Source: Candidatus Levybacteria bacterium RIFCSPHIGHO2_01_FULL_38_26 (GTDB lineage Bacteria; Patescibacteriota; Microgenomatia; Levybacterales; UBA12049). Taken from it: 61,434 bases of DNA. Below, piece after piece: positions 1 through 61,434 of this stretch. The stretch is from assembly GCA_001782075.1 (NCBI GenBank), contig MFNO01000037.1, forward strand, positions 1 through 61,434. Reading direction: 5' to 3'. The notes beneath the pieces were generated by a model. The model saw nothing but the letters and a program-made list of their open reading frames with translations. It was not told the origin of the DNA and searched no databases. Numbering within the stretch: position 1 is the stretch's first letter; each line of letters opens with the position of its first letter. The translations under genes and the position numbers were made by a program.

Positions 1-88
1 AAATGCAGTTTTTGAGCTTCGGCAAAGTATTGCCAAGATTCCTCAAATTCCTCAAATCCTTTTTGCCCTAAAATTTCTTTCACCTTAT

Positions 89-116
89 TTGCAATTTTTA
101 AGTCGGGTGTTATAAG
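89..116 (+). promoter_or_regulatory. putative sigma70-type promoter for the giant AAA+ gene (TTGCAA-N16-TGtTATAAG)
   Basis: TTGCAA at 89-94 and TATAAG at 111-116, with TGT immediately upstream (extended -10). GGAG RBS and ATG at 128 follow. Confidence 0.3.
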
Positions 117-127
117 ATAAAGGAGAT

Positions 128-3100
128 ATGGAGCAGCCTATGCAGCAGGAAAGAGATAATCAGCAAAAAGCTCAATCTAGTGGCGAAGGAGAGTCTTCTT
201 TACCAGAACTAAAACTTACCGAGAGGCTCAAGTCTTCTGCGCCTCTTGTTCGGCTTCCTCAGAACATTGAATTTTCACCTGAAAAGGCTATTATTCAGCC
301 TTATGGTGAATACACAGTTGTACTAGGCCAAGGCGGGAACCAAATAGGCGTTATCGACAGCCAGGGAAGAAAAATTGATGAGCTGACAAATACAGAAGTT
401 TTGATTGCTGACTGGCGAGATTTGAGAAGGAATAGTAGCGGCGGTTATTATGGTGATCTAACAACTGGTCAAGGCGATTATTATAGCAAAAACGTCAGTG
501 GTCTTCCAGCGCGATTACGTCCGTATGCGGAGGAAATGATTAGACAAAACGGGGGCAAAAATATATTGATTCCACAGCAGACATGGAGGCTAGACACTCA
601 AGATATAGGTTCGATAAAAACAATAACGATCGGCGATAAGTATGTGCTGTTTGTTGATAAAGAAGGCTTGATAGCTTTTCAGGCAAAAAATGAGCAGGGG
701 GTTAATCTTCCTCCAAGAAATTGGAAAAGGTTAGATTCATTGGATAGCTGGATAAATAAGGTACCGCCGGAAATTAGAATAGCTGTAAATAATTCTAGAA
801 TAGAAGGTCTAAAATCTTTTATTCCTGATTCAGAGCGTGGTTTTGGAGTAAATGTACACGAAAATGATGTAAAAATAGTAAAATTCGGGAATCAGCCTGA
901 TAGCGAGTTATTTACGGATAGAATTAGAGGGGTAGATACTAATCTTTGCAGGGACCCAATTAATAAAAAAGTCTATTATTATTGTCAGAGCAATAATGCA
1001 GATACTTTAATAAAATTGGATACTACCCTGGATGATTCTAGCACGTGGCAGACGGAATCAGCAGAATTTCCTCAGAAATACGAAAATATTTCAAATCTTC
1101 AATTAGATCCAAGTGGAAATTTCTTTATGTTTCAATCAGGCGATTCTTATGTTTTTCTTGACAAAAATACGCTTCAAGAGGCAAAAAAGCTGCCAAAATT
1201 TTATAACGTTAAAGTTGACAGCGAGGGAAGACTCCGGGGAATTGATGCAAGGGGGCATCTGGTAATTTATGATGCGAATTTTCAGGAGGTAGCTCAAGCT
1301 GCCGAAAAAGCAAGAGTTGCGAGATTTGCACAGGGTTTGGCTGCTGGTTTATTCAAGAAAGAGGGAGAGGCTGCTCCAGCTAAGATTGACGTGGATCAAT
1401 TCCAGCATTTAGTTCCTGCAAAAACAGATTTTGAAACGCAATTTAATAATCAGCTTCAAACTATAAATAACCTGGATAATATTTCAGATATAAATCAAGC
1501 GCTAAACAGACTAAAATCTCGACTTTCCGGAGAGGGGTTAAAGCCTGATCAAATAGACTTTATTACCGGTGGAATTGCGGATTCGATTAGAGATAAGGAA
1601 GTAACGCTTGCCGCTCCTGTGATAGAGAATGACATCACAAGCCTTGATACGAAATTATCTTCTGGAAATCTTACCTTAGCAAGTATAGCTGAAGCAAGAG
1701 CTGATCTTGCAGAGCTAAAATCTCTTGAGGGACTGGCAGATGAAAATACGCGTTCGAAGATAACTGCTTTAGAATCAAGACTTGGTGAACAATCTGCAGA
1801 GCTTTTTAGAACTCAAGGCGCTGTCGTTGTGGAGCAGGCAAATGGTCTTGTCTCAGGCGTTCGAAATGAATTGGAACAAATGACAAGTATGCCGGCTTTT
1901 GCCGATTTTCAGGAATACAGACTTCCGCAACTCCTTTCAAGACTTGGGAGTCTGGCAAATGAGTGTCCTCTGGAGGCATCTGATATTCAAAGCGCAATCC
2001 TTTCTGCAAGAAGACAAATACAAGATCTATCAAGACAATACGAAAATACATTCAAAGAACATTATGCTCAAGTTCGGGAAAGAGCTTCGGAGGTCATGGG
2101 AGAAAGAGTAGAGCTATTAAGAACAGACGTTGATTCGTTTTTGGCTAGGTTGCGCGGCCGTGGATTTAAAGACAGAACGCAGGCGGAAACTTACATGAGA
2201 TCAAGCGAGTCTCTAGGGCTTCTGAGAACAGAAATAGAAGAGATGACAAGGCAAAATCCAGATATCTCACACGAGCTGGATAGGTATTTGAAAGTCCAGA
2301 TTGCAAACATAATGTCTGAGGTTGAAAGGGGAGGATTATCTACGGTTGCAGAGACAGGACAGCAAATGGAGCTTTTTGGAAAAACACTTTTCCTCAAATG
2401 GGAAGGACATGTGAAAGAGAAAACGCAGAAAAAAGTTGATCTTATTTTCATGGCAGAGGAAAGGACCAAGGGGCCAGGTATTCCGCCGGATCAGATCTAC
2501 GGTGATGTAGGACTTTCAGTTATTAATTCAAGAGGCGAAATGGAAAAAATAAGACTTTATGAAGGATGGGAGAAGGAAGATGCTGTCAGGTATGGAATCG
2601 AACCGTCAGTTCCTCCTTCGTATGTAAACTATGCCGAGTTTGGAAAAATAAGAAAAGACTATAATGACTGGAAACTTGGAGAAAATTCTGAAATCAGGAA
2701 AGGTCTTGATGATAAAGGTAATGAAGTTCGGGAAATTCGAAGAAAACTGCGTGAAGCAAAAGGTAATAGCCAGGAAGAAGAGACGCTCAGGGGTGAGTAT
2801 AAAAAAGCGCTTGATGATTATTTAGGTTTTTATGGAGAGAGACATTTATCTATTCTTCATCGTGTGGATCGTATAAAAAATGCTCCAGAATCTGAATATG
2901 AGAACGGAAAGGGATTTGTTCCTGAATGGGAGAGTCACTGGGTTGTTGACAACCAGACCGAAAAATATCTAGAAAATATGGCGGGTTCATTAAAGATGCA
3001 GATTGATCTTCAAGCAGATATTTTAAATTTGAAGGGGCACACAGGCACCGGTAAGGATCTATTGGTAAAAATGTTTGCCAACAGAACAAACAGGCCATAT

Positions 3101-3994
3101 TTTGCTATGGATTGTACCAAGTGGACAACTGAATTTGAGCTGTCAGAAGATGTTACGCTTGAATCAAAGGACGGTGCGTCGCAGACTGTAAAGGTGCCAT
3201 CAGTAGTACTAAATGCCATAACAACACCGGGTGCCATAATGTATTTTAATGAAATGAATGCGATGACTGAGCAGGCGCAAATATTTCTGCATGGTCTTAT
3301 GGATGAGAAAAGGACTTTGACTTTAAAGACAAGTTCTGGAAAGTCAGTAAAAGCGGATAAGGATGTTTTGCTGATAGGTTCAATGAATCCTGATTATCCA
3401 GGTACCTTTGCGCCTCAATTTGCAACAAGAGGAAGAATGGTTGAATTGGATATTGAATACCCCCCGCTTTATGGAGAAAGAGATCAGGGTGATACAAATC
3501 CGAATCGGCCTTTTAACTCTGCTGAGCCTTTGAGAATCGCAAGATCGGTAGACTCTTTATCTGATTTTACATATGAATCAAATCCTGAGTACAACGATTT
3601 TGTAAAGATTTGGGATAAAGAGGTGAATGGAGTCCAAAATGACGCGCCGGATCTGAATCCAACACAAAAATTTGATCTTGAAGTTATTCTCGCGCTTACT
3701 CAATTCGGAGACAAACTTCGAGAAGGATTTATGTTGAAATTTGATAAAGCGCGTGTTTCTGCGACTAGAGGGAATCTTTTGGTTAGTCAGCCGATATCAG
3801 GTAGGGAAATGAGGAGGTGCGCTTATATCCTTAGTAAAATGCCGGATGATCAAAAAGCAACAGCAGATCCTGAAGGAGTCGCAAGAGAATTGCTTGAGAA
3901 ATATTTCTTGACACATATTGACAATAGAGAGGAAAGAGGGCAGGTAAGAACTGCAATGGCTACTTGGACATCATCAAAAAGACCGGCTGCTTAA
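128..3994 (+). CDS. giant (1288 aa) protein with an unassigned N-terminal ~960 aa and a C-terminal AAA+ ATPase of the AAA_5 / MoxR / CbbQ-NorQ class
   Basis: Walker A GHTGTGKD (nt 3035-3058). Walker B-like IMYFNEMN (nt 3236-3259). The segment LLIGSMNPDYPGTFAPQFATRGRM aligns in my reading with the CbbQ/NorQ sensor region (SYNPGYQ...STRQRF). AGGAG RBS upstream. No signal peptide or TM segment is seen. Confidence 0.75.
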   Translation: MEQPMQQERDNQQKAQSSGEGESSLPELKLTERLKSSAPLVRLPQNIEFSPEKAIIQPYGEYTVVLGQGGNQIGVIDSQGRKIDELTNTEVLIADWRDLRRNSSGGYYGDLTTGQGDYYSKNVSGLPARLRPYAEEMIRQNGGKNILIPQQTWRLDTQDIGSIKTITIGDKYVLFVDKEGLIAFQAKNEQGVNLPPRNWKRLDSLDSWINKVPPEIRIAVNNSRIEGLKSFIPDSERGFGVNVHENDVKIVKFGNQPDSELFTDRIRGVDTNLCRDPINKKVYYYCQSNNADTLIKLDTTLDDSSTWQTESAEFPQKYENISNLQLDPSGNFFMFQSGDSYVFLDKNTLQEAKKLPKFYNVKVDSEGRLRGIDARGHLVIYDANFQEVAQAAEKARVARFAQGLAAGLFKKEGEAAPAKIDVDQFQHLVPAKTDFETQFNNQLQTINNLDNISDINQALNRLKSRLSGEGLKPDQIDFITGGIADSIRDKEVTLAAPVIENDITSLDTKLSSGNLTLASIAEARADLAELKSLEGLADENTRSKITALESRLGEQSAELFRTQGAVVVEQANGLVSGVRNELEQMTSMPAFADFQEYRLPQLLSRLGSLANECPLEASDIQSAILSARRQIQDLSRQYENTFKEHYAQVRERASEVMGERVELLRTDVDSFLARLRGRGFKDRTQAETYMRSSESLGLLRTEIEEMTRQNPDISHELDRYLKVQIANIMSEVERGGLSTVAETGQQMELFGKTLFLKWEGHVKEKTQKKVDLIFMAEERTKGPGIPPDQIYGDVGLSVINSRGEMEKIRLYEGWEKEDAVRYGIEPSVPPSYVNYAEFGKIRKDYNDWKLGENSEIRKGLDDKGNEVREIRRKLREAKGNSQEEETLRGEYKKALDDYLGFYGERHLSILHRVDRIKNAPESEYENGKGFVPEWESHWVVDNQTEKYLENMAGSLKMQIDLQADILNLKGHTGTGKDLLVKMFANRTNRPYFAMDCTKWTTEFELSEDVTLESKDGASQTVKVPSVVLNAITTPGAIMYFNEMNAMTEQAQIFLHGLMDEKRTLTLKTSSGKSVKADKDVLLIGSMNPDYPGTFAPQFATRGRMVELDIEYPPLYGERDQGDTNPNRPFNSAEPLRIARSVDSLSDFTYESNPEYNDFVKIWDKEVNGVQNDAPDLNPTQKFDLEVILALTQFGDKLREGFMLKFDKARVSATRGNLLVSQPISGREMRRCAYILSKMPDDQKATADPEGVARELLEKYFLTHIDNREERGQVRTAMATWTSSKRPAA

Positions 3995-4015
3995 TATTAG
4001 TTAAGAGGTTTAGAT

Positions 4016-7000
4016 ATGGATATGGATAAAGAAAGAGAGCCACAAAAACCTCCGCAAATAGATAAGTTTGCCCGCGAAAAAGTTTTTCTGGCAGGTCAGG
4101 CCTCAGAAGGAGGATTAAAAGTTTTGCCCGGCAAATCATGGTCTTTCCACTACCCAAATGGAGGAGAAGCAAAAAATGCGGCAATTTCCGGTTTGTTGTC
4201 CGGAGAAAAGAAACCTATCGATGTTACGGAGGATTTGAAGCCGGATGTGCTGATTTATGATGTTTCTACTCTTGAACAAGAAGGATTGCAATCGGTTGCC
4301 GGAAAAGTAAGAGATGTTTCTTCGTACGTTGCCCAATACGATTATCCAAGATTTGCTCAATTCGTATCACAGATGCACGGTACTGAGGTTACTCCTGATA
4401 CTGTTCAGGCTATTTATGATGGGATTGCTCAAAGTAGAATTCGTAAAAAAATGATTGACGCGTATGGTTTTACAGGTAGAAAACAGATAGAAGATGTGTT
4501 AAGGAGTGAGGCGGCAAGAACAGTTCAGCATATTGGGAGTCTTCCCAGAGTCCAAAAAGTATTGGAAGCTCTAAAAATGAATTGGCTGGCTGAAGATTTA
4601 CAACTTGCAAGAACAGAGCAGCGAGATCAAGTGATAGTTGAGCTTTCAGATGAAGAAAAAGAGCTTTATGGTCGGCTTAAAGAGCATTATCTAAATTACG
4701 TCAGAAGAGGAGATGAATCCGCTTATGAGGGTTTGGCAGGAGGAATTAAAGAAAATATTCCAAAGATTCAAAAAGAAGAAGAGCGAGCTGCTGATGAAAG
4801 TATGGAGAAGCTTGAACAGGAATTAGAAGAGTATAAGGATGAGGCTGTTCCTCCTGTGACACCGGGTGATCCTGCAATTCCACCTGATGATTCTGATGAA
4901 TATCACACGCCTCAAGTATCTCCATGGGAATCTAAGGAACAAGCAGCAGCGAGACCATATTTTGAAATAACGCCAAGCGGGTCAAGCACTAAACCGCTGA
5001 TAGGATATTATGCTTCGGGGCGAAAAAGTTACTATGATATTGAATCAAAAACATGGAGCAAGAAGAAACAGGTCTCATCATACAGCAAAGATATATCTAG
5101 CTCTGAAAGACAAACGATTTCCGGCACTACTGGTGGAGGATTAAAGTCTATTCCAATTCCTAACGGTTATGGACTGGCTGTGTCGTCTATTAAATTTAAC
5201 GGATCAAAACCAGAAATTTCGCGAGATCAAAATGGATGTTTTTACATTAATACGAGTGGTAACTGCAATTTTGAAGTAGATTTTTTGAAAGAAGATCCGA
5301 TTTTCGTTGGTTCTCCTGTAGAGAAAGATTCAGAAGAAATTTATAGAGGTGAATTGTCAACAGAGACAGAAGATGTGATCAGAAATGCGTCAGGAGGGTC
5401 GTTGGAAAAAGCAGAAACACTTCGTAATTACTTACTTTCCAAGCATTACTATCCGGGTGACGGGGATCTTAAAATGGCTCAGGCTCTGCAGTTGAAGCTT
5501 AGGAGAGATTCGACAGGAGATAATTACATCCAAAATCTTGATAAAAGTGAATATCTAGAGTGTTATTCGGCAAACACACTTTATATAGCCATGCTTAGGA
5601 AAGCTGGGATTTCATCGAGATTGGTCCTTGGCCATAGAGTCGAAAAAGCAATCGAAGGTAAAGCAACAATTGATTCAACGACCGGTCATGCGTGGTCAGA
5701 GGTTTGGGACGGATCAGCTTGGAGAAGGATGGATGCGACGCCCAAGCCAAAGCAACAAAAGCAAGATCAGGATCTGGATCAAACTACGCCTTCAGAGGAG
5801 GCAGAAGATAATGGAATAAATAGATCCTTCGACGAAGCTCAGGATAAACAAGATCGGGGGGGTCAAGATGAACAAGGTGAGTCACATTTTGATCAGGGTA
5901 ATAGATCTACGGACCCTTTGCAAATGGAAGAGGCCTCAGATCAGGATGTCTCACAAGGTGAGTCCGATCTGTCAAACGCTCAAGAATTTTCCGATAAGGT
6001 AAATAAAGAAAAACATTCTCTTGATCAACAGGTTCAGGATTCCCTTTCTTTCAAAGACTTGCAAAAGTTAGAACAAGATACTCAGGAATCTGATTTGTTT
6101 GATGATATGAAGGAGGATCTTCAGAAAAAGCTGGAATCAAAAGAGGAGCAAATGAAAGAGGAGATGAAAAAAAATCTTGATGAGATGGTTGAGGATGGAT
6201 TTTTGGATGAGGAGAGAAGGCAAGAACTTGAAGACCAGATCAACGAAAAGCTCCTAGAAGAATTAGATAGTCTTAAGCAGCAAATAGAGAAAGAAAACGT
6301 CATGTTTAGCGAGTACCAAGATATTAAAGAAGAAGTAATGCCGTTGGTTGATAATTGGTTTGAATATTTCGTTGAGAGACTTCCAAGACAAGAGGAGGTT
6401 GAATTGGATGAAGATTCTCTAACTCGCCAAGGCGCTTTTAATAGACATTCCGTCATGAAGCCAAGAAACTTACTTTTTGGAACTGTTAAAAACCCTCGTA
6501 TCATCAAACCATCTATTAAGCCGAAATTTTTAGCTGAAGCAGTTGTTGATGTAAGCGGATCAATGGCTGGAGAAAAACTTAATAGAGCAAGAAAGCTACT
6601 TGTCTTTTACAATGAACTTTTCTCAAGAATTGGCGATGAGTTTGGTTATATCAGATACGCAAATACTGTTTTTTCCGACACTGTAAAAGAGATAAAAACA
6701 TATGATCAGGAATATGATAGTCCAATAAGATATGATTGGGGTGACGGAGCCAAGTCGACTGTTAAGGTTCGATTGATGGAGTCGCTTATTGCAGGAGGAG
6801 GGACAGATATGCTTCCTGCTATCAAGAAAGCAGCCGGAGAATTAAATAAAGAGACTTTTGAATATCCTGATTATGCATCAGCGCTATATTTTATTGGTGA
6901 CGGAGGAGATACATCAGGAAATGCTCAGAGAATTAAAGAGTTTTTAAGGATAAACGAAGCAGAACATGGATTTGGAGAGCACATGCTGTCGGCAATAATG

Positions 7001-7150
7001 TTAGGGGATGAATCGCAAAGACAGGAGTTGGCAGCTATTTTTGGCGATGAGCATACTACCGTTGCGCCAGATTTCGATACACTAATCGAACAGAGTATGT
7101 ATAAATTCGATGAAGATATAGAAGACTATCTGAAAGATAAAACTATATAG
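4016..7150 (+). CDS. 1044-aa protein: unknown N-terminal domain, transglutaminase-like Cys-His-Asp core, D/E-rich coiled-coil linker, C-terminal von Willebrand A (MIDAS) domain
   Basis: Transglutaminase core ECYSANTLYIAMLRKAGISSRLV...GHAWSEVWDGSAWRRMDATP (Cys codon 5561, His 5687, Asp 5732). MIDAS motifs DVSGSM (from nt 6548), GGGTDM and IGDGGDT. Acidic low-complexity stretch at roughly nt 5740-6325. The ORF starts 22 nt after the AAA+ gene. Confidence 0.8.
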   Translation: MDMDKEREPQKPPQIDKFAREKVFLAGQASEGGLKVLPGKSWSFHYPNGGEAKNAAISGLLSGEKKPIDVTEDLKPDVLIYDVSTLEQEGLQSVAGKVRDVSSYVAQYDYPRFAQFVSQMHGTEVTPDTVQAIYDGIAQSRIRKKMIDAYGFTGRKQIEDVLRSEAARTVQHIGSLPRVQKVLEALKMNWLAEDLQLARTEQRDQVIVELSDEEKELYGRLKEHYLNYVRRGDESAYEGLAGGIKENIPKIQKEEERAADESMEKLEQELEEYKDEAVPPVTPGDPAIPPDDSDEYHTPQVSPWESKEQAAARPYFEITPSGSSTKPLIGYYASGRKSYYDIESKTWSKKKQVSSYSKDISSSERQTISGTTGGGLKSIPIPNGYGLAVSSIKFNGSKPEISRDQNGCFYINTSGNCNFEVDFLKEDPIFVGSPVEKDSEEIYRGELSTETEDVIRNASGGSLEKAETLRNYLLSKHYYPGDGDLKMAQALQLKLRRDSTGDNYIQNLDKSEYLECYSANTLYIAMLRKAGISSRLVLGHRVEKAIEGKATIDSTTGHAWSEVWDGSAWRRMDATPKPKQQKQDQDLDQTTPSEEAEDNGINRSFDEAQDKQDRGGQDEQGESHFDQGNRSTDPLQMEEASDQDVSQGESDLSNAQEFSDKVNKEKHSLDQQVQDSLSFKDLQKLEQDTQESDLFDDMKEDLQKKLESKEEQMKEEMKKNLDEMVEDGFLDEERRQELEDQINEKLLEELDSLKQQIEKENVMFSEYQDIKEEVMPLVDNWFEYFVERLPRQEEVELDEDSLTRQGAFNRHSVMKPRNLLFGTVKNPRIIKPSIKPKFLAEAVVDVSGSMAGEKLNRARKLLVFYNELFSRIGDEFGYIRYANTVFSDTVKEIKTYDQEYDSPIRYDWGDGAKSTVKVRLMESLIAGGGTDMLPAIKKAAGELNKETFEYPDYASALYFIGDGGDTSGNAQRIKEFLRINEAEHGFGEHMLSAIMLGDESQRQELAAIFGDEHTTVAPDFDTLIEQSMYKFDEDIEDYLKDKTI

Positions 7151-7160
7151 GATTCCCATA

Positions 7161-7189
7161 TTGCAAAACGGTTTTTTGTGTGCTAGGAT
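7161..7189 (+). promoter_or_regulatory. putative promoter for ftsZ (TTGCAA-N17-TGcTAGGAT)
   Basis: -35 at 7161-7166, extended -10 at 7181-7189, 17-nt spacer. Confidence 0.35.
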
Positions 7190-7206
7190 GGGTGTAATTA
7201 ACGCTT

Positions 7207-8307
7207 ATGCTTATAAAACCTCAGACTACAAATTTTGCCAAGCTTCGAGTAATGGGTGTTGGAGGAGGAGGAAATAATGCTCTCAACTCCATGATCTCCC
7301 AGTCCTCAATTCAGGGTGTTGAATTCGTGTCAGTCAATACTGACGCACAAGCTTTACTTCTTTGCCTGGCTTCTACAAAGCTTCAAATAGGAGAGAACTT
7401 AACAAAAGGTTTGGGATCTGGTGGAAATCCTGAGATAGGAAAACAAGCGGCTGAGGAATCATACGAGAAAATAAAAAAACTTATTGACGGGACAGACATG
7501 GTTTTTGTGACTGCCGGGATGGGAGGAGGAACAGGCACAGGCGCGACTCCTATAATCGCCAAGGCTGCCAAAGAGGTGGGAGCTTTGACTGTCGCTGTTG
7601 TTACCAAACCGTTTTCTTTTGAGGGGACACGCAGAATGGTTACGGCTGAAGATGGAATTGAAGGACTCAAAGACAAAGTGGATACGCTTATTGTTATACC
7701 GAATCAGAGAATTTTGGATGTTGTCGACAAAAAACTGTCGCTTATGGATGCATTCAAAGTCGCAGATTCTGTTTTGTCTCAAGGCGTGCAGGGAATATCA
7801 GATATTATCACTGTTCCAGGGCTTATAAATGTAGATTTTGCTGATGTAAAAACTATCATGTCAAACGCGGGATCGGCTCTGATGGGAATTGGTACGGGAG
7901 TTGGGGAGAATAGAGCTCAGACAGCGGCAAGGACTGCTATTGCATCTCCGCTTCTTGAGATATCCATGGATGGGGCAAGGGGAGTGTTGTTTAATGTATC
8001 AGGAGGAGGAGATTTGACGATGAGTGAAGTTGATGAGGCAGCGCAAATTATAGCCTCCGCTGCTGATCCTGACGCAAATATAATTTTTGGCGCGACCCTT
8101 GATGAATCAATGCATGACCAGATAAAAATTACGGTTATAGCCACAGGATTTGACCACTCAAGACAGACTTTTAGAGAATTTGTCGCTCCGCCAGCGCCTC
8201 AGAAAGAGGCGGCAAAAGAAGAACCGCAGCAGCCTCCTGTGCAGGAAAAGAAAGACGAAGGCGCAGATGTCTGGGACATCCCAGCATTTTTGAGGCAGAA
8301 GAATTAG
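7207..8307 (+). CDS. ftsZ: cell division GTPase FtsZ
   Basis: GVGGGGNNA and the tubulin signature [14 protein letters not shown]-terminal conserved peptide DIPAFLRQK. Confidence 0.97.
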
Positions 8308-8558
8308 GATTTTTCTTTATCAATTTTGTTTTTTAATTTTATAAACCTGAATAACCCCAAGATTAGAAGAAAAAATCCAATAGCTATTGGGATAATTGAA
8401 AAAACATATGCTATTTGTGTTTGTTCGAAGCGAATGATCAATGCCCCTGTTAGAAGAAAACCAAGACCTGTTCTGATATATGCCAAAAATGTTCTTTCAT
8501 TTGCCAGATGAGTTCTGTCTCTTGCCAGAGATTCCCGCAATGTTGAGTCTTCGGCCAT
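8304..8558 (-). CDS. DUF202 (YidH-like) small membrane protein
   Basis: Motif [20 protein letters not shown] followed by two hydrophobic helices. Confidence 0.65.
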
Positions 8559-8669
8559 AAATTTATTATATTCAACTCTTATCCATAAGACAAGTAGGCT
8601 TTGTTATCGAAAATACTATTAATTTTTTAAGTTTAAAGTTATAAATTATAAATTGAACATCGTAAATAT

Positions 8670-8966
8670 ATGCTTGAAGGAGAAAAAGCAACTGACCCGC
8701 AAGAAGCAGCAAGATTAGAAAATCAAATTTTGCAAACCAAAAAGATGATGGAATTGGTTAGGATTCGGATCATTCAGTCTCCTTACTTTTCGTATACTGA
8801 GCTCTTTCAGGACCCAAATGGTGGTTTTGAGGAAAGGATAATTGACGTGAAAGATTTAGACGTACTAGTTCATACTTATTTAAAATTAATAGATAATCAA
8901 AATGAAGCAAATAGAAATAGAAACGCAATTGGAACAGAAAAAGTTTTGTTTACAAAAAATTCTTAG
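8670..8966 (+). CDS. hypothetical protein (98 aa)
   Basis: ORF only. No motif recognised. Confidence 0.3.
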   Translation: MLEGEKATDPQEAARLENQILQTKKMMELVRIRIIQSPYFSYTELFQDPNGGFEERIIDVKDLDVLVHTYLKLIDNQNEANRNRNAIGTEKVLFTKNS

Positions 8967-8972
8967 CGTAGC

Positions 8973-11468
8973 TTAGAGTTCTTCCAATGCCTGCTGGATT
9001 TTTTCGGTTGCCTCTTTATAGCTGATAGTTTTGGAAAAGGTTAGGGGCTTGCCTATTTTTACCCAAACTTTTTGTCTTTTTTTGGGTATATTTTCCCAAA
9101 ACCCGCCTATTGGAGGGAAAATTTCTCGGTAGGCTGGGTCAATTTTGATTGGAATTACTGGGACTTGCATTTCAACGGTCATAAACCCAATCCCTTCTTT
9201 AAATTTTAGTAGATTTCCGTCTTTGCTGAAAGTTCCCTCAGGAGCAAGGAGGATTGAATACCCTTTGTCTAGAAATTCTCCGGTTAGTTCAAGTGACGCT
9301 TTTATTCTTTTTTTCTTATCAAAAGGAAAACCGCCTCCCAAAAGCTGCACAAAGTTTTCGCGGTAATCGAGCCAAATGTCTGAGTTGACAGCAATGACTA
9401 GTTTTTCTCTAATTTTGCTAGGAAGGCTGCGTAATACACAAGCTCCATCCATGACTCCTATGTGATTGAAGTAAAAAATTGCCGGAAGATTTATGTTTTT
9501 TAAATTTTCCTTTCCTTCAATACTCATAGGCACAAAAAGCGAATGGATAGGGAATGTGAAGCAGTTTTGTAAAAAAGTTCTTAATTTCGCGGCTTTTGGG
9601 CTATATATCCATTCTGAAATTGGGATCTCCTCTGCAGATGATGGAGCAACTTTAATGAGTTTTCTTAAATCACCGACGGTCGTTTGTGGGTTTATTTTAG
9701 TTTCTGAAATTGCTACTATATACTCTTGTTCTATCAAAGATAAAATTTCAACTCTTTGCAAAGAATCGAGTTTTAGATCTGTAGCCAAGGTGGAAGTCTC
9801 TTTGATTTTTGTAGTAGGTAGCTTGGCTACTTGAGATATAAGGTTTATTAGCTTATCTTGAGGTTGTATTCCTTTTGTCAGGGGATCCTTCGACTTCCCT
9901 TGGACAAACTCGGGGTTGCTCAGGGTGACTTGCGTCACTTTTTTTCTATCTATTTTAAGTATCGGCGTCCTGGGAAAGTCCTCGCCTTGCCACAGACTGT
10001 ATTCAAGTATTTGCTCATGAGAAGCGAGTTTTTGATTTGTGTCCTTTATGATTTTGGAAAGTTTGTTGGGGAATTTGGTAATAATTACCGCATGAACTGT
10101 CTCTCCTTCTTCATTTTTAACTCCAACTATGCATGATTCAATGACGAGAGGGTGAGCGTTTAATTTTTTTTCTATGTCTTCAGGATAAACTTTTTGCCCA
10201 TTAGGAAGAACAATTCTGAATGCGACTCTCCCCGTTATGTATACGAAACCATCATTATCTATTTTTCCTACATCTCCTGTATGATACCACCCGTCAACAA
10301 AAGCGGAATTTGTTTTTTCTTTGTCTTGAAAATACCCGGAAGAAATATTGGGTCCTTTCGCTAAAATTTCTTGTGATTTATCGTCTATTTTTATAGATAC
10401 TCCTGGCAGGGGTTTTCCAACCGATCCTAATTTTTTTTGAAAAGGAGTATTGATCGTCAAGACCGCGGTAGTTTCTGTCGCGCCGTATCCTTCAAATATA
10501 CTAACTCCCAAATTTTCCCATTTTTTCACTAACTTCAAATTAAGCGGTGCTGATCCGCAGCCAAAAAACAAAAGGCTGGGACCAATTTTGTCAAGGACTG
10601 GTTTAAAAATAATTCTTCTAGCCCAAAATGGAAGATTTTCAGATATACTGTTTAACATTTTCCAGGTCTTTTGTTTGTTTTCTTTCTCAACTTCGGCTTC
10701 AATTCCTCTCATTAATAGCTGCAGCGCTTGAGGTACGAGAGCAACGGAAGTGATTTTATTTTTTCTCAACGCTTTTGCTAGAGTGATTCTGTTAATTCTT
10801 TCCAAATAAGTTACCTTGATGCCTGTTTTGAATGGTACAAGAAAATCAACAAGCTGCTCAAAAACGTGGGAAAGCGGAAGTAGAGATAGTGCTTTGTATT
10901 GACTCTTGAAAGGGAAAGCTTCGGTTAGTGCATCAATGTTTGATAGAAAATTCGCGTGTGTCAAAACCACGCCTTTTGGAGTACCAGTTGTTCCCGAAGT
11001 GAAGGCAATTTCAGCAAGGTGATTTGTGTTTATATTGGAGGGAGCGGATAGGAGGGGGAAATTTTTTACCAACTCAGTTAAATCCTCCAAATAAAAACTC
11101 TGTTTTAATAGCTTGCCAAAAGTTCCAGGAATAAATTTGCCTTTGAATCCTACTTTGCAGGATGCTTTTGTCAAAAAAATTTTCAAAGTTTCATCTGTCG
11201 TTCGAATATCAATGGGGACAGCTATCGCTCCAATATTCCAGCAGGCAAAGAAAAATATGGCGTATTCAGGCATGTTTGACGACCATATCGCGACTTTATC
11301 ATCTTTTTTAACTCCATTGTGAGCAAGAAAAGCAGACGTTTTTAAGACAAGATCATGAACTTCCTCGAAAGTAAATCGTTGCGTCCTAAATCCTCGTTTT
11401 ATTTCATAGGCGATTCTATTTTTGTGAATCCCCGAGTATTCTTTCAGAAACTGTCCTAGGTTTTGCAT
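8973..11468 (-). CDS. three-domain fusion: ANL-superfamily acyl-AMP/acyl-ACP ligase, acyl carrier (PP-binding) domain, and PlsC-type lysophospholipid acyltransferase
   Basis: AMP-binding motifs FTSGTTGTPKGV, GYGATE and YHTGDVG. Carrier motif DLKLDSLQRVE. Acyltransferase motifs NHIGVMD (HX4D) and LAPEGT. I place the start at ATG 11468 (MQNLGQ...), 7 nt after the upstream stop. The ORF-track start at 11549 would overlap the upstream gene by 74 nt. Confidence 0.85.
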   Translation of the reverse strand: MQNLGQFLKEYSGIHKNRIAYEIKRGFRTQRFTFEEVHDLVLKTSAFLAHNGVKKDDKVAIWSSNMPEYAIFFFACWNIGAIAVPIDIRTTDETLKIFLTKASCKVGFKGKFIPGTFGKLLKQSFYLEDLTELVKNFPLLSAPSNINTNHLAEIAFTSGTTGTPKGVVLTHANFLSNIDALTEAFPFKSQYKALSLLPLSHVFEQLVDFLVPFKTGIKVTYLERINRITLAKALRKNKITSVALVPQALQLLMRGIEAEVEKENKQKTWKMLNSISENLPFWARRIIFKPVLDKIGPSLLFFGCGSAPLNLKLVKKWENLGVSIFEGYGATETTAVLTINTPFQKKLGSVGKPLPGVSIKIDDKSQEILAKGPNISSGYFQDKEKTNSAFVDGWYHTGDVGKIDNDGFVYITGRVAFRIVLPNGQKVYPEDIEKKLNAHPLVIESCIVGVKNEEGETVHAVIITKFPNKLSKIIKDTNQKLASHEQILEYSLWQGEDFPRTPILKIDRKKVTQVTLSNPEFVQGKSKDPLTKGIQPQDKLINLISQVAKLPTTKIKETSTLATDLKLDSLQRVEILSLIEQEYIVAISETKINPQTTVGDLRKLIKVAPSSAEEIPISEWIYSPKAAKLRTFLQNCFTFPIHSLFVPMSIEGKENLKNINLPAIFYFNHIGVMDGACVLRSLPSKIREKLVIAVNSDIWLDYRENFVQLLGGGFPFDKKKRIKASLELTGEFLDKGYSILLAPEGTFSKDGNLLKFKEGIGFMTVEMQVPVIPIKIDPAYREIFPPIGGFWENIPKKRQKVWVKIGKPLTFSKTISYKEATEKIQQALEEL

Positions 11469-11475
11469 AAATTTG

Positions 11476-12387
11476 CTATATGTTTTTGTTAAGAAACTTG
11501 AGAACCTTTTCTTGATATTCTTGTCTGAGCTTTTCTGGCAATCCTCCATGAACGCCTTCCTCCTGGAAAAGGAACTCTGCTCTTGGGTTATTTTTTAAAG
11601 AATCTTTGATTCTAGTTGCGTTTTCAAATGGGATTACCTGGTCTTTTTTTGAATGAATAATAAGTATTGGAATTTGCAGGTTTTTTGCCGAAGCTTGCGG
11701 AGAAATTTCGCTTGGATAAACGCCGACAAAGATTTTAGCCCAAATTTTTGTCAGTGAAGATAAAGGATATTTAAATACAAACAGATTTTGATAGTATTCA
11801 TTTATCACAAGATCAAGATTGGCATAAGCGCTGTCCGAAACTACCGCATTTATTCTTGTATCCTTGGCCGCAGTCATGATCGCAACCGCGCCCCCTAAAG
11901 AAAATCCCATTATTCCTATTCTATCAAATCCCTGCCCGCCGGCAGGCAGGCTCCTTTTTTCCAGATAATCAAGCGCACTTGCAAGGTCTTTTTGTTCGTG
12001 GTATCCGACTGTGGTCATAGAACCTTCCGAATCTCCAAAATAGCGAAAGTCAAAAAATAAAAGATTAAAATCGTCGTGCAAAAATGATGCCCATCCTAAA
12101 ATGTTTGCCTTGTCGAAAGGATAACCGTGAAGAAGTATTATTGTCTTGTCCGAATTTTTTTCTGCCGGAACGAACCAGGCGGAAAGCCTGATATTATCGA
12201 TCGTGGTTAAATTTATGGCTTGAAAGCTCCATTCGAAGTCCTGAGGAGTTAAATTAGTTTTGTATTTTGGAGGATGGGTCGCCGACCAAAATCCATAAAG
12301 ACTAAAAACTATTATAAATAATGTAAAAAATAAAACAAACGGCAAAATCATTTTATATATTTTAGAGTTTTTAATCTTAAATTTCAT
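11476..12387 (-). CDS. membrane-anchored alpha/beta hydrolase (lipase/esterase-like)
   Basis: N-terminal TM helix, HGYP oxyanion-like region, nucleophile elbow GFSLGG. Confidence 0.75.
   Translation of the reverse strand: MKFKIKNSKIYKMILPFVLFFTLFIIVFSLYGFWSATHPPKYKTNLTPQDFEWSFQAINLTTIDNIRLSAWFVPAEKNSDKTIILLHGYPFDKANILGWASFLHDDFNLLFFDFRYFGDSEGSMTTVGYHEQKDLASALDYLEKRSLPAGGQGFDRIGIMGFSLGGAVAIMTAAKDTRINAVVSDSAYANLDLVINEYYQNLFVFKYPLSSLTKIWAKIFVGVYPSEISPQASAKNLQIPILIIHSKKDQVIPFENATRIKDSLKNNPRAEFLFQEEGVHGGLPEKLRQEYQEKVLKFLNKNI
11931..11950. repeat. 20-nt GC-rich near-palindrome CCTGCCCGCCGGCAGGCAGG inside the hydrolase CDS; it contains the 10-mer GGCGGGCAGG (reverse strand) shared with 25249-25258 and 61274-61283
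   Basis: Read directly. It encodes LPAGGQG in frame. CCTGCC/GGCAGG can form a hairpin. Confidence 0.7.
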
Positions 12388-13675
12388 CTGCTAACTTATA
12401 CAATTTCACAAAAACTAAATATCCCAAAAAGGTAGCAATTCCCGCAATCGGACCAATTAGACGGATTCCCAGTGAATTTTCGTTCGTTGCCCCAAAAAAA
12501 GAAAGAGTTACACCAAAAATCACACTGGCAATGGCAAAAGAAAACTTCTGAAGCGTATTTTGCATGCCGTAATAAATCGCCTCGCGTCTTTGGTTCGTTT
12601 TTTTAGTATCATAGTCAATGATATCAGCTAGTATTGCGTTGGGAAAGATGAATTGTCCTGAGAGACTAATTCCAATAAAAACAGTAATCGCGGCTGCTTG
12701 AAAAAATGAAGTTGAGATTGGGAAAAAACCTACCAAAAAAAGAAGCGGAAAGACAAGGCTTAACGCAAGCATAGAATTTGAATATATTTTCTTTTTGCCA
12801 AACCTTTTAGATAAATGGGTTTGAATCGGCAGGGCCAACAGCATGCTTATCAAAACAATTGCTGAAAAAACCGCAACCATTCCTTCCGGCTGACCGAGTA
12901 TAAATTTTACAAAAAAGGGAATGAGGGCGTTTAAGAGATTAAATCCCATCGAGAAAAGCACAAAAGCAATTGAGAAAATTAGAAAATGCCTGTTTTTTAT
13001 TGTTGTTAGAAGTGAGCGATAAATTGTCAGATTTGATGGCTGGATGTTTATTTTACCGGGTTTAAGCAGTTTGCCGGCAATTCCAAATATCGAAACCCAA
13101 AATGTGGTGAGGGTTAATACTGCCAAAATTGCTCCCATCGCGGCAAAACCGAAATTTTGTATTAAAACACTTGAGCCTACAAGTCCGATCGCCGCACCAA
13201 CTATCCCAAACAAAACTCTCCATGCCGATGTTGAAACTCTTTCTTCTGAAGATTTTGCGATTTCGGGCAATATACCCTCATATGGAGCAGACACAAGGGT
13301 GTATGTGAGAAAGAAAAACTGAAGGGTTATAAAAAAATAAATTGAGTTTATGAAAATTGATCCTTGAATCGGAGTCCACAGAAGAAAAAAACTCAATGCC
13401 AAAAAAGGAGCTCCTATAAAAATAAAGGGAAACCTTCTTCCCCAACGAGATTTTGTTCTGTCCGAGATATGACCGATTAGAGGATCGTCAAAAGCCTCAA
13501 TAAATCTTCCAATTCCCATAAGTATACCAAGAATACCAATAGGAATAAGGGCTTTATTTGGATCTCCGCCTCCTGACCAGAAGAAAAACAGCCATGCTGA
13601 GACTGCCTGAAAAGAAATGTTTTCTCCGGTTCCCCCGACAGCGAAAAAAATTTTGTGCCTTGCGGATAGACTCAT
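12377..13675 (-). CDS. MFS transporter of the GPH / MFSD2-like type
   Basis: About 12 TM helices. GPH-type loop motif GHISDRTKSRWGRRFPF. Confidence 0.8.
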   Translation of the reverse strand: MSLSARHKIFFAVGGTGENISFQAVSAWLFFFWSGGGDPNKALIPIGILGILMGIGRFIEAFDDPLIGHISDRTKSRWGRRFPFIFIGAPFLALSFFLLWTPIQGSIFINSIYFFITLQFFFLTYTLVSAPYEGILPEIAKSSEERVSTSAWRVLFGIVGAAIGLVGSSVLIQNFGFAAMGAILAVLTLTTFWVSIFGIAGKLLKPGKINIQPSNLTIYRSLLTTIKNRHFLIFSIAFVLFSMGFNLLNALIPFFVKFILGQPEGMVAVFSAIVLISMLLALPIQTHLSKRFGKKKIYSNSMLALSLVFPLLFLVGFFPISTSFFQAAAITVFIGISLSGQFIFPNAILADIIDYDTKKTNQRREAIYYGMQNTLQKFSFAIASVIFGVTLSFFGATNENSLGIRLIGPIAGIATFLGYLVFVKLYKLADEI

Positions 13676-14034
13676 TATTCTAGAATAGCAACAAATTGAG
13701 CAATAGTATAGGCGCCCTGATGGGTGATACTAAGGGCAGAATTTTGAGCTTTGAATTTTGCCTGCCCGCCGAATTGGAGGGAATTTTGAATTTGGACTTC
13801 AGGTGACCCATTTGATTTATAAGTTATAAGAATTTCGAGCCATGAATCTGTGGATAGTGACAGAGCTTTTATAACTGCCTCTTTGGCTGCAAAAATTCCT
13901 GCCAATCGAGTAGGATCGTTATTTATCAACTCTTCTTCAAAGTAAACACGGCGAAGGAAATTCTCTCCGCCATTTTTTAGCGATTTTTTAAAAAGTGGCA
14001 AATAAACCAAGTCAATTCCTGATCTAATTATCAT
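13675..14034 (-). CDS. acpS: holo-[acyl-carrier-protein] synthase (4'-phosphopantetheinyl transferase)
   Basis: N-terminus MIIRSGIDLV, FAAKEAVIKAL, and C-terminal LSITHQGAYTIA. ATGA overlap with the upstream gene. Confidence 0.8.
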   Translation of the reverse strand: MIIRSGIDLVYLPLFKKSLKNGGENFLRRVYFEEELINNDPTRLAGIFAAKEAVIKALSLSTDSWLEILITYKSNGSPEVQIQNSLQFGGQAKFKAQNSALSITHQGAYTIAQFVAILE

Positions 14035-15029
14035 AAGCGCATAAATACTTTGTGTAGAAATACAAAAAGTCCTGAAAATTCATTAATCATCTCAACTGAA
14101 ATTCCTTCTTTGGGCTGAACATGCTTGAATAAATTGGCAAGGTGATAGTCATAAGACTTTCCTTTTTCCTCCAAGGCTTGTTTTAATTTGATAGATTCTG
14201 TGTAAGGCACGAATGTATCGCTTTTTTCATGGAGAATGAAGATTTTTGCATTAACGCTATCGATGTTTTGGTCGGGAGAAAAACGGGATAATCTTCCCGC
14301 AAGCTCCGGATCTAAAAGATTTTTTTTATCAAACATATTAAGTAATAATCCTTCTTTTTCAAGGGTTCTTTGGGCGTGATCAACTGCGCTTTTAGCAGCT
14401 TGCCATCGTGTTGTTTGTTTATCCAAAACAATCGTGTTTGTGGATAAGGAAGACAGATAATCCAAGATGCTGTAATAACCTCCGAAAAACACAACGCTTC
14501 GGACGTACTCGTTTATTTTTTCATCCTCTGCCGCAACAAGGGCTAGCGAAGAACCGACAGAGAAACCAACATATGATATTCTATTTTTGTCAACATCATC
14601 CCGCTCTTTTAGAAAATTAAATGAATCAATAAATGTTTGCGGTTCTTCGAGTTTTATAACATCATTTTCCAGATCCACACTTCTTGGCCATAAAACTACG
14701 TAACCAAGTCTTGCCAGGGTCTCACAGAAGCCCAAAAGAATTGGTCTGTCTTTATCGGATGTTTTTAATCCCATTGCAACAATAATTGCGGGTTTGATGT
14801 TAGCATTTTTAGGAATAAAAAGATCTCCTACTGCTTTTGCGCCATCGGGTGATGGGCTAAATTGTACTTTTTCAACAATGGGGTCTTGTGTAATATTATG
14901 AAGTGGTCTGAAAGGGATTTGGGGGAATTCCTGTGCGATCAAAAGCACCACCTTTGCGGCCGCGGCAAGAGGATTAATAGATATAAGAAAGATAACAAGG
15001 ACTGTTAGTAAAAGAAGCAGTAATTTCAT
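14031..15029 (-). CDS. secreted or anchored alpha/beta hydrolase (dienelactone hydrolase/esterase-like)
   Basis: Signal/anchor MKLLLLLLTVLVIFL, nucleophile elbow GFSVGS. Start taken at ATG 15029, immediately after the stop of the small upstream ORF. Confidence 0.7.
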   Translation of the reverse strand: MKLLLLLLTVLVIFLISINPLAAAAKVVLLIAQEFPQIPFRPLHNITQDPIVEKVQFSPSPDGAKAVGDLFIPKNANIKPAIIVAMGLKTSDKDRPILLGFCETLARLGYVVLWPRSVDLENDVIKLEEPQTFIDSFNFLKERDDVDKNRISYVGFSVGSSLALVAAEDEKINEYVRSVVFFGGYYSILDYLSSLSTNTIVLDKQTTRWQAAKSAVDHAQRTLEKEGLLLNMFDKKNLLDPELAGRLSRFSPDQNIDSVNAKIFILHEKSDTFVPYTESIKLKQALEEKGKSYDYHLANLFKHVQPKEGISVEMINEFSGLFVFLHKVFMRL

Positions 15030-15030
15030 T

Positions 15031-15198
15031 TTATTTCTTCTCTTCCACAATTTCTCCTTCTACGATTTTGCTTCTATCAATATTCAAGTGAAACTGTTTT
15101 TTGTCCGTTTTCTTCCGTCCTATTTTTCGCAAAAAATAGAAGACCAAAAGGGGTGCGAGAAACAAAAGTATTTTTTTAAATATAACTATAGGAATCAT
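15031..15198 (-). CDS. small single-pass membrane protein (about 55 aa)
   Basis: MIPIVIFKKILLFLAPLLVFYFL followed by a basic tail. Operon position only. Confidence 0.3.
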   Translation of the reverse strand: MIPIVIFKKILLFLAPLLVFYFLRKIGRKKTDKKQFHLNIDRSKIVEGEIVEEKK

Positions 15199-15247
15199 AT
15201 TTATACCGTAAAGTATATCAAAAATTGGAGAAAAATAGACAGAATTG

Positions 15248-17983
15248 TCAGCGAAGGTTATTGAGAATTTCACCTAAGCGTGTGATTTCCTCTCCATACC
15301 TTGCCCAATTTCCTTCCCGTTGAAATCTTAGCGCGGCTTCGTAAGATTCGACAGCTTGTCTTATGAGCGTATCGAAGTTTGTATCAGTTGGGGTTTGAGC
15401 AGCGGATATCTCACTAACCGTTTGATCTTCTCCTACGGAGGCGCCAAAGATTCTAGCCAGTCCCTGCTCTAGTGTTTCCTCCATTGCAATTTTATTTTCG
15501 TAAGCAATGATCACTCTTTTGAGCTCCGGAATTTTTCCAGCTTCGGCTTTAAGATAAAGAGGCCGTACATAGACAAGAGACTCCTCAATGGGTATAACTA
15601 AAAGCGGTCCCTGAATTACTTGCGAACCGCCTTGGTCCCATAATGAAATTTGCCTTGCTATTTCCGCATTTTGATTGATTCTGCCAATCATTTGTTTGGG
15701 TCCGAATATAAGCTTGTCTTTAGGGAAACGGTAGACAAGCAGCTTTCCATACTCAGCGCCGTCGTTCCTTGCTACCATCCAAGCAGAAAGATTATCTTTG
15801 GCCCGAGGAGTGAAAGGGAGCATTAGGATATACTCTTCCGTTTCTTCACCCGGAAGCTTCATGATCATATGCCTCGGTGCCATCGCGGAAGCCATAGAAT
15901 CTCCTTGTTGGCCTGCGGTTGAGATAGCAGGAATTTCCCATTGATCCTCTTTGTTGTAGAAGATTTGAGGATTATCCATATGGTAGACGGTGTAGATGGT
16001 GGTTTGAATAGCAAATAAATCTCTTGGATACCGAATGTGAGATATCAGCTCGTCCGGCATGTCGGAAAGCTTGCGGAAGGAGTTGGGAAAGATTTTGGAA
16101 TAAGTTTTTATAATCGGATCATCAGGTTCTGTTATGTAAAAAGTAACTTTTCCGTCATAGGCATCGACGATTGCCTTAACGGAGTTTCTAATATAATTTG
16201 TTTGGCCCGCGTTTGAAGACACCGGTTGGGAGTAAGGGTAGCGGTGGGTTTCTGTGTATGCATCGATGACCCAATACAGTTTTCCCTGCGCTATTACCAT
16301 GTATGGATCCTGGTCAAAGTCAAGAAACGGTGCGATTTTCTCTACCCTTTCTTTTACATTTCTATAGTAGAGGACTCGGCTTTTATCCGTAACCTCATTT
16401 GATAAAAAGAGCTTAAGGTCGCCAAAGCGAAATGAGTAAAAAACCCTGCGGAGCAACGAGTTAATTTCCACCCCTCCCTGACCCTCGTATGAGGCATAGA
16501 CATTTTCTTCTCCCTTGGGATAATCAAATTCTTTTGTTTTGGTATTGACGAAAATATAATCATTGAGTATCTCGCCATAGTAAATCTCGGGCTTTTCAAC
16601 AGAAAGCTCTTTAATTTCAGAAACAGGCGGTAAATTTTTGACGAAAAGTACAGGAAGTCCTTCGGGCGTTACTTGATTTACGGGCGACGCGGCGACTCCA
16701 TGTCCGTGGGTAAAAGTAAGCCTCTCATTGACCCATGTTCTATTGGGAAGACTTTCGGATGAAAGCTCTCTTGGGGCTAGCATTATTTGGCGAAGTTCAC
16801 CGTCGATCGTATAGCGGTCGTCATGAACGGAAGCGAACTCATAATAAGTTCTAATTTCCTGAATTTGTGAGAAAGTGGAAAGCAGAGGATCGCGATCCCA
16901 AAGTCTGACGTTTTTGATGGTAAGCTGGTTGGCTTCTATATCCCGCGAGGTTATAGGTTGGTCTCCAGTTATTTCCCGTTCCTCTATCTTGTCCAGACCA
17001 TACGCTTTGCGAGTAAACATAATGTTGTGTTTGATAAATTGCGTTTCCTTGGCAGGTTCATTAGGGGCAACTATTAGTTTTTGAAAGATTGAGGGGATGA
17101 TTAAAGACGCAAGATTAACAAGAAAGATTAAAAAAACTGCCGTCAAAAGAGACGTAAACTTCCCTGTCGTGGCGTAAAAAATGGCCAATAGCGCTCCTAT
17201 GCCATAGACAAAAACAGATATGTAAATGATCGGTACCGTGACATTGGCATCTGTAAAAGCAGCTCCAAATACAGGGCCGTTTTGAGTAAGGAGAAGATTA
17301 TAGAGAGAAAGATATGTCGTGGCGGCAAAGGAAAGAAAGAGCAGAAACAACAAAATTCCAAGATGAAGCTGAGGTCCTCTATCGAAGCGTACTAACTTTG
17401 GGCTGAATTTCTTTAGAAATCTTTCAAAAACACTCGGATTTCGCAGGATGTATATAACTGTAGAGCCTATTATTGAAATTAATATTAAGGTTTTCGAAAG
17501 TGTCATTATTTGCGTATATATTGGTAGAGAAAATACATAAAAACCCACATCTTTGTTAAACAAGGGATCTTTTTGACCGAAAGGCACAGCTTCTATAAAT
17601 TTAAGAACGTCCTGCCAGCTGTTTTGCGCTATAAACCCAATAAAAATTGCAGTAGCAAAACTTACGATTACGCTGATTTTCTTGACGAGGCGGGAATCCA
17701 ACATAATAGGTTGACCAAAAAATGATTCGGGAATTGTCGTCATCCATGGAATTTTGGAATAAGAGGCAATAGAAAAATTAGTAACAAGAAACGCTAACGA
17801 AAATATTCCTACTGCAAATCCAATAAGCATTCGGCTGAGCAGTGATTTAGTAAATATTTCAGGAAACCCAACTTCTTGGAAAAACCACCAGTCTGCAACA
17901 AGATACACAAAATTAAAGAAAAAAATAAAAACCAAAGCTATTAAAACTACGAAGACTGAAGAAAATATCTTGGCTATTTTCAT
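15248..17983 (-). CDS. UPF0182-family large polytopic membrane protein
   Basis: About 7 N-terminal TM helices followed by a ~600-aa extracytoplasmic region. The overall architecture matches UPF0182 as I recall it. An alternative GTG start at 18025 would overlap the upstream gene. Confidence 0.7.
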
Positions 17984-17996
17984 AATTAAGGCGTAT

Positions 17997-19007
17997 TCAA
18001 ACGCGACTGGGATGATCGACGGCACGTTTGCTCAAGGAATTATATATAATCAAAATAAGAGAAACAAATGGGATGGCAAGAAGTGCCCCCAAAATTCCCA
18101 ATAGTTCGCCTCCAACTATAACACTTATTATTATCGCAACCGGATGGAGTCCAACAGCTTTTTGCATTACACGGGGAACCAAAAGATTGTTTTCAGCCGC
18201 TTGAAGGGCTGTATAGAATAAAATTACGATTAGGGCAGAATTAAAAGACATGTTTAGAGCAACAATAACTGCAGGAACCGCTGCGATAATCGGTCCAATA
18301 GTTGGAAGTATTTCTAAAATCCCGGCGATAAGAGCAAGAGGAAGGGCAAATTCAATCCCCAAAAGACTTAGTCCAATCCAGGTAATACTTCCTATAAACA
18401 GAGACAAGACTATTTGGCCACGGAACCATCCTCCAATCTTATCCTCTATCCGAGATATAGTCAAAGCGATGCGTTCCTGCCGGTCGGATCTGAATAAATT
18501 AACCGTGGATTTCTTGAGTCTATCATGATCCAAGAGGAGGTAAAAACTTATAACAAAAATCATAAGAGTTGAAAATATTCCACCAAATACTCTGCTGGTT
18601 ACTTCAAATGCGTTTTTTCCTATTTCTCCAATCTCTGCCTCTACAAAAGATTGCAATTGTTCAGGTTTCAAGTCTATTCCAAAAATCACCGCTGCTTGAT
18701 TTATATATTCCGGGAGGGTAACGAATAATGACTGAATCTGAGATGAAAAAAATGGAATCAGGGGAAATATGAGTGTTGTTAAGAAAATAATTACGACTAC
18801 ATATGGGATGAGAACAGATATGATTTTTGGAACCCCTTTTTTTCTAAGGAATTCAACATAAGGAAGAAAAGCGGACATAATAATAAAAGAGATAAAGATG
18901 GCTATGATAATGCTTTTTAGCTTTAATATCAAAAGCCCGACGCTTAGAAGAAGAATGGCAGTCAAAAAATTGTTTTTTAGAATATTGCTTACTAAAGGAT
19001 TGTTCAC
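17997..19007 (-). CDS. AI-2E family transporter (PerM/YhhT-like permease)
   Basis: 8-TM profile. Conserved C-terminal region GLLGALLAIP. Confidence 0.75.
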   Translation of the reverse strand: MNNPLVSNILKNNFLTAILLLSVGLLILKLKSIIIAIFISFIIMSAFLPYVEFLRKKGVPKIISVLIPYVVVIIFLTTLIFPLIPFFSSQIQSLFVTLPEYINQAAVIFGIDLKPEQLQSFVEAEIGEIGKNAFEVTSRVFGGIFSTLMIFVISFYLLLDHDRLKKSTVNLFRSDRQERIALTISRIEDKIGGWFRGQIVLSLFIGSITWIGLSLLGIEFALPLALIAGILEILPTIGPIIAAVPAVIVALNMSFNSALIVILFYTALQAAENNLLVPRVMQKAVGLHPVAIIISVIVGGELLGILGALLAIPFVSLILIIYNSLSKRAVDHPSRV

Positions 19008-19038
19008 TTCTTGGATTATACAATATTTTTATATGTTC

Positions 19039-19067
19039 TTGAAGTATTTCTATATTTAAGCTAAAAT
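19039..19067 (+). promoter_or_regulatory. putative promoter for ileS (TTGAAG-N17-TAAAAT)
   Basis: Hexamers at 19039-19044 and 19062-19067. Confidence 0.3.
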
Positions 19068-19074
19068 TGAATTC

Positions 19075-21885
19075 ATGTTTAAGCCTGTTTCGCCAAAGGT
19101 AGATTTTCCAAAGCTCGAAGAAGAAATCATAAAATATTGGAAAAAAAACAAAATTTTTGAAAAAACACTAACAAAAGATGCTCCAAAAGGCGAATGGACA
19201 TTTTTAGACGGTCCTCCATTTATAACTGGACTTCCGCATTATGGCAGCTTACTTTCAAGCATCCCTAAAGACCTCTTTCCAAGATTTAAGACAATGAAAG
19301 GATACAGGGTGAGACGAGTATGGGGGTGGGATTGCCACGGTCTTCCTGCTGAGAACAAAGTAGAAGAAAGGCTCGGGATCAGGAGAAAAAAAGATATTGA
19401 GGAAAAATTTGGGATAAAGAAATTTATAGATGAGTGCAAAAGATATGTAGGCGAGGTGTCATCAGAATGGGAATGGTATGTAGATCATGTTGGGAGGTGG
19501 GTAGATTTTAAAAATGCATATAAAACAATGGATTTGTCGTATATGGAGAGCGTGATGTGGGTATTTAAACAAATGTACGAAAAGGAGCTAATCTATAAAG
19601 GTTTAAGAGTGCTTCTCTACTGTCCACATTGTGCGACGCCAATCTCTAACTTCGAGGTTGCGATGGACGCAGACAATTATAAAATACTTCAAGATTTCTC
19701 AACTATCTATAAATATGAACTAACTGATGAGAAAAAAACTTATTTGTTGGCTTGGTCTACGACTCCTTGGAACAAAATAGTTACCCCGGCGCTTGCAGTA
19801 AATCCCGATCTGACTTACATCAAGATAGAGCAGGGAGGAGAAAAATATATTCTGGCAAAATCAACTATAAAAATCCTTAATGAAAAGCCAACTTACAAAT
19901 TGTTGGAAGAGTTTAAGGGGGAAAAACTTATTGGAAAAAAATTCACTCCTCACTTTGATTATTATTCTATTAAAAAAGGAAAAGACGCGTTTGTTGTGGT
20001 CGGCGCTGATTTTGTGGCAGCGGAAGAGGGAACAGGAATAGTTACTCTTGCGGCATATGGCGAGGAGGATTTGCCAGTCCTGCAAGCCAACAACATCCAT
20101 GTCGAGCTGCATTTGGATGAAGAGGGAAACATAAAAAACAATGTGCCTAAATTTGGCGGGATGTATTATCTTAAGGCAAATAAATATGTAAACGAAGATC
20201 TTCTAAAAAGAGATTTAATATACAGTGACAAACAATATTCGCATTCGGTGCCAACGTGTTGGAGGTGCAATACCAGACTTTATCAAGCTCCACAAGACGC
20301 ATGGTATGTTAACGTCCAAAAACTAAAAGAACAGATGAAGAAAACAAACAAAGATATTAATTGGTTTCCAGCGCATTTTAAAGAGGGGAGGTTTTTAAAA
20401 AGTTTGGAAGCTGCTCCTGACTGGAATATATCAAGAAACCGGTATTGGGGATCTCCTGTGCCTGTTTGGGAGTGCGAATGCGGTGAGCGTTTTGTGCCGG
20501 GTTCAATAAAAGAATTAGAGTTAAAGTCTGGCAGAAGGATTTTAGAATTACATAAACCGGAAATAGATGAGGTGGTCATTAAGTGCGATAAATGCGGAAA
20601 GAAAGTTAATAGAGTTGCGGAAGTTTTAGACAGTTGGATAGAAGCAGGTAGTGCATCATTTGGAGAGAGGCATTACCCCTTTGAGAAAAATTTAAAACTC
20701 CAAGAATTTTTTCCACCGGATTTTGTTGTTGAATATACTGGTCAGATTAGGGCCTGGTTTTACGTACTTCATGTTGTCGCGAATGCTCTTTTTGATTCGA
20801 TGGGATTTAAGAATGTGCTTGTTACAGGTGTAATTTTGGGTACAGATGGAAGAAAGATGAGCAAAAACTACGGGAATTATCCTGATCCAAAAGAGATGTT
20901 GAAAAAGTACGGTGGAGACGCCCTTCGTCTTTATCTTCTGGCAACACCAGTTATGAATGGAGAAGACATTTTAATTTCTGAGGAACAGTATAGAAATCAG
21001 GTCAAAGGAATGCTTTTGATTCTATGGAATGTTTACAATTTTTTTGTAACTTATGCAAATCTTGCGAAATGGAATTGTGATTTAGAAAGTTCCGATTTGA
21101 CCGTGCTTGACAGATGGATTCTTGCAAGACTTACGGAGCTTGTTTTAGAAACTAACAAGAATTTAGAGAACTATAATACTATAGCTTCGATAAAATCTAT
21201 CGAAAGCTTTATCATTAACGATTTTTCGACTTGGTATATCAGAAGGTCGAGAGACCGTGTGAATATAAACTCTTCGGAAAAAGACAGAAATAATGCTTTT
21301 TCAGTAATGTACGGAGTTTTGGTTACGTTGTCAAAGCTAATAGCGCCAATTACGCCGTTTATTTCCGAAGAAATTTATCGAAATCTTACTGGTGGTGAAT
21401 CTGTTCATCTAGAAAATTATCCGAAAGGAGATGAGAGCTTGAAAGATGAAAAACTGATACTGAATATGCAAAAAGTAAGAAAGATAGTCGAAATGGGCCA
21501 CGCCAAAAGAAAAGAATTGGGAATAAAGGTAAGGCAACCTCTTGCAGAATTCAGAATTCAGAATTCAGAATTCAGAATTGACGAAGAATTAACTACCTTA
21601 ATTAAAGATGAATTAAATGTTAAGAAGATTGAGTTTAATGAAGGGAGAGGAGAGTTATCTGTTCAATTTGATACAAATATAACTGCGGAATTGAAAGACG
21701 AGGGGTTGGCGAGAGATATTGTTAGGCAAATTCAAGAAGAAAGAAAGAAGATTGGGACATCGTTAAACGAGAAAGTTGATGTAGTTTTGAGTAATTGGCC
21801 AAAGAATTTTGAAAGATATATTAAAAGCAAAGCATTTGTGGCAAGGCTGGAGAAGGGAGAAGATTTTAAAGTAAAAAGGTCATGA
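19075..21885 (+). CDS. ileS: isoleucine--tRNA ligase
   Basis: HIGH-type PHYGSLL, KMSKN (KMSKS), WNISRNRYWGSPVPVW, CP1 editing region. 936 aa. Confidence 0.93.
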   Translation: MFKPVSPKVDFPKLEEEIIKYWKKNKIFEKTLTKDAPKGEWTFLDGPPFITGLPHYGSLLSSIPKDLFPRFKTMKGYRVRRVWGWDCHGLPAENKVEERLGIRRKKDIEEKFGIKKFIDECKRYVGEVSSEWEWYVDHVGRWVDFKNAYKTMDLSYMESVMWVFKQMYEKELIYKGLRVLLYCPHCATPISNFEVAMDADNYKILQDFSTIYKYELTDEKKTYLLAWSTTPWNKIVTPALAVNPDLTYIKIEQGGEKYILAKSTIKILNEKPTYKLLEEFKGEKLIGKKFTPHFDYYSIKKGKDAFVVVGADFVAAEEGTGIVTLAAYGEEDLPVLQANNIHVELHLDEEGNIKNNVPKFGGMYYLKANKYVNEDLLKRDLIYSDKQYSHSVPTCWRCNTRLYQAPQDAWYVNVQKLKEQMKKTNKDINWFPAHFKEGRFLKSLEAAPDWNISRNRYWGSPVPVWECECGERFVPGSIKELELKSGRRILELHKPEIDEVVIKCDKCGKKVNRVAEVLDSWIEAGSASFGERHYPFEKNLKLQEFFPPDFVVEYTGQIRAWFYVLHVVANALFDSMGFKNVLVTGVILGTDGRKMSKNYGNYPDPKEMLKKYGGDALRLYLLATPVMNGEDILISEEQYRNQVKGMLLILWNVYNFFVTYANLAKWNCDLESSDLTVLDRWILARLTELVLETNKNLENYNTIASIKSIESFIINDFSTWYIRRSRDRVNINSSEKDRNNAFSVMYGVLVTLSKLIAPITPFISEEIYRNLTGGESVHLENYPKGDESLKDEKLILNMQKVRKIVEMGHAKRKELGIKVRQPLAEFRIQNSEFRIDEELTTLIKDELNVKKIEFNEGRGELSVQFDTNITAELKDEGLARDIVRQIQEERKKIGTSLNEKVDVVLSNWPKNFERYIKSKAFVARLEKGEDFKVKRS
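21545..21579 (+). repeat. perfect heptanucleotide tandem repeat (CAGAATT)x5, giving 4 overlapping EcoRI sites, in frame inside ileS
   Basis: Read directly. It encodes AEFRIQNSEFRID. Confidence 0.95.
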
Positions 21886-22961
21886 AGAAAAGTTTTTTTT
21901 TTGGGATTGACTGGGGAATGATCTTGCCTGCTATTGTTTTGGTGAGTCTTGGACTAACAGCAATTTTTTCTATAAATCCCGATCTATTTAGAAGTCAATT
22001 ACTTTTTTTTATCCTAGCTATCATTTTTTTCTTAATTTTCTCTCAAGTTAATTATAAAATTTTAGAAAATAATAGTAGAGCTATATACGTTATTTCGATT
22101 ATTTTATTGATATTAATTTTAATTGTGGGCGTTGAAAGTAGAGGAGCGGTAAGGTGGTTTGAGTTTTTTGGACTTAGGATTCAATTTTCAGAGATAGTAA
22201 AACCTTTTTTCGCGGTTGCGCTTTCTTCGTTTCTTCTGAGGAAAGAGAATAGTTCTTTAACTCACTTTATTCTTTCGATTATTTTTGTAGTTCCTCTTGC
22301 GATTTTAATTTTTTTACAACCTGATTTAGGAAACGCGATAATCTACGTTGTGGTAACATTTTTTACAATGATATTTTTTGGTTTTCCTATTCGTTACTTC
22401 CTGGGAAGTTTTTTATTGTTTGTCGCCTCACTGCCTTTTTTTTGGAATTTTTTACATCAATATCAAAAACAAAGAGTTTTTAGCTTTATTAATCCAACAG
22501 ATACGCTTGGTATTTCATATAATGCTATCCAGTCCAGTATCGCAGTTGGGTCAGGAATGCTTTTTGGAAGAGGATTTGGAGAAGGAACACAATCAGTATT
22601 AAAATTTTTACCGGAAAGACATACTGACTTCATCTACGCTGCTCTTGCTGAAAGCTTAGGTTTTGTTGGGGCAGGGGTTGTTGTTTTGTGTTTTGGGATC
22701 TTACTTTATAGAATTTATATCGTGTCTATTAGAGTTGATGACCAGTTTTGTAGGGTGTTTTGCGCCGCATCATTTTTTCTTATTCTTTCTCAGTTTTTTA
22801 TAAACACGGCAATGAATATGGGATTTCTGCCAATCGTTGGGATAGCATTGCCTTTTGTTTCATATGGAGGTAGTTCTCTTTTATCAAATTTTGTGCTATT
22901 GGGACTGCTTTCGTCTATCAGTAGGTCAGGGATTTCACCAAGAGTCTTGGAAATAAAGTAA
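21882..22961 (+). CDS. FtsW/RodA/SpoVE-family peptidoglycan glycosyltransferase
   Basis: 10-TM profile, motif PERHTDFIY. ATGA overlap with ileS. Confidence 0.85.
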   Translation: MKKSFFFGIDWGMILPAIVLVSLGLTAIFSINPDLFRSQLLFFILAIIFFLIFSQVNYKILENNSRAIYVISIILLILILIVGVESRGAVRWFEFFGLRIQFSEIVKPFFAVALSSFLLRKENSSLTHFILSIIFVVPLAILIFLQPDLGNAIIYVVVTFFTMIFFGFPIRYFLGSFLLFVASLPFFWNFLHQYQKQRVFSFINPTDTLGISYNAIQSSIAVGSGMLFGRGFGEGTQSVLKFLPERHTDFIYAALAESLGFVGAGVVVLCFGILLYRIYIVSIRVDDQFCRVFCAASFFLILSQFFINTAMNMGFLPIVGIALPFVSYGGSSLLSNFVLLGLLSSISRSGISPRVLEIK

Positions 22962-22975
22962 AAAGTTGGTATAAT
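22947..22975 (+). promoter_or_regulatory. putative promoter (TTGGAA-N17-TGgTATAAT) abutting the rplU start codon
   Basis: The -10 ends 8 nt before ATG 22984. No Shine-Dalgarno sequence lies between them. Confidence 0.35.
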
Positions 22976-22983
22976 ACATTTTT

Positions 22984-23325
22984 ATGGAGTACGCAGTTAT
23001 AAAAATTGGCGGTAAACAATATAGAGTTTCAAAAGGGGATATCGTGGAAGTAGATAAACAAAAGCCTAAGACAGATGGGACAGCGCAGCTGGATCAGGTA
23101 TTGCTTTTGGTATCTGGCAGTAAGGTTAAAATAGGCAAGCCAAAAATTGACAATGTAAAAGTTAAGGCAAAAATACTTGGAGAGAAAAAAGGAAGAAAAA
23201 TAAGGGTGGCAAAATTTAAATCAAAGGTAAGATATAGAAAAGTAATTGGTTTTAGACCTGTTTTCACCCGTTTGCAGATCATGGAGATAGAATTCAAAAC
23301 AAGATCATCAGACTCACATGGATGA
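22984..23325 (+). CDS. rplU: 50S ribosomal protein L21
   Basis: MEYAVIKIGGKQYRVSKGD N-terminus typical of bL21. Confidence 0.9.
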   Translation: MEYAVIKIGGKQYRVSKGDIVEVDKQKPKTDGTAQLDQVLLLVSGSKVKIGKPKIDNVKVKAKILGEKKGRKIRVAKFKSKVRYRKVIGFRPVFTRLQIMEIEFKTRSSDSHG

Positions 23326-23333
23326 TCTATTTT
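23303..23333 (+). terminator. weak hairpin (GATCATC-N11-GATGATC) plus TATTTT overlapping the rplU stop
   Basis: 7-bp stem read directly. The large loop and short U-tract make this at best a partial terminator. Confidence 0.25.
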
Positions 23334-23340
23334 GATCCTC

Positions 23341-23369
23341 TTGACATCTGTGAAAAATTAACGTAAGAT
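23341..23369 (+). promoter_or_regulatory. putative promoter for rpmA-parB (TTGACA-N17-TAAGAT)
   Basis: Consensus -35 at 23341-23346 and -10 at 23364-23369. GGAGG RBS follows. Confidence 0.4.
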
Positions 23370-23396
23370 AATAAAAATTTTCACGGAGGTAAAAAT

Positions 23397-23648
23397 ATGG
23401 CACATACAAAAGCGCAGGGCTCTGTTAAAGGTAATAGAGATTCTATATCCAAAAGACTTGGAGTAAAACTTTATGGTGGACAAAGAGCTAAAGTTGGAAA
23501 TATTATAGCCAGGCAGAAGGGCACTAATTTTTTTCCTGGAAGTGGCGTTTCTATGGGAAGAGACTTTACGCTTTTTGCAATACAGGATGGAACTGTAAAG
23601 TTTAAAAATTTGAAAGGAAAAAAGATCGTAGAAATAGAGAATCTATAA
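23397..23648 (+). CDS. rpmA: 50S ribosomal protein L27
   Basis: [17 protein letters not shown]-terminus typical of bL27. Confidence 0.92.
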
Positions 23649-23649
23649 C

Positions 23650-24495
23650 ATGGATAACCAAGAAAAGATTTTTGAGCTCGAAGTTGCTTTGCTTCAATCA
23701 AACCCCTTGCAGCCAAGAGGCGTAATAAGTGCAGAATCTCTAAATGATCTTGTCGGGTCGATAAGGGAGCAGGGAATTTTGGAGCCTTTGGTAATAGCGA
23801 AAACCCCCGCTGGCTATCAGATAATTGCAGGAGAAAGACGCTGGCGAGCAGCTAAAATATTGGGCTTTGCTAAAGTTCCGGTAGTTGTTAAAGAAACAAC
23901 CCCCCAGGGTATGCTTGAAATGTCTATTGTCGAAAATGTTCAGCGCGAGGATTTAAATCCAATAGAAAAAGCGCTTGCATACAAAAGGCTAATTGAGGAA
24001 TTTGGTCTTGGTACTAACGATGTTGCAAGGAGGGTTGGAAAAAGCTCTCCGACTATTTCAAATACCATAAGATTATTATCTTTGCCCGATGCTATTAAAG
24101 ATGCTTTGGTGGCAGGCGTGATTACCGAAGGACACGTCAGACCGCTTATTTCCTTGGGTGATCCAAGATTAATGCTTGATTTATTTAAAAAAATCCTGCG
24201 CGAAAACAGTACTGTTCGACAAACTGAGGAATTGGCTCGACAGATAAAAAGCGAGGTTGAGAAAAGAGAACCAAGAACTCCAAGCGACAGAATTTGGTCT
24301 TCAGAGCAAAAAGATATGGAGTCTAAAGTCAAAGAAAAATATGACTTGGACAAAGTTGATTATTATCAGTCAGGGAAGGTCGGAAGAGTGACACTTGTTA
24401 TGAAGGGTGACGAGGTAAAGACTAGCAAGTTCTTTAGAAGTATATCTGATATACTCCTCTCTCATACAAAAGATCAGTTGAAAAAAGCCGCTTAG
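23650..24495 (+). CDS. parB: ParB/Spo0J-family partition protein
   Basis: ParB box IIAGERRWRAAK and an HTH region. It starts 1 nt after the rpmA stop. Confidence 0.85.
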   Translation: MDNQEKIFELEVALLQSNPLQPRGVISAESLNDLVGSIREQGILEPLVIAKTPAGYQIIAGERRWRAAKILGFAKVPVVVKETTPQGMLEMSIVENVQREDLNPIEKALAYKRLIEEFGLGTNDVARRVGKSSPTISNTIRLLSLPDAIKDALVAGVITEGHVRPLISLGDPRLMLDLFKKILRENSTVRQTEELARQIKSEVEKREPRTPSDRIWSSEQKDMESKVKEKYDLDKVDYYQSGKVGRVTLVMKGDEVKTSKFFRSISDILLSHTKDQLKKAA

Positions 24496-24498
24496 CGT

Positions 24499-25101
24499 TT
24501 AATTGTAAGGATTCCTTACTAAGCCCATTGATCCTGGCGGCCAGTAAATAAAAAACGATTTACCAATAATTAGTCTTCTATCAACAAAACCCCATTCTCT
24601 AGAATCTGAACTATTTAATCTATTGTCTCCCAGTACAAAAAATTCGTCTTTATTTGTTTTTACTTCTTGATTTTCTTTAATAAATGTTCCAGGTTTTGTC
24701 TGAATAGACGCGTTAAGGTATGAACTTTCATCAAGCAGTTTGCCATTAATATAAACATTTCCACTTTTTATTAATATAGTATCTCCAGGGATCCCGATTA
24801 CCCTTTTTATGAAATCCCTGTCTGGATTTGCCGGTGATTTAAATACTATTACGTCTCCAAGTTTAACATCTTCGAAGTGAAGCCCGATTATATTTGTAAT
24901 TACATACTCTTTGTCGTGAAAATTTGGATACATGGAATTGCCGTTGACCTGGAAGGGACGAAATAAAAAAACATAAATTACCAAGAATACAGCCGCGGCT
25001 AAAAGAAGAGTTTGGATAATATCAAGAAAGAATGAATAGATTTTGCGAAGTATGTCAAGAACCATGAATTGTATTCTCTTAAATTCTACAAGTTTTGTCA
25101 A
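24499..25101 (-). CDS. lepB: signal peptidase I
   Basis: GNSMYP (catalytic Ser), KRVIGIPGD (catalytic Lys), GDNRLNSSDSR. Confidence 0.9.
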   Translation of the reverse strand: MTKLVEFKRIQFMVLDILRKIYSFFLDIIQTLLLAAAVFLVIYVFLFRPFQVNGNSMYPNFHDKEYVITNIIGLHFEDVKLGDVIVFKSPANPDRDFIKRVIGIPGDTILIKSGNVYINGKLLDESSYLNASIQTKPGTFIKENQEVKTNKDEFFVLGDNRLNSSDSREWGFVDRRLIIGKSFFIYWPPGSMGLVRNPYN

Positions 25102-25123
25102 TGAGCTAGATTTATGCTAAGAT
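25095..25123 (+). promoter_or_regulatory. putative promoter for the tRNA-Thr/Val locus (TTGTCA-N17-TGcTAAGAT)
   Basis: -35 at 25095-25100, extended -10 at 25115-25123. The predicted start lies a few nt before 25134. Confidence 0.4.
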
Positions 25124-25153
25124 ATTTGAAATCGGACTCGTGGTTCAGTGGTA

Positions 25154-25256
25154 GACCCGCCTGCACTGGCCGATTGGCTCAGTTGGTTAGAGCGCTTCAT
25201 TCACATTGAAGAGGCCGGAGGTTCGAATCCTCCATCGGCCACAGTTATGGCGGGCA
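25154..25256 (+). other. intervening sequence in the tRNA-Thr D-loop: GA-CCCGCC-TGCACT-[tRNA-Val]-CAGTTAT-GGCGGG-CA
   Basis: A 6-bp GC clamp (25156-25161 with 25249-25254) encloses the nested tRNA. Confidence 0.6.
25168..25241 (+). tRNA. tRNA-Val(CAC), canonical 74-nt cloverleaf nested inside the tRNA-Thr gene
   Basis: GGCCGAT TG GCTC AGTTGGTTA GAGC G CTTCA TTCACAT TGAAG AGGCC GGAGG TTCGAAT CCTCC ATCGGCC A. Confidence 0.9.
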
Positions 25257-25313
25257 GGACGTCTCGTTCGTATCGAGAAGGTCGAAGGTTCGATCCCTTC
25301 CGAGTCCACCGCG

Positions 25314-26357
25314 ATGACAATTCTTTTTTTCTCCCGTCTATTTCTTCCTCATATTGGTGGAGTTGAAAAACATGTATTTGAATTGAGTAAAGAATTAATA
25401 AAAAAAAATTACAAAATTATAGTCGTGACAGAAAAAAATCAGTTGAATAACTCGAGTGCTAAAATCACGGGTGAAATAGACGGCATAAAAATTTACAGAA
25501 TCGATGCGGGCGGTGAAAATGTTTTTAAAAAGTTTAGGGTTTGGTGGTGGTTATGGCAGAATAGACACTTAATTGAAAATGCAGACATTGTTCATTGTCA
25601 TGACGTGTTTTTTTGGTATATCCCTTTTCGATTTTTATATCCCAACAAGCCAATCTACACAACTTTTCATGGATACGAAACAAAATTTCCTCCGTCAAAA
25701 AAAGCTATTTTTATACGTAAGGTCAGTGAGAGACTGTCTTGGGGAAATATTTGCGTTGGAGATTATATCAAAAAATGGTATGGAACAAGGCCTAACTTAG
25801 TAACTTACGGCGGAGTTGATATCGGAAAAATCCGAAATTTGAATATCGAAATTCGAAACAAAATCAAAATTTTATTTATCGGAAGATTAGAAAAAGATAC
25901 GGGAGTTTTAAATTATTTAAAGGTTTTGGAACTAATGAGAAAGAGAAAAATTAAATTTGATCTTGAAGCGTGTGGAGATGGTAGTTTGAAAAAAATGGTT
26001 GAGGACTATGGGAAAGTGAATGGATTCGTAGATGATTTAAACACCTACATAGAGAAAGCAGATATTGTTTTTGCGAGTTCATACTTGTCAATTCTTGAGG
26101 CAATGGCTGCCAAAAAACTGGTTTTTTGTGCATATGATAACAAGCTTAAAGAGGATTATCTCAAAATGTCGCCTTTTGCAAAATGGATTGTGATCGAAGA
26201 TTCTTCGACTAAACTTTCCGATAAAGTTTGGTATTTTATACAGCATAAAAAAGAGAAAGATAAAGTTGTCCATGATGCTTATGAATGGGTAAAAAAGCAG
26301 ACATGGAAGAAAGTGGCAGATCGTTATATTAATCTTTGGGGGCTGCAAATCTTATGA
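25314..26357 (+). CDS. GT4-family (GT-B) glycosyltransferase
   Basis: N-terminus MTILFFSRLFLPHIGGVEKH is typical of GT4. The ORF-track N-terminal extension from 25206 is a read-through of the tRNA genes. Confidence 0.85.
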   Translation: MTILFFSRLFLPHIGGVEKHVFELSKELIKKNYKIIVVTEKNQLNNSSAKITGEIDGIKIYRIDAGGENVFKKFRVWWWLWQNRHLIENADIVHCHDVFFWYIPFRFLYPNKPIYTTFHGYETKFPPSKKAIFIRKVSERLSWGNICVGDYIKKWYGTRPNLVTYGGVDIGKIRNLNIEIRNKIKILFIGRLEKDTGVLNYLKVLELMRKRKIKFDLEACGDGSLKKMVEDYGKVNGFVDDLNTYIEKADIVFASSYLSILEAMAAKKLVFCAYDNKLKEDYLKMSPFAKWIVIEDSSTKLSDKVWYFIQHKKEKDKVVHDAYEWVKKQTWKKVADRYINLWGLQIL

Positions 26358-27325
26358 AGATATCTTTTGTCGCGACAGTTTTTAATGAAGAAAAAACGAT
26401 AGGGTATTTTTTAGATTCTTTGTTTAAGCAGACAAAAATTCCGGATGAAATAATTATAATTGATGGAGGAAGCGCAGATAAGACAGTCAATAAAATTAAA
26501 AGTTACCCGCTTCGCAGAAGCTTGGGTGAGGCGAATAGCTCAAAAATAAAAATATTGGTTAGTCCAAATTCTACTATAGCGCAGGGAAGAAATATTGGAA
26601 TCGAAAAGGCATCGGGAGAAATTATAGCCATGTCTGATGCTGGATGTATCTTGCATAAAGATTGGCTTGAAAAAATTACAAAACCTTTCATTAAGGACAA
26701 TGTAGATATTGTTGCAGGATTTTATAGAATGACTGGTTCAAAGTCTATTCAAAAAGCTCTTGCATTATATCTGGGTATACCTCCAAAAAGATTTGATCAA
26801 AATAAATTCTTACCCTCTGCCCGTTCTATTGCTTTTAGTAAATCAATATGGAAAAAAGTAGGAGGATTTGACGAAAAATTAGAAAGAGCCGGAGAAGATA
26901 CGATATTTAATTATCTGGCAATTAAGATTGGCGCAAAATTTTATAGGGTAAAAGACGCTTTGGTAGACTGGGAAGTGCCAAAGAATCTTTGGGATGGCTT
27001 TAAAAAATTTTATATTTACGTAAAGGGAGATATAGAGGGAGGCATCTGGTGGCATCCAAAGCAACAGTTTTCAACGCACAATATAAAAATTTTAAGCGTC
27101 TTTGCACGTTATATTACTGGGGGAATCTTATTGGTTTTCGCATTTCAGCACGAATTCATACGTTACATTCTTATTGGATTTATTTTGGCGTATTTAGCCT
27201 GGCCTATTTGGAAAACCAGAGATATAGTAACAGATTTTAGAGTAAAACTATGGCTACCAGTTGTCCAAATATCATCTGATATAGCGATTATACTTGGAGC
27301 GATTTTTGGTATAATCAAAACATGA
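26354..27325 (+). CDS. GT2-family glycosyltransferase with a C-terminal membrane segment
   Basis: FVATVFNEEKTI...IIIIDGGSADKT...SDAGC pattern. ATGA overlap with the upstream gene. Confidence 0.85.
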   Translation: MKISFVATVFNEEKTIGYFLDSLFKQTKIPDEIIIIDGGSADKTVNKIKSYPLRRSLGEANSSKIKILVSPNSTIAQGRNIGIEKASGEIIAMSDAGCILHKDWLEKITKPFIKDNVDIVAGFYRMTGSKSIQKALALYLGIPPKRFDQNKFLPSARSIAFSKSIWKKVGGFDEKLERAGEDTIFNYLAIKIGAKFYRVKDALVDWEVPKNLWDGFKKFYIYVKGDIEGGIWWHPKQQFSTHNIKILSVFARYITGGILLVFAFQHEFIRYILIGFILAYLAWPIWKTRDIVTDFRVKLWLPVVQISSDIAIILGAIFGIIKT

Positions 27326-28437
27326 TTCCGGTATTTAAGCCAGCGCTTGACAGCGAGGAGACGGATGGAGTAATTTCTGTTCTTAAGAGCAGGTGGATAG
27401 GAAACGGCCCGGTAACAAAAGAATTTGAAAAAAAATTTCTATCTTATATTGGTGGAAAATACTGCGTTGCTGTAAATAGCGCGAGCGCGGCAATTCACCT
27501 GAGTGTTATTTCTTCAAACGTAAAACAAGGAGATGAGGTAATTACTCCATCCCTCACATTTGTCGCGACCAATCATCCAATTTTGATGCAGAGGGCAACT
27601 CCTGTCTTTTGTGACGTTGACTACGATACGCTCTGCAGTGACCCGAGTGATATCGAGAAAAAAATTACAAAAAAAACAAAAGCTATTGTTGTTGTCCATT
27701 ACGGAGGTCATCCTGTGGACATTGATCCCATTTTGAAATTATGTGAAGATCGAAATATTATGCTTATAGAAGACTGTGCCCACGCTTCTGGTTCTTACTA
27801 CAAAGACAGACATGTAGGTATATTTGGAGACTTTTCCGCCTTTTCATTTGCTGCTATAAAAAATTTGACCACTGGAGATGGCGGCATGATTGTTGGTCGT
27901 ACAAGAAAAAGTATTGAAAGCGCCCGTACTCTCGCATGGTCTGGAATTTCTGAGAGCACATGGGAAAGAGTAAAGGGAAAGAAGCTAAAGTGGCAATACA
28001 ATGTCGTATCTACAGGATGGAAATATCAAATGAATGATATCGCAGCTGCGATTGGTTTAGCTCAGCTTAAGAAACTTGAATCTAATAACCTCAAAAGAAA
28101 AAAAATAACCCAAAAATATAACAGTGCATTAAAGGATATTCCCTGGATTGAAACCCCAACTGTTAGAGATTTTGCGAAAAGTTCTTATCACAACTATGTC
28201 ATCAAACTTCCTCAGCATTTGAGAGACAGGCTTAGTGAGTATCTTGCTAAGCGTGGAGTAACAACCACTGTTCATTATATGCCAAGTCATTACTATTCGT
28301 TGTACAAAAAGTTTAGCGCAGATGTTCCTGTCACAAATAGGGTTTGGAAAAAAATTTTGCTTTTGCCTATTTATCCTGATTTAATGCAAAAAGAACAAGA
28401 TTATATAATTGACGCGTTAATTTCTTTTAATCCATAG
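27322..28437 (+). CDS. DegT/DnrJ/EryC1/StrS-family PLP-dependent sugar aminotransferase
   Basis: Lys motif FSFAAIKNLTTGDGG and an N-terminal WIGNGP region. Confidence 0.9.
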   Translation: MIPVFKPALDSEETDGVISVLKSRWIGNGPVTKEFEKKFLSYIGGKYCVAVNSASAAIHLSVISSNVKQGDEVITPSLTFVATNHPILMQRATPVFCDVDYDTLCSDPSDIEKKITKKTKAIVVVHYGGHPVDIDPILKLCEDRNIMLIEDCAHASGSYYKDRHVGIFGDFSAFSFAAIKNLTTGDGGMIVGRTRKSIESARTLAWSGISESTWERVKGKKLKWQYNVVSTGWKYQMNDIAAAIGLAQLKKLESNNLKRKKITQKYNSALKDIPWIETPTVRDFAKSSYHNYVIKLPQHLRDRLSEYLAKRGVTTTVHYMPSHYYSLYKKFSADVPVTNRVWKKILLLPIYPDLMQKEQDYIIDALISFNP

Positions 28438-28440
28438 TCA

Positions 28441-29691
28441 ATGAATAATTTCCAAATAGTATTTAAGAATACATCATTTCTGTTTTTTTCCGAGGTTGTT
28501 ATAAAGATCTTGGGTTTATTTTATTTTGTATTCTTGGCAAGGAATTTATCTGTTGATATTTTTGGACGTTATAATCTTGTGACTTCTTTCGTAACAATTT
28601 TTTCGTTTCTACCTGATATTGGAATAGGACTTGTAGTTGTGAGAGAAATCGCTCAGAAAAAGTATGATTTGTCTCTCCTTCTTGGCAATACATTTATTAT
28701 ATCAGCAGTGATGAGTTTGGTTGCAATGTTAGTAATTATTACGGCTGGAATATTTTTAGGTTTCACCGGTGAAGTAATTTTACTATTATTTATTTCATCT
28801 CTCACTCTACTTTTTTCACAAATTCGCTCGATTCCTCTTTTTTATTTTGATGGCATAGAGCGCATGGAGTATTCAGCTGTTCTTAAAGCTGTTAATTCCT
28901 TGCTTCTAATTGGTTTTGGGTTGACTGGATACATACTTGGATTCGGACTTATTGGAATTATTGGAGGGTTTTTGGTAGGCAGCGTTTTAAGTTTTTTAAT
29001 AACATGGATTGTGTTTTTACTAAAGAAAATTAAAATAAATTTAAGATTTGATAAAACCATTACAAAGAGACTTTTTTATGATGGGTTTCCTCTTGGAATT
29101 GCGGCTTTTTCAAGTCTTGTGTATGGCACGATTGATGGGATAATGCTAGAGCGCATGATTTCAGAGAGCGCGCTTGGGATATATTCTAGCGCTGTGAAAT
29201 TTGGACCAACAATTTTACAGCTTCTTAATGTGCCTTTTATTGTTGCTGTTTATCCTGCGCTTTCTCGTCTTTCGGCAGACACTATTCGCTTTAAAAAAGC
29301 AATTCTTAAGTCAGTGGGTGCTGTTCTCCTATGGTCTTTACCTGTTAGTTTTGGGGTTGCTTTTTTTGCGGATATTATCCCAGTAATTTTTGGGCAGAAG
29401 TATAACATGGGAGTCCCGATTCTAAGAGTACTTATTTTTTTTGTGCCGTTTGCCGCCGTTTCTGCTGTGCTTTACAAAGTTTTGATTGTAATTAGAAAAC
29501 AGAATCTCTATCTTGCCATAAGTATTTTTGGAGTCGTAGTCAATGTAGTCCTAAATTTCGTTCTCATAGAAAAATTTCAAATTATGGGAGCGGCTTTTGC
29601 TGCTGTTGTAACACAGGCCGGATTGTTCTTGGCTTACGCAGTGGCCGTTTATTATTTTGTTGTTAGATATGCTAAAGTACGGAAAAAATAA
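28441..29691 (+). CDS. MOP-superfamily polysaccharide flippase (Wzx-like)
   Basis: About 12 TM helices, with cluster context. Confidence 0.75.
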   Translation: MNNFQIVFKNTSFLFFSEVVIKILGLFYFVFLARNLSVDIFGRYNLVTSFVTIFSFLPDIGIGLVVVREIAQKKYDLSLLLGNTFIISAVMSLVAMLVIITAGIFLGFTGEVILLLFISSLTLLFSQIRSIPLFYFDGIERMEYSAVLKAVNSLLLIGFGLTGYILGFGLIGIIGGFLVGSVLSFLITWIVFLLKKIKINLRFDKTITKRLFYDGFPLGIAAFSSLVYGTIDGIMLERMISESALGIYSSAVKFGPTILQLLNVPFIVAVYPALSRLSADTIRFKKAILKSVGAVLLWSLPVSFGVAFFADIIPVIFGQKYNMGVPILRVLIFFVPFAAVSAVLYKVLIVIRKQNLYLAISIFGVVVNVVLNFVLIEKFQIMGAAFAAVVTQAGLFLAYAVAVYYFVVRYAKVRKK

Positions 29692-30322
29692 TTTTTTTGA
29701 TCTTGAAAAGCTTGACGCTTTGAATATTGATAGGCAATCAATAAAACTTATTCCAGATAATTCAAGAGTACTTGAGCTCGGCTGTGCTACAGGATTTTTG
29801 GGTGAGCACCTTATAAAAAAGAAAAGTTGTTATGTTGTAGGAGTTGAATTTGGGAAAGACGAAGCAAGAATTGCAAGAAAAAAACTCAACAAACTTATTG
29901 AAGGTGACATTGAAGAAAAGAAAACTCTAGGCGCGATAGACGGTAAATTTGATGTTGTATTCGCATCGGCAGTTATTGAACACCTGAAAAATCCTTGGGA
30001 CGCCCTTAGTAAATGGAAAGTTTTTTTAAACAATGGTGGTTTTTTATTAATTACGACCTCCAATATTGCCCATTGGTCTGCACGGCTAAAAATGTTGAAA
30101 GGAGAATTTAATTATCAGGATTACGGAATCCTGGACAATACGCATCTTCGTTTTTTTACAACCAAAACATTTAAAACTCTTGTTTCGGACTGCGGCTATA
30201 ATATCGATACCTTTTCAATAGATCCTGTAGGCGGCGGTCTACCAAAAATAAGCAAGCTGCTATCAAGATCTTTTCCTAATTTATTTGCTTATCAAATGTT
30301 GATTAAGGCCAGACCGAAATAA
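29669..30322 (+). CDS. class I SAM-dependent methyltransferase
   Basis: Motif I VLELGCATGFLG. ATG at 29669 preferred over TTG at 29657. Confidence 0.8.
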   Translation: MLKYGKNNFFDLEKLDALNIDRQSIKLIPDNSRVLELGCATGFLGEHLIKKKSCYVVGVEFGKDEARIARKKLNKLIEGDIEEKKTLGAIDGKFDVVFASAVIEHLKNPWDALSKWKVFLNNGGFLLITTSNIAHWSARLKMLKGEFNYQDYGILDNTHLRFFTTKTFKTLVSDCGYNIDTFSIDPVGGGLPKISKLLSRSFPNLFAYQMLIKARPK

Positions 30323-30327
30323 GATTT

Positions 30328-31170
30328 ATGGATGTCTCGATATCTGTTGTTTCTTATAACACAAAAGATCTACTTAAGCGGTGTTTGAAATCAATTTATA
30401 AAAATACTAAAGGATTAAGGTTTGAAGTTATTGTTGTTGATAATGGATCTAAAGATAATTCTTTCGAGATGGTAAAAAAAAATTTTCCAGACGTTAGGAT
30501 AATTGCAAACAAAAGCAATATATTTTTTACCAAAGCAAATAATCAGGCATTTGAAATTGCGCGAGGCAAGTATTTTCTAATACTCAATTCGGATACATAT
30601 TTTGTAGATAATTCAATTAAAAAAATGACTGATTATTTGGAAAAAAACAAAGAAGTAGGAGCTATTGAAGGACTTGAAATTTATGAAGATGGAAATTTGG
30701 TTCAAACGGGATCAAGATTTTCAACTCCCCTTATTGATTTTTATGAGCTTAGTTTTTTAGGTAAAAGGTTAAAAAATAGAAATCTGGTCGATAGATATAG
30801 ACTTGTATCAAAAGATAGACGCAGTAATTTTGAAATTGACGTTGGATGCGATGCTTTTTTGATGGTCAGAGGAGAGATTGTGAGCAGGATCGGGGGATAT
30901 GATGAAAATTTACTCTTGTACTATACAGAAAACGATCTTTGTTTGCGTATAAAAAAATTAGGATACAAGATAATGCACGTTGGTAATTCAAAGGTCATGC
31001 ATAGAGTTTCTGCTAGTGTGTCAAAGATTGGATGGAAAAAGGTGGATTATTATTACAAGGATTTATTTGCTTACTACAAAAAACACGGTTTTATGTTTAT
31101 GGGAGCGGGATTATTTTTGCTTTTAAAGACAGAAGAACAAATATTAAAACTTCTTAAAAGAAATGATTAA
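30328..31170 (+). CDS. GT2-family glycosyltransferase
   Basis: ISVVSYNTKD...VVDNGSKD...NSDT pattern. Confidence 0.85.
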   Translation: MDVSISVVSYNTKDLLKRCLKSIYKNTKGLRFEVIVVDNGSKDNSFEMVKKNFPDVRIIANKSNIFFTKANNQAFEIARGKYFLILNSDTYFVDNSIKKMTDYLEKNKEVGAIEGLEIYEDGNLVQTGSRFSTPLIDFYELSFLGKRLKNRNLVDRYRLVSKDRRSNFEIDVGCDAFLMVRGEIVSRIGGYDENLLLYYTENDLCLRIKKLGYKIMHVGNSKVMHRVSASVSKIGWKKVDYYYKDLFAYYKKHGFMFMGAGLFLLLKTEEQILKLLKRND

Positions 31171-32548
31171 GCTGACAATTGTTTTTTTGATTCTTCTTTC
31201 TTCTTTCTTGCGATTCTATAGACTTGATGAGTTGATGCCTTTTATTGGCGATCAGGGCTTGTTTTATCTTCCTGCGCGAGATATCTTGATAGAAGGAGTG
31301 ATTCCTCTGGTTGGACCAGAGACCAGTCATATCTGGATTCATCACGGCGCGCACTGGACTTATGTACTTGCCGTAATCTTGTGGTTTTTTAACTTTAATC
31401 CAGTTCCGCCTGCGTATTTTATTGCAGGCTTAGGAGTAGCGACTGTATGGTTGCTGTATAAAACTGTTGCTGAAATATTTTCCAAAAGAATCGCTTTGAT
31501 TACGGCTTTTTTTTATGCCACTTCTCCTCTTGTTGTTCTAAACGCAAGAATGCCTTATCACACGAGTCCTATCCCTTTTTTGACAATCCTTCTAATCCTG
31601 GCTATATGTAGATGGTTAAATGGCAATGTATACTACTTTCCATTGATCACTTTTTTGGTTGGGGTTCTTTATAATCATGAGATTACGACATTTGTCTTAT
31701 TTATTCCTATAATTGTTATCCTTTTTTATGGTTTTATTAAAAAAAAGCCGTGGACGAAAAAACTTATTGATAAAAAAATAATTTTTTACTCCCTTGTCTC
31801 CCTTCTGGTTCCAATGACACCTTTCATATTATATGACCTAAACAATGGTTATAAGCAGACGTTTGGATTTATTGTTTGGGTTTTATATAGGATCTTTAAA
31901 TTTCCAATAAATGTTTTTAACGGTTCTGATGTATCTATGGAGTTTTTTGTACACGTTACCCAACTTATTTTTGCACCAAGCCTTTTGACTTCTCTTGCGA
32001 TCTTGTTCTTCTCTTTTATTTATTTTATTTACATTGTGTACAAAAAATTAAAGAAAAGAAATTTGGATAAGGGACACGTTTTGCTTTTCCTTTATATTGT
32101 TATCCCTACAGCTGGTTTGTTCGCGCACAGAAGTCCAATAGAAGCAGACACTTTGCTTATTTCTCCTTTTGTAATAATGGTAATCGCAGTTTTTTTTGAC
32201 AAACTTTTATTTTTTAGAATTATTAAAATTCCAGTATTTGCTGCAATAATACTTATTGGTACTATCAATTCATATTATCTTCTTTCAACAGAATATTTAA
32301 CAAATATTGGCAGTTCTTCTCGTATTACTTTTGAAGAGAGAATAAAAGCAGTAGAAAACATAAAAAAACTTGTTGGAGGAAAACAATATAGTCTTGTGGG
32401 CAAAGGCGAGCTTAGCAATTTTTCTATGTTTACCATGAATTATGAATATATATTGTGGTGGAAAGGCTACCCAACATCAAAAGAAAAAGTTGATCTAAAG
32501 ATTGTTGTTTTGGAAAAAAATGGTGATATTTTTGTGTCCAAGGAATGA
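31163..32548 (+). CDS. GT-C-fold (ArnT/PMT-like) polytopic membrane glycosyltransferase, paralog 1
   Basis: Multi-TM protein. The first-loop acidic motif FLRFYRLDELMPFIGDQG is shared with the next gene. Confidence 0.65.
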   Translation: MIKLTIVFLILLSSFLRFYRLDELMPFIGDQGLFYLPARDILIEGVIPLVGPETSHIWIHHGAHWTYVLAVILWFFNFNPVPPAYFIAGLGVATVWLLYKTVAEIFSKRIALITAFFYATSPLVVLNARMPYHTSPIPFLTILLILAICRWLNGNVYYFPLITFLVGVLYNHEITTFVLFIPIIVILFYGFIKKKPWTKKLIDKKIIFYSLVSLLVPMTPFILYDLNNGYKQTFGFIVWVLYRIFKFPINVFNGSDVSMEFFVHVTQLIFAPSLLTSLAILFFSFIYFIYIVYKKLKKRNLDKGHVLLFLYIVIPTAGLFAHRSPIEADTLLISPFVIMVIAVFFDKLLFFRIIKIPVFAAIILIGTINSYYLLSTEYLTNIGSSSRITFEERIKAVENIKKLVGGKQYSLVGKGELSNFSMFTMNYEYILWWKGYPTSKEKVDLKIVVLEKNGDIFVSKE

Positions 32549-33900
32549 AAAAAAGTGATATTTTGATCATCTTGATGCTTGCAGCGGCATTATTTTTAAG
32601 ATTTTATAGACTTGACGAGTTGATGCCTTTTATTGGCGATCATGCCTGGTTTTATCTTTCGGCGCGGGATATGATTTTGAGTGGACAAATTCCTTTGGTT
32701 GGAATCGAATCAAGCCATACGTGGGTGCATCAAGGCTCTTTGTGGACATACGTTTTAGCATTGCCACTTTTGGTGTCTAATTTTAACCCTTTAAGCGGTG
32801 CTTATTTGACAGCAGTGGTAGGGGTTGTCACTGTTTTTTTGGTTTACAAAATAGGAACAGAAATGTTTTCAAGAAGAGTTGGGATTATATCTGCTGTATT
32901 GTTTTCTTTTTCACCGCTTGTTGTTATCCATTCGCGAATTCCTTACCACACAAGCCTTATTCCTCTTTTTTCACTACTGTTTTTTTTCTTTTTATACAAA
33001 TGGATAAAAGGAGATGTTCGTTTTTTTCCTCTTGTGTTTCTCATTCTACCGATTTTATACAATTTAGAACTGGCAACTATGGTTTTTTGGATTTTGTTGA
33101 TAATTATATTTATTTACGGCTTAATTAAAAGGAAAACTTGGACAAGGGCTGTACTTAGGACAAAAATAATATTCCTAAGTATTCTCTTTTTTTTGCTTCC
33201 ATTGTTGCCTATGATAGTTTATGATTTAAAAGAAAACTCAGGTTTTTATCAATCAACCGCTTTTTTCAGGCTCATTAAAATATACTTGTTTTCAAAAAAC
33301 TTTACATTTTCTTTTGACGCAGTGCAGAGTGTTTTTTCTTCTCTTTTTCTTTTCAATCAACGATTGGTATTTTTGGCAGGTGGATTTACTGCATTTTTGA
33401 TTACTATATCAAGCTTTTTCAATCTATTGTTTACTGCCCGCAAAAAGAAAGCTTTTTCTTTGTATCTACTTTCGCTTTGGGTTATAATTCCTCTTTTCGG
33501 AATATTTGTAAGCCATACTGCTTCAGAAGCTTATATGCCAATGATTTTGCCTGCGATTATTTTCTCGATCGCAATTTTCATTAATTTTTTCTTAAGATTT
33601 TATAAATTTGCCACGATTGTAATTGTTTTATTCATTTTATCTACAAACATTTTTTTGACAATCAAGAAAAACTATTTCATGAATACCTCCCCAGGCTACG
33701 GTTTAAGTTTCTCAAAAAGAGTCCTTATCGCTAAAAATCTAGTCGAAAAATCAAAAGGAAATGCCTATAATTTAATAGGGAATGGTCCCGGAAATGAACA
33801 TAAGAACTTTTTGCTTAACTATGAATATTTGACGTGGCGACTGGGACACCCGCCATCAAAAAAAAGTGAGATACTTAAGTTTGTTATAGAAGAAAAATAA
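32545..33900 (+). CDS. GT-C-fold (ArnT/PMT-like) polytopic membrane glycosyltransferase, paralog 2
   Basis: FLRFYRLDELMPFIGDHA, PYHTS and other blocks are colinear with paralog 1. ATGA overlap. Confidence 0.65.
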   Translation: MKKSDILIILMLAAALFLRFYRLDELMPFIGDHAWFYLSARDMILSGQIPLVGIESSHTWVHQGSLWTYVLALPLLVSNFNPLSGAYLTAVVGVVTVFLVYKIGTEMFSRRVGIISAVLFSFSPLVVIHSRIPYHTSLIPLFSLLFFFFLYKWIKGDVRFFPLVFLILPILYNLELATMVFWILLIIIFIYGLIKRKTWTRAVLRTKIIFLSILFFLLPLLPMIVYDLKENSGFYQSTAFFRLIKIYLFSKNFTFSFDAVQSVFSSLFLFNQRLVFLAGGFTAFLITISSFFNLLFTARKKKAFSLYLLSLWVIIPLFGIFVSHTASEAYMPMILPAIIFSIAIFINFFLRFYKFATIVIVLFILSTNIFLTIKKNYFMNTSPGYGLSFSKRVLIAKNLVEKSKGNAYNLIGNGPGNEHKNFLLNYEYLTWRLGHPPSKKSEILKFVIEEK

Positions 33901-33945
33901 ATGATTTGATAGAATCTTTCGTTTGATATAATTTTGATAAATAAT

Positions 33946-34761
33946 ATGAATAACGTGAGAAAAAGAATAACCTTGGATACAAATTTAAGAGAAGTTAAAT
34001 TCTCTGCTGTTATTTTAACAAAAAACGAAGAAGATAATATCGTTGACTGTCTAGATTCTGTTTTGTGGTGCGATGAGATTATTATTGTAGACGATATGTC
34101 TAAAGATAGAACTATCGAAATAGTAAAAAACTTAAAAAATAAAAAAATAAAAATTTTTAACAGGTCTATTGATAATGATTTTTCTGCTCAAAGAAACTAC
34201 GCGCTTGAAAAAGCAAATGGAGAGTGGGTATTGTTTGTGGACGCGGACGAGAGGATTTCCGAGGGTCTCAGATTTGAGATAGAACAAATTATCGCACCTC
34301 AGAACCTGTTTGACTTGAAAATTAAAGGTTTTAAGATCAGGAGAACGGACTTTTTATGGGGGAAGCAATTGACACATGGAGAAGCTGGAAACATAAAATT
34401 TGTGAGACTCGCCAAAAAAAACGCAGGGAGCTGGATGGGAAAGGTACATGAGGAATGGAAGATTAATGGAAAAGTCGCAGATCTTAAAAATCTTCTTTAT
34501 CACTATCCTCATCAGTCAATTTCGCTGTTTTTAAAAGAGATTAACTATTATACTGATATACGCGCAAAAGAACTTTATGACAAGAAAAAAAATCCACCAC
34601 CTTTTTTTGCGATAATCTTCCCTTTGGGAAAGTTTATATTTAGTTTCATATTTAAAAGGGGATTTATGGACGGAATTGAGGGTTTTATTTTTGCCGTTCT
34701 AATGAGTTTTCACTCGTTTTTAGTAAGAGGCAAGTTATGGATACTATGGCAAAAAAAATAA
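33946..34761 (+). CDS. GT2-family glycosyltransferase with a C-terminal TM region
   Basis: SAVILTKNEEDNI...IIVDDMSKDRT...VDADE pattern. ATG at 33946 preferred over TTG at 33934. Confidence 0.8.
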   Translation: MNNVRKRITLDTNLREVKFSAVILTKNEEDNIVDCLDSVLWCDEIIIVDDMSKDRTIEIVKNLKNKKIKIFNRSIDNDFSAQRNYALEKANGEWVLFVDADERISEGLRFEIEQIIAPQNLFDLKIKGFKIRRTDFLWGKQLTHGEAGNIKFVRLAKKNAGSWMGKVHEEWKINGKVADLKNLLYHYPHQSISLFLKEINYYTDIRAKELYDKKKNPPPFFAIIFPLGKFIFSFIFKRGFMDGIEGFIFAVLMSFHSFLVRGKLWILWQKK

Positions 34762-34840
34762 AAATTGTTGGTTTTGCTTTTTGGTCGCTGTTTATTCTGG
34801 TTTATTATATAACTTATCTACTTTGTACTAGAGGAGGGGT

Positions 34841-36454
34841 ATGTTTGCGCTTGCCATTTTAATTGGGATTTATTCGTATCTTGTAATGGCTTTAGGGTTT
34901 GCTGGATTCCTCTATAAACCAGTACTTGTATCTATAAGCTTAATTTATTTGTTTGCAATTATTTTCTTCCATAAACTATGGCTAAAGACAAGTTTTTTCA
35001 GATGTTTGGAGATATTAAAAAAAATTCAAAAGCAAAAAATATTTTTTTTCTTATTTATATTGTTGTTTTTGCAAGCATTGATTAATTTTATAGGAGTTTT
35101 GGGACCTGAGCTTGGATTTGACGCGCTGTGGTACCACTTGACTCTTCCAAAGATTTATCTTGAAAACCATTCTGTTTTTTATATCCCCGGAGGTCTACTA
35201 TATTACTCCGTAATGCCAAAGCTCACGGAGATGATTTATATTTCGGCGCTCGCCTTTAATGGTGAGATTCTTGCAAAACTTATTCATTTTTCTTTTGGGA
35301 TACTCACATGTGTTGCTTTGTATAAAGTTTCTCGGGAGTTTTTTTCTTCAAAAGCTTCATTAATCGGAGTTGTTATTTTTTATTCAAATCTTGTGGTAGG
35401 GTGGCAGTCAATAACAGCGTATGTTGACCTCGCAAGAACTTTTTTTGAGTTGTTGGCTCTGTGGGGATTTATTAAACTTTATAAAAGCGGAGAAAAAAAA
35501 TGGTTGGTTGAATCAGCTGTAATGTTGGGCTTGGCAATCTCTACAAAACTTTTAGCTTTAGGATCTCTTCTAATCTTCTCTTTATTAATAATATTCTATT
35601 TTCTCCATGTTAAAAAAAATCTTAACAATTTGTTTATTGGTCTATTTGTTTATTGGTCTATTTGTTTATTGGTCCCACTTCCGTGGTTTGTATTTTCATA
35701 TATCAATACGGGAAGTCCTATCTTTCCATTTTTTACGGATTTGTATAGATTTAACCTTGATATAAGCTTGATTAATCCAATAAAGTTTATTGTAGATACA
35801 TGGGATGTATTTACAAAATCAAGCGACCCGGTCTCACCTATATACATTATCTTTTTGCCTTTAATTTTATTCTTCTTCAAAAAAAGTAAATTTGATTTGA
35901 AAGTTATCTACATTTACTCAATTATTGCTATTGTTATTTGGTATCTTACTCCAAGAACTGGCGGGGGAAGGTTTATATTGCCGTACTTACCTGCGCTTTC
36001 AATCTTGTGCGTGAGTGTTTTGGAAAAAACAAAAGGCAAAATTTTAGGCATTACTTTAATCGGTCTTGTTATAATAGTTTCCATTGTTTCTATCGTTTAT
36101 CGAGGGATCGCAAACTTTAAGTATTTGCCAGTTGTTATCGGCAAACAGACAAGAGCTGATTTTTTGTCTTTGAATCTTAATTTTAGCTTCGGGGATTTTT
36201 ACGATACAGACGGGTATTTTAAAAATACTATAAAAACAACAGACAAAGTGCTTTTGTATGGCTTTCACAATTTATATTATGTAAATTTTCCATTCGTTGA
36301 CTCATCATGGGTTAAAAAGGGAGATACTTTTAACTATATTGCGGTCCAGGAAGCGGATTTGCCGGAAAGATTTTGGGATTGGGATCTAATTTATCATAAT
36401 CAAAAAACAAAAGTGAAGCTTTATTCAAAAGGAGGCATAATGTGGCATTACTAA
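34841..36454 (+). CDS. large polytopic membrane protein, GT-C-like (putative glycosyltransferase)
   Basis: More than 10 TM helices, loop motif GFDALWYHL, GGAGG RBS, cluster context. Confidence 0.5.
   Translation: MFALAILIGIYSYLVMALGFAGFLYKPVLVSISLIYLFAIIFFHKLWLKTSFFRCLEILKKIQKQKIFFFLFILLFLQALINFIGVLGPELGFDALWYHLTLPKIYLENHSVFYIPGGLLYYSVMPKLTEMIYISALAFNGEILAKLIHFSFGILTCVALYKVSREFFSSKASLIGVVIFYSNLVVGWQSITAYVDLARTFFELLALWGFIKLYKSGEKKWLVESAVMLGLAISTKLLALGSLLIFSLLIIFYFLHVKKNLNNLFIGLFVYWSICLLVPLPWFVFSYINTGSPIFPFFTDLYRFNLDISLINPIKFIVDTWDVFTKSSDPVSPIYIIFLPLILFFFKKSKFDLKVIYIYSIIAIVIWYLTPRTGGGRFILPYLPALSILCVSVLEKTKGKILGITLIGLVIIVSIVSIVYRGIANFKYLPVVIGKQTRADFLSLNLNFSFGDFYDTDGYFKNTIKTTDKVLLYGFHNLYYVNFPFVDSSWVKKGDTFNYIAVQEADLPERFWDWDLIYHNQKTKVKLYSKGGIMWHY
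35631..35674 (+). repeat. 16-bp tandem repeat TGTTTATTGGTCTATT x2.75 inside the GT-C-like CDS
   Basis: Read directly. The unit length is not a multiple of 3. Confidence 0.95.
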
Positions 36455-37656
36455 AGATACTGACTGCGGTTCTAATTTTGCTGTTTCCGCTTGGAGAATT
36501 GGGTCGTTTTAATATCTATAATGAAATTTTCACAACACTAAATGATATTTTGGTTGGAGTAGTTGTGATTTATTGGTTGATTTTAATAGTTTGGAAAAAT
36601 AAATTGACAGAACTCTCAAAAAAAAAATTATCAAAACCTATTTTAATCTTCATTTTTATTGCTTTTTTATCGTTAATGCTAAATTATCTTAATCTCAAGA
36701 CGGAAGAATTAATCGGCTCATTTTTGTATATTTTACGTTTTGCTGCTTATGTGTCTTTGTATTTTGTAGTAAGCTCATTTGGTCATGATTTTAGAAAAAA
36801 AATTATCTATTTGATGATAGTTTCTGGTGCTTTAGTTATATTGGGAGGTTTTGTTCAGTATTTTTTATACTCTAATCTTGGTAACTTGTACTACTTAGGT
36901 TGGGACGAGCATCTCTATCGGTTATTTTCAAGCTTTCTGGATCCAAATTTTGCTGCATCTATTATTTCATTGTTTTTGACTCTTGTTCTATCAATATTAT
37001 TTTTCAAATTAGAAAAAAGCAAAAAAATCCGATTAGCACTAGTTTTATTATCTGTCTTGGCCTTCACTGCTTTGCTTCTGACCTACTCAAGAAGCGGTTA
37101 TCTGATGGCTATCACAAGCGTACTGGTGCTGCTGTTTTTGCTTGGTAAGAAAAAACATATTGTTATTTTGTTTGCTATTTTTATTTTGGGAATAGTATTT
37201 ATCCCAAAAGACTTTGGTGGAGAGGGTGTCAGGCTGTTAAGAACTGCGTCATTAGTTTCAAGATTTGAGTATTTAGACAACGCCGTAACAATATTTAAAG
37301 ATAATCCAATTTTTGGCGTTGGATTTAACGCATACAGATATGCTCAGTATAGATATGGATTTCTCGACGGTGACAGTTTGCGAACTAGCCATTCTGGTGC
37401 GGGGACTGATAATAGCCTCTTATTTGTTTTGGCAACAACTGGGATTATTGGGTTTGCTTCCTATTTGTATATCTGGTTTAGGGTTATAAAAAATCATTCC
37501 AGTGTGCAGAATAATAGATACCAAAGGATGATATCTGTGGCTGTTGTTGCCTCAATTGTAGGACTTTTTGTCAATGCTCTTTTCATTAATAGTCTTTCTT
37601 ATCCTTTTGTTATGGAGTGGATGTGGATTCTGATAGGAATTAGGGAGAGTAAGTAA
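36442..37656 (+). CDS. O-antigen ligase / Wzy_C-domain membrane protein
   Basis: LLTYSRSGYLM and RTSHSGAGTDNSLL motifs in a ~10-TM protein. GTG start overlaps the upstream stop. Confidence 0.75.
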   Translation: MALLKILTAVLILLFPLGELGRFNIYNEIFTTLNDILVGVVVIYWLILIVWKNKLTELSKKKLSKPILIFIFIAFLSLMLNYLNLKTEELIGSFLYILRFAAYVSLYFVVSSFGHDFRKKIIYLMIVSGALVILGGFVQYFLYSNLGNLYYLGWDEHLYRLFSSFLDPNFAASIISLFLTLVLSILFFKLEKSKKIRLALVLLSVLAFTALLLTYSRSGYLMAITSVLVLLFLLGKKKHIVILFAIFILGIVFIPKDFGGEGVRLLRTASLVSRFEYLDNAVTIFKDNPIFGVGFNAYRYAQYRYGFLDGDSLRTSHSGAGTDNSLLFVLATTGIIGFASYLYIWFRVIKNHSSVQNNRYQRMISVAVVASIVGLFVNALFINSLSYPFVMEWMWILIGIRESK

Positions 37657-38356
37657 CTGAAAGTTTTTTTTCTGTTTTGTTTCCAGCTCGGTCAGCAGCC
37701 TCTATTTTTATTTCGTTCAATCCTTCTTTTAACATCAAATTGTATGAAAAGTTGTTTTCCTCATCTATTACCGCCCAAAAACCGTTTATTGTTACTCTTA
37801 CCTGAGGATCTGTTTTTCCCTTAACTTCAGCTATGTTTTGGTCTTTTGAATAGGAGTCATTGTTTGATGGACTGGATACCTCAAGGGTTGGAGGAGTACT
37901 TTTGAAAACAATTATTAAATTTTGGGAAAATTCACTTTCTTTACCTTCGGGATTAACTGCTTTGGCTTTAACAATATTCTCATCTCTTGAAAGGGCAATT
38001 TCTGAGGAGAAATTTCCATCCTCACCTGCTGAAATCTTATCGGCAATATTCCCGTTTACGTAAACAACAACTGTATTTTTAGCCAGAGTTGATCCTTTTA
38101 TCGTGGTGGTGGCGCTATTTGTTGCCATATCTTGGGTGGTAAATATAGGAGCAGGGATAAATGTAGTTTGATTCGTGTTTTTTGACTCCTGGTTTGCTCT
38201 GGAACCCGATATAAAAAGGCTGAAGTTAACCAGAAGGGGGATTCCAAATTTAACCAAAAGAAAAATCACTGCGATTATCCCTAAGATACTCCAGAACAAA
38301 TTTACTAGCGACTTTTTCGCCTGTCTTTTAGTAAGCCTTGATCTATTCATATGCAT
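37640..38356 (-). CDS. membrane-anchored extracytoplasmic protein with two Ig-like (Big-type) repeats
   Basis: N-terminal TM helix. Two ~80-aa beta-rich repeats (VVVYVNG...AKAVNPEG and VRVTINGF...IEAADRAGN). ATG at 38356, 3 nt after the tRNA-Thr 3' end. Confidence 0.5.
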   Translation of the reverse strand: MHMNRSRLTKRQAKKSLVNLFWSILGIIAVIFLLVKFGIPLLVNFSLFISGSRANQESKNTNQTTFIPAPIFTTQDMATNSATTTIKGSTLAKNTVVVYVNGNIADKISAGEDGNFSSEIALSRDENIVKAKAVNPEGKESEFSQNLIIVFKSTPPTLEVSSPSNNDSYSKDQNIAEVKGKTDPQVRVTINGFWAVIDEENNFSYNLMLKEGLNEIKIEAADRAGNKTEKKLSVTYSP

Positions 38357-38359
38357 CGG

Positions 38360-38431
38360 AGCCAACGGTGAGAATCGAACTCACGGCCTAGTGTTTACGA
38401 AACACTTGCTCTTCCACTGAGCTACGTTGGC
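38360..38431 (-). tRNA. tRNA-Thr(CGU), canonical 72 nt
   Basis: Reverse complement reads GCCAACG TA GCTC AGTGGAA GAGC A AGTGT TTCGTAA ACACT AGGCC GTGAG TTCGATT CTCAC CGTTGGC T. Confidence 0.9.
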
Positions 38432-38524
38432 AAGAAGCCGCTGCTTTTCCACGCTTGTCTCGCTACGCTCGCAAGTGAGCTCGCTGCGGCTCAGCGGGAC
38501 TCCACTCCACTAAGCTATATCGGC
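38432..38524 (-). other. orphan tRNA-Thr-like 5' fragment (GCCGATATAGCTTAGTGGA, 38506-38524) followed by a GC-rich structured spacer closed by CCGCTG/CAGCGG (38438-38497)
   Basis: Read directly on the minus strand. A possible promoter (TGGACG-N16-TATAAT, roughly 38534-38561) would start transcription just before the fragment. Confidence 0.5.
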
Positions 38525-38547
38525 GGTTACTGTGATTATACATTATT

Positions 38548-39195
38548 TTACTTATTCGTCCATACGTGGGGATTGTGAAACCAGAGGTCAATGCTTTTTT
38601 TCTCTTTTTCGGTTATTATTCCCTGTCTTAAGGCTTCGTCTGCAATATATTTGCCTGTAGTGAGGGAATATACAGTTATTCCATTTTCTTCAAGCAATTT
38701 TTTTGTTTCTTTCGAATTATAGATGGTAGTTGTAATACAGTATTTTACTCTGCCGCCTGAAGCTCGAATAGTTTGAGCGTTGTTCGCAACGCTTGTAGCT
38801 GTTGAAATATGATCTTCTATGATGACTACGTCTGATCCTGGTTTTAAGTATCCTTCGAGCTTATTGCCTTTTCCATACGATTTAGTGGAAGGTCTTACAT
38901 ATACCATTGGGAGGTTTAATTTGTCCGATACAAACGCGGCTTGAGGAATGGCAGCTGTCGCGGTGCCAGAGATATAGTCGACATTAGCAAGCCCTATATG
39001 GTTTTTGATAATCGAAACGTAGAACCCGATAATTTTTCCTCTTTCTTTTGGATATGACATTGTGATTCTGTTGTCAAGGTATATCGGGCTTTTTAGACCG
39101 CTCGTGAATACAAATGGAGGATCAAACCTGAACGTTACAGCATTTATTTCAAGCAATGTTTTTGCAGTCTCTTTTTTGTATAAATCTTTGTTCAT
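38548..39195 (-). CDS. pyrE: orotate phosphoribosyltransferase
   Basis: PRPP-binding motif VVIIEDHISTATS. Confidence 0.9.
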   Translation of the reverse strand: MNKDLYKKETAKTLLEINAVTFRFDPPFVFTSGLKSPIYLDNRITMSYPKERGKIIGFYVSIIKNHIGLANVDYISGTATAAIPQAAFVSDKLNLPMVYVRPSTKSYGKGNKLEGYLKPGSDVVIIEDHISTATSVANNAQTIRASGGRVKYCITTTIYNSKETKKLLEENGITVYSLTTGKYIADEALRQGIITEKEKKSIDLWFHNPHVWTNK

Positions 39196-39971
39196 GACTG
39201 ATTTCTGTATTTATTAATCAATTCATTAAGCTCCTGAGCTTTTTCTCTTGGATTTGATGAAAAAAGAACGCTCCTGCTAGCATTGTACATTATTCCTTCC
39301 CCATTTTCATCAATGCCAGCCATAACAGCCCTTTTAATATCTCCTTTTTGGGCTCCAAGTCCTGCTGATAAAAAGATTTTGTCAGGAAAAATTTTTCTAA
39401 TTTTTTTCAGCTCGCTAGGGTACGTAGCGCCAACAAAAATACCAATATTGTCATATTTCCATTTTTTTATAATTTCTGACATTTTTAAATAATAGGGAAC
39501 ACCATTTGCATATAAATCTTGAAACATTTTAGAATCAGGGTTTGAAGTTTTGACAAGAAGTATTGTAAGCTTATCTTTATACTCCAAAAAGGGTTTAACA
39601 GAATCCAAGCCCAGATTTGGATAAACTGTTACCGCGTCAGCCCCCCAGTATTCAAAAGCCGATTTTGCGTACATTTTTGCGGTATTGCCAATATCACCTC
39701 TTTTAGCATCTAGGATTATCGGAATATCTTTGTAGTTGGATTTTAGATAGTCAATAGTCTTTTTTAGCGATTTAAGACCATCTATGCCACGCGCTTCGTA
39801 AAAGGCGATATTTGGTTTGTATGCGCAGACTTGGTCGTTGGTGGCATCGATGATGCTTTTATTGAAGGGAAAAATCGGACTGGGATTTTTTTCGAGATCA
39901 GGATCAAGACCAATGCACAGAAGGGAATTGTTTTTTTTTGTTATTTTTTCGAGTTTTTGTCTAAAGGTCAT
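39192..39971 (-). CDS. pyrF: orotidine 5'-phosphate decarboxylase
   Basis: DAKRGDIGNT motif. ATGA overlap with pyrE. Confidence 0.9.
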   Translation of the reverse strand: MTFRQKLEKITKKNNSLLCIGLDPDLEKNPSPIFPFNKSIIDATNDQVCAYKPNIAFYEARGIDGLKSLKKTIDYLKSNYKDIPIILDAKRGDIGNTAKMYAKSAFEYWGADAVTVYPNLGLDSVKPFLEYKDKLTILLVKTSNPDSKMFQDLYANGVPYYLKMSEIIKKWKYDNIGIFVGATYPSELKKIRKIFPDKIFLSAGLGAQKGDIKRAVMAGIDENGEGIMYNASRSVLFSSNPREKAQELNELINKYRNQS

Positions 39972-40518
39972 TTTTTCTCCTACTCAATTCCTTAATAACT
40001 TCATCGATTAATTTTTTTGGTGAGTTACTCAGTATTATTTTTGCCTTACTCTTTTTGGATACTTTTTTGGAAAGAGCAGGCAGTTCGTCTGCAATTCCTC
40101 CAGTACCTGTTAGAACTCCAATTACTTTTCCCATGTCATAGAGATTCGTAAATTCATTTAGTGTTCCCCATCTTCCAGATATAATAATCCCAGCATCGCA
40201 ATTCGCTGTCGATATGACATTTCTATACTTTTTAGAAATATCTAAATTTGAAGCAAAAGGAAAGCTTGTTGGGATAAAAAATAGTTTTTTGTAAATTGAG
40301 GTATCACCATTAGGTGTAGACTTGGGTGGATATCCCCAAACTTCAATGCCTCTTTTTGCCGCTTTTTTTGCTACAAGATAGGGAATTCCGGAAGATCCAC
40401 CTGTTATTATGATAATATTGTATATAGAAAGTTCTTTAGCCAACTGTTCGGCCATGTCAATAGCTTTAGATTCTAATTCTTCTGCACTAGAAGCGAATAT
40501 TCCGATTTTATATTTCAT
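39961..40518 (-). CDS. LOG/TIGR00725-family Rossmann protein (possible nucleotide phosphoribohydrolase)
   Basis: ITGGSSGIPYLVAKKA and SGRWGTLNEF resemble the GGGxxGxM and PGGxGTxxE motifs of the LOG family. Confidence 0.65.
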   Translation of the reverse strand: MKYKIGIFASSAEELESKAIDMAEQLAKELSIYNIIIITGGSSGIPYLVAKKAAKRGIEVWGYPPKSTPNGDTSIYKKLFFIPTSFPFASNLDISKKYRNVISTANCDAGIIISGRWGTLNEFTNLYDMGKVIGVLTGTGGIADELPALSKKVSKKSKAKIILSNSPKKLIDEVIKELSRRKNDL

Positions 40519-40519
40519 T

Positions 40520-41209
40520 TTAATTTTCCAGGACTTTTGAAACGGAAGTAGGCTTTAAACCTTTATTTTTTAACAATCTCACACCCTCCGGAAGCACATC
40601 TAATATCCGGTTTTTTCCTTGCTGATTGTTTTGTCCGTCGTGAAGTATTATTATGTTTCCTGCTCCTGCTTGGCTAAGTGTTTTTACCTGTGAACGAATT
40701 TGTCCGTCTGGCCTTACAACTTTAAGGAGGTTTCCCAATACAGTTGTCATTCCAAGTTGATTTGCGTGAATTATTCCGGATCCTAATTGAAGATAATGGG
40801 GTCTATAGAGATTTACGTCTGTTTTTGTTAAGGTTTCTAATTTTTTCTTTGCCTCTCCTAATTCCTGTTTTGTAAAATGTCCGAAAAATCTTGAATAAAT
40901 TGTAGGTTTAAGGTCATTTGGCGCATGAAGACCTACTTCATATCCATTATTTTTAATTTCTGAAAGTATTTTTTTAAAAATAATTGGATGGGAATATGAT
41001 AAGTTTATGGCATTTTCGACAATCCAAAAAAATGTCGCGCGTATTCTATTTTCTTTTAGAATTTCAATGACCCTTGGAGTATTGTCAGGATGAGGACCGT
41101 CATCAAAAGACAGTGCAACAAGTTTGTCTTCTCTTGCCCCTTCGGTACCGGCGAACTTTGAATATCTAATCCACTCTCTAAGGTAAATTCTTCTTTTACT
41201 TTTTATCAT
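40520..41209 (-). CDS. polysaccharide deacetylase (CE4 family)
   Basis: LSFDDGPHPDNTPRVIEIL motif. Start at 41209 gives an ATGA overlap with the pyrD stop. Confidence 0.8.
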   Translation of the reverse strand: MIKSKRRIYLREWIRYSKFAGTEGAREDKLVALSFDDGPHPDNTPRVIEILKENRIRATFFWIVENAINLSYSHPIIFKKILSEIKNNGYEVGLHAPNDLKPTIYSRFFGHFTKQELGEAKKKLETLTKTDVNLYRPHYLQLGSGIIHANQLGMTTVLGNLLKVVRPDGQIRSQVKTLSQAGAGNIIILHDGQNNQQGKNRILDVLPEGVRLLKNKGLKPTSVSKVLEN

Positions 41210-42279
41210 ACGTTTTCTTTTTTCCATATTTCACTTGCGAGATAGGGATTCCACATTGCTCCTGTTGCAGATTGGACAGCCTCAGCCCCCGCTTTTCTGT
41301 ATTCAAAATAGTCATTGACGTTTGTTACTCCGCCTATTCCTACGATCTCAAACTTGTAGCCGTTTTTACTTCTTATTTTACTAAGTTTTGAAACCATTTC
41401 AAGCCCCGCCCATTTTATTGCATAACCTCCGACGCCGCTTTTGAGTCTATTTGAACCGGGTAGAGCCTGTTTGCCTTCTTCATCCACTATTGAAAATTGC
41501 ATTGTATTGATTGCCGCTATTGCGCTGGCATATTCGTTTGTAATTTTTGCAACAACCTCTATGTCTTTGTCCCTATTGAAATATCCAACTTTAACAATAA
41601 GAGGAGCGTTGCCAATCGCTTTTCTTATAGATTTACATATCTTTTCTGTCGTTTTTAGATCATAACAGACAAGTCCTTCTTTCTCCAGATTCGGACAGGA
41701 AAGGTTTACCTCGATTGCCTTTACTCCAGTTTGCTTTGCAAGGTCGGCAGTTCGTGCAAAGTCGTTAATAAACTGCTGTTGAGTCTGTCCTTTTTTTATT
41801 GTTCCCATAAATCCTAAAATTAACAATTTTCCTTCTGTTTCGTATTTTAGAGCCTGTTTTAGATCTTTTTGCCAAATCTCGGGGTCTTTTGATGGAACGC
41901 CAAACGAGTTGGTGATAGAGATTCGCTTTGGATCTTTTGGTTTGTTTTTAAGTTTTAAACTCTTGATTTTTAAAGGGTCAAGTTTTTCAGGTGCGTCAAC
42001 ATAAACGACATTTGGGAATGGATGGCAGGGAAAATGATCGGATCTTACAGTTTTGTATGTACACAGCGAAAACCCAAAGTCAAATGCTGCTTTTATAAAT
42101 TTTGAATTAAGAAGCGGTCCTGCAGGGATACCAAAGGGAACGTTTATTTCAAAATTCAAGAATTTAAATTTTGGTCGTATTTTTTTAAAAATAGGTCTTT
42201 TTAACTTTGAAATACCAACAGGACCTTTTTCGAAATTTTTTTCGTATGTCCATTTAGTGTTATAGAACAGGGAATCCAT
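41206..42279 (-). CDS. pyrD: dihydroorotate dehydrogenase (class 1-like, with an N-terminal extension)
   Basis: NSFGVPSKD, VNLSCPN (active-site Cys loop) and GIGGV motifs. Confidence 0.75.
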   Translation of the reverse strand: MDSLFYNTKWTYEKNFEKGPVGISKLKRPIFKKIRPKFKFLNFEINVPFGIPAGPLLNSKFIKAAFDFGFSLCTYKTVRSDHFPCHPFPNVVYVDAPEKLDPLKIKSLKLKNKPKDPKRISITNSFGVPSKDPEIWQKDLKQALKYETEGKLLILGFMGTIKKGQTQQQFINDFARTADLAKQTGVKAIEVNLSCPNLEKEGLVCYDLKTTEKICKSIRKAIGNAPLIVKVGYFNRDKDIEVVAKITNEYASAIAAINTMQFSIVDEEGKQALPGSNRLKSGVGGYAIKWAGLEMVSKLSKIRSKNGYKFEIVGIGGVTNVNDYFEYRKAGAEAVQSATGAMWNPYLASEIWKKENV

Positions 42280-42282
42280 AAG

Positions 42283-42722
42283 TTAAATATTGGTACCCGG
42301 GGGTAGGTTGACTTTGCGTCTTTTGCTTGCGACTTTGAGCTCCAGGATGGATCGGCGAAACTCGCTCTCGGCAAGCGCGAAGTCTTTTTTGCTAACTTTC
42401 TCCTGGGAGTCTTTCAAAACTTTCTCGGCTCTTTTTTGTGCCTCAATGGCTTTTGATACCTCAATTTCCTCGCTTCGAACAGCATAGTCCGCAAGAAGAA
42501 TAACGTTATTTTTAGACACCTCCAAAAATCCTCCGGCTACGGCCAAGTACTGTGCTTTACCGTTGTTGATCATGCTTATTTCACCCTGTTCTACTTGTGT
42601 AAATAGTGACGTGTGGTTTGGCAGTATAGTTATTTGGCCGTTAACTGTTGGGATGATTACCTCATCTACGTCGTCTTTAAGAACTGTTTTTTCAGGAGTT
42701 ATTATTTCAAAATGAAATTTCA

Positions 42723-42723
<1 letters not shown>
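42283..42723 (-). CDS. atpC: F1 ATP synthase subunit epsilon
   Basis: Operon position after atpD. N-terminal beta-sandwich pattern ITPE...V.IPT..G.ITILPNH. Confidence 0.9.
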
Positions 42724-44980
<2,257 letters not shown>

Positions 44981-44987
44981 AGTTTTT

Positions 44988-46508
44988 TTAAACTTTAAAG
45001 ATTTTTTTAAACTGAGCAGTTGTTTTTTTCAAATCGGAAACAACCGTATCGGATAGTTTTTCGCCACTTGATAGTTTTGTTATGGAATTCGGATCTCGTT
45101 TTTTGACAAAATCGTGGTATTCTTTTTCGAATTGTAAAACTTTCTCAACTGGAATATCGTCAAGATAGCCATTAACTACTGCCCAGATACTAAGGATCTG
45201 AAAAGCCTCCGACAAAGGATTGTACTGGGACTGCTTTAAGATTTCAGAAAGCCTTTTTCCTCTTTCAAGTTGGCTAAGGGTGGTTGGGTCAAGCTCGCTG
45301 CCGAATTGGGCAAAGGCCGCCAGTTCTCTGTACTGCGCAAGCTCAAGTCTAAGTTTTACGGCAACAGATTTCATCGCGGCTGTCTGTGCGGCCCCACCTA
45401 CTCTTGAAACGGAGTTTCCCGCGTTTATCGCCGGTCTTACTCCTATGTTGAAAAGTTCTGGCTGGAGATAAATCTGACCGTCAGTTATGGAAATTACATT
45501 TGTAGGTATATAAGCCGAAATATCATTTGCTTGAGTTTCTATAATCGGAAGAGCGGTAATTGAACCACCTCCAAATTCTTTATTCATTTTTGCTGATCTC
45601 TCAAGAAGCCTGCTGTGAAGATAAAATATGTCGCCAGGATATGCTTCGCGCCCCGCTGGTCTCCCAAGTACTAAAGAGATCTGTCTGTAAGCCCAGGCGT
45701 GTTTTGTGAGGTCGTCGTATATAATAAGAACGTCTTTTCCTTTTTGCATAAAATATTCAGCTATAGCGGTACCGGCATACGGAGCAAGATACTGCAAAGA
45801 TGCAGGATCATGGGCATTTGCCGCCACTATAACTGTGTAACTTATTGAATCATGTTCTTTCAAAGTCGCTATAATTTGAGCAACACTGCTCTGTTTTTGG
45901 CCAATCGCCACATATATACATATGACAGGGTTTTGGTCTTTGGTTTTTGGCCTCTGGTTTATTATAGCGTCAATCGCAATAGCCGTCTTTCCCAGACCCC
46001 TGTCTCCTATAATAAGTTCTCGTTGGCCTCTTCCGATGGGAATCATAGAATCGATAGCTTTAACTCCTGTTTTAAGAGGAGTGTTTACGGGTTCACGTTC
46101 AACTACTCCTGGTGCTATACGTTCAAGCGGCATCAGTGTGCCATTTTTTATTTTTGACAGTCCGTCGAGTGGGTTTCCCAGCGGGTTTACTACTCTTCCC
46201 AGCAGATCCTCTGACGCATTTATCCCAAGCAACTTACCGCTTCTTTTAACAACATCTCCTTCTTTTATACTTTCTCCTGACTCGAGTAAAATAATAGAGA
46301 CATATTCGTCACCTAATCCAAGCACCACACCCGATCCGCCTTTTTCAAAATTTACCTGTTCGCCCATAACTGCTTTTGAAAGTCCAGAAACAATCACTAC
46401 GCCATCGCTATTTTTTTCAACTATTCCAATGTTTTGGGTCTTTGCATCCAGCGAATAAGTTCTTAGCTTTTTTTCCAGCTCACTAATAATATTTCTGTCT
46501 TTAATCAT
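44988..46508 (-). CDS. atpA: F1 ATP synthase subunit alpha
   Basis: Walker A GDRGLGKT. Overall length is typical. Confidence 0.97.
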   Translation of the reverse strand: MIKDRNIISELEKKLRTYSLDAKTQNIGIVEKNSDGVVIVSGLSKAVMGEQVNFEKGGSGVVLGLGDEYVSIILLESGESIKEGDVVKRSGKLLGINASEDLLGRVVNPLGNPLDGLSKIKNGTLMPLERIAPGVVEREPVNTPLKTGVKAIDSMIPIGRGQRELIIGDRGLGKTAIAIDAIINQRPKTKDQNPVICIYVAIGQKQSSVAQIIATLKEHDSISYTVIVAANAHDPASLQYLAPYAGTAIAEYFMQKGKDVLIIYDDLTKHAWAYRQISLVLGRPAGREAYPGDIFYLHSRLLERSAKMNKEFGGGSITALPIIETQANDISAYIPTNVISITDGQIYLQPELFNIGVRPAINAGNSVSRVGGAAQTAAMKSVAVKLRLELAQYRELAAFAQFGSELDPTTLSQLERGKRLSEILKQSQYNPLSEAFQILSIWAVVNGYLDDIPVEKVLQFEKEYHDFVKKRDPNSITKLSSGEKLSDTVVSDLKKTTAQFKKIFKV

Positions 46509-46863
46509 AATTTTCTTTGACTTTTGATATTATACTATCCAAGGATTTCATCAGGCTTATCTCCAGTATATCGTCTCCTTCTGCAACTCGCATTCCAAGG
46601 AGTAGCATTGGGTCAACATTCCATACTATTTTCTTGTTTGGAAATATTTTTTTTAATTCATTTTCATACTCACCAAAATCATTACTCGGGGTATCTATAA
46701 ATATACTTAGAGACTTTTCCCTTTTTTTGAGAGCATTAAGATATTTTTTCAAATACGAACGGTTACTATTGAGTATTTTTGCAATTTGATTGACTTTTCC
46801 AAAATCCAAATCGTTTCTCCTATAGCTGTATTCAACGAGTTGATGTAAAAGTTTTTTGTCCAT
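46501..46863 (-). CDS. atpH: F1 ATP synthase subunit delta, unusually short (120 aa)
   Basis: Operon position between atpF and atpA. C-terminal pattern DPMLLLGMRVAEGDDILEISL matches the delta/OSCP C-terminus. Confidence 0.65.
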   Translation of the reverse strand: MDKKLLHQLVEYSYRRNDLDFGKVNQIAKILNSNRSYLKKYLNALKKREKSLSIFIDTPSNDFGEYENELKKIFPNKKIVWNVDPMLLLGMRVAEGDDILEISLMKSLDSIISKVKENYD

Positions 46864-46865
46864 AA

Positions 46866-47369
46866 TTAATTTTTTTGTCCTAATTTTTTAATTGCTTTTT
46901 TCATTACAAGCTCCTGATCTTCTTTGTTAAACAGATCCTCTGTGGTTTTTTTAAGAAAGTCAACAGCAAGCTGACTTACATAAAGAGTAAGTTTCTTCTC
47001 AACATCTTTTGACTCCATTGAAATTTGCATGCGCGCGTCGCTTAGCATTTTATCAACCTTTGCTTTTGTTGAGTCCTCAGCGTCCTTGAGAATCCCGACG
47101 CTTTCTTTTTTTGCTTCATCAAGCATTTGCTGAGCCTGCTTTTGAGCAGTTGATAGAACTCGTCTCTCTTTTTCTTCTATCTTCTCAAGACGAATTGTTG
47201 CCTCTTGCGCCTTGTCCAGCCCATCTTTTATAAGATTTTTTCTCTTTTCGAGAGTTTTCAGTATGGGTTTATAAAGAAACTTTCGTAGTATAAATAGAAC
47301 TACTAAAAAATTTACAATCTGCGCGACAAGAAGAATTGGGTCCAATCCGAAATTACTGATAAATTCCAT
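46866..47369 (-). CDS. atpF: Fo ATP synthase subunit b
   Basis: Single N-terminal TM helix plus a long charged helix. Operon position. Confidence 0.85.
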   Translation of the reverse strand: MEFISNFGLDPILLVAQIVNFLVVLFILRKFLYKPILKTLEKRKNLIKDGLDKAQEATIRLEKIEEKERRVLSTAQKQAQQMLDEAKKESVGILKDAEDSTKAKVDKMLSDARMQISMESKDVEKKLTLYVSQLAVDFLKKTTEDLFNKEDQELVMKKAIKKLGQKN

Positions 47370-47387
47370 AAATCTCCTTTATTATTC

Positions 47388-47597
<210 letters not shown>

Positions 47598-47660
47598 TCA
47601 CCTCCTTTTTCCCGCCAGAAAATAATCCCTTTTTTTAGGGCAAATAGTAAATGTTAGAAT

Positions 47661-48398
47661 TTAGGCGGATTTTGCCTCTTTTACCTCGTGATGCGGTGTT
47701 GTCAATACCGCCATAAATGTCATCGTCAACATTCCAAAAACGAGAGCTTGCACAAGTCCTACAATTATCTCGAGAAGTAAAAACGGTATTGGAAAAAGAA
47801 AGGCAAATATTCCCGCTGTAGTCAACAGAACTATTTCTCCAGCAAAAATGTTTCCAAAAAGACGAAAAGAAAGAGATATGACTTTAGTCGCCTCTGAAAT
47901 AAGCTCCAAGACTCCAATAAAAAGATTAATCGGATTGAACGAAAAATACCTACTCAAGTATTCTTTAATTCCCGTTGCTTTTATGGCAAGCATGTGAGTG
48001 GCGAATGCAGAAATTAATGCAAGGGCAAGAGTAGTATTTAGATCACTTGTTGCTCCTCTTAGGATAGGGACAAAATGTTCGTGCTCATAAAAACCAATAC
48101 TTCCAAAACCTGGGATCAGGCTACTCCAGTTCGCGACAAGAATAAACAAAAAAAAACTCATAAAATACGGGAAGATTACAGCGGCTCTTTTTGAAGCAAT
48201 GCTTTCTGTAAGCGAGTAAAACGTCTCAATTACTGTCTCAACCATGTTTTGGAAAAAACCGGGGATCATTTTAATATTTTTGAACAATATCAAAACAGCA
48301 AAGACAAGTATTAAATCTGTGAGAAGGGTTGCTAAAAATGTATTAGTCAATACAAAAGGTCCTAAATTTGCTAAAACATCAGCACCAAATGAATGCAT
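47661..48398 (-). CDS. atpB: Fo ATP synthase subunit a
   Basis: SLSFRLFGNIFAGE motif with the essential Arg. Confidence 0.9.
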   Translation of the reverse strand: MHSFGADVLANLGPFVLTNTFLATLLTDLILVFAVLILFKNIKMIPGFFQNMVETVIETFYSLTESIASKRAAVIFPYFMSFFLFILVANWSSLIPGFGSIGFYEHEHFVPILRGATSDLNTTLALALISAFATHMLAIKATGIKEYLSRYFSFNPINLFIGVLELISEATKVISLSFRLFGNIFAGEIVLLTTAGIFAFLFPIPFLLLEIIVGLVQALVFGMLTMTFMAVLTTPHHEVKEAKSA

Positions 48399-48404
48399 AT
48401 CTTA

Positions 48405-48433
48405 ATTTTAGCTATATCTTAGTCACAAGTCAA
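48405..48433 (-). promoter_or_regulatory. putative atp operon promoter (TTGACT-N17-TAAAAT) ending 6 nt before the atpB ATG
   Basis: The reverse complement of 48399-48445 reads TTGACT TGTGACTAAGATATAGC TAAAAT TAAGAT ATG. No Shine-Dalgarno sequence is present. Confidence 0.35.
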
Positions 48434-48445
48434 TATGTAGAAAAG

Positions 48446-51400
48446 CTAGTTTCTTTTGCCATTGGTTGTTAAAATCTTTTCAGCAATAATTGTTATTTTA
48501 TCATTCTTGGTATCCACAGACCCTTTGATAATTACAACAGAGTCTTTTATTAGCAAATTTTTGAACTGCTCAAATATTCTGGGAAAAATAATGCATTCAA
48601 TTGAAAGTCCCTTCTCATCACCAATAGTCAAAAAAGCCATTTCGTTTCCATTTTTTTTGGTGAAAATTCTTTTTAAAGACTCAATAATTCCTCCAATTTC
48701 AACCCTTGAGCCTTCTTTTTCATCTGATAGAAGTTCGATTTCATGCGTAATAACTGATTTTACTTGAAGTAAATTTTCCATTTGAGGATGAGAGGTTAAA
48801 TAAAATCCCAAAAATTCTTTTTCAAAAAAAAGCTTTTCGGAAGCAGTGAAGTCTTCGATATTATTTGGGGTATTGCTTGAACTGGATTTTACTTCTGTGA
48901 TTTCAAAGAGGCTCGTTTGTCCTTCTTCCCGCTGTTTTCTTTTTGTGTTTAAATCCTGAATAATTTTTGGATAAATTATTAAAAGTTGAGCTCTGTTTCC
49001 AAAAGTATCAAACGCGCCTGCCTTAATCAAACTTTCAATAGTCTTCTTGTTTACAGGTCCCAGGTCTACTCTATTGAGGAAATCTTCAAAATCTTTAAAA
49101 GGCTTATCTCCTCTTCCTTGCAGCATACTTCTAATAGCCGCCTCACCGATATTTTTTATCGCCGACAGCCCGAATCTTATATGTTTTTCTTCCTCTATAG
49201 CAAAATCTTTATTTGATCTATTTATGTCAGGAGCTAGGACCTTAATTTTTAATCTTCTGCACTCGGCAACGGCAAGGGCAATTTTTTCATTTTTAGTGGG
49301 ACCGGTTGTTCCCCGTGACTCAGCTGTTAGAAGTGCGGTCATAAACTCGACTGGATAATTGGCTTTAAGGTAGGCAGTCTGAAACGCAATTGAGGCGTAG
49401 CCGGCGGCGTGAGCTTTGTTAAATCCATAGCCGGCAAATGGTTCGAACAATATCCATAGCGACTCTGCCTCTTTTTTCTCCAATCCATTTTTTGTACACC
49501 CCTCGATGAATTTATCGTGTTGCTTTTTCATTTCTGATGGAATTTTTTTACCTATCGCTTTTCTGAGTTTGTCGGCATCCGCCCAAGAATATCCGGCTAC
49601 TTTTATTGCCGTTAGAAGCACGTCGTCTTGAAACGTGATTACGCCATAAGACTCTTTAAGCACATCAGAAAGCGCAGGGGAGGGGTATTTGATAAGACGT
49701 GGATTGTGTTTTCGTCTTATAAATTCGGGAATATTTGCCATTGGACCCGGTCTGTATAAAGCTACCATAGCTTGAAGATCAAATATAGTAGAGGGTTTTA
49801 GTTCTTTTATATACCTTCTCATTCCGGCAGATTCAAGTTGGAAAATTCCGGTTGTTTCGCCTGATGACAATAATTTATACGCTTTTTCGTCGTCATACTC
49901 TATTTTGGAAAGATCAATTGTTTCTTTTCGATTTTCCTTGATAAATCTTAGAGCCTCTTGAATAATTGTTAAATTTCGAAGTCCTAAAAGATCAATTTTC
50001 AAGAGTCCCACACCATCTTCTCCAACAGTATACATATCGTACTGAGTAACGATTCTATCTCCATTGGATTCTTTTTGAAGTGGCGTATACTCGATAAGCG
50101 GTTTGTCTGCAATAACAACTCCTGCGGCGTGAGTTGAAGCGTGCCTAACTACTCCTTCGATTTTTCTTGCCAAGTCTAAAAGTCTTTTTGTATCTGGCTC
50201 TGCATTGTAGGCTGTTTTTAGATCCGGATTTTGCTTTATCGCCATTTCTATTGTCATCGCATGTCCTTGCCATCCGGGAGGAATCATTTTTGCGACTCTG
50301 TCAGGCACTGCGTATGGCATACCCATCACTCGTCCAGTATCTCTGACAGATCCTCGTGCTTCCATAGTTCCAAACGTTATAATCTGGGCAACTTTATCTT
50401 TCCCATATTTTTTAGTTACGTACTCTATGACCTCATCTCTTCTGTTGTCGGCAAAATCAAGATCAATATCAGGAGGGGATGGACGCATAGGATTTAAAAA
50501 TCTCTCGAAAGGAAGTTTAAAATACAGAGGATCAACATCTGATATTTCAAGAGCGTAAGACACTATGGATCCAGCATTTGAACCGCGTCCTGGCCCTACT
50601 GTGATTCCCTGATTTTTTGCCCAGTTTACAAAGTCCGCAACAATCAAAATATACTTTTCGTAGCCTTTTTTTAAAATAATTGATAATTCATATTCGGCTC
50701 TTTCTGCAATCTCGCTGGTGATTTTTTTGTATCTCTTACTAAGTCCTTCGTTGACTTTTAGTTTTATATATTCTTGAGGCTGTTTCCCACCAGGGACATC
50801 AAACAAAGGCATTATCCATTTACCAAGTGGAATTTCCACCTGACACATATCTGCGATTTTTCCAGTATTTTCAATTGCTTCTGGCACCTGGATAAAAAGT
50901 CCTGCCATTTCCTCCTGACTTTTTATATAAAAGTCCGGAGATGAAATCATGGAAAGTTTTCTATTTTTTGTGTCTAGTGTTGTTTGAGTTTGTATGCAAA
51001 GCAAAGCTTCCTGAGCCTCAGCGTCTACATTGTAGACATAATGACAGTCGTTGGTCGCAACGAGAGGAATTCCCAGTTTTCTTGATAGGTCAATAAGTTT
51101 TTCATTTAAAATATCCTGAGTTTCTACATTTAAATGTTTTTGAATTTCAAGATAAAAGTTGTTTTCTCCGAATATTTCACTTAGGGTTTTTGCTCTTCGT
51201 ATTGCTTCTTCATCTTTGTTTTCAATTAGAGGTTCTGATACATATCCATTTACGCATGATGTTAGGCAAATTAACCCTTCGTGATTTTCTCTCAATAAAT
51301 CCAGATCGCATCTGGGCTTGTAATAATATCCCTCGAGATTGGAGACTGATACTATTTTCATAAGATTTTTGTAACCCGTGTTGTTTTTTGCAAGCAGAAT

Positions 51401-51667
51401 CAAATGATTCGAATCATTGTCGATTCCTGGTTCTTTATCAAACCGAGTTCTTCTGCTCATGTAGATTTCGCAGCCTATAATCGGCTTTATTCCTTCTCTT
51501 AAACATGATTTGTAGAATGAAATTATCCCATACATGTTGCCATGGTCTGTAATAGATATGGCCTTCATATTAAGCTCTTTCGCTCGTCTGACCATAAGAT
51601 CTATTTTTGACAAACCATCCAGAAGAGAGTATTCACTGTGATTATGGAGGTGGACAAAGTCGGTCAT
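48446..51667 (-). CDS. dnaE: DNA polymerase III alpha subunit
   Basis: PHP domain HLHNHSEYSLLDG, palm motif GPGRGSNAGS, FERFLNPMR, C-terminal OB fold region. Confidence 0.95.
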   Translation of the reverse strand: MTDFVHLHNHSEYSLLDGLSKIDLMVRRAKELNMKAISITDHGNMYGIISFYKSCLREGIKPIIGCEIYMSRRTRFDKEPGIDNDSNHLILLAKNNTGYKNLMKIVSVSNLEGYYYKPRCDLDLLRENHEGLICLTSCVNGYVSEPLIENKDEEAIRRAKTLSEIFGENNFYLEIQKHLNVETQDILNEKLIDLSRKLGIPLVATNDCHYVYNVDAEAQEALLCIQTQTTLDTKNRKLSMISSPDFYIKSQEEMAGLFIQVPEAIENTGKIADMCQVEIPLGKWIMPLFDVPGGKQPQEYIKLKVNEGLSKRYKKITSEIAERAEYELSIILKKGYEKYILIVADFVNWAKNQGITVGPGRGSNAGSIVSYALEISDVDPLYFKLPFERFLNPMRPSPPDIDLDFADNRRDEVIEYVTKKYGKDKVAQIITFGTMEARGSVRDTGRVMGMPYAVPDRVAKMIPPGWQGHAMTIEMAIKQNPDLKTAYNAEPDTKRLLDLARKIEGVVRHASTHAAGVVIADKPLIEYTPLQKESNGDRIVTQYDMYTVGEDGVGLLKIDLLGLRNLTIIQEALRFIKENRKETIDLSKIEYDDEKAYKLLSSGETTGIFQLESAGMRRYIKELKPSTIFDLQAMVALYRPGPMANIPEFIRRKHNPRLIKYPSPALSDVLKESYGVITFQDDVLLTAIKVAGYSWADADKLRKAIGKKIPSEMKKQHDKFIEGCTKNGLEKKEAESLWILFEPFAGYGFNKAHAAGYASIAFQTAYLKANYPVEFMTALLTAESRGTTGPTKNEKIALAVAECRRLKIKVLAPDINRSNKDFAIEEEKHIRFGLSAIKNIGEAAIRSMLQGRGDKPFKDFEDFLNRVDLGPVNKKTIESLIKAGAFDTFGNRAQLLIIYPKIIQDLNTKRKQREEGQTSLFEITEVKSSSSNTPNNIEDFTASEKLFFEKEFLGFYLTSHPQMENLLQVKSVITHEIELLSDEKEGSRVEIGGIIESLKRIFTKKNGNEMAFLTIGDEKGLSIECIIFPRIFEQFKNLLIKDSVVIIKGSVDTKNDKITIIAEKILTTNGKRN

Positions 51668-51682
51668 CGTGCCTTATTTACT

Positions 51683-53065
51683 TTACTGAATTTTTAGTAG
51701 ATTTTCAATTACCTCTTTTAACTGGTTGTTTTCAACAGGTTTTTTTATTTCTCTTTTCATCATTCCTATTATAAAACCAATTACCTGATTTTTTCCTTTT
51801 TTATAGTCGTCAACTGCCTTTGGATTTTTTCTAAATACCTCAAGCGCAATATTTTTCAGCTCTTCTTCATCTACTACAGTTTTTTTTGATTGCTTAATAA
51901 TTGACTGAACTAAAGCCGCGGGTAGAATTGAATTTGCGTCAATTTTTTTGTTAATAATAGTATTCGCGATTTTTTTTGCATTTATATTATATTTTTTTCC
52001 AATCTTTACGGTTTCCTCAAAGAATTCTGCCATTTTTCTCTCTCTTGTTAATATCTCGCTATAATACCCTGACATACTGTAGTCATCATTAAACCTTTTC
52101 AGCTTTTTATCTGGCATTTCTGGTATCTGAGATCTTAGTCTTGAGATTTGAGATTTAGTCCATCTGAATGGAGGTATATCAGCTTCTGGGAAATAGCGAT
52201 AATCCATTTCTTGTTCCTTAATTCTTTGAGAAAACGTAATCTGTCTCTTTTCGTCCCAGCCTCTTGTTTCTTGAACAGGAGTTTTGCCACCTTCTAAAAT
52301 TTTCCTCTGTCTTTCAGTCTCGTAATGTATTGCTTTTTCCACAAAACGAAATGAATTGATATTTTTAACCTCTACTTTATATGTCGGGATGTCATTCTGA
52401 GGCCGTCGAATGACGGACGAAGAATCTCTATATTCTTCGCGTTGCTCAGGATGACTTTTTTTTAATGAAATGTTAGGCTCCAGGCGCATCTGTCCCTTTT
52501 CCATATCCGCATCGGATACTTCCAAATACCTAATTATTTGTTGCAGTTTTTGAAGATATTCATTTACTTGTTCTGCCGATTCAAAATCAGGCTCTGTGAC
52601 AATCTCAACCAATGGAACACCGGATCTGTTAAAATCAATCAGGCTTGCTTTTTTTCCGTTAACTATTCCATGAATTAGTTTTCCTGTATCTTCCTCCATA
52701 TGCACTCTTCTTATTCTGATAGTTTTATTTTCGTCTGTTTTTAATTTTACAAAGCCGTTGTGAGCAAAAGGCAGGTCGTATTGACTAATCTGATATCCTT
52801 TTGGCAAATCAGGGTAAAAATAATTTTTTCTATCGAATTTTGAGAACAAGGGTATATCACAGTTTAGAGAGAGTCCTATTTTTATACACCACTCTATTGC
52901 AATCTTGTTGGGGGTAGGTAAAGCACCGGGAAGTCCAAAGCAAGTAGGACAAACATGAGTATTAGGTTTTTTTCCAAAATAATCTGTCGAACAACCACAG
53001 AACATTTTTGATTTTGTTTTTAGCTCTACATGGACCTCCAGCCCGATTACAGGTTTATAACTCAT
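51683..53065 (-). CDS. gatB: Asp/Glu-tRNA(Asn/Gln) amidotransferase subunit B
   Basis: PVIGLEVHVELKT and VEVKNINSFRFVEKAI. Start at 53065 gives an ATGA overlap with the gatA stop. Confidence 0.95.
   Translation of the reverse strand: MSYKPVIGLEVHVELKTKSKMFCGCSTDYFGKKPNTHVCPTCFGLPGALPTPNKIAIEWCIKIGLSLNCDIPLFSKFDRKNYFYPDLPKGYQISQYDLPFAHNGFVKLKTDENKTIRIRRVHMEEDTGKLIHGIVNGKKASLIDFNRSGVPLVEIVTEPDFESAEQVNEYLQKLQQIIRYLEVSDADMEKGQMRLEPNISLKKSHPEQREEYRDSSSVIRRPQNDIPTYKVEVKNINSFRFVEKAIHYETERQRKILEGGKTPVQETRGWDEKRQITFSQRIKEQEMDYRYFPEADIPPFRWTKSQISRLRSQIPEMPDKKLKRFNDDYSMSGYYSEILTRERKMAEFFEETVKIGKKYNINAKKIANTIINKKIDANSILPAALVQSIIKQSKKTVVDEEELKNIALEVFRKNPKAVDDYKKGKNQVIGFIIGMMKREIKKPVENNQLKEVIENLLKIQ
52391..52455. 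repeat. 65-nt compound palindrome (outer 11-bp stem plus two inner hairpins) embedded in frame in gatB
   Basis: GTCATTCTGAG G CCGTC GAAT GACGG A CGAAGAAT CTCTAT ATTCTTCG CGTTG CTCAGGATGAC, read directly. Confidence 0.8.
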
Positions 53066-54471
53066 AATGACGGTTTGTATTTTCGCCAATCAGTTGTTTG
53101 TTCGTATTTGTGTGCCGCATTCAATACTCTTTCTTCAGAGAATTGTGGACCGAAAATTTGCAGTCCTATTGGAAGTCTTTGTTTTGAAAAACCGCAGGGC
53201 ACATTAATTCCCGCAAGTCCAGCTATCGTGGATGGTTCTACCAAAGCATCTGACATTTCGCCAAACATGGGGTGGTTTTTACTTGAGCCTATAGGCAAGG
53301 CTGTAGATGGGCTTGTGGGCCCGACTATTAAATCAACTTTTTTAAACGCTTTGTCAAAATCATTCATAATGATAGTTCTTACCTTTTGAGCTTTATTATA
53401 ATACTGATCATAGTAACCTGATGAGAGAGTATACGTACCAAGCATTATTCTTCTTTTTGCTTCCTCTCCAAAATAAGACCTGTCTTTTCCGTATCTAATT
53501 CCGTCGTAACGCGCGAGATTTGAGGAAACCTCCGATCTTTGCAAAATGGTATAAACTGCAATAGCGTACTTTGGTGGAAATAGTTTTACTTTTTTTATCT
53601 TGGCACCAAGTTTTTCCAATATTTTAACTGCTTCTTGAATTTTTTCATTTACCTCTTCGTCAACTCCATCAAAATATTCATCTGAGACACCAATCCTTAT
53701 TCCAGCAAGAGAATTATTTAGACTTTTTGAATATTTAGGCACAGCTCTATCGGAGGTAGTTGCGTCCAGAGAGTCTTTTCCAGCCAAAACTTCCAGAACC
53801 AAGGCGCAGTCTTCAACGCTTTTGGCAATCGGACCTGGGCAATCAAGCGATGAAACCATTGCAATCAAACCATACCTGCTAACTCTGCCATAGGTTGGCT
53901 TTAGCCCAACGACCCCGCACCATGAAGCCGGTTGCCGAATTGAACCAGCTGTTTCTGATCCAATTGCGAAAACAGTTTCGTTTGACGCTACGCTTGCTGC
54001 TGCTCCCCCGGAAGATCCACCTGGTAAAAAATTGGTATTCCAGGGGTTTTTTGTAGATCCAAAGTCCGAAGTTTCTGTTGAAGACCCATGAGCCCAGGCA
54101 TCCAAATTGGTCTTGCCCAGCATGACTATTCCTGCTTCTTCAAGTAGTTTTACAACAGTAGCATTAAAGGGCGGTATAAAATCATCAAGCACTTTACTTG
54201 AAGCAGTTGTTCGTATGTTTTTTGTGCAAAAATTGTCTTTTATACTTACTGGAACCCCAATAAGAGGCGAATTTGTTCCTTTTGAGATAAGCAGGTCTGC
54301 CTTTTTTGCTTGTTCGATTGCTTTTTCTTCGGTAATACTAACAAAAGCGTTTATTTTGAGTTCTTGATTTTTTATTTGCCTGAGACATGCTTTTGTAAGC
54401 TCTAAAGAGGAAAACTCTTTTTTTTTCAGCCCAACTAGAGATTGTGATATTGTCAATTCGTTTAAATTCAT
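53062..54471 (-). CDS. gatA: Glu-tRNA(Gln) amidotransferase subunit A
   Basis: Amidase signature GGSSGGAAASVA. Confidence 0.95.
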   Translation of the reverse strand: MNLNELTISQSLVGLKKKEFSSLELTKACLRQIKNQELKINAFVSITEEKAIEQAKKADLLISKGTNSPLIGVPVSIKDNFCTKNIRTTASSKVLDDFIPPFNATVVKLLEEAGIVMLGKTNLDAWAHGSSTETSDFGSTKNPWNTNFLPGGSSGGAAASVASNETVFAIGSETAGSIRQPASWCGVVGLKPTYGRVSRYGLIAMVSSLDCPGPIAKSVEDCALVLEVLAGKDSLDATTSDRAVPKYSKSLNNSLAGIRIGVSDEYFDGVDEEVNEKIQEAVKILEKLGAKIKKVKLFPPKYAIAVYTILQRSEVSSNLARYDGIRYGKDRSYFGEEAKRRIMLGTYTLSSGYYDQYYNKAQKVRTIIMNDFDKAFKKVDLIVGPTSPSTALPIGSSKNHPMFGEMSDALVEPSTIAGLAGINVPCGFSKQRLPIGLQIFGPQFSEERVLNAAHKYEQTTDWRKYKPSL

Positions 54472-54749
54472 TATTCCAAAATTGCCGCTACTTTAAATAG
54501 CCCATTGTGAGTTGATTTTGAATTTGATAAAACCTTTTCCTGTGGTAAAGAAGGCTTTACCTCGTCTTCTCTAGTAATATTCTCCAGTCCTGTAACCTGG
54601 GAGGTGGGATCAACCGTCATTGTGTCGATCTCCTTTAATTTGTCTATATATTCAATTGTCTCATCGAGCTGTTTTTCAAATTTTCCTTTTTCCTCATCTG
54701 AAAGAGATAAATTAGCAAGTTTTGAAATACGGGAAATATCTATTCTCAT
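54471..54749 (-). CDS. gatC: Asp/Glu-tRNA amidotransferase subunit C
   Basis: 92 aa, KLANLSLSDEE N-terminus. Operon position. Confidence 0.9.
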   Translation of the reverse strand: MRIDISRISKLANLSLSDEEKGKFEKQLDETIEYIDKLKEIDTMTVDPTSQVTGLENITREDEVKPSLPQEKVLSNSKSTHNGLFKVAAILE

Positions 54750-54757
54750 GATCCTGA

Positions 54758-55504
54758 TTATAATCCAATACCAAGTCTATTCGCAATGGCTTCGTGCGCC
54801 TTCCATTCAAGTGTATCTTCAAGTTTTGCAAGACTGAATGGCTGTTTGTACTTTTTTTTCAAGGATAATTGGATTAAGAGATCGGCAAAATGAGGATTTT
54901 TAGGCAAAATTGGACCATGCAGATAGCTTCCAAAGCTGTTTTTGTACATAGCTCCTTCTGTTTTATCGTCTCCGTTATTTCCAAAACCTTTTACGATAGT
55001 TCCTAAAGGCTTTATATTTTTTCCAAGATAAGTTCTGCCTCCGTGGTTTTCAAACCCTACAAGTTTTTTTATTCTTGTTTCAATAATAATATTACCGATC
55101 AGCCTTTTAAAATTTTTTCCTCGGCTTTCTGTATATAAATCAAGAATTCCCAAGCCTTTAATTATTGTCCCGTCCGCTTCCTTGTAGTATTTTCCCAAAA
55201 ACTGATAAGCCCCGCAAATATACAGTCCGGGAATACCGTCTTCAATCATCCGTTTTAGAGTTTTTATCTTTTGAGTGCTAAAATCATGGGAAACAATACT
55301 TTGTTGCTTATCCTGCGCACCCCCCATAAAGAGAATGTCGCATTTTTTAAGATCCTCAATCTTAAATCCTAGTTCAAGTCTTCTTACCTCAGCTTCTATA
55401 TTTCTCCACTCGCATCTTTTCGCAAGACTAATAATATTGCCCCTGTCTCCATATGTACTCATCAGCTCCGGATACAACCATCCAATAGTTAATTTATAAT
55501 TCAT
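54758..55504 (-). CDS. gatD: lipid II isoglutaminyl synthase glutaminase subunit (CobQ-like GATase)
   Basis: Class-I GATase nucleophile context ICGAYQFLG. Overlaps murT by 4 nt. Confidence 0.8.
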   Translation of the reverse strand: MNYKLTIGWLYPELMSTYGDRGNIISLAKRCEWRNIEAEVRRLELGFKIEDLKKCDILFMGGAQDKQQSIVSHDFSTQKIKTLKRMIEDGIPGLYICGAYQFLGKYYKEADGTIIKGLGILDLYTESRGKNFKRLIGNIIIETRIKKLVGFENHGGRTYLGKNIKPLGTIVKGFGNNGDDKTEGAMYKNSFGSYLHGPILPKNPHFADLLIQLSLKKKYKQPFSLAKLEDTLEWKAHEAIANRLGIGL

Positions 55505-56841
55505 AGTATCTTTTTCCCAATCAAAATTTTCCTTACCTCCAACATTGCCGAGTAGGTAGGTAATATATACAATGTTTTATCCCCGGGAGTTGATTTAACA
55601 GAGTTTGTAATTGCGTCATTCAAGTTTCGATAAATTTTAAGTTTTGAATTGTAGTTTTGTGATTTGAGTTTTGAGTTTTGAGTTTTAGACGCATATTTAA
55701 TTCTTACTGCCATATCATACACTCTGTCACCCGAAACAGAAATAATATTAAAGGTGTCTATGTAGTCCTCAAAGTCCACATCCCATATCCACGAAACATC
55801 TCTACCGTCTGGAATTCTGTCGTTGAGAACAAAAAGTACATTTTTTGCATTTAAGTTTTTTATAGCCCGTAGGGATTCATTGAAGCTGGTAGGATTTTTT
55901 GAAAGCAGTATTTTTACTATTCTGCCGTTAATAGCAATTGCTTCCTGCCTGCCGAATGCAGGAACAAACGATCCCAATGCACTCTTGATGGAATCTTGAG
56001 AAATCCCAATTATTTTTGTCGTTAACGTTGCTGCTAAAATATTGTATTGATTATAAACTCCATCCAGTTTTGTTGACAGGGGAGTAGAAAAGATGTCTTT
56101 TGGTCTTTTGAAACCGCAGTTTTTACATTCCCAGTCCCCAAGATGGGAATAATAAATTGTATGGTAATAAAGCTTTGACTTACAATTAGGACAATAGGTT
56201 GAATCAACTGCATGCTGATGTTTTGCCTGCTCAAATTTTTTATCGTTAAGACCAAAATAAAATATTGGTGTGACATTACTAAGATGAGCGATCTGGGGAT
56301 CATCTGAATTTAAAACAAGTGTTGTTTTTGATGAAAGCTTTTTGAGAGCAATTTGCCAATTCTTCACAATCGTGTTTACTTCACCGTACCTGTCTAATTG
56401 GTCTCTAAAAAGATTAAGAAGAATTATATAATCTGGAGTGATTTCTTTAAGCGCTAGAGGTAATGCAGCTTCATCGACCTCAAAAATTCCATAATCATAA
56501 TTTATTTTACAAAGTAAATTGCTATGCAGTAGCATGCTTGACGCAATTCCGTTTAAAAGATTTGCTCCGGCTTCATTTTGAAATACTTTTTTGCCGCTGT
56601 GTTCCAAAATAGTTTGAATTAGCTTCCCGGTTGTAGTCTTTCCATTGGTACCAGCGATAAGTATAATTTTAAGGCTTGAGTTTTGTTTGACAATCTCTTT
56701 AATAAAGTTTTTATTAATGCTAAGAGCAATATGTCCTGGCCATGTCGATCCATGCCCTAACTTAAGAGAAGAACTTATGGATGAAACAATTTTTCCTATG
56801 ATAACAACTATAGAATTGAGCATTTTCGTATTATACTGCAA
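55501..56841 (-). CDS. murT: lipid II isoglutaminyl synthase ligase subunit (Mur ligase family)
   Basis: P-loop GTNGKTTT, Cys4 ribbon CPNCKSKL...CKNCGFKRP, C-terminal DUF1727-like region. Confidence 0.85.
   Translation of the reverse strand: MQYNTKMLNSIVVIIGKIVSSISSSLKLGHGSTWPGHIALSINKNFIKEIVKQNSSLKIILIAGTNGKTTTGKLIQTILEHSGKKVFQNEAGANLLNGIASSMLLHSNLLCKINYDYGIFEVDEAALPLALKEITPDYIILLNLFRDQLDRYGEVNTIVKNWQIALKKLSSKTTLVLNSDDPQIAHLSNVTPIFYFGLNDKKFEQAKHQHAVDSTYCPNCKSKLYYHTIYYSHLGDWECKNCGFKRPKDIFSTPLSTKLDGVYNQYNILAATLTTKIIGISQDSIKSALGSFVPAFGRQEAIAINGRIVKILLSKNPTSFNESLRAIKNLNAKNVLFVLNDRIPDGRDVSWIWDVDFEDYIDTFNIISVSGDRVYDMAVRIKYASKTQNSKLKSQNYNSKLKIYRNLNDAITNSVKSTPGDKTLYILPTYSAMLEVRKILIGKKIL
55631..55686. 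repeat. 7-nt periodic repeat: three perfect GAGTTTT units (55666-55686) preceded by five degenerate units, in frame in murT
   Basis: Read directly. The coding strand (AAAACTC)n encodes SKTQNSKLKSQNYNSKLKIY. Confidence 0.85.
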
Positions 56842-56860
56842 AACAGGAGTTAATACAGCT

Positions 56861-57757
56861 TTACATTGATCTTAGAATTTTTATTCTTTCCTCAATCGGC
56901 GGGTGAGTGTTGAAGAGGCCGGCGAACCAGTTATGCAGTTCTTTTCCCTTGAATGGGTTAACTATATAAAGATGTGCTGTTGCATTGTTGGCAGCCTCAA
57001 GAGGCTCCTTGTCTTTGGCAATTTTTTCAAGCGCGGATGCGAGTCCTTCTGGATAACGAGTAAGAAGTGCTCCGGACGCATCTGCCAAAAATTCTCTTTT
57101 TCTCGAAACTGCCAAATGAATAAGAGTCGCAATAATAGGGGATAGAACGGCTAATATTATTCCAATCAGCAAAAATACTCCTTGACTGCTACCGTCTCTT
57201 CGTCTTCCTATTCCGTGTCCAAACCAAAGACTTCTGGTAAAAATATCAGCCAACAAGGCAACCATGCCAACCAAAATACTAACTATAGACATTAGCCTAA
57301 TGTCGAAATTTCTAATATGAGATAACTCATGAGCAATAACTCCTTCAAGCTCAAGTTTGTTTAGTTTTTCAAGGATACCTGTTGTTACACAGACAACCGC
57401 GCGATCCGGATCACGTCCTGTTGCAAAAGCATTTGGCGCGCTATCGTTTATAACGTAAATTCTGGGCATGGGAATTCCGCTTGCTATCTTGAGGTTTTCA
57501 ACTGTTCTAAACAGCTCCGGATAGTTGGATTTTTGTGCTTGATGTGCTTTGGAAATTCCCAAAACAATTTTGTCGGAATAATAGTAACTGCCAAAACTTA
57601 TAAGCCCTGATACAATTAGCGCTATTCCCGCAATTCCTAATCCATAATCTAAAGCCTGTCCGAAAACATAAACCAAAACAGAAATGAAAGCAACAAATAA
57701 TACGATAACCAACCAAGACTTAAATTTATTGGAGTCAATTTGAGAGTAGATGGACAT
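56861..57757 (-). CDS. htpX: M48-family zinc protease HtpX
   Basis: HELSH zinc motif and 4 TM helices. Confidence 0.9.
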   Translation of the reverse strand: MSIYSQIDSNKFKSWLVIVLFVAFISVLVYVFGQALDYGLGIAGIALIVSGLISFGSYYYSDKIVLGISKAHQAQKSNYPELFRTVENLKIASGIPMPRIYVINDSAPNAFATGRDPDRAVVCVTTGILEKLNKLELEGVIAHELSHIRNFDIRLMSIVSILVGMVALLADIFTRSLWFGHGIGRRRDGSSQGVFLLIGIILAVLSPIIATLIHLAVSRKREFLADASGALLTRYPEGLASALEKIAKDKEPLEAANNATAHLYIVNPFKGKELHNWFAGLFNTHPPIEERIKILRSM

Positions 57758-57758
57758 A

Positions 57759-58313
57759 TTAAAAAGCCACCTTTACAGCTTTTCTATCACCTTCATCAGC
57801 CTCGAAAAACTCTTCGTTTTTAAAGCCGAATAGCCTGCCGATTTGACCGCTTGGAAAGTTTGCCAGAGTTGCATTGTAATCCCTGACGTTTGAGTTGTAA
57901 AATTGCCTGGAATAGGCTATTTTTGCTTCAACATCCGATAGTTCTTTCTGCAGCTCTAAAAAATTACCGCTAGCTTTAAGATCAGGATAGTTTTCAGAGA
58001 CCGCAAACAAAGTCTTCAAAGCTGACGTGAGCATATTGTCTGACTCCGCTTTTTCGTGCGGAGTTGCGGCTTTCATGAGCGAAGCACGCGCTTGAGTAAC
58101 TTTTTCCAAAACTTCTCTCTCGTGTTTTGCGTAGCCTTTGACTGACTCAACAAGATTTGGCACCAAATCCACCCGCCTCTTCAGTTGCACGTCTATTCCT
58201 GAAAACGCTTCTTTTATACGTACTCTTCCAGTTGCAAGACTGTTATATGTGGACCATACATACAAGACAGCAACAACAGCTATCGCAATTATAATCAGTA
58301 TTCCAAAATCCAT
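57759..58313 (-). CDS. lemA: LemA-family membrane protein
   Basis: N-terminal TM helix and typical LemA blocks (YNSLATGRVRIKEA, SENYPDLKA, FYN). Confidence 0.85.
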   Translation of the reverse strand: MDFGILIIIAIAVVAVLYVWSTYNSLATGRVRIKEAFSGIDVQLKRRVDLVPNLVESVKGYAKHEREVLEKVTQARASLMKAATPHEKAESDNMLTSALKTLFAVSENYPDLKASGNFLELQKELSDVEAKIAYSRQFYNSNVRDYNATLANFPSGQIGRLFGFKNEEFFEADEGDRKAVKVAF

Positions 58314-58335
58314 TCCCTATTCACCTCCTTTATGA

Positions 58336-60108
58336 CTACATCTTTAACCATTCGTTAAAGTCATTATAGCCTAATGTATTTAGAATGTCATTTTTTTTTG
58401 CCCAGCCTCTTCTTGCCATAGCTACCCCATATTTCATTAAATCCATTTGCCACACCGCATGGCTGTCAGTATTTACGACTAATTTTATATTGTTCTTAAC
58501 TGCTTCCATAATTAATGTATCTGGTAAATCCAGTCTTGTTGGCCAGCTATTAATCTCGAGTGCTTTGTTATTTTTTTTACAAAAATCAAAAATTTTATCG
58601 AAATCCAGCTCGTATCCAACCCTCTGATTTATAAGTCTTCCTGTGGGGTGGGCGAGTATTTTTGCTTTGGGGTGGGAAAGTCCGTGAATAACTCGCTTGG
58701 TCATCTTATCTCTGCTCATTGCAAAAGAACTATGAATAGACACAATTGCACCATCCAGGATGCTCAAAGATTTATGATCAACAGCGAGTTTACCATTTGA
58801 TAAAATATCAATTTCAAGCAATTTAAATATTCGAATATTTTTAGTACTCGATTTAATTTGTTCAATATTTTCATTTCGCCTTGCTATTAATGAATATATT
58901 TGACCGGAATTATGTTTGGAAATGCTTGGATTATGTTCGGATAAGCCTATGTATTCGTATTTTAATTTTTTTGCCTGTGAAACCATTTCTTCTATAGAAT
59001 TCTTGCCAAGATCATGGCTTGGGTCGATAGCAAAGCTGGAATGAATATGAAGATCACCCTTTATGTCTGTTTGTTCAACGAGTTTTGGAAGTTTGTGTGA
59101 GATTGCGAGCTCAATCTCACCCTTATCTTCTCGAAGCTCAGGAGGAATCCAAGTCATATTCAGTTTTTGATAAAACTCCTCTTCGGTTGGAACTTGTACC
59201 ATGGTCGACTTCCCGCTTTTTGTCTTTTTCTTAATCCCATACTCAGACAAAGAAAGACCTTTTGAAAGAGCATATTCTCTAAGATGAATATTGTGATTCT
59301 TGCTTCCTGTGAAATGCTGAAGCAAAGATCCAAATCCCTGCGGCGCTTGAGTCATAAGATCTATTTGTCTTCCGCCAGAGACCAAAATCGATGCAGTTGC
59401 TTCACCTTTTTCTATAATTCTCTCTTTGTATGGATACGAAACAAAGTGGCTTATTACATCTTTTGGTTTGTTGGTCGCAACCGCAATATCTATATCTCCA
59501 ACCGTTGACATCATTCTGCGAAGGCTTCCAAGAGGAACAGCCTTTACGACATGCTGTGAGGCTTTAAGGTAACCAACTAGTTTCTCTGCAGCTTCAAAAG
59601 CATAAGGAAGCACCATTCTGCTTGTTTTGCCTATTCCGAGTCTAAATTCAGAAATAGCCCTGAGAATGTCTTCTTGTGATTTTTCGCCAAATCCTTCTAG
59701 CTTAGCAATTTTGCCTTGTTTGGCTAGTTTTTCGATGTCGCTGATAACGCTTTTTGGGTCTTGCAAGGAAAATTCTTTTACAAGTCTATAGGCTTTCTTG
59801 GGACCAAATGTCGGCACATCAAGAAGCGGATATACAGATTTGGGAACTCCAAACATTACCCACTCAAAATGCTTTACTTTTCCCTTTGTAAGCAAATCTT
59901 CCAAATGAGCGCGAATGGATGGTCCAACTCCGGGTAAAAACTCCAATTTATTTTCTTTAAAAAGCTCTTCTATTTCAAGATTTGATCCTTCAATAGCATC
60001 TGCCGCTCTTTGGTATGCAATTATTTGAAACCTATATTTCGCTTCGTTTTTTATTGCATAAGAGGCTGCGACTTGTCTTAGGATCTTGGCTATCTGAAGA
60101 TTACTCAT
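58336..60108 (-). CDS. polX: family X DNA polymerase with a C-terminal PHP domain
   Basis: HhH region GVGPSIRAHL, nucleotidyltransferase motif GSLRRMMSTVGDIDIAV, PHP motif GDLHIHSSF. Start placed at MSNLQIAKIL (60108). Confidence 0.85.
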   Translation of the reverse strand: MSNLQIAKILRQVAASYAIKNEAKYRFQIIAYQRAADAIEGSNLEIEELFKENKLEFLPGVGPSIRAHLEDLLTKGKVKHFEWVMFGVPKSVYPLLDVPTFGPKKAYRLVKEFSLQDPKSVISDIEKLAKQGKIAKLEGFGEKSQEDILRAISEFRLGIGKTSRMVLPYAFEAAEKLVGYLKASQHVVKAVPLGSLRRMMSTVGDIDIAVATNKPKDVISHFVSYPYKERIIEKGEATASILVSGGRQIDLMTQAPQGFGSLLQHFTGSKNHNIHLREYALSKGLSLSEYGIKKKTKSGKSTMVQVPTEEEFYQKLNMTWIPPELREDKGEIELAISHKLPKLVEQTDIKGDLHIHSSFAIDPSHDLGKNSIEEMVSQAKKLKYEYIGLSEHNPSISKHNSGQIYSLIARRNENIEQIKSSTKNIRIFKLLEIDILSNGKLAVDHKSLSILDGAIVSIHSSFAMSRDKMTKRVIHGLSHPKAKILAHPTGRLINQRVGYELDFDKIFDFCKKNNKALEINSWPTRLDLPDTLIMEAVKNNIKLVVNTDSHAVWQMDLMKYGVAMARRGWAKKNDILNTLGYNDFNEWLKM

Positions 60109-60180
60109 AGACAAAAAAAGCATACCAGAGCATTGATATTTCGGCAAGGCTCAACATCAACGTTGAGCTTTATCGAAGTG

Positions 60181-60209
60181 TTGACTCTGTGCCAATAATT
60201 TGTTAGGAT
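60181..60209 (+). promoter_or_regulatory. putative promoter for tRNA-Asp and the LysM gene (TTGACT-N17-TGtTAGGAT)
   Basis: -35 at 60181-60186, extended -10 at 60201-60209. Confidence 0.4.
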
Positions 60210-60226
60210 AGGGTGAAAATTCCAGT

Positions 60227-60300
60227 GGGACCGTAGCTCAGTTGGCTAGAGCGCTTCCCTGTCACGGAAGAGGTCGCGAGTTCGAGTCTCGTCGGTCCCG
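60227..60300 (+). tRNA. tRNA-Asp(GUC)
   Basis: GGGACCG TA GCTC AGTTGGCTA GAGC G CTTCC CTGTCAC GGAAG AGGTC GCGAG TTCGAGT CTCGT CGGTCCC G. Confidence 0.92.
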
Positions 60301-60324
60301 CAATACTGCCTAGGAAGGAGGAAA

Positions 60325-60918
60325 ATGGCAAGAGAAAAAGCTGTCAAATTAGAAGAGGAAACAAAAAGAAGCTGGTGGGGTGAATCATATACCAGTTTGA
60401 TACTAGGCATGATAGTTGTTGGCGTAATTGGGTTTATTATTTTCTCATTAATAAATAGACAATCTCAAGACACAAGTTCTGTAACAGATCAGACTTCAGA
60501 CGAAGCAGCAGATGGAACAGAAGCTGGGCAAAAAACATATACAGTTGTGGCTGGCGATGACCTTTGGACTATTTCTGAGAAAATGTACAAGTCGGGATAT
60601 AATTGGGTAGATATTGCAAGCGCAAACAAGCTAGAAAACCCAAATATTTTGGAAGTGGGAGCTAAACTTACGATCCCAGATGTTGAACCAAAAATAGTTA
60701 CAGTCGTACAACCGACTACAACACCAACACCAGCATCAGCACCAGTAGCAAACGAGATCAAGGGTAACGAATATACTGTTGTTTCTGGAGATAATCTGTG
60801 GGATATATCAGTAAGGGCATATAGTGATGGATTCAAGTGGGTTGAAATTGCAAAGGCAAACAATCTGGCGAATCCAGACCTGATATTTTCCGGCAACAAA
60901 CTCACGATTCCAAGGTAA
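60325..60918 (+). CDS. membrane-anchored protein with two LysM peptidoglycan-binding domains
   Basis: TM helix, then two copies of YTVV.GD.LW.IS...Y..G..W..IA.AN.L.NP..I..G.KLTIP. GGAGG RBS. Confidence 0.85.
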   Translation: MAREKAVKLEEETKRSWWGESYTSLILGMIVVGVIGFIIFSLINRQSQDTSSVTDQTSDEAADGTEAGQKTYTVVAGDDLWTISEKMYKSGYNWVDIASANKLENPNILEVGAKLTIPDVEPKIVTVVQPTTTPTPASAPVANEIKGNEYTVVSGDNLWDISVRAYSDGFKWVEIAKANNLANPDLIFSGNKLTIPR

Positions 60919-60982
60919 AAGTAGTAGACGGAATAGGCTTATGTAGCAAATTAGTCCGTGTTGTATAATGTACATTATACAC

Positions 60983-61054
60983 GCGGGTGTGGTTTAGTGG
61001 TAAAATGCTTCCTTCCCAAGGAAGAGATTGTGGGTTCGATTCCCATCACCCGCT
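60983..61054 (+). tRNA. tRNA-Gly(CCC)
   Basis: GCGGGTG TG GTTT AGTGGTA AAAT G CTTCC TTCCCAA GGAAG AGATT GTGGG TTCGATT CCCAT CACCCGC T. Confidence 0.9.
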
Positions 61055-61240
61055 CTTTTTTGTTTCACAAAAAAAGCGAGGCTCGCCTCTGAGGACACAA
61101 GGATCATTTGGTATGCTTATTTTACCACTTCTTGGTATACTTAAGCCATGAAATTAACCAATTATCCAAAAGTTGATGAAGCCATAAAGAAATTGATACT
61201 TTTGAGATAGTCTTTAAAATCTTCGAGTCATCGTGCTCAA

Positions 61241-61283
61241 ACCCGCCTGCAAGCGCCTGGAACGCTAGCGACTGGCGGGCAGG
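61241..61283. repeat. GC-rich bipartite element ACCCGCCTGCA-N21-TGGCGGGCAGG, with both 11-nt arms identical to the flanks of the tRNA-Thr D-loop insert
   Basis: 61241-61251 equals 25155-25165, and 61273-61283 equals 25248-25258. An inner hairpin is AGCG CCTGGAA CGCT. Confidence 0.8.
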
Positions 61284-61315
61284 TAGGTCCGAGCTGATTA
61301 CGGTAACCCGCTCAT

Positions 61316-61434
61316 TTATCTTTTCTCAAAAAGCACGGTTTCTCCTCTGAGGACTTTTTGGACATCTGTCTCAGTAACCGATCTAGAAGTTTTTACGGAA
61401 GTTACTCTAACAGCAGGGTTTTCTCCGATTGCTT
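61316..61434 (-). CDS. 3' end of an unidentified CDS running off the window (...AIGENPAVRVTSVKTSRSVTETDVQKVLRGETVLFEKR*)
   Basis: Open frame to the window edge with a TAA stop at 61316-61318. No family recognised. Confidence 0.35.
   Translation of the reverse strand, partial: AIGENPAVRVTSVKTSRSVTETDVQKVLRGETVLFEKR

Follow-up and report, generated by a model that had tools for sequence, protein, structure and literature searches.

A soluble two-gene AAA+/vWA module of CPR bacteria with a fused transglutaminase-like domain, read as a new variant of MoxR-vWA-TgpA/YebA systems

NorQ-NorD and CbbQ-CbbO are two-gene units of an ATPase and its adaptor. In the adaptors NorD and CbbO a linker joins the N-terminal domain to a vWA domain, which is C-terminal and bears a MIDAS, and the C-terminus is functionally important; the acidic linker that joins the NorD N-terminal domain to the vWA is the part remodelled by NorQ. 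In cbb, nor, cox and gvp clusters the ATPase and adaptor genes are encoded beside the client. In eukaryotic midasin (Rea1), a single polypeptide carries both the six AAA modules, in tandem, and the MIDAS. The ligands of this MIDAS, Rsa4 and Ytm1, are WD40 proteins whose acidic contact is at the N-terminus. Operons that associate a MoxR ATPase, a vWA protein and a transglutaminase-like protein are a known and widespread type (Zhang & Aravind, 2012, PMC3495828). Gene fusions among the MoxR, vWA(DUF58) and YebA/TgpA components have been noted, and YebA/TgpA are membrane proteins with multiple transmembrane segments (PMC3495828). In the vWA-MoxR ternary and Esr systems there is a third, separate component, the effectors vary and signalling is of the kinase/FHA kind; the propeller sits on the vWA protein or on a secreted filament (PMC7159879, PMC13622651).

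The locus described here lies in a 61,434-nucleotide DNA stretch of Candidatus Levybacteria (the window, meaning the whole stretch analysed). It consists of two plus-strand genes that are best read as a soluble, fused and new variant of the known MoxR-vWA-TgpA/YebA system. The list of open reading frames and their translation place ORF1 (1288 aa; beta-propeller, helical stalk and AAA+ ATPase) at 128..3994 and ORF2 (1044 aa; helical domain, TgpA-like transglutaminase-like module, acidic linker and vWA/MIDAS) at 4016..7150, as in the initial annotation; all features of the two genes given below are on the plus strand. A ribosome-binding site, AAGGAG, is 4 nt 5′ of the ORF1 ATG, and another, AAGAGG, is inside the 21-nt gap between the genes. 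Full-length homologues are found at 41–76% identity: 17 for ORF1 (41–60%) and, for ORF2, nearly all of the best 120 (50–76%) among about 178 homologues, counted as protein clusters. ORF1 and ORF2 are real genes, and chance open reading frames are excluded. Neither product has a TM-like segment (maximum 19-residue Kyte-Doolittle mean 1.12 for ORF1 and 0.87 for ORF2) or a hydrophobic N-terminus, in keeping with the initial view that both lack a transmembrane helix and a signal peptide.

The pair is found at 40 loci among 185,579 species genomes. ORF1 is immediately 5′ of ORF2 in all 35 informative loci, every one attributable to CPR/Patescibacteria, so conservation and co-location in related genomes are borne out. 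ORF2 pairwise identity across pair loci is 37–93%; over 30 loci the pairwise identities of ORF1 and ORF2 correlate with r = 0.94, and the two sequences diverge in step. The domain architecture is fixed in all members, with no swapping of effectors. A third conserved gene is absent from the pair loci, where 130 flanking genes show no recurrent family, and no substrate candidate emerged from the gene neighbourhoods. Only a small minority of CPR lineages carry the pair, as an accessory module. This rarity fits awkwardly with a general housekeeping role, and with only 40 loci the original argument from 7 kb of a small genome to an important machine loses its force.

In the window, ftsZ is found 3′ of ORF2 (7207..8307; TIGR00065, E 7.6e-129). 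It starts 56 nt past the end of ORF2, and no GC-rich terminator was detected between them. This adjacency, on which the initial annotation placed weight, would suit an accessory role in cell division, with FtsZ or the divisome as the target, as would an ftsZ gene 2.8 kb downstream of the pair at a related locus, L002, and FtsW-like genes within 10 kb of the pair in the window, L002 and L010. However, L002 is the only one of 40 related loci with ftsZ detected near the pair, no other neighbour is conserved, and the 130 immediate neighbours show no enrichment of division genes. Most CPR genomes carry ftsZ, whereas the pair is missing from most of them. The link to ftsZ is coincidental, and a division role is given scarcely any weight.

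In ORF1, about 940 amino acids precede the ATPase. Residues 1–23 have a pLDDT below 50 in the AlphaFold2 model, and the otherwise disordered tail carries a peptide motif, LPELK...S..P (aa 24–39; 197..244), with L25, P26, E27, L28, S36 and P39 invariant or nearly invariant among homologues; this is a possible candidate for a MIDAS ligand. A WD40-like beta-propeller of about 28 strands spans aa 30–383 (215..1276; pLDDT mostly 80–90). It resembles 7-blade WD40 propellers in Foldseek (E 1e-6 to 1e-7, TM (target) about 0.5), has no Pfam WD40 match and is the least conserved domain of ORF1 (27% identity to the window protein). A long alpha-helical stalk with helices of up to 63 residues is predicted by AlphaFold2 at aa 385–733 (1280..2326); a search for a specific sequence or structural relative of it found none. 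The model and Foldseek agree with the propeller and long helical region that had been guessed at. A small beta domain (aa 769–834) and a helical pre-AAA region (aa 835–944) are modelled at 2432..2959, and a highly conserved motif, AETGQQM...F.KWE (aa 741–759), is just 5′ of the beta domain. This N-terminal architecture is found in 122 of 1.84 billion representative proteins, every one from the ORF1 family. As had been proposed, the N-terminal regions of ORF1 and ORF2 match no characterised family in Pfam, NCBIfam, profile and structure (Foldseek) searches.

The AAA+ alpha/beta core (aa 945–1115; 2960..3472) is of the AAA_5, CbbQ/NorQ-like type that had been assigned to it. AAA_5 (aa 968–1093, E 8.7e-15) is the sole Pfam domain above cut-off in ORF1, the nearest solved structures are CbbQ 5c3c and NorQ 9qhd/9qh4 (E 1e-9 to 1e-10), and alignment to CbbQ and NorQ shows few gaps through the helix-2-insert region. 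The core is the most conserved domain of ORF1 (71% identity to the window protein). Its ATP-site motifs are non-canonical, a feature missed initially. Walker A is GHTGTGKD (aa 970–977; 3035..3058), with Asp instead of the canonical Ser/Thr when aligned to CbbQ GPTGCGKS. Among locus-encoded ORF1 homologues, 36 of the 37 matches to the Walker A pattern read GKD, as do 71 of 73 library representatives with a length of at least 1000 aa; the Walker A Lys is conserved. Walker B is AIMYFNE (aa 1036–1042; 3233..3253), with Asn instead of the canonical Asp and the Glu retained when aligned to CbbQ ICYLDE; N1041 and E1042 are invariant, as are sensor-1 N1087 and the Arg R1103. The lid and C-terminal helical region (aa 1116–1288; 3473..3991) has a conserved basic tail, WTSxKRxxx, invariant sensor-2-like residues G1225, R1226 and R1229, and no Pfam match to CbbQ_C. 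With GKD and NE, normal Mg-ATP hydrolysis is not assured, but the invariant Walker B Glu, sensor 1, Arg finger and sensor 2 would indicate real hydrolysis.

The non-canonical Walker motifs are also consistent with a largely structural assembly (a scaffold, lattice or cytoskeleton-like element) in which the degenerate ATP site is only a nucleotide-dependent assembly switch and the transglutaminase domain cross-links the lattice. Coat and scaffold proteins matched by ORF1 in Foldseek, among them Utp, IFT-A, clathrin, COPI and nucleoporins, likewise have a propeller with long helical repeats after it. TgpA-type domains have been linked to cross-linking, and EsrD is proposed as an anchor of EsrA (PMC13622651). 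However, the long matches superpose poorly (TM 0.13–0.25, rmsd above 20 Å), so the propeller fold alone is truly matched; the invariant residues of the ATP site point to hydrolysis, and a rare accessory pair would be an unlikely core cytoskeleton. A structural role is very improbable.

ORF2 has an N-terminal all-helical domain (aa 19–275; 4070..4840; AlphaFold2 pLDDT 80–92) with no structural match in PDB or BFVD and no match in Pfam or NCBIfam. A Pro/acidic peptide, VPP..P.DPAIPP.D.DEYHTP (aa 276–300; 4841..4915), is modelled as a non-helical linker; P280, D285, A287, I288, P289, D292, D294, E295, Y296 and H297 are invariant in 20 sequences. The module at 4961..5743 comprises a beta-sandwich (aa 316–425) and a transglutaminase-like core (aa 449–576). 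The Cys-His-Asp core reported initially is confirmed by a Pfam Transglut_core match above cut-off (aa 515–574, E 6.7e-10) and by the triad C516, H558 and D573, invariant in 20 homologues. The comparison with MoxR-vWA-TgpA operons also stands, since the module is structurally closest to TgpA 6g49 (Foldseek E 7.3e-9, TM (target) 0.54, 292 columns), which ORF2 matches in the profile search as well.

The acidic stretch of ORF2 seen earlier is a linker at aa 580–790 (5753..6385; 43% D/E/Q, net charge −40), with a variable low-complexity part (aa 580–640, length-variable, 21% identical) and then a conserved charged helical part (aa 641–775, 45% identical). Directly before the vWA is a basic segment (aa 791–839; 6386..6532) with the highest identity within ORF2 (73%); its invariant residues include R817, N818, L819, F821, G822, N826, P827 and R828, and by analogy with NorD it is a candidate pore 'finger'. 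The vWA domain and conserved C-terminus (6533..7147) display the complete MIDAS that had been claimed (D845-x-S847-x-S849, T930, D962), all five residues being invariant, together with invariant Y1038 and K1042 at the C-terminus. The window vWA itself is below the Pfam cut-off (VWA_2, E 0.002); VWA_2 is matched in 18 of 20 family members, with a best E of 6.6e-8. That ORF2 is so strongly conserved suggests that its cellular target is conserved too.

CbbQ and NorQ as closest solved relatives of the ATPase, and a layout of N-terminal domain, linker and C-terminal vWA as in NorD and CbbO, are what a dedicated maturation chaperone would display. Such a chaperone would serve one unlinked client, on the model of NorQD with nitric oxide reductase, CbbQO with Rubisco and CoxDE with CO dehydrogenase, the transglutaminase-like domain being a client-binding or processing module; a rare client would account for the rare distribution. 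The known systems adjoin their client, however, and the flanking genes here show no recurrent family. The invariant triad argues for catalysis rather than mere binding, and the 940-aa propeller and stalk has no counterpart in those chaperones. This role is rather unlikely.

A conflict or anti-phage role of the abortive-infection type, with a sensor-switch-effector logic akin to that of vWA-MoxR ternary systems, is doubtful. On this reading the propeller would act as the sensor of an invader protein and the AAA+/vWA couple as the element that sets a threshold, with the transglutaminase-like peptidase as the effector that is released. Patchy and rare spread (40 loci, about 178 clusters), a self-contained pair with no linked client gene, and a propeller far more divergent than any other domain (27% identity against 71% for the AAA core) are consistent with this. 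Published vWA-MoxR systems include a beta-propeller class, but there it is the vWA protein, and not the ATPase, that has the propeller fused to it (PMC7159879); a sensing cluster with propeller, MoxR, vWA and transglutaminase has also been published (Esr, PMC13622651). Against it, effectors are never swapped, and the evolutionary rate of ORF2 is about as low as that of FtsZ (71% and 77% identity, window versus L002). The relatives cluster by CPR lineage, with locus GC from 0.32 to 0.61, a spread expected from long residence in each genome. Genes flanking the pair are ordinary housekeeping genes and not defence islands, the pair is absent from viral contigs and plasmids, and PADLOC gave only a weak TerY/vWA match.

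It is proposed, with moderate confidence, that ORF1 and ORF2 constitute one self-contained, soluble, ATP-driven protein-remodelling and processing machine of the MoxR-clade AAA+/vWA type. This reading rests on the domain identities and the invariant catalytic and MIDAS residues, on constant adjacency and co-divergence with no third conserved gene, and on the few-gap alignment of the AAA+ to CbbQ/NorQ. The basic segment and C-terminus of ORF2 are placed like the finger and C-terminal contact of NorD, an acidic linker in this position, between N-terminal domain and vWA, is what NorQ remodels in NorD, and the MoxR-vWA-transglutaminase-like association is a known operon type; the housekeeping neighbours and the viral, plasmid and PADLOC results also favour it. 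Counting against it are the GKD and NE motifs, the absence from ORF1 of the NorQ GRxLL helix-2-insert motif, and the lack of detectable similarity of ORF2 to NorD or CbbO in sequence, profile and fold searches. By analogy with NorQ-NorD and CbbQ-CbbO, ORF1 would form a hexameric ring with six projecting stalk-and-propeller arms, onto which a single ORF2 would dock via its vWA domain. The basic segment would be a 'finger' touching the acidic helix-2 insert of ORF1, and ORF2 would also bind the ring through its conserved C-terminus. The MIDAS might grip an acidic residue of a target protein, of the ORF1 LPELK tail or of the ORF2 DEYH peptide. ATP turnover would then twist or stretch the acidic linker and so position or unmask the transglutaminase-like site, which may cut, deamidate or cross-link a cytoplasmic protein that the propeller arms hold.

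Of the known systems, midasin shares an AAA_5-type ATPase with a D/E-rich linker and then a MIDAS domain, and its ligands loosely resemble the LPELK motif and propeller of ORF1. Midasin has no transglutaminase-like domain, however, and ORF1 has a single AAA module, presumably a homo-hexamer, with the MIDAS on a second protein. Of the original 'midasin-like' label, only the acidic linker followed by a MIDAS holds, whereas the single AAA module on a separate polypeptide is as in CbbQ-CbbO and NorQ-NorD. The beta-propeller class of vWA-MoxR ternary systems (Kaur et al., 2020, PMC7159879) has a MoxR-type ATPase, a vWA and a propeller, the Esr cluster (PMC13622651) a transglutaminase as well, and both are patchily distributed; the present pair differs in its fixed architecture of two genes with cytoplasmic products, in carrying the propeller on the ATPase and in matching PADLOC only weakly. 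As in NorQ-NorD and CbbQ-CbbO, the pair is an ATPase and adaptor unit, with an adaptor of the same layout and the closest solved ATPase relatives. It differs in having no adjacent client gene, an enzyme domain within the adaptor, an acidic ELSEDVxLE motif in place of GRxLL in the helix-2 insert, no CbbQ_C lid match and non-canonical ATP-site motifs. Like the MoxR-vWA(DUF58)-YebA/TgpA operon, it links a MoxR-clade AAA+, a vWA/MIDAS protein and a TgpA-type Cys-His-Asp domain, and the beta-sandwich and core of ORF2 superpose on the periplasmic domain of TgpA (6g49). Unlike that operon, the pair is confined to CPR, its transglutaminase-like and vWA domains are fused in a soluble protein without transmembrane segments, and its AAA_5, CbbQ/NorQ-like ATPase with GKD/NE motifs bears a 940-aa propeller and stalk found nowhere else.

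The two genes lie on the plus strand of the window, ORF1 at 128-3994 (1288 amino acids) and ORF2 at 4016-7150 (1044 amino acids). They are separated by 21 nt that include an AAGAGG ribosome-binding site, and the next gene, at 7207-8307, is ftsZ. A hydropathy scan detected no transmembrane-like segment in either protein, and no hydrophobic 19-residue window in ORF2 exceeds 0.87. The features listed in the initial annotation, i.e. both open reading frames, an AAA_5 module, a catalytic triad, an acidic linker, a MIDAS and the lack of transmembrane segments, are all present.

AAA_5 is the sole Pfam domain in ORF1 (aa 968-1093, E 8.7e-15, 55 bits against a cut-off of 22). Among sequences of solved structures the ATPase matches CbbQ (5c3c, E 3.7e-10) and NorQ (E 7e-9), and its alignment to CbbQ and to NorQ (9qhd, 9qh4) runs through the helix-2-insert region with no more than short gaps. 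Three elements do not vary among 15 ORF1 homologues and occupy the aligned positions: N1087 of sensor 1, R1103 as the Arg finger before strand 5, and R1226/R1229 of sensor 2. A C-terminal basic tail, WTSxKRxxx, is conserved. As read from the alignment, the helix-2 insert is of similar length to those of CbbQ and NorQ, and the GRxLL motif of NorQ is replaced by ELSEDVxLE. This acidic motif is invariant and is located at aa 1001-1012 (window 3128-3163).

The ATP site differs from that of related ATPases. Walker A reads GHTGTGKD, compared with GPTGCGKS in CbbQ, and Walker B reads MYFNE, compared with CYLDE; the Mg2+-ligating Ser/Thr of Walker A is replaced by Asp and the Walker B Asp by Asn. Of the 37 Walker A-pattern matches in ORF1 homologues encoded at related loci, 36 have GKD, as do 71 of 73 long (at least 1000 aa) library representatives, including some just 19-25% identical to the window protein in the N-terminal region. 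[F/L]NE was detected in most of these proteins, and the canonical combination of GxxxxGK[S/T] and hhhhDE is lacking family-wide. The Walker A Lys, the catalytic Glu and the remaining ATPase motifs are retained. Full-text literature searches found no precedent for an AAA+ protein with a GKD Walker A. The residues suggest, by inference, a compensated charge swap around the metal and not an inactivated site. The odd Walker motifs would also fit a mainly structural lattice whose nucleotide site is switch-like, a role that is most improbable given the misfit with intact Glu, sensor and Arg residues.

The N-terminal 940 residues of ORF1 were modelled with AlphaFold2 from an alignment of 17 sequences (mean pLDDT 77.5, pTM 0.42), and on these values the domain folds are credible, but their relative placement is not. 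In the model, aa 1-23 form a disordered tail and aa 30-383 a beta-rich domain with about 28 strands; very long helices follow at aa 385-733, then a small beta domain at aa 769-834 and, at aa 835-918, helices running into the ATPase. In Foldseek searches of the PDB, the beta-rich domain resembles seven-blade WD40 propellers (E 1e-7 to 1e-5, target TM 0.46-0.54), among them Sec12 (4h5j), a bacterial WD40 protein (5yzv), Doa1 (3odt) and 4d6v. The top-ranked long matches are Utp proteins, IFT-A, clathrin, COPI and nucleoporins; these share with ORF1 only the order of propeller followed by helical repeats (TM 0.13-0.25, rmsd >20 A). Scans against Pfam and NCBIfam recognised neither WD40 repeats nor any other repeat family in the ORF1 sequence.

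An exhaustive phmmer search of 1.84 billion representatives with ORF1 aa 1-940 yielded only 122 proteins, all of the same architecture or fragments, so the propeller-stalk architecture is confined to this family. The long members span about 950 to 1,680 aa, mostly 1,220-1,390 aa, and the remainder are fragments. A second, word-index search with the ORF1 alignment returned the same 17 proteins and added none. The initial annotation had matched about 960 aa of ORF1 and about 500 aa of ORF2 to nothing familiar, while noting a possible beta-propeller and a long helical region. Sequence, profile and structure searches (Pfam, NCBIfam, PDB sequences and profiles, Foldseek against PDB and BFVD) found no characterised family for the N-terminal regions.

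For ORF2, residues 1-600 were modelled from an alignment of 51 sequences (pLDDT 86, pTM 0.62). The model begins with an all-helical domain (aa 19-275) that has no structural match in PDB or BFVD, followed by an invariant extended Pro/acidic peptide, VPP..P.DPAIPP.D.DEYHTP (aa 276-300), a predicted beta-sandwich (aa 316-425) and a transglutaminase-like core (aa 449-576). Pfam Transglut_core matches aa 515-574 above cut-off (E 6.7e-10) and also matches 20 of 20 homologues; the triad C516/H558/D573 is invariant. Sandwich and core together resemble the periplasmic domain of Pseudomonas TgpA (6g49; Foldseek E 7.3e-9, probability 1.00, target TM 0.54, 292 columns), with bacterial 'putative cysteine proteases' as runners-up, and TgpA is also recovered by the ORF2 sequence profile.

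The core is followed by an acidic linker (aa 580-790; 43% D/E/Q, net charge -40) composed of a length-variable, low-complexity acidic stretch and then a conserved charged helical stretch. In P0135, a Magasanikbacteria homologue of ORF2, Q/E/S/G-rich repeats add ~60 residues to the low-complexity stretch (alignment columns ~640-720). As the flanking domains stay aligned, linker length is free to vary. A basic segment of 49 residues (aa 791-839) comes next and is the best-conserved part of ORF2, with 73% identity; it lies directly before the vWA domain, at window positions 6386-6532. The vWA matches in the window protein itself are sub-threshold (aa 843-1021; VWA_2 19 bits against a cut-off of 27), and neither sequence nor profile searches with ORF2 matched a vWA sequence in the PDB. 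The region is nonetheless probably a vWA domain because VWA_2 matches 18 of 20 homologues (E up to 0.01, best 6.6e-8) and the residues of the MIDAS, the metal site of vWA domains, are complete and invariant (D845-x-S847-x-S849, T930, D962). The C-terminus beyond it is conserved. The parts of the pair are thus an AAA+ ATPase of CbbQ/NorQ type, a probable, MIDAS-competent vWA behind an acidic linker, and an intact catalytic triad of TgpA type.

About 178 relatives of ORF2 were found in a database of 5.8 billion clusters. The best 120 are nearly all full length and show 50-76% identity, and source names include Roizmanbacteria, Taylorbacteria, Paceibacterota, Kerfeldbacteria and Magasanikbacteria. 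A scan of 185,579 genomes, one per GTDB species, detected the pair in 40 loci and adds Levyi-, Davies-, Uhr-, Peri- and Peregrinibacteria as carriers. The motif used for the scan, SEYLECYS, is at least 90% conserved at each position in independently found homologues, so the count of 40 should be right within about two-fold. The Patescibacteria comprise thousands of GTDB species, so that roughly one per cent of these would carry the pair.

The initial annotation left open whether the two genes are co-located in related genomes. ORF1 is immediately upstream of ORF2 in 35 of the 35 loci with upstream DNA, the other five of the 40 ending at contig edges; the vWA/MIDAS partner thus adjoins the ATPase gene in every informative locus, and the adjacency is obligate. 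Flanking genes are ordinary housekeeping genes (EF-Tu/Ts, Mur ligases, SecY, DnaB, RbfA). A conserved third gene was rejected, as no family occurs in more than three loci in an all-versus-all clustering of 524 open reading frames or in a Pfam census of 130 immediate neighbours. A chaperone dedicated to an unlinked client would be in keeping with the kinship of the ATPase to CbbQ and NorQ; such a role is quite unlikely, however, since the usual adjacent client gene is absent and the invariant catalytic triad would be left unexplained. The neighbouring ftsZ, initially taken as a functional hint, is coincidental: tblastn with FtsZ against the 40 related loci detected it at one only, L002, and a link to division is rejected. 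An FtsZ-specific role, based on the gene order of a single genome, is barely credible.

Several lines of evidence bear on the history of the pair. Pairwise identities of ORF1 and ORF2 are strongly correlated (r = 0.94, 30 loci), i.e. the two proteins co-diverge; the pair clusters by CPR group (Microgenomates, Parcubacteria, Peri/Peregrinibacteria); and locus GC ranges from 0.32 to 0.61. Together these look like long vertical residence with frequent loss and not recent transfer. An origin from a mobile element, phage or plasmid was rejected, with no relatives in IMG/VR contigs or PLSDB plasmids. Occurrence outside the CPR was also rejected. Some records carry Gammaproteobacteria, Methyloversatilis, Pseudomonadales or Saccharibacteria in their titles; these labels appear unreliable, and the loci cluster with Parcubacteria or Microgenomates, a placement made where both ORF1 and ORF2 are comparable. 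The locus titled 'Methyloversatilis' has a GC of 0.44. Oddly titled TPA_asm records are the loci L001, L003, L006, L008, L011-L013, L017, L018, L027, L036 and L039.

Conservation relative to the window is uneven along the proteins, lowest in the propeller (27% identity) and highest in the AAA core (71%), with the catalytic, pre-vWA and vWA parts of ORF2 at 63-73%. Between the window and L002, ORF2 shows 71% identity and FtsZ 77%, so that ORF2 is nearly as conserved as FtsZ. These values bear on a possible conflict or abortive-infection function. A pair that is rare and self-contained, with a fast-evolving propeller and an echo of vWA-MoxR systems that carry propellers, would suit such a function, but the fixed architecture, FtsZ-like conservation of ORF2, clustering congruent with lineages and housekeeping surroundings make it unlikely. 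A known defence system was rejected as well, PADLOC returning only a weak TerY/vWA match. Full-text literature searches found no description of the gene pair, and databases name ORF1 'AAA family ATPase', with 'transglutaminase domain-containing protein' or 'hypothetical' also used across the two proteins. The pair is a real, CPR-restricted and previously undescribed two-gene family.

Other features were observed elsewhere in the window. An 84-aa open reading frame is antisense to the end of ftsZ and overlaps it (8304-8558, minus strand; given as 7289-7543 equivalent); it is annotated DUF202 in public assemblies of the same sequence. At 8973-15050 (minus strand), an 858-aa AMP-binding/phosphopantetheine-binding/acyltransferase fusion, which resembles Aas (acyl-[ACP]-phospholipid O-acyltransferase) below model cut-offs, has a GPH/MFS_2 transporter and two alpha/beta hydrolases as neighbours. 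The cluster may serve to scavenge lysolipids or fatty acids, which if true would be relevant to a CPR cell unable to make lipids. A 925-aa UPF0182 protein (15248-18025, minus strand; Pfam E 3e-280) adjoins an AI-2E family transporter. A glycosylation/polysaccharide cluster on the plus strand (~25200-37660) encodes a GT4 glycosyltransferase, a DegT-type aminotransferase, a flippase, three PMT_2 paralogues and a Wzy_C ligase-like protein. Over a large part of this cluster (about 28-38 kb) GC is 0.32-0.35, compared with 0.36-0.42 in most of the remaining window. At ~37600-40000 the cumulative GC skew reaches its maximum and genes flip from almost all plus to almost all minus strand, a convergence point that resembles a replication terminus.

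A mechanism for the pair can be proposed by analogy with NorQ-NorD, where cryo-EM has revealed a vWA 'finger' that enters the hexamer pore and touches the helix-2 inserts, an adaptor C-terminus bound to the post-sensor-1 loop, and ATP turnover that twists the vWA and stretches the adaptor linker, by which the client is remodelled (PMC13036017). ORF1 would form a hexamer bearing six stalk-and-propeller arms, on which ORF2 would dock via its vWA. The invariant basic segment at aa 791-839 is directly N-terminal of the first vWA strand, near the position of the NorD finger, and is a suggestive candidate for a finger. With an acidic ORF1 insert (ELSEDVxLE) and a basic ORF2 segment, the two are at least charge-complementary and form a candidate 'finger-in-pore' contact. 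The conserved ORF2 C-terminus, by comparison with the description of NorD, is a similarly suggestive candidate for contact with the post-sensor-1 loop.

An acidic residue of the target would be the ligand of the MIDAS; the ligand may instead come from within the pair, from the invariant acidic peptides LPELK of ORF1 (aa 25-29) or DEYH of ORF2 (aa 294-297). As the acidic linker is stretched, the Cys-His-Asp site would be brought into position or unmasked, and a protein that the propellers hold may then be cleaved, deamidated or cross-linked there. The chemistry may be that of a peptidase, as has been proposed for MoxR-linked YebA-like domains (PMC3495828), or cross-linking, as has been suggested for EsrD (PMC13622651). 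Taken as a whole, the proposal that the pair is an AAA+/vWA machine working in this manner has roughly an even chance of being correct. A bolder version is very unlikely: that the midasin principle has here a prokaryotic counterpart, split and homo-oligomeric, in which a ring of single AAA_5 modules with an unprecedented charge-swapped site pulls, via a D/E-rich linker and a MIDAS, on a WD40-bearing partner peptide built into the ATPase and so gates a transglutaminase-like enzyme whose substrate would be some highly conserved machine of the cell, for example the ribosome or divisome.

Bacteria of the CPR/Patescibacteria have tiny genomes, in which most large conserved proteins lack an explanation. 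The outcome here is a well-delimited family of two genes and 7 kb whose catalytic residues are clear, and for which a real association (the pair) is told from a coincidence (ftsZ). The pair is built of familiar parts and narrowly distributed, and it is compact enough for study. Two things about it are genuinely unusual: the GKD/NE site, which is invariant, and the propeller-stalk-AAA+ architecture, which is unique. The site is a natural experiment on Walker motifs that is directly testable by AAA+ enzymologists. With ATPase, adaptor, enzyme and putative target-binding arms in only two soluble proteins, the pair could be a tractable system in which to study the coupling of AAA+ rings to chemistry by vWA/MIDAS adaptors. 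A gene pair this rare is not expected to be central to CPR biology, and on present evidence it has no bearing on a major open question.

With respect to known systems, the pair belongs among the poorly understood MoxR-vWA-transglutaminase-like systems. By analogy it would work like the AAA+/vWA couples NorQD and CbbQO. ORF1 differs from such ATPases in lacking canonical Walker motifs, the GRxLL insert motif of NorQ and a match to the CbbQ_C lid. No homology of ORF2 to NorD or CbbO was found by phmmer or profile searches, or by Foldseek with ORF2 aa 1-600. The initial comparison with midasin/Rea1 holds for the D/E-rich linker right before the MIDAS domain but fails elsewhere: midasin carries its MIDAS on the same polypeptide as six tandem AAA modules, whereas ORF1 has one AAA_5 stretch and the MIDAS is on ORF2. 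The pair also carries the third element of the widespread MoxR-vWA-YebA/TgpA operon, the TgpA-like domain, and the beta-sandwich plus core of the ORF2 model resembles the soluble domain of TgpA. YebA is a multi-pass membrane protein with its transglutaminase-like domain in a loop (PMC3495828), and YebA/TgpA proteins are membrane-anchored, in contrast to ORF2. In the vWA-MoxR ternary systems (Kaur et al., 2020, PMC7159879), the third component is VMAP, iSTAND, FtsH or a vWA-fused propeller, none of which is conserved in the 35 loci. There the propeller is on the vWA protein, but here it is on the ATPase protein. Those systems have exchangeable effectors, whereas the ORF1/ORF2 pair keeps one architecture and length in all full-length relatives.

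Follow-up and report, generated by a model that had tools for sequence, protein, structure and literature searches.

The minus strand of the analysed window, i.e. the entire 61,434-nucleotide stretch of DNA from a Patescibacteria (CPR) organism of the Microgenomates group that occurs in groundwater metagenomes, carries an operon of five genes encoding in order a putatively exported hydrolase, an AcpS-type protein, an MFS_2 transporter, a putatively membrane-anchored esterase and, as the last gene, a ligase-carrier-acyltransferase fusion, with starts and stops of neighbouring genes either overlapping or abutting (Table 1). The promoter-like site upstream of the first gene constitutes weak evidence, since such sites are not above the shuffled expectation in this region, and none of the RNA runs contains the fusion gene. 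The fusion ORF, whose strand had not been stated in the original prediction, can be extended at most to 8973..11549 (858 aa). The 831-aa form with the start at 11468 is correct, since this start lies 7 nt past the stop of the upstream gene, coincides with the start of the database protein P0001, which is 100% identical to the fusion, and lines up with the N-termini of 29 homologs in an alignment.

Table 1. Features of the operon and of the fusion protein (nucleotide positions refer to the window)
Feature	Residues of fusion	Position	Strand	Basis or remark
Promoter-like TTGATA-16-TATGAT, candidate only		15194..15221	minus	in 197-nt gap upstream of first operon gene
Alpha/beta serine hydrolase (DLH / Peptidase_S9 / BD-FAE-like), 339 aa, first operon gene		14031..15050	minus	Pfam
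AcpS-type 4'-phosphopantetheinyl transferase, 119 aa		13675..14034	minus	Pfam PF01648, E 2.9e-10
MFS_2 (GPH-family) transporter, 432 aa, multi-spanning		12377..13675	minus	Pfam MFS_2, E 5e-60
Alpha/beta serine hydrolase, 303 aa		11476..12387	minus	Pfam
Ligase-carrier-acyltransferase fusion gene, 831 aa		8973..11468, stop codon 8973-8975	minus	ORF, Pfam, homologs, AlphaFold
ANL (AMP-forming) ligase domain	16-512	9933..11423	minus	Pfam AMP-binding and AMP-binding_C_3
A3, TSGTTGTPKG	157-166			single occurrence
A5, GYGATE	327-332			single occurrence
A7, YHTGDVG	395-401			single occurrence
A8 motif of ligase	413-419
A10 lysine of ligase	K505	codon 9954-9956	minus
Carrier (PP-binding) domain	538-607	9648..9857	minus	Pfam PP-binding
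LDSL	567-570			single occurrence
Phosphopantetheine serine	S569	codon 9762-9764	minus	N-terminus of helix II
PlsC-type (LPLAT) acyltransferase domain	619-831	8976..9614	minus	Pfam PF01553
Block I, NHIGVMD	H669; D674	codons 9462-9464; 9447-9449	minus
HIGVMD (HX4D)	669-674			single occurrence
Block II, FPFDKK	714-719
Block III, PEGT	743-746			single occurrence
Block IV, VPVIPI	769-774

The proposal that this 831-aa ORF combines a ligase, an acyl carrier and an acyltransferase was confirmed, as all three domains exceed the Pfam gathering scores, namely AMP-binding with E 3.7e-68 (230.5 bits vs 29.9), PP-binding with E 3.5e-8 (34 bits vs 20.8) and Acyltransferase PF01553 with E 4.7e-16 (59.2 bits vs 23), and are modelled with confidence. 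The ligase, phosphopantetheine, HX4D and PEGT motifs on which it had relied are each present exactly once, and the Pfam search, named beforehand as a possible refutation, supports both the carrier and the acyltransferase domain. Judged from sequence profiles, the three-domain match is far beyond chance. AlphaFold yielded pLDDT 85 for the full-length model and 86.5 for the carrier and acyltransferase part, and the secondary structure of the carrier domain was read from AF2 models. Ahead of the carrier domain lies a disordered linker (residues about 522-536), and the acyltransferase domain begins with a long N-terminal helix (624-645). Foldseek retrieved FadD13-type ligases first for the ligase part (top match FadD13 3r44, E 7.8e-38), superposed the carrier domain on acyl carrier protein structures with TM 0.77-0.89 and rmsd 1.1-1.9 A, and ranked Thermotoga maritima PlsC (5kym) highest for the C-terminal part (E 6.6e-9, target-normalised TM-score 0.62), with GPAT1, squash GPAT, PatA and LpxM following for the acyltransferase. 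By phmmer, 5kym is likewise the best PDB match of the acyltransferase domain (1.9e-8).

Residue conservation was counted over 88 fusion homologs of 28-100% identity. The A3 core TSG is found in 88/88 and the A3 lysine in 87, the A10 lysine is lacking only in L015, and the carrier serine is present in 87/88, with D568 and S569 invariant among 30 aligned homologs. NHx4D is missing only from a small clade and from a single degenerate copy, and the PEG block is absent only from L047, L060 and L071 and from the truncated L048. In a sister clade (L003, L006, L017, P0079-P0113) both the His and the Asp of HX4D are lost, with FNYQGPY in their place, while the carrier serine is retained and L003 also keeps an MFS_2 neighbour; hence acyltransferase chemistry is not indispensable to every family member. 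The carrier-acyltransferase part also occurs on its own, in proteins of about 300 aa, and thus constitutes an independent unit under selection. The family, whose members are all generically named, is not rare, as it occurs in at least 420 species, nor is its architecture unique. It extends to 5-9 Mb Ktedonobacteria genomes and many Acidobacteria, and Dictyobacter carries the fusion without any partner gene. These large free-living hosts presumably make their own fatty acids, and thus salvage replacing synthesis cannot be the sole role of the family.

The core composed of AcpS, MFS_2 and the fusion is shared by the window, L001, L004, L086, L171, L172 and L173 (60-70% identity), in all of which MFS_2 adjoins the fusion, and the MFS_2-fusion pair is also encountered in the distant Chloroflexi loci L003, L010 and L020. 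A split version exists at L109, where genes for a hydrolase, MFS_2 and a PlsC-type acyltransferase are accompanied by a convergent gene for an ANL ligase. AcpS enzymes require CoA. The AcpS-type protein of the operon contains GIDLV and FAAKEAVIKA motifs and is presumed to be the priming enzyme of the carrier domain of the fusion; the presence of such a dedicated enzyme argues for a functional carrier. In 12/12 loci from CPR, DPANN and Dependentiae, an AcpS gene is located no more than 3 kb from the fusion, as compared to 7/73 others (Fisher p 4e-10), and these 12 loci are spread over three or more separate clades in the tree of the fusion. An AcpS gene near the fusion is also present in L086, L088, L091, L136 and L171-L173. 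This module-borne AcpS suggests that CPR, DPANN and Dependentiae cells have no other ACP system.

MFS_2/GPH is mainly a glycoside transporter family. Among PDB sequences, the operon transporter is closest to the MFSD2A lysophosphatidylcholine symporters (sodium-dependent lysophosphatidylcholine symporter 1; 8d2s, 7mjs, 7oix; E 3e-20, for 8d2s, to 6e-18), which belong to the same Pfam family, and these score slightly above MelB. The likeness is at family level only, with the MelB sugar symporters nearly equal (7e-18), and substrate specificity cannot be read from such similarity; the protein is a candidate importer or flippase for lysolipid. It bears no similarity to E. coli LplT (E 1.5). Most of its relatives at 27-40% identity do not adjoin a fusion gene, and remoter MFS_2 relatives adjoin PlsC-type acyltransferase, LPG_synthase_TM and ceramidase-like genes.

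Two serine hydrolases complete the operon. The 339-aa enzyme has a signal-peptide-like N-terminal segment (MKLLLLLLTVLVIFLISINPLAAAAK), in which residues 10-28 form a hydrophobic 19-mer, as well as a GFSVG nucleophile elbow (GxSxG at residue 162), and is probably exported. Its orthologs hold the same position in L001, L004, L086 and L088, and in L172 a BD-FAE hydrolase adjoins the fusion. The 303-aa enzyme, with a Lys-rich N-terminus followed by a single transmembrane segment (residues 13-31, by hydropathy), a GFSLG elbow and the esterase 5g59 as best PDB match (7e-26), is probably an outward-facing membrane-anchored esterase or lipase, although the positive-inside rule is the sole basis for the predicted outward orientation of both hydrolases. 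In L001, L004, L087 and L172, an ortholog of the 303-aa enzyme separates MFS_2 from the fusion, and another ortholog (1e-64) adjoins the fusion-ACPS pair in Woesearchaeota L071. Its gene is accessory, as it is absent in L086, L171 and L173. In other lineages the hydrolase place is taken by different lipase-like enzymes, which are PGAP1/LCAT-like in L048 and in Saccharibacteria L022.

Neither the 61-kb window nor a 10-kb flank contains fab, pls, cds or stand-alone ACP genes, so that the earlier statement that the window lacks fab genes holds, and E. coli AcpP and PlsC as queries matched only the fusion over the same span. The host bacterium is probably unable to make fatty acids, gene absence having been checked only in the window and flank. 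CPR bacteria have been reported to be devoid of lipid synthesis and ACP-using enzymes, and to be rich in lysolipids with a lipid source called 'elusive' (PMC7242380).

With the domain anatomy, the conservation of catalytic residues, the operon with its recurrence and the CPR affiliation all directly observed, we incline, with some reserve, to the view that the fusion provides the catalytic centre of a compact operon for lipid salvage in this CPR bacterium. The best reading is a variant of LplT-Aas in which the domain order is inverted, the carrier is part of the enzyme, an AcpS is encoded alongside and the transporter is non-orthologous. Salvage had been suggested for the fusion alone, and this idea is strengthened by the operon AcpS, the MFSD2A-related MFS_2, the two export/anchor hydrolases and the CPR affiliation. 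The operon would serve the salvage of host fatty acids and lysolipids in four steps. Extracellularly, both serine hydrolases are inferred to act on host or environmental lipids and to liberate fatty acids, lysolipids or both, and MFS_2 is inferred to deliver lysolipid to the cytoplasmic leaflet, like LplT for Aas and MFSD2A for lysophosphatidylcholine. Within the cell, the operon AcpS would, provided that the organism can obtain CoA, convert S569 to the holo form at the expense of this cofactor, the ligase domain would form acyl-AMP from free fatty acid and ATP, and the acyl chain would be loaded as a thioester on the in-cis phosphopantetheine arm, an activation chemistry deduced from what is established for ANL enzymes and carrier proteins and from the intact motifs. 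Finally, the flexible linker would allow the acyl-carrier to swing over to the PlsC-type domain, whose HX4D dyad may move the chain onto the free hydroxyl of the lysolipid and yield a diacyl membrane lipid. Such a scheme would need neither a fatty acid synthase nor free ACP nor an acyl-CoA pool. With activation of a scavenged fatty acid, its retention on an internal carrier and its attachment to a lipid all within reach of a single enzyme, the operon would be a plausible, testable answer to the question of membrane building in CPR-type cells. Enzymatic activity and the identity of the fatty acid, acceptor and transported substrate are known at the level of inference only.

In particular, lysolipid as the acceptor of the acyl chain is inferred and not demonstrated, since the PlsC-fold domain is equally well compatible with glycerol-3-phosphate, lysophosphatidic acid, a lyso-glycolipid or a non-lipid acceptor. 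It is possible, if rather unlikely, that with the same activation chemistry the fusion acylates glycerol-3-phosphate or 1-acyl-glycerol-3-phosphate, replaces PlsB/PlsY or PlsC and makes phosphatidic acid from scavenged fatty acids, with MFS_2 importing a glycoside, a glycerol derivative or another compound. The nearest solved fold and sequence is indeed the LPA acyltransferase 5kym, followed by GPATs, many CPR and DPANN members have AcpS alone beside the fusion without a transporter, and some CPR genomes reportedly encode PlsY and PlsC with no acyl donor pathway (PMC7242380). However, the fusion lacks the two block II/III arginines of canonical LPA and G3P acyltransferases, having FPFDKK and PEGTFS where T. 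maritima PlsC has FLDR and EGTRS in the alignment. In PlsC these arginines bind the phosphomonoester. E. coli Aas, whose substrates are lysophospholipids, aligns with VPLDPT at block II, without arginine, and with PEGRIT at block III, where an arginine directly follows EG. The tight AcpS-MFS_2-fusion core of the clade to which the window belongs and the lipid-gene neighbours of MFS_2 relatives also fit a lipid substrate better.

The same chemistry and acceptor could alternatively serve membrane repair or detoxification rather than nutrition, by clearing away the membrane-damaging lysolipids and free fatty acids that the cell's own or hostile phospholipases release. We regard this as improbable, even though repair is the documented role of E. 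coli LplT-Aas (PMC11416262) and the family is found in free-living large-genome Chloroflexi and Acidobacteria, where nutritional salvage is unnecessary: the module-borne AcpS hints at the absence of another ACP system, the putatively exported hydrolases in the clade of the window would produce substrate and not merely clear it, and lipid synthesis is reported missing altogether from CPR bacteria (PMC7242380).

Equally doubtful is a specialised function in which the acyl-carrier intermediate would be channelled into ether-lipid synthesis or into making an acylated glycolipid, lipoamino acid or secondary metabolite. This is brought to mind by Myxococcus xanthus ElbD (Q1DC43), a single polypeptide whose ACS, ACP and AGPAT-like domains follow one another from the N- to the C-terminus as they do in the fusion, and through which the three-domain architecture was already known; its ACS and ACP activities have been confirmed in vitro, and other phyla have been noted to contain reductase-less ElbD-like homologs (PMC9131029). 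ElbD homologs of Acidobacteria and Chloroflexota have also been discussed as candidate ether-lipid genes (bioRxiv 10.64898/2026.06.23.733905). ElbD, however, has an additional N-terminal FAR-like reductase, acts in ether-lipid synthesis and is encoded in an elbA-E operon, whereas the fusion has no reductase domain, only about 45 residues from carrier to acyltransferase and no elb-type neighbours. Genes of the elbB/elbE, AGPS or reductase type are missing from both the operon and the window, the window contains no NRPS or PKS genes, and among the 150 representative clusters nearest to the carrier-acyltransferase part none exceeds 882 aa, so that the close relatives include no ElbD-type protein with a reductase. 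That the fusion is a plain long-chain acyl-CoA synthetase with 300 vestigial or purely structural C-terminal residues, as the public names of relatives ('long-chain acyl-CoA synthetase' at JGI, 'AMP-binding protein' at NCBI), a sub-cut-off NCBIfam best match to a fatty-acid-CoA ligase subfamily (271.6 vs 476) and the loss of HX4D from the sister clade might imply, is barely credible given the near-complete retention of the carrier serine and HX4D across 28-100% identity, the co-encoded AcpS, the stand-alone carrier-acyltransferase proteins and the confidently modelled C-terminal half.

Returning to the preferred reading, a salvage operon related in logic to LplT-Aas, the E. coli lysophospholipid transport and reacylation system (aas b2836, lplT b2835; fused forms NCBIfam PRK08633/PRK06814) consists of two proteins that form a complex and are fused in some bacteria (PMC11416262). 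The ligase and the acyltransferase of the fusion each have a homologous domain in Aas (27% identity, E 1e-28, and 21%, E 1e-8, respectively). As had been pointed out, the two occur in the opposite order, with the acyltransferase N-terminal in Aas and C-terminal in the fusion, and are not accompanied by a carrier in Aas, which relies on free holo-ACP (PMC11416262). NCBIfam Aas models score far under their cut-off with the fusion (208 vs 1221 bits) and cover the ligase part only. The E. coli system, and by inference the window operon too, works in two steps, in which an ANL ligase loads a fatty acid on a phosphopantetheine carrier before the chain is handed to a lysophospholipid by a PlsC-type domain, and in both the enzyme gene shares an operon with an MFS transporter. 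The window operon differs from LplT-Aas in its MFS_2/GPH transporter, from an MFS family other than that of LplT, in the co-encoded AcpS and in the predicted exported hydrolases. T. maritima PlsC, a 1-acyl-sn-glycerol-3-phosphate acyltransferase, has HX4D as well as PEG and VPxxP blocks in common with the fusion; it is a stand-alone protein of 250 aa using acyl-ACP or acyl-CoA in trans, whereas the acyltransferase of the fusion is tethered to its own carrier. Chlamydia trachomatis AasC (CT776), the lysophospholipid acyltransferase CT775 and Vibrio harveyi AasS incorporate host or exogenous fatty acids via acyl-ACP and bypass synthesis (PMC5693948, PMC12086093). These are separate proteins using the free ACP of the cell, unlike the fusion, in which ligase, carrier and transferase are united in one chain with its own priming enzyme.

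The fusion gene, when read mechanically, yields an ORF of 858 aa, and the start chosen at position 11468 yields a protein of 831 aa. The latter start is considered correct, because it lies 7 nt past the TAG stop codon of the upstream gene, is shared with the database protein P0001 of 100% identity and agrees with the N-termini of 29 homologs. The start at 11549 was rejected, as it imposes a 74-nt overlap with the upstream gene and has no counterpart among the homologs. The original prediction of an 831-aa ORF carrying three sets of catalytic motifs was confirmed, with each of the quoted motifs found exactly once, and the Pfam domain calls that it had proposed as a check placed the ligase, carrier and acyltransferase domains all above curated thresholds. 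No transmembrane segment is predicted in the fusion protein, which, like Aas, would be a peripheral membrane enzyme, and no RNA runs holding the gene were found.

Coordinates of the fusion gene, its motifs and domains, the neighbouring genes and further features (Pfam domain residues follow the 858-aa numbering; subtraction of 27 gives the 831-aa numbering)
Feature	Position	Strand	Size	Details
Fusion ORF, mechanical extent	8973..11549	-	858 aa	
Fusion, chosen start at 11468	8973-11468	-	831 aa	
Fusion motif TSGTTGTPKG	residues 157-166			
Fusion motif GYGATE	residues 327-332			
Fusion motif YHTGDVG	residues 395-401			
Fusion motif LDSL	residues 567-570			
Fusion motif HIGVMD	residues 669-674			
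Fusion motif PEGT	residues 743-746			
AMP-binding (PF00501)	residues 43-407			E 3.7e-68, 230.5 bits, gathering score 29.9
AMP-binding_C_3 (PF23562)	residues 445-539			E 8.7e-6, 26.6 bits, gathering score 20.8
PP-binding (PF00550)	residues 565-630			E 3.5e-8, 34 bits, gathering score 20.8
Acyltransferase (PF01553)	residues 677-803			E 4.7e-16, 59.2 bits, gathering score 23
Alpha/beta hydrolase	11476-12387	-	303 aa	Lys-rich N-terminus, one transmembrane segment, GFSLG; nearest solved relative is esterase 5g59
MFS_2 transporter	12377-13675	-	432 aa	PF13347
AcpS-type phosphopantetheinyl transferase	13675-14034	-	119 aa	PF01648; GIDLV, FAAKEAVIKA
Alpha/beta hydrolase	14031-15050	-	339 aa	Signal-peptide-like N-terminus, GFSVG
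UPF0182 multi-spanning membrane protein	15248-18025	-	925 aa	Directly upstream of operon
ORF without Pfam match	8670-8966	+	98 aa	Convergent with and abutting the fusion 3' end; gene also in JGI contig copy
DUF202	8304-8558			
FtsZ	7207-8307			
1288-aa ORF	128-3994	+	1288 aa	Only AAA_5 (dynein-related/MoxR-like) domain, near C-terminus
1044-aa ORF	4016-7150	+	1044 aa	Only transglutaminase-core match
Low-GC island	~25200-37660	+		Surface-glycan genes
tRNA-Val(cac)	25168-25242	+		
GT4 glycosyltransferase ORF, mechanical TTG start	25206-26357			
MurT-like Mur ligase and CobB/CobQ-type glutaminase	54758-56841	-		MurT_C; GATase_3
L007 fusion paralogs	3007-5352 and 7842-10523			
L013 fusion paralogs	5552-8029 and 10794-13322			
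L020 fusion paralogs	2257-4830 and 7992-10481			

A full-length AlphaFold2 model, built on 30 homologs (mean pLDDT 85, pTM 0.79), arranges the protein as a ligase followed by a disordered linker (approximately residues 522-536), a small helical carrier, with S569 predicted to stand at the start of helix II, and an alpha/beta domain opening with a long helix (624-645). When this model was compared with the PDB by Foldseek, FadD13 (fatty-acyl-CoA synthetase, 3r44, E 7.8e-38) and other ANL enzymes were returned first, and since these matches were dominated by the ligase domain and left the C-terminal half uninformed, residues 530-831 were modelled separately (pLDDT 86.5). The top match of this second model was Thermotoga maritima PlsC (5kym, E 6.6e-9, 25% identity, target-normalised TM-score of 0.62), followed by GPAT1, squash GPAT, PatA and LpxM, while the carrier domain matched many acyl carrier proteins (TM 0.77-0.89, rmsd 1.1-1.9 Å). 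A sequence search with the carrier-acyltransferase part is in agreement, returning 5kym (1.9e-8) and ACPs (from 1.4e-4).

By these data the fusion belongs to the ANL superfamily, with PF00501 and the C-terminal subdomain above threshold and motifs A3 (TSGTTGxPKG), A5 (GYGxTE), A7 (YxTGD), A8 (GR) and the A10 lysine all present. No specificity can be read from the ligase domain: in NCBIfam and the PDB it comes closest to ligases of fatty acids, o-succinylbenzoate and malonate, none of them reaching a curated cut-off; the remaining NCBIfam matches, to Aas models and confined to the ligase part, are equally sub-threshold, and no curated NCBIfam family claims the protein. Membership of the phosphopantetheine carrier domains is likewise met, by PF00550 above threshold, a D-S-L serine opening helix II and an ACP-like fold, as is that of the PlsC/LPLAT acyltransferases, by PF01553, H669 and D674 of the HX4D motif, the PEGT block, VPVIPI of block IV at 769-774 and 5kym as the best match by both sequence and fold. 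Among 30 full-length homologs of 39-74% identity, the A3 residues, Y328, G329, E332, D399, G413, R414 and the A10 lysine K505 are invariant in the ligase, D568 and S569 in the carrier, and P743, E744 and G745 in the acyltransferase. Within a wider set of 88 copies from 85 loci (28-100% identity), the carrier serine is present in 87/88 copies and NHx4D throughout, except in one small clade and one degenerate copy (L047).

The protein does not qualify as a canonical LPA acyltransferase, that is PlsC proper with arginines in FxxR of block II and EGTR of block III, as the alignment pairs FPFDKK and PEGTFS of the window protein with FLDR and EGTRS of T. maritima PlsC. EGTRS is retained in some other members of the fusion family. 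E. coli Aas, with VPLDPT, likewise lacks an arginine in block II, and its block III (PEGRIT) has one directly after EG. The absence of both arginines from the window protein, a small point that rests on sequence comparison and on the role of these residues in PlsC enzymes, may slightly favour a lysophospholipid over LPA or G3P as acceptor.

The small clade without HX4D (L003 at 8001-10493, L006, L017 and the database proteins P0079-P0113) has FNYQGPY in place of NHxGxxD, and hence the acyltransferase dyad, His as well as Asp, is lost. It comprises Chloroflexota proteins of 40-43% identity, is the sister of the window's clade and retains the carrier serine and the PEG block, and in L003 also an adjacent MFS_2 gene. 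Its C-terminal domain is either a pseudo-enzyme or scaffold, or employs other catalytic residues, and at least in this clade it may be a scaffold and not a catalyst. Two divergent fusion paralogs lie within a few kb of each other in some Chloroflexota (L007, L013 and L020), and in L007 and L013 a single AcpS gene is located between them. Split forms of the module also occur, namely stand-alone carrier-acyltransferase proteins of about 300 aa beginning directly with the carrier domain (P0254, P0263, P0294), and at L109:5989-9843 a hydrolase, an MFS_2 gene, a separate PlsC-type acyltransferase (2.9e-24) and a convergent ANL ligase.

The five minus-strand genes of the operon overlap or abut, and their entire arrangement recurs in the relatives' loci L001 and L004, while the core of AcpS, MFS_2 and fusion is also found in L086, L171 (Microgenomates), L172 (Curtissbacteria) and L173. 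Since only 5/7 of the core loci contain the hydrolases, these are accessory. The family of the window's 303-aa hydrolase adjoins the fusion-AcpS pair in the Woesearchaeota locus L071 (1e-64), where an MFS_1/ATG22-like transporter follows, and a PGAP1/LCAT-like hydrolase precedes AcpS-fusion in the Saccharibacteria locus L022 and in L048. A promoter and terminator scan of the operon gave counts not above shuffled expectation; ahead of the first gene, a single promoter-like site is retained, as a candidate only. Two neighbouring regions were considered as operon members and rejected. On the 3' side, DUF202 is cut off from the fusion by the 98-aa ORF, which runs convergently. On the 5' side, the UPF0182 gene is a direct neighbour of the window's operon and of that in L001 (L001:1300-4119, presumably in the same orientation) and is absent in L004, L171, L172 and L173; with its adjacency not kept, it probably does not belong to the module.

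Of the operon products, the AcpS-type protein meets the definition of a group I phosphopantetheinyl transferase by its length, by its PF01648 score (40.6 bits vs 25) and by both of its motifs. The AcpS motifs G-x-D and F-x-x-K-E-A hold metal ligands. Its linkage to the fusion was assessed by phmmer searches of all loci with the proteins of the window, a distance within 3 kb of the fusion being the criterion. An AcpS gene was found at ≤3 kb in 12/12 loci from CPR bacteria, DPANN archaea and Dependentiae vs 7/73 of the others (Fisher p 3.8e-10); these 12 loci are not independent, but are spread over at least three clades of the tree. None of the acidobacterial copies has an AcpS gene within 3 kb, and among the acidobacterial loci such a gene occurs only in L080, on the opposite strand and about 6.5 kb distant; Acidobacteria with the fusion presumably have a housekeeping AcpS elsewhere. 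Such a linkage is expected if the carrier needs priming and the reduced genomes lack any other phosphopantetheinyl transferase. Support for phosphopantetheinylation of the carrier is indirect, coming from the operon's AcpS and this linkage.

The transporter belongs to the MFS_2/GPH family (PF13347, 203.6 bits vs 27), and its best solved relatives are the MFSD2A lysophosphatidylcholine symporters (3e-20 to 6e-18), just above MelB. Similarity to E. coli LplT could not be detected (E 1.5), and the transporter may be an LplT analogue, not an ortholog. In a reverse test, the neighbours of MFS_2 relatives were inspected across 80 metagenome loci. Among close relatives (≥62% identity), every short contig that reaches the neighbours places the transporter gene in the same operon (L086-L088, L091, L136), and most relatives at 27-40% identity have no adjacent fusion gene, so lysolipid specificity cannot be claimed for the entire MFS_2 family. 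Lipid genes do adjoin several of the distant relatives (L109, L094, L093, L098): those of L094 and L093 are beside LPG_synthase_TM, in L094 with a weak acyltransferase match, and that of L098 is beside a ceramidase-like gene and a hydrolase. MFS_2 is mainly a sugar-transporter family, and lysolipid transport is inferred here from context only, namely the linkage to the fusion and to lipid genes.

As for the origin of the window, its isoleucyl-tRNA synthetase has only Patescibacteria/Levybacteria among its named best matches (64-75% identity), the named fusion relatives at 60-63% are from Microgenomates and Curtissbacteria, and the DNA is present in groundwater and soil metagenomes. These data assign the host to the Microgenomates group of CPR bacteria. 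No lipid-synthesis genes were identified by Pfam in nearly all non-overlapping window ORFs of ≥100 aa, a scan that left out six ORFs of the ATP-synthase region (approximately 42.3-47.4 kb). E. coli PlsX, FabH, FabD, FabG, FabF, FabZ, AccA, CdsA and PlsY, used as queries against all stop-to-stop ORFs of ≥40 aa in the window, its 10-kb upstream flank and three relatives' loci, gave no match anywhere. With PlsC as the query the fusion was the sole match, and with AcpP the sole matches, weak ones, were fusion proteins in the loci of two relatives. Both searches bear out the earlier statement that the window contains no fab genes. CPR bacteria are generally without these lipid-synthesis pathways (PMC7242380).

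The protein database contains well over 100 full-length relatives that share this Pfam architecture, labelled only as 'AMP-binding protein' or 'long-chain acyl-CoA synthetase', and a scan using one genome per GTDB species places the family in at least 420 species. These include Chloroflexota, among them Ktedonobacteria (58-59% identity, genomes of 5.6 and 8.9 Mb), many Acidobacteriota, Dependentiae, DPANN archaea (Woesearchaeota), the CPR phyla Saccharibacteria, Parcubacteria, Uhrbacteria and Levyibacteriota, and single genomes of Spirochaetia, Planctomycetia, Verrucomicrobiia and TA06. The carrier-acyltransferase part, searched against 1.84 billion representatives, gave 194 clusters at E ≤ 1e-30, the best 150 of which are proteins of about 800-880 aa with a C-terminal match, fragments or genuine stand-alone carrier-acyltransferases of about 300 aa. 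In a rough neighbour-joining tree, the window's clade, composed of Microgenomates-type CPR bacteria and Ktedonobacteria, is nested in Chloroflexota diversity, Woesearchaeota group with Levyibacteriota, Saccharibacteria and Parcubacteria in a separate clade, and Uhrbacteria, Dependentiae and one Verrucomicrobiia genome form a third. The fusion gene has evidently moved between lineages. Four DPANN loci (L037, L041, L042 and L071, from Woesearchaeota or unclassified archaeon MAGs) carry a bacterial-type fusion gene with an adjacent AcpS and cluster in this rough tree with the copies of Levyibacteriota, Saccharibacteria and Parcubacteria. Transfer between the domains is suggested by this, and the archaea concerned possibly contain fatty-acyl ester lipids, with binning errors not excluded. 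In free-living bacteria that presumably make fatty acids, the family may, by analogy with Aas, have a role in remodelling or repair.

The interpretation of the fusion as a fatty acid salvage enzyme, put forward in the original prediction, is supported as far as computation can go, in the absence of activity, expression and localisation data. A mechanism may be proposed from established ANL, carrier-protein and PlsC-type transferase chemistry and the intact motifs. The exported hydrolases would generate fatty acid and lysolipid from foreign lipids, a step inferred from context, and the operon's AcpS would prime S569, which requires CoA, whose supply in the host organism is not established. The ligase would then adenylate a free fatty acid and thioesterify the chain onto the in-cis phosphopantetheine, with both the fatty acid substrate and the carrier as acceptor being inferred. 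The acyl-carrier would swing via the flexible linker to the HX4D site, and the chain would be passed to a hydroxyl acceptor, putatively a lysolipid brought by the MFS_2 protein, an identity again deduced from gene context.

Some other features of the window were recorded. Two very large plus-strand ORFs lie between FtsA (in the upstream flank) and FtsZ of the division cluster. A low-GC island (GC 0.31-0.37 vs approximately 0.38-0.41 in the window's first 18 kb) carries surface-glycan genes, including GT4 and GT2 glycosyltransferases, a DegT aminotransferase, a Wzx-like flippase, a methyltransferase, three consecutive PMT_2 (ArnT-like) membrane glycosyltransferases and a Wzy_C ligase or polymerase. 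A tRNA-Val(cac) overlaps the mechanical TTG start of the GT4 glycosyltransferase ORF, whose true start must therefore be further downstream. A MurT-like Mur ligase adjoins a CobB/CobQ-type glutaminase; the MurT-glutaminase pair amidates peptidoglycan stem peptides in Gram-positive bacteria.

CPR bacteria and DPANN archaea represent a large share of microbial diversity, most of them are without fatty acid and phospholipid synthesis, and the origin of their membranes is an open question. Probst et al. 2020 described the lipid source of CPR bacteria as 'elusive', found the CPR genomes studied to be without ACP-producing or ACP-requiring enzymes and reported lysolipids to be CPR-enriched (PMC7242380). 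The operon unites all the parts needed for diacyl lipids from scavenged material, with functions that are inferred: substrate release, a transporter, activation, a private primed carrier and acyl transfer. The AcpS-fusion pair is common to several CPR phyla, Dependentiae and DPANN archaea, and this systematic pairing makes it a testable candidate for the unresolved origin of their membrane lipids. It is conceivable, though we would give this only low confidence, that AcpS and the fusion constitute a horizontally mobile, self-sufficient lipid-salvage cassette, extended in some lineages by a lysolipid-type transporter and exported lipases, which provides host-dependent, synthesis-deficient CPR bacteria, Dependentiae and DPANN archaea with a general route from host fatty acids and lysolipids to their own diacyl ester lipids. 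If true, the Woesearchaeota copies imply bacterial-type fatty-acyl ester lipids in archaeal membranes. In metagenomes, where these proteins now bear generic labels, the fusion also offers a marker gene for the capacity to salvage lipids. No papers describing the fusion or the operon in CPR bacteria or DPANN archaea were found in the literature searched. The tri-domain architecture is not new, being widespread and anticipated by ElbD, and the protein is not a new kind of enzyme. What is new is the operon as a variant of lysophospholipid reacylation with a dedicated AcpS, an MFSD2A-like transporter and exported hydrolases, for which biochemical proof is missing.

In architecture, the closest relative of the fusion is ElbD, the ether-lipid enzyme of Myxococcus xanthus (Q1DC43), with the domains FAR-ACS-ACP-AGPAT (PMC9131029). 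'ElbD-like' homologs without the FAR domain, noted in other phyla in 2014, have reportedly remained uncharacterised (PMC9131029). Acyltransferase activity of ElbD itself was never detected. The relation was judged from domain order, genomic context and protein lengths in the best 150 of the 194 clusters, without direct sequence comparison. The ACS-ACP-AGPAT-like order of ElbD, as described in PMC9131029, is met by the fusion, whereas its N-terminal FAR-like reductase and elbB/elbE context are not: ElbD carries a reductase and the fusion protein has no such domain, no HAD, epimerase or AGPS genes are present in the operon or the window, and none of the close relatives in those 150 clusters bears a reductase or exceeds 882 aa.

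The closest working analogue of the window system is E. coli LplT-Aas, in which LplT flips lysophospholipids inwards and Aas forms acyl-ACP with free holo-ACP and reacylates the lysolipid; the two form a complex via the transferase domain and are fused in some bacteria (PMC11416262). The fusion does not meet the Aas models (PRK08633, 208.3 vs 1221 bits; PRK06814, 181.1 vs 1349 bits; ligase part only), nor the description of Aas as an enzyme without its own carrier that uses free holo-ACP, nor its encoding beside LplT, the window neighbour being an MFS_2 transporter. As these membership tests failed, the fusion is an analogue built from homologous parts and not an Aas ortholog. The reversed domain order and built-in carrier, by which the original prediction had set it apart from Aas, both hold: BLAST shows the two shared domains permuted, with the acyltransferase N-terminal and the ligase C-terminal in Aas and the opposite order in the fusion, and no region of E. 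coli Aas aligns to the PP-binding domain. Compared with LplT-Aas, the window system is thus distinguished by a built-in carrier, its own AcpS, a transporter of another MFS family and co-encoded hydrolases.

Follow-up and report, generated by a model that had tools for sequence, protein, structure and literature searches.

Does a bacterial tRNA gene that contains a second, complete tRNA gene give rise to both tRNAs or only to the inner one? The question is raised by a locus at 25134–25308 of the window, the whole 61,434-nt stretch analyzed here, which comes from an uncultured groundwater bacterium of Candidatus Levybacteria. Joining the two outer segments of the locus gives a perfect 72-nt cloverleaf with the anticodon CGT, and the 103 nt that separate them (25156–25258) contain a complete tRNA-Val(CAC). 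Interrupted tRNA genes are known in archaea and eukaryotes, and also in bacteria, where group I introns are responsible. A tRNA gene nested in another tRNA gene, let alone nesting at three levels, is not described in the literature that we searched, which agrees with an earlier sequence-only reading of this DNA. We propose that a mobile, self-complementing tRNA-Val cassette disrupted a resident Val gene and that only the inner Val matures, an explanation to which we assign a probability of roughly 0.6. For the split outer gene, we favor a dead shell over a spliced tRNA. The alternative that the cassette is a new bacterial tRNA intervening sequence, removed from the RNA, we consider unlikely, and the evidence bearing on it is given as it arises.

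Organization of the nested locus

Table 1. Features of the nested tRNA locus and related elements in the window.
Feature	Position	Strand	Sequence or description	Basis
σ70-type promoter	25095–25123	+	TTGTCA-17-TAAGAT, extended −10 TG	Sequence reading
Outer tRNA 5′ exon, nt 1–23	25134–25155	+	GGACTCG TG GTTC AGTGGTA GA	
Cassette c2, left end	25156–25167	+	CCCGCCTGCACT	Recurs in L091, L117, L068
Inner complete tRNA-Val(CAC), c2 cargo	25168–25241	+	"Type B", 9-nt D loop	ARAGORN, Rfam
Cassette c2, right end	25242–25258	+	CAGTTATGGCGGGCAGG	Recurs in L091, L117
Outer tRNA 3′ exon, nt 24–73	25259–25308	+	AC G TCTCG TTCGTAT CGAGA AGGTC GAAGG TTCGATC CCTTC CGAGTCC A	In-silico joining; model R1; alignment with type-A Val
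GT4-family glycosyltransferase (GT) gene	25314–26357	+		
Canonical uninterrupted tRNA-Thr(CGU)	38360–38431	−		ARAGORN, Rfam
c0, tRNA-less frame of cassette ends	61242–61283	+	CCCGCCTGCA-20 nt-CTGGCGGGCAGG	Intergenic

The nested architecture is as the sequence-only reading had it, a complete tRNA-Val within an interrupted cloverleaf. Given the native sequence, ARAGORN and Rfam report tRNA-Val(CAC) only, at 25168–25241/2 (73 bits in Rfam); once the 103 nt are removed in silico, ARAGORN calls a textbook tRNA-Thr(cgt), so that the tRNA finder, run with and without the insert, bears out the proposed joining. With a covariance model, R1, built from Levybacteria Val tRNAs, the inner tRNA-Val scores 86.7 bits, and the orphan 3′ piece (25252–25308) scores 43 bits (E about 1e-10), far beyond chance. 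Across the window, the Rfam families found are tRNAs only.

The outer 5′ exon supplies the 5′ strands of the acceptor and D stems, the D loop, and, from the 3′ strand of the D stem, its first 2 nt; the CGT anticodon, at 25269–25271, lies in the 3′ exon. The single upstream promoter proposed earlier is present, and transcription would start 3–4 nt before the outer 5′ exon. Relatives have the same TTGTCAA...TAAGAT/TAAAAT element 8–13 nt upstream of the 5′ end of the outermost tRNA. The promoter is positioned for the outer gene, a point in favor of removal from RNA. The GT gene, which begins 5 nt past the outer tRNA, was the synteny anchor of every comparison; compared loci are designated by L numbers.

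The junctions, 25155|25156 and 25258|25259 (GGTAGA|CCCGCC...GGCGGGCAGG|ACG), are set by the copies of the cassette, c2, found in L091 and L117. The cut falls within the D-stem 3′ strand and separates nt 23 from nt 24. The break had been placed in the D loop (25153/25257); the interruption and its 103-nt length stand, and the site does not. After joining, the D stem is a perfect GTTC/GAAC, as in type-A Val tRNAs. The junction predicted for the joined 72-nt tRNA is ...CAGUGGUAGA|ACGUCUCG..., also written CAGTGGTAGA|ACGTCTCG. An alternative of equal length, the GGTA|...|GGAC reading, is shifted by 2 nt and would yield GGTA|GGACG.

The outer gene has a tRNA-Val body

Sequence comparison sets the outer gene apart from ordinary threonine tRNAs and assigns its body to the "type A" tRNA-Val(CAC) that other Candidatus Levybacteria have at this locus. 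There the order is lepB-promoter-tRNA-glycosyltransferase, and in 22 of the 80 syntenic loci a single tRNA-Val(CAC) immediately precedes the GT gene. The outer acceptor stem is identical to those of the Val(CAC) genes of L001, L005, and L007, and 57 of 72 aligned positions (79%, hand count) match the type-A Val of L079. In alignment A2, the outer gene clusters with type-A Val(CAC) tRNAs, far from the Thr(CGU) gene of the same genome, so a body of Thr lineage is not what is found. When GTDB representative genomes were searched for the exact 5′ exon (first 20 nt), nothing else matched but the tRNA-Val(GAC) gene of a Woesearchaeote. The outer anticodon, CGT, is CAC changed by two transitions. The earlier assignment of the outer gene as tRNA-Thr(CGU) therefore holds for the CGT cloverleaf obtained on joining but not for the body, and there is no contiguous Thr(CGU) gene here, as the CGU cloverleaf appears only after the 103 nt are removed in silico. 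No uninterrupted relative of the outer gene was found next to the closest GT relatives (63–66% identity), which have a simple Val gene or none.

Two features of this gene speak against a functional threonine product of RNA removal. Its body has G2-C71 instead of C2-G71, the latter being part of the E. coli ThrRS identity set, and a CGU-reading outer tRNA would be redundant because the canonical Thr(CGU) gene is present in the same genome. On the other side stands its integrity. All 21 of 21 stem pairs and the conserved D-loop and T-loop bases are intact, and the outer genes of L048, L091 (both interrupted levels), and the visible part of L117 are likewise intact. A dead outer gene is expected to show damage unless each insertion is recent; the flawless cloverleaves thus count against a dead shell and for RNA removal. 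Anticodon positions 35/36 are changed in three of six interrupted hosts, to CGT in the window, CGC in L036, and CAT at level 1 of L091. These are the only functionally striking changes in those three hosts, and they look non-random, which counts against a dead shell; such clustering would also fit removal from RNA.

A family of small cassettes

Cassette c2 is 103 bp long and consists of CCCGCCTGCACT, Val, and CAGTTATGGCGGGCAGG. Folding pairs its ends as a 6-bp clamp, CCCGCC/GGCGGG, or as a flush 8-bp (CCYG)2/(CRGG)2 helix; the GC clamp noted earlier around tRNA-Val is thereby confirmed. The left end is identical in L091, has one substitution in L117, and persists as a relic in L068, and the right end is identical at 17 of 17 positions in both L091 and L117. 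In L091 (ends 29/29 identical), c2 lies inside a type-A Val gene at the anticodon-loop position 37|38; in L117 (28/29), it occupies the D-stem site 23|24, the same as in the window. A sister cassette, c1, has the organization CCTGCCCGACTTTG(TG)AAT, Val, CA(CA)AAGTCCAGTCAGGCGGG and is found at 37|38 in L048 and L091 and at 23|24 in L036. L091 is a three-level nest. The cassettes recur, then, at two sites and at up to three levels. A pattern in which one T loop follows another within less than 60 nt (GGTTCRANNC-N30-58-GGTTCRANNC) recovers every intact nest among the loci compared.

The c2 cargo differs at 10–12 of 74 nt across genomes (84–86% identical to L091 and L117), with compensatory stem changes, and the GT proteins of these loci are only 43–50% identical. 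Since the ends are more conserved than the cargo, they are probably read in a sequence-specific manner. The strong purifying selection on the ends would suit removal from RNA, as would the paired TG/CA deletion between L048 and L091, which leaves the c1 helix intact. Whole-transcript folds, which retain all nested cloverleaves with z-scores of −3.4 to −5.3, point the same way.

Other properties of the family point to DNA. The c1 and c2 cassettes have the same two end motifs in opposite orientation relative to the cargo and, hence, to the transcript, and frames that lack a tRNA occur outside tRNA genes. One such frame, c0, lies between a tRNA-Gly gene and the 3′ end of a convergent gene and has no Rfam match; a tRNA-less clamp is also present in L070. 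Inverted ends and tRNA-less copies are what one would expect of a DNA element and are hard to square with an RNA splicing signal. Two copies, c2 and c0, occur in 64 kb of this genome, and a single extra frame copy in that stretch counts against a mobile element.

The interrupted hosts are without exception Val(CAC)-type genes at this locus, including the two real matches of a host-blind, GTDB-wide scan with the c2 right end. That scan gave 61 matches, about the chance number, and the two that hold up are L114 (the L091 contig) and L117. Val-only hosts are the survivorship pattern to be expected where insertion destroys the host gene and nothing but a Val cargo can make up for the loss, whereas a spliced intron should tolerate any tRNA.

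Further searches with parts of the locus yielded no additional members. In viral contigs, the inner Val, the outer anticodon arm, and both cassette ends gave nothing or chance matches only; phage and plasmid records showed only generic tRNA similarity of the composite locus to the inner Val; and the c2 right end gave three chance matches in GC-rich coding DNA among JGI metagenome contigs. In-frame inserts of GT homologues are without cassette ends. L136, which has both end motifs, was rejected as a chance match inside a conserved helicase-like coding region (PriA, assigned by eye). Other CCYGCCYG matches in the window lie at 11931, 13761, 44185, and 55944, and those at 11931 and 13761 are codons for GGQ/AGR-type peptides, not cassette ends. 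The idea that c0 is the P3 stem of an RNase P RNA was also rejected, given no Rfam match even at E = 10 and its intergenic position beside a convergent gene.

Decay of the outer exons

Five further loci have decaying or relic outer exons. Those of L036 show a C4.A69 mismatch, several G.U pairs, and a broken flank helix, and those of L079 are degraded and AT-rich. Only a 5′ relic and the left cassette end remain in L068, only the 5′ 20 nt of the outer gene in L070, and a 3′ relic in L021. Decay in five lineages opposes removal from RNA. Between the window and L117, which share cassette and site, the D-stem pair 11-24 covaries across the insertion, being T-A in the window and C-G in L117, and this speaks against a dead shell. 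If the insertion was a single ancestral event, this covariation would mean that the split gene is under selection for pairing.

Proposed insertion of a self-complementing cassette

We suggest the following course of events. The small non-coding cassette c2 would have inserted at the DNA level into a resident type-A tRNA-Val gene, located between lepB and the glycosyltransferase operon, and would have split its D stem between nt 23 and 24. Its frame consists of the conserved imperfect inverted ends, (CCYG)2...(CRGG)2, with a complete tRNA-Val(CAC) between them, and because the cassette brings its own Val(CAC), the insertion would be self-complementing. One promoter would drive the whole nested transcript, from which RNase P, RNase Z, and CCA addition would free the inner tRNA-Val, while the outer pieces would be only leader and trailer, never rejoined. 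The outer "tRNA-Thr(CGU)" would be the still-intact shell of a former Val gene, its anticodon shifted from CAC by two transitions; the same type of shell appears to decay and then to disappear in other lineages. The sequence-only reading came closest to this with its proposal of a Thr gene inactivated by an insert and backed up by the gene at 38360–38431, except that the inactivated gene belongs to the type-A Val(CAC) family.

DNA-level mobility would depend on an enzyme acting in trans. Against mobility, the window encodes neither a transposase nor a recombinase (Pfam on 29 of the larger ORFs), and no target-site duplication is present at any of the six insertion sites, where removal of the cassette restores the exact 72-nt tRNA.

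On this conservative interpretation, the cassette would be a new kind of very small mobile element, one that does its host no harm since it supplies a substitute for the disrupted gene. Across a bacterial phylum, it would also cause two tRNA-Val types to replace each other at a single locus. The outer genes and relics are missed by standard tRNA finders, so CPR tRNA counts can be wrong, and gene callers translate through nested loci.

Alternative explanations

Removal from RNA would have the conserved terminal helix recognized by an endonuclease and a ligase new to science. Both tRNA-Val(CAC) and a working outer tRNA would then come from the nest, the latter decoding ACG (Thr) in this case; once nesting had duplicated the gene, the outer copy could acquire another anticodon, a form of neofunctionalization. 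In favor of this, archaeal bulge-helix-bulge (BHB) introns, too, occupy several positions and move between tRNAs (Fujishima et al. 2010, as cited in PMC10714607). The insert has neither a BHB motif nor group I or group II features (Rfam; sequence reading); in the absence of a group I intron and a BHB motif, no known bacterial route would excise it. Furthermore, RNase P and RNase Z would not produce the exon ends; tails of 12 nt and 17 nt would remain after their cuts. The earlier proposal of a new D-loop intervening sequence is apt as description, there being a conserved family at two positions in several genomes, but several observations oppose removal at the RNA level. That Candidatus Levybacteria have a protein-dependent tRNA splicing pathway which recognizes the (CCYG)2/(CRGG)2 helix, with intervening sequences that are themselves tRNAs, is a doubtful proposition. 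Were it true, a single nested gene would give two or three mature tRNAs, and nesting would be a duplication route that lets the outer anticodon switch (Val CAC to Thr CGU here, CAU or CGC elsewhere). Bacteria would then have their first case of tRNA splicing without a ribozyme, and isoacceptors could arise in a new way.

Less probable still is that the interrupted gene read CGU before the cassette arrived, as a Val-derived second Thr isoacceptor, so that a redundant Thr gene was destroyed instead of a Val gene. Two substitutions within a 3-nt anticodon and no other damage are unlikely as post-insertion drift, the genome has a second Thr(CGU), and in L021, among the closest relatives, the relic 3′ exon has the same CGAGA-AGGTC anticodon-stem and variable-loop sequence. 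Yet none of about 100 syntenic loci has an uninterrupted CGU version, the locus holds Val(CAC) everywhere else, and the genome would have needed another Val(CAC) gene if there was none previously at the locus.

There is little to recommend the proposal, the first made in the sequence-only reading, that RNase P and RNase Z release Val and the outer tRNA works as two unligated pieces held by the acceptor stem, the D stem, and the GC clamp. Fragmentation by RNase III leaves rRNA functional, and the fold offers the clamp and 7 + 4 outer base pairs to keep the halves together. The nick would fall inside the D stem, however, with a 12/17-nt helix protruding from the tRNA core, and at the 37|38 sites of L048 and L091 an unligated anticodon loop cannot decode, so a general split-tRNA mechanism misfits the family.

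An assembly or binning artefact joining reads of two tRNA genes, short and repeat-like as these are, has a negligible probability: a 262-nt region is base-for-base identical in six independent assemblies from different samples and assemblers (ENA megahit contigs from four samples, JGI 3300002502, and one ANAN16 scaffold), which excludes a chimera, and homologous nested loci occur in four other species.

Comparison with known systems

Transposing BHB tRNA introns have been described in Thermoproteales (Fujishima et al. 2010, as cited in PMC10714607). Like the cassettes, archaeal BHB introns are short protein-less inserts in tRNA genes at canonical (37/38) and non-canonical (D-arm) positions, with one family at different positions and in different tRNAs, and several per gene possible. 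Unlike them, the cassettes have a bacterial host, a whole tRNA inside the insert, and one isoacceptor as host, and their splicing is only hypothetical. The likeness to Nanoarchaeum or BHB introns suggested earlier fails at the junctions. Inspection by hand of c2 in the window and L091 and of c1 in L048 revealed no BHB motif (two 3-nt bulges, 4-bp helix) at either junction in either register. Neither nt 32–35 nor D-loop nucleotides pair with the 3′ end of the insert in the BHB register; the junctions abut a 6–8-bp GC helix. Neither an EndA splicing endonuclease nor an RtcB-type ligase is found among 29 larger ORFs of the 61 kb window (Pfam).

As in the split and tri-split tRNAs of Nanoarchaeum equitans and Caldivirga maquilingensis, GC-rich complementary flanks could hold the halves together. 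In archaea, in contrast, each half is a gene of its own with its own promoter, and joining takes place in trans at a BHB. The two Levybacteria halves share a strand, a promoter, and a transcription unit; they are in cis, separated by 103 nt, with another tRNA between them. In archaeal pre-tRNA-Trp, a C/D box sRNA is encoded within the BHB intron. It is likewise a stable RNA inside a tRNA-gene insert, freed by processing, but there a BHB intron forms the insert, and what it carries is a guide RNA, not a tRNA.

Bacterial group I introns sit in tRNA anticodon loops (review PMC3984707). The cassettes resemble them as inserts in a bacterial tRNA gene, some in the anticodon loop, that are harmless through a property of the element itself. 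They differ in size (103–115 nt), in having no ribozyme core, and in occurring also in the D stem, and a substitute tRNA gene would make them harmless where the introns rely on self-splicing. Taking a group I intron to have a P3–P9 ribozyme core, more than about 200 nt, and an anticodon-loop site, we find an insert of 103 nt in the D stem made of a tRNA plus 29 nt, and the Rfam gathering search gave tRNAs only.

MITEs, REP sequences, and IS200/IS605-derived palindromic elements are tiny and non-autonomous, with inverted or hairpin ends and several copies per genome in either orientation; IS200/IS605-type elements make no target-site duplication. The cassettes, too, are tiny, with inverted ends, in either orientation, and without target-site duplication. 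Their terminal inverted repeats are CCCGCCTG...CGGGCAGG (6/8 as inverted repeats), the c1 ends have the same motifs in inverted order, and the ends can form hairpins. The 5′ contexts of insertion are TAGA| at three sites, CACA| or CATA| at three sites, and CAAA| for c0, only a loose YANA pattern. Unlike those elements, the cassettes have no cognate transposase in the window. To our knowledge, none of these elements carries a tRNA or nests in a gene of the same isoacceptor. Integrative elements and phages that target tRNA genes and restore the end they disrupt also insert in a self-complementing way. They run to kilobases, bring an integrase, leave a duplicated att core, and rebuild the gene that they entered, whereas the cassette, at about 100 bp and with no duplication, supplies a whole separate tRNA.

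Structure of the Nested Locus

The sequence-only reading had described a complete tRNA-Val(CAC) gene nested inside a second, split tRNA gene, and its description of the sequence was borne out when the locus was read again. In the native locus, only the tRNA-Val(CAC), at 25168–25241/2, is called by ARAGORN and Rfam. Once the 103 nt in between are removed in silico, ARAGORN reports a textbook tRNA of 72 nt with anticodon CGT. The orphan 3′ piece of the outer gene scores 43 bits (E about 1e-10) with R1, a covariance model built on Levybacteria Val tRNAs. Folding of the whole 175-nt RNA keeps every arm, outer and inner, intact (z = −3.35), and CCA is encoded in neither tRNA. The proposed promoter, TTGTCA-17-TAAGAT with a TG upstream, is present. 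The interruption itself stands, but its placement in the D loop does not: the junctions, as set by a comparison locus, L117, are 25155|25156 and 25258|25259 and lie within the D stem, on its 3′ strand. Joined at these junctions, the window gene has a perfect D stem, GTTC/GAAC.

Six listed places, from different samples and assemblers, agree at all bases of a 262-nt region; thus, the nested structure is real and not an assembly chimera. The exact protein encoded by GT, the GT4-family glycosyltransferase gene directly after the outer tRNA, is present on 11 contigs. The copies of the window locus all belong to one species, the analysis covered 61 kb of its genome, and no GT relatives at 66–100% identity to that of the window were found. 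In a same-species scaffold (L014, ANAN16), two sigma-70 genes lie beside lepB, replacing the parB, L27, and L21 found in the window upstream of 24732. This is a strain-level rearrangement with its breakpoint in or beside lepB.

Coordinates of features in the window and in comparison loci
Feature	Locus	Position (strand)	Remarks
Outer tRNA, two exons	window	25134–25155, 25259–25308	anticodon CGT
Inner tRNA-Val(CAC)	window	25168–25241	
Cassette c2	window	25156–25258	103 nt
Promoter	window	25095–25123	
GT	window	25314–26357 (+)	
Element c0	window	61242–61283	42 nt, GC-rich, palindromic; ends CCCGCCTGCA...CTGGCGGGCAGG as in c2; no tRNA inside
Motif CCTCTGAGGAC	window	61085–61095, 61345–61355	flanks the c0 region
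tRNA-Thr(CGU)	window	38360–38431 (−)	canonical
Ig-like/glucodextranase-domain ORF	window	37640–38365 (−)	
Three-level nest	L091 (same contig as L114)	363–647	all stems intact; fold z = −4.3
Twice-broken outer Val(CAC)	L117	1–46 (−)	
Relic, insert, and intact Val	L070	1317–1418	type-A 5′ relic GGATCCGTAACTCAGAGGTA, ~70-nt tRNA-less insert, then intact type-B Val
Archaeal tRNA-Val(GAC)	L017	2757–2828	
Sigma-70 genes beside lepB	L014	1–2418	

The Outer Gene Belongs to the Resident Val Family

The locus is flanked upstream by rodA/ftsW, L21, L27, parB, and lepB and downstream by a polysaccharide GT operon, and the nearest GT relatives are Candidatus Levybacteria/Levyibacteriota (CPR) throughout. 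Among 80 syntenic loci, 22 have a single tRNA-Val(CAC) placed after this same promoter and before the GT start codon; four further Val(CAC) loci (L001, L005, L007, and L008) came from the first scan, with some contigs overlapping with the 80. The order promoter, tRNA-Val, and GT4 start codon 5–25 nt on is conserved in many Levybacteria (window 25095–25316; syntenic L001–L101). The tRNA is probably transcribed together with the polysaccharide-synthesis operon and separated from it by tRNA processing.

Two Val bodies occur. Type A has 72 nt, a D loop AGYGGTA, and an acceptor stem GGAYYCG; type B has 74–75 nt, a D loop AGYTGGTTA, and an acceptor stem GGSCNNN. The inner gene of the window is type B and near-identical to the lone Val of L068. 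The outer gene, taken for a tRNA-Thr in the sequence-only reading, does carry the CGT anticodon, but its body is type A. With the Val(CAC) genes of L001, L005, and L007 it shares an identical acceptor stem, GGACTCG/CGAGTCC-A, its D arm matches L036 and L023, and its aligned identity to L079 is 57/72 (79%, hand count), whereas it aligns poorly with the tRNA-Thr(CGU) of its own genome. The first 20 nt of the outer gene occur in one other GTDB genome, there within a tRNA-Val(GAC) gene. Therefore, judging from its body and its Val matches, the “Thr” gene is a member of the resident Val family, its anticodon CGT being two transitions apart from CAC.

Two side observations concern these tRNAs. An archaeal tRNA-Val(GAC) on a Woesearchaeota contig matches Levybacteria type-A Val over the first 24 nt and most of the body, which could reflect convergence or transfer between DPANN archaea and CPR bacteria. 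The mechanical start of the Ig-like/glucodextranase-domain ORF falls within the 3′ end of tRNA-Thr(CGU); the real start codon is probably further downstream.

Nests in Other Genomes

At the first level of the L091 nest, a Val-type tRNA, type-B-like in body and with CAT as its anticodon, is broken after nt 37 by a cassette, c1, that consists of CCTGCCCGACTTTGAAT, a tRNA, and CAAAGTCCAGTCAGGCGGG. As its tRNA, c1 holds a type-A Val(CAC), itself broken after nt 37 by CCCGCCTGCACT, a type-B Val, and CAGTTATGGCGGGCAGG. The ends of this innermost insert are exactly those of the window insert, and this cassette is named c2. In L117, c2 lies inside a type-A Val(CAC) at the same site as in the window (...TAGA|c2|GC...), and one of its 29 end positions is substituted. 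The same L117 gene is broken again after nt 37 by an unrelated GTCAGTTTCTGTTCA..., and the contig ends 15 nt on. In L048, c1 breaks a type-A Val(CAC) at 37|38 and has a further type-A Val(CAC) as cargo; in L036, the c1 copy is degraded and occupies the D-stem site. Screening 180 loci for pairs of T loops separated by less than 60 nt picked out exactly the intact nests, and model R1 detects orphan exons in the window, L036, L048, and L091.

The hosts are all Val-type genes at this locus, among them the hosts of the two genuine matches when every GTDB representative genome was scanned without regard to host. The outer exons show a range of decay. In L036, the outer gene has an acceptor C.A mismatch, G1.U72, two T-stem G.U pairs, a broken flank helix, and anticodon CGC. 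L079 has an intact type-A Val within AT-rich, barely recognisable outer exons; L068 keeps a 5′ relic and the left c2 end, the right side being deleted; L070 retains the 5′ 20 nt alone; and L021 has a 3′ relic with GTCAGGC-CGAGAAGGTCGGAG. The decay series shows the outer shell to be usually dispensable.

Cassette Ends and tRNA-Less Copies

For several alignments and identity counts, tool output was read by eye. The c2 ends of the window are identical to those of L091 at 29/29 positions and to those of L117 at 28/29, while in the same comparisons the cargo tRNAs show 10 and 12 differences over 74 positions, mostly as compensatory pairs (hand count). The GT proteins of L048, L091, and other syntenic relatives are 43–50% identical to that of the window; the L117 contig is without GT. 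The cassette ends are thus under strong constraint in sequence. In the c1 helix, L048 and L091 differ by loss of TG on one strand and of CA on the other, with pairing kept.

The ends consist of two CCYG copies on the left and two CRGG copies on the right, c2 being CCCGCCTG...CGGGCAGG and c1 CCTGCCCG...CAGGCGGG. The two cassettes share the same two end motifs, in reversed order relative to the cargo. No target-site duplications were found, and cassette removal restores an exact tRNA every time.

Copies without a tRNA also exist. The element c0, for which there is no Rfam match, is intergenic, between tRNA-Gly and a convergent gene, and is also in assembly L173. The motif flanking its region holds the palindrome CCTCTGAGG, with an A-rich run before it. 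The L070 insert follows GGTA and is closed by a 7-bp GC clamp, CCCCGCA/TGCGGGG. Scans of the collection for cassette ends required exact matches, and diverged copies will be missed.

Separately, GT homologues P0012, P0013, P0016, P0017, P0020, P0022, and P0051 have recurrent low-complexity in-frame inserts of 15–45 aa in similar places (e.g., RDSGVAPLSGSPQNDGGERGV and DVHLGGAEVAASP...SEV). These look like translated insertion elements; the CCYGCCYG motif is absent from L180, the one such locus checked.

Origin of the Nested Genes

We favor, at a probability of roughly 0.6, a mobile cassette within a dead shell. A small non-autonomous cassette with a replacement tRNA-Val(CAC) would insert at the DNA level, as a hairpin-ended or inverted-repeat element moved in trans by some enzyme. 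This DNA-element reading is suggested because the c1 and c2 ends are reversed, target-site duplication is absent, and frame-only copies exist. Insertion would inactivate the host gene, and only an insertion into a Val(CAC) gene would be rescued by the Val(CAC) cargo, so that the restriction to Val hosts would reflect survivorship. The inner tRNA would be transcribed from the host promoter and matured by RNase P and RNase Z with addition of CCA, in line with what is generally known of tRNA maturation in bacteria. The distribution of types A and B across the phylum may result from c1, with its type-A cargo, and c2, with its type-B cargo, having acted repeatedly as replacements, with the shell lost afterwards. 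The earlier suggestion of a Thr gene inactivated by an inserted element and backed up by the second tRNA-Thr(CGU) is retained as to the element and the back-up gene, but the inactivated gene belongs to the Val family.

It is rather unlikely, all variants taken together, that the outer tRNA is spliced or otherwise functional. Three features would suit removal of the insert from the RNA and a functional, even neofunctionalised, outer tRNA: stem defects are absent from the outer gene in the window, in L048, at both broken L091 levels, and in the visible part of L117; the anticodon differs from CAC at exactly nt 35/36 in three of six hosts; and, when the window is compared with L117, D-stem pair 11–24 shows covariation across the insertion. 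These features would also be compatible with insertions that happened recently, in alleles that had already diverged, together with selection against a faulty product still able to bind ValRS. Against splicing, a BHB motif and a ribozyme are both absent, the exon ends are not at RNase P or RNase Z cut sites, the c1 ends are inverted relative to c2, hosts are limited to Val-type genes, and a canonical Thr(CGU) gene is present (ARAGORN, Rfam).

Comparison with Known Systems

IS200/IS605-derived and REP-like elements have hairpin-forming ends and cause no duplication. The putative mobile cassette would recall them in both respects, and no mobilising enzyme was found in the window in a Pfam scan of 29 of its larger ORFs. 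A literature search found nothing on tRNA-in-tRNA genes or CPR tRNA introns and brought up only CPR rRNA introns and the archaeal cases. The locus falls within a known kind, that of interrupted tRNA genes and of elements targeting tRNA genes, and it shares one aspect with each of several systems: those archaeal BHB introns that move between tRNA positions; split tRNAs, with their GC-rich clamps; bacterial group I tRNA introns; archaeal tRNA introns housing small RNAs; MITE/REP-type elements; and integrative elements that repair their target tRNA gene. Unlike in any of these analogues, the sequence interrupting a tRNA gene is here a complete tRNA, nesting reaches three levels, and a 100-bp cassette would compensate its own insertion.

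Follow-up and report, generated by a model that had tools for sequence, protein, structure and literature searches.

Upstream of an intact tRNA-Thr(CGU) gene in a Microgenomates bacterium lies the displaced 5' half of another allele

Introduction

On the minus strand of the DNA analyzed here (a stretch of 61,434 nucleotides, called the window in what follows), an intact tRNA-Thr(CGU) gene is preceded by a short tRNA-like fragment and by a spacer that differs in composition from its surroundings. This arrangement raises the question of what the fragment is and how it came to lie beside a complete gene of the same type. An initial annotation took the fragment for a replacement 5' half that inserted DNA had carried into the D-loop of the tRNA gene, and it suggested that tRNA-Thr genes are recurrent targets of such insertions. 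We addressed the question by analyzing the remnant itself, the corresponding locus in relatives, the inserted sequence, and other tRNA loci that bear comparable marks.

Results

Organization of the tRNA-Thr(CGU) locus

The best homologues of the pyrE product of the window are proteins of Candidatus Roizmanbacteria (Microgenomates, CPR). Identical contigs are present in Rifle sample sets, and the population is one of groundwater, mainly that of the Rifle aquifer. Read along the minus strand, the locus is composed of pyrF, pyrE, a promoter-like site, the tRNA remnant, the intact (live) tRNA-Thr(CGU) gene, a gene for a membrane protein with Ig-like domains, and a convergent Wzy-like gene (Table 1). 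As the initial annotation had proposed, TGGACG-N16-TATAAT was the sole promoter-like site that we found within positions 38250-38700. The live tRNA gene scored 70.9 bits against the Rfam model RF00005 (gathering threshold, 29 bits), and its CCA end is not fully encoded.

Table 1. Features of the tRNA-Thr(CGU) locus, with positions in the window
Feature	Position	Strand	Remark
pyrE (orotate phosphoribosyltransferase)	38548..39195	-	Upstream syntenic anchor
Promoter-like TGGACG-N16-TATAAT	38535..38562	-	-10 box abuts the pyrE stop codon; remnant begins 10 nt downstream
Remnant part A, GCCGATATAGCTTAGTGGA	38506..38524	-	tRNA positions 1-20, 19 nt
GC-rich insert in the remnant D-loop	38453..38505	-	53 nt, 66% GC
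Remnant part B, GTGGAAAAGCAGCGGCTTC	38434..38452	-	Position-weight matrix match
Linker TT between remnant and live gene	38432..38433	-	2 nt
Intact tRNA-Thr(CGU)	38360..38431	-	Acceptor stem 7/7, GCCAACG/CGTTGGC
Membrane protein with Ig-like domains	37640..38350	-	Starts 9 nt past the tRNA; syntenic anchor common to relatives

The remnant is a 5' half that reaches the anticodon loop

The first part of the remnant (part A) is made up of an acceptor 5' strand (GCCGATA), U8 and A9, a D-stem 5' strand (GCTT), and the D-loop sequence AGTGGA. The 19-nt tRNA-Thr-like fragment reported upstream of the intact gene is thus present, and its identity to the live 5' end at 15 of 19 positions was reproduced. 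We compared this score with those of ~113 distinct tRNA-Thr(CGU) loci gathered from metagenomes. Upstream scores of at least 15 were obtained only at this locus and where the upstream sequence was a neighboring real tRNA gene, and among ~215 controls, taken downstream and from the opposite strand of the upstream sequence, such a score occurred once. The fragment is genuinely derived from a tRNA. Neither Rfam nor ARAGORN detected the remnant, as expected of half a gene.

The fragment had been described as ending at the D-loop; in fact, the tRNA sequence resumes on the far side of the insert. We built a position-weight matrix from 40 distinct tRNA-Thr(CGU) 5' halves and used 5000 dinucleotide shuffles as the null. 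The best match of the matrix in the spacer was at 38452-38434 (p = 0.0008 for tRNA positions 15-34 and p = 0.003 for positions 15-26). This second part (part B) comprises the remainder of the D-loop, a D-stem 3' strand (AAGC), A26, an anticodon-stem 5' strand (GCGGC), and U32, U33, and C34. When GTGGAAAAGCA of the remnant is aligned with GTGGAAGAGCA of the live gene, the only mismatch is G22->A, and this change restores pairing with the C13->T change of the remnant, giving GCTT/AAGC in place of GCTC/GAGC. The compensated pair indicates that parts A and B once belonged to one working tRNA. The segment 38524-38434 thus represents tRNA positions 1-34 of another tRNA-Thr(CGU) allele, a displaced 5' half whose break lies in the anticodon loop.

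The remnant and the live gene differ at ~9 of 34 positions (~26%), paired changes being among them, and the remnant shares GCTT and GCGG[C/T] with an allele type that is intact at the comparison locus L050. Such divergence, together with the L050-type features, shows that the two copies are diverged alleles and not the products of a fresh duplication. An older event of the same kind, namely, a partial tandem duplication in which slippage or unequal crossing-over copied the 5' half of the gene locally, followed by drift and later by the growth of a hairpin in the D-loop, would explain why remnant and gene are of the same type, have the same orientation, and lie only 2 nt apart; L120, where the remnant still matches its live gene, provides a possible parallel. 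However, random drift does not account for divergence of this extent that nevertheless arrives at U13-A22 pairing and at the GCGGC strand of another allele class (L050 and L061), and drift in an AT-rich genome lowers the GC content rather than raising it. We consider a duplication of this kind quite unlikely.

Across at least 8 assemblies that were obtained independently (ENA, JGI, and Logan) from various samples and with various pipelines, the locus was identical base for base, and a strain with a 1% difference in pyrE had the same structure. This excludes an assembly artifact and a rare variant, and the remnant structure is fixed in the population.

Syntenic relatives carry a single uninterrupted gene

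The order of tRNA-Thr(CGU), Ig-like membrane-protein gene, and convergent Wzy gene is conserved in the contigs of Microgenomates, in many cases preceded by pyrF and pyrE, and synteny at the locus is intact, with no inversion or large rearrangement. The initial annotation had advised searching relatives for the uninterrupted gene, and we found it at the same syntenic position in seven of them (L046, L053, L049, L149, L084, L086, and L070), each with a single uninterrupted tRNA-Thr(CGU) gene located 8-15 nt behind a -10 box. L046 represents the closest lineage in the databases (pyrE 76% identical). Since its -10 box abuts the pyrE stop codon, as it does in the window, the remnant occupies the place where the start of the gene is expected. 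Judged by this comparison of sequences, remnant and insert together are a derived, lineage-specific state. The databases contained no lineage intermediate between that of the window (pyrE 99-100%) and L046, so the event can be neither dated nor directly polarized. In more distant GTDB genomes, the pyrE neighborhood contained no adjacent tRNA and hence provided no comparators.

The live gene is identical to the syntenic tRNA gene of L149 at 69 of 72 positions and has the same set of acceptor pairs (GCCAACG/CGTTGGC), and its anticodon arm equals that of L049. With its perfect acceptor stem and its match to L149, the live gene looks like one coevolved unit and not like a chimera. This bears on the original proposal, according to which a mobile or recombining segment inserted in the resident D-loop brought the 74-nt spacer and a new 19-nt 5' end, the live tRNA being a chimera of this new end and the old 3' part. 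The location of the remnant at the canonical distance from the native promoter fits that proposal, as do the GTGGA repeats on either side of the insert and the D-loop insertions at other tRNA loci (L074, L170, and the second tRNA-Thr locus of the window, locus 1; see below). Furthermore, the pairing reported between the orphan acceptor strand and the live 3' strand is real (6 of 7 positions, two of them G-U), and a chimera of the orphan 5' end and the live 3' part still folds as a tRNA, albeit with an A7-C66 mismatch and two G-U pairs. Yet the tRNA sequence resumes after 53 nt and continues to C34, which places the junction in the anticodon loop and not in the D-loop, and the remnant has its own D-stem 3' strand, so that the live gene need not supply one. 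The 5' and 3' strands of the live gene are perfectly complementary, and the proposal would also require that the gene's own 5' half had been removed. A chimeric origin of the live tRNA is, in our view, decidedly improbable.

The D-loop of the remnant contains a GC-rich hairpin

The spacer that separates part A from the live gene (38505-38432) is 74 nt long and has a GC content of 62%, compared with 37% for the window, in agreement with the GC richness first noticed there, and it falls within one of the two GC-richest 60-nt stretches of the window. That an insert so rich in GC lies in a genome of 37% GC may point to selection for structure. The helix CCGCTG/CAGCGG, which had been thought to close the spacer, overlaps the tRNA-derived part B, and the fold of the 74-nt spacer had no extra stability over shuffled sequence (z = -0.07). 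The 53-nt insert alone is predicted to form an imperfect hairpin (GUC.CGCUG...UAGCG.GAC) of -20.3 kcal/mol (z = -1.5).

Direct repeats of GTGGA flank the insert, and the same pentamer occurs a third time. The insert holds an 11-mer, GTCCCGCTGAG, in common with the D-loop insert of L170, and these were the only 2 occurrences in the 2.1 Mb searched. The feet of the hairpin, CCCGCCTGCA and GGCGGGCAGG, recur at two further tRNA loci in the window. Most likely, the remnant also records the insertion of a hairpin into the D-loop. We found no further copies of the insert in the window, in the fetched loci, in viral contigs, or in phage records, where the matches obtained were due to chance. The upstream inserts of the window, L050, and L074 showed no similarity to each other (z about 0), and no significant overall sequence conservation was detected between the inserts of different lineages. 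We also asked whether templated repair had assembled the spacer from pieces of the adjacent tRNA, copied in direct or inverted orientation; the result was not significant, and the idea was rejected.

Rfam searches of the region 38200-38800, at E values of up to 10, returned only the tRNA itself and noise, with no group I intron or T-box; no Rfam family thus matched the spacer in this search, which the initial annotation had proposed as a check. On inspection, neither the insert nor the D-arm with the insert was predicted to fold into a bulge-helix-bulge motif of 3-4-3 geometry, and no matching 3' half of a split tRNA (TATCGGC after a T-loop) was present in the window. Taken with the absence of excess stability and of the structure itself in the nearest relatives, these results argue against a functional RNA or an intron.

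Comparable scars occur at other tRNA loci

The other tRNA-Thr locus of the window (locus 1, 25134-25308) is interrupted, as had been observed: removal of the CCCGCC...GGCGGG block, which holds a tRNA-Val, leaves a perfect tRNA-Thr(cgt) cloverleaf. At a tRNA-Gly gene of the window, the 3' end is duplicated (z = 10). Three of the five tRNA loci in the 61-kb window (tRNA-Thr, the nested tRNA-Thr/tRNA-Val, and tRNA-Gly), and several related contigs as well, bear short scars with GC-rich hairpins. The flanks of another hairpin, at 61242, had no likeness to the outer tRNA of locus 1 past the hairpin feet.

Outside the window, L074 repeats the layout studied here at a different syntenic locus. It consists of a 5' half (TCCGGCG, UA, GCUC, and AGUUGGCA), a 40-nt hairpin in the D-loop, the continuation GAGC, A, UCGCU, and UUCG, after which the tRNA sequence breaks off, and, 28 nt further on, a live tRNA-Thr gene. 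L170 has the 5' part of a tRNA-Gln(CUG), with a 30-nt hairpin after G19 followed by the D-stem 3' strand, 234 nt upstream of a live tRNA-Gln gene. At L120, all 13 of 13 nt of a 5' end, which are identical to the live gene, are followed by a hairpin and by a decayed D-loop. Most of the D-loop inserts sit at or near position 20, in the part of the D-loop that is naturally variable in length. A mirror-image scar was found at L086, where the live gene is followed, after 7 nt, by the 3' half of an L050-type allele that begins on the 3' side of the anticodon loop (z = 14). The gaps between remnant and gene in L074, L086, and L120 range from 7 to 30 nt. Two high-GC contigs, L091 and L128, carry arrays of tRNA-Thr(CGU) 5' halves broken at the anticodon loop. 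As for further 3' remnants, the candidate at L120 was not significant (p = 0.28) and that at L050 was marginal (p = 0.02). L050 is also a weaker case of hairpin insertion into the D-loop. A 301-aa gene beside the L050 locus was considered as a candidate integrase and discarded, since it had no Pfam, PHROG, or NCBIfam match.

Within 200 nt of tRNA genes, the density of hairpins with all-GC feet was ~6 times that of the remaining sequence (5 versus 25 hairpins in 448 kb of CPR-like DNA), a comparison of small numbers drawn from loci that were gathered around tRNA-Thr genes and are thus a biased sample. In 432 kb of CPR-like DNA, from which each hairpin with GC feet had been deleted before a new ARAGORN run, only locus 1 of the window emerged as a complete interrupted tRNA. 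The recurrence of D-loop insertion, with comparable remnants in four other CPR contigs, is partly supported. GC-rich hairpins do recur (locus 1, L074, L170, and L120), as had been suggested; the specificity for tRNA-Thr genes and for the D-loop did not hold, given the 3' duplicate of the tRNA-Gly gene, the 3' half broken at the anticodon loop in L086, and the tRNA-Gln remnant of L170.

The recurring layout also calls for a functional explanation to be weighed, in which the remnant acts as a structured leader that governs how the tRNA, or the downstream gene transcribed together with it, is processed or stabilized, or in which the D-loop hairpin is an intervening sequence or a mobile mini-element and the remnant belongs to a working system. 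The arrangement in L074, the 11-mer in common with the L170 insert, the enrichment of such GC hairpins around the tRNA genes of CPR contigs, and the high GC content of the insert against its background would all be in keeping with a function. Against it, the structure is absent in the nearest syntenic relatives, the inserts of different loci have no significant overall similarity, the spacer folds no better than shuffled sequence and has no Rfam match, and L074 does not conserve the pairing between remnant and live 3' strand. We judge a function of this kind to be very unlikely.

A broader reading of these hairpins, which we hold to be doubtful though conceivable, is that Microgenomates (CPR) harbor a family of small, noncoding, GC-rich palindromic elements that insert preferentially at the D-loop pocket, around position 20. 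The genes struck by such an element would either be tolerated as tRNAs with an expanded D-loop, as at locus 1 with the entire tRNA-Val that it contains, or lose their function and give way to an incoming allele. Replacement would leave hairpin-bearing 5' halves behind, as at the locus studied here, L074, L170, and L120. Our literature search turned up no description of nested tRNAs or of insertions in the D-loop for CPR bacteria.

The break in the anticodon loop would also be in keeping with yet another origin, in which an integrase-mediated island or prophage entered the tRNA-Thr(CGU) gene at that loop, carried the 5' copy with it, and was later almost wholly deleted. Anticodon-loop breaks and 5' displaced fragments are known classes of integration products (PMC4383910), and the arrays of 5' halves in L091 and L128 are broken at the same loop. 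At our locus, however, the gap between remnant and gene is 2 nt, with neither an integrase nor cargo, and there is no identical core repeat: UUC alone is common to both copies at the break, and the adjoining stems differ (GCGGC versus AGTGT). Moreover, a deletion that ends exactly at the start of a tRNA gene is improbable, and it would have to have recurred in L074, L086, and L120. An island that came and went is therefore an unlikely source of the remnant.

Discussion

We propose that the remnant is probably the nonfunctional scar of the replacement of one tRNA-Thr(CGU) allele by another, transcribed as a leader that RNase P removes. The former allele had the acceptor strand GCCGATA, the D-stem GCTT/AAGC, and the anticodon stem GCGGC, with the 53-nt hairpin inserted in its D-loop. 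A different, complete allele (GCCAACG..AGTGT..CGTTGGC) now begins 2 nt past the break of the remnant and most likely stems from the DNA of a related strain. A homologous join downstream and, in the anticodon loop, a join of the illegitimate or site-specific type would have left the old promoter and the old 5' half in place. On grounds of position and parsimony, the allele of the remnant would be the original resident. The native promoter would give rise to one transcript that starts a few nucleotides before the remnant, and cleavage by RNase P at 38431 would free a leader of ~96 nt with no function of its own. We infer the mode of recombination, the cotranscription of remnant and gene, the removal of the leader, and its lack of function from the arrangement of the locus; if they are correct, the live tRNA has an unusually long leader.

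According to the wobble rules, a tRNA-Thr isoacceptor with U34 reads ACG, so that the C34 tRNA-Thr is expected to be dispensable wherever a U34 isoacceptor exists. Such dispensability would explain why this gene tolerates accidents of the kind that we describe. More generally, genes for tRNAs with a C34 anticodon look like hot spots of recombination or insertion in these tiny genomes. In annotation, tRNA-like scraps beside CPR tRNA genes are to be read as displaced halves.

The layout common to the window and L074, the 11-mer found again in L170, and the ~6-fold excess of hairpins hint at a systematic element or a function rather than at random scars. If the hairpins were an element that targets the D-loop, they would define a new target site in addition to the three recognized subsites of integration into tRNA genes, and such an element might explain odd tRNA gene calls in CPR genomes. 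Those three crossover subsites are the anticodon loop, the T loop, and the junction of T and acceptor stems (PMC4383910).

Displaced tDNA fragments are in themselves of a known kind; what is unusual here is a 5' half without an island, an insert in the D-loop, and the recurrence of such scars in CPR bacteria. In the Islander survey, 5' displaced tDNA fragments were present in 159 of 3919 islands (PMC4383910). The remnant resembles the fragments at islands and prophages (Reiter 1989; Williams 2002; PMC4383910) in that an intact copy has next to it a fragment of the same gene with its break in the anticodon loop. In contrast to those fragments, it is accompanied by no island, integrase, cargo, or identical core repeat and is separated from the gene by 2 nt, and it has an additional hairpin in the D-loop, the insert being 53 nt of noncoding sequence.

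A further likeness is to plastid genomes, where illegitimate recombination, between tRNA genes or inside one, has left fragments of tRNA pseudogenes at the endpoints of rearrangements. Both the plastid fragments and the remnant are short partial copies of a tRNA; they differ in that plastids are another genetic system and in that synteny is intact at our locus. The disrupted tRNAs of archaea and algae (noncanonical bulge-helix-bulge introns in the D-arm and split and permuted tRNAs; PMC3241643, PMC3978253, and PMC3728597) likewise have helix-forming inserts in the D-loop, and locus 1 has the look of a nested or split gene. Unlike those genes, the locus studied here belongs to a bacterium, has no bulge-helix-bulge motif and no 3' half, and contains a complete downstream gene that needs no splicing.

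Homology-facilitated illegitimate recombination upon the uptake of foreign DNA is known from work on Acinetobacter and Streptococcus. One homologous join and one illegitimate join then leave a partial duplicate of the recipient gene beside the incoming allele, which is the arrangement that we observed. Because the locus has no island, integrase, or identical core and the gap is so short, this process, or a similar form of repair, seems favored over integration followed by deletion. As read from the anatomy of the locus, homology-facilitated illegitimate recombination would explain why the copies have diverged, why the junction is short, and why L086 bears a mirror-image scar.

Nested and scarred tRNA genes

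At locus 1, the tRNA-Thr(CGU)-like gene interrupted by a tRNA-Val block, we compared the window with two contigs, L176 and L178, that share its synteny of ParB, S26 signal peptidase, tRNA and GT4 glycosyltransferase. Both relatives showed a plain tRNA-Val(CAC) straight after the homologous promoter, whereas in the window a perfect tRNA-Thr(CGU)-like gene is split into two halves that enclose the same tRNA-Val. Given these two plain genes, the tRNA-Thr(CGU)-like wrapping around tRNA-Val either is derived or has been lost twice. The L176 trailer matched the outer 3' half at 13 of 14 positions (p = 0.04).

Near the tRNA-Gly(CCC) gene of the window, a GC hairpin has as its feet the 10-mers CCCGCCTGCA and GGCGGGCAGG, both identical to those closing the tRNA-Val insertion of locus 1. 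This hairpin lies between two copies of a segment that runs from the tRNA-Gly T-loop to its 3' end and on through 42 nt of trailer, the second copy being located 256 nt downstream (∼75% identity, z = 10). This repeat is a second scar at a tRNA gene of the window, here on the 3' side.

Features of the window and of comparison contigs
Feature	Contig	Positions	Strand	Basis
tRNA-Val within two tRNA-Thr(CGU)-like halves	window	25134-25308	+	
Syntenic counterpart of locus 1	L176	1395-1640		
Syntenic counterpart of locus 1	L178	1380-1500		
tRNA-Gly(CCC) 3'-end repeat	window	61038-61099 and 61294-61355	+	sequence similarity
GC hairpin between repeat copies	window	61242-61279		
Orphan tRNA-Gln(CUG) 5' part	L170	5296-5360		
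Live tRNA-Gln	L170	5532-5603		
Live tRNA-Thr(CGU) with flanks	L074	8380-8750	-	
Live tRNA-Thr	L086	8766-8838	-	
GC-richer stretch after tRNA-Thr	L046	1596-1685		
GC-richer stretch after tRNA-Thr	L156	4530-4656	-	
GC-richer stretch after tRNA-Thr	L120	10253-10419	-	
301-aa gene	L050	3461-4366	-	

Orphan tRNA parts and extra sequence in other contigs

The independent CPR contig L170 has, behind a TATAAT box, an orphan tRNA-Gln(CUG) 5' part whose D-loop holds a 30-nt CCCGCC..GGCGGG hairpin, and the live tRNA-Gln followed 234 nt downstream. This hairpin has GTCCCGCTGAG in common with the 53-nt GC-rich D-loop insert of the window's displaced tRNA-Thr(CGU) 5' half. A 5' half with a D-loop hairpin was also found in L074, upstream of long-range helices (UCGCUUUCG/CGAAAGCGA and GGGUCCCUCG/CGAGGGAUCC) that are formed by the flanks of the live tRNA-Thr(CGU) and carry this gene at their tip; ∼180 nt of noncoding, hairpin-rich sequence comes after, and the tabulated L074 region had no match in Rfam. 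In L086, an orphan tRNA-Thr 3' half, AAACCGCAGGTTATCGGTTCATGCTCGATCGTAGGTTC, lies 7 nt past the live gene (z = 14); the orphan is of the type seen intact in L050 and the live gene of another type.

Between tRNA-Thr and the downstream gene, some relatives (L046, L156, and L120) contained 90 to 170 nt of GC-richer, hairpin-rich noncoding sequence, an interval of 3 to 20 nt in other relatives, and these stretches showed no similarity to one another. Only in the L050 lineage is the tRNA-Thr region separated from the gene for the Ig-like protein by an inserted 301-aa gene, which has no match in Pfam, PHROG, or NCBIfam; it adjoins a tRNA-like hairpin that is decayed and has TTCGAATCCCACCTTCGGCTCA at its end.

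Finally, the high-GC freshwater contigs L091 and L128 contained several copies of a promoter with a tRNA-Thr(CGU) 5' half, spaced by 1 to 3 kb and broken just past the anticodon loop. These arrays resemble islands in tandem that belong to the rare 5'-fragment class.
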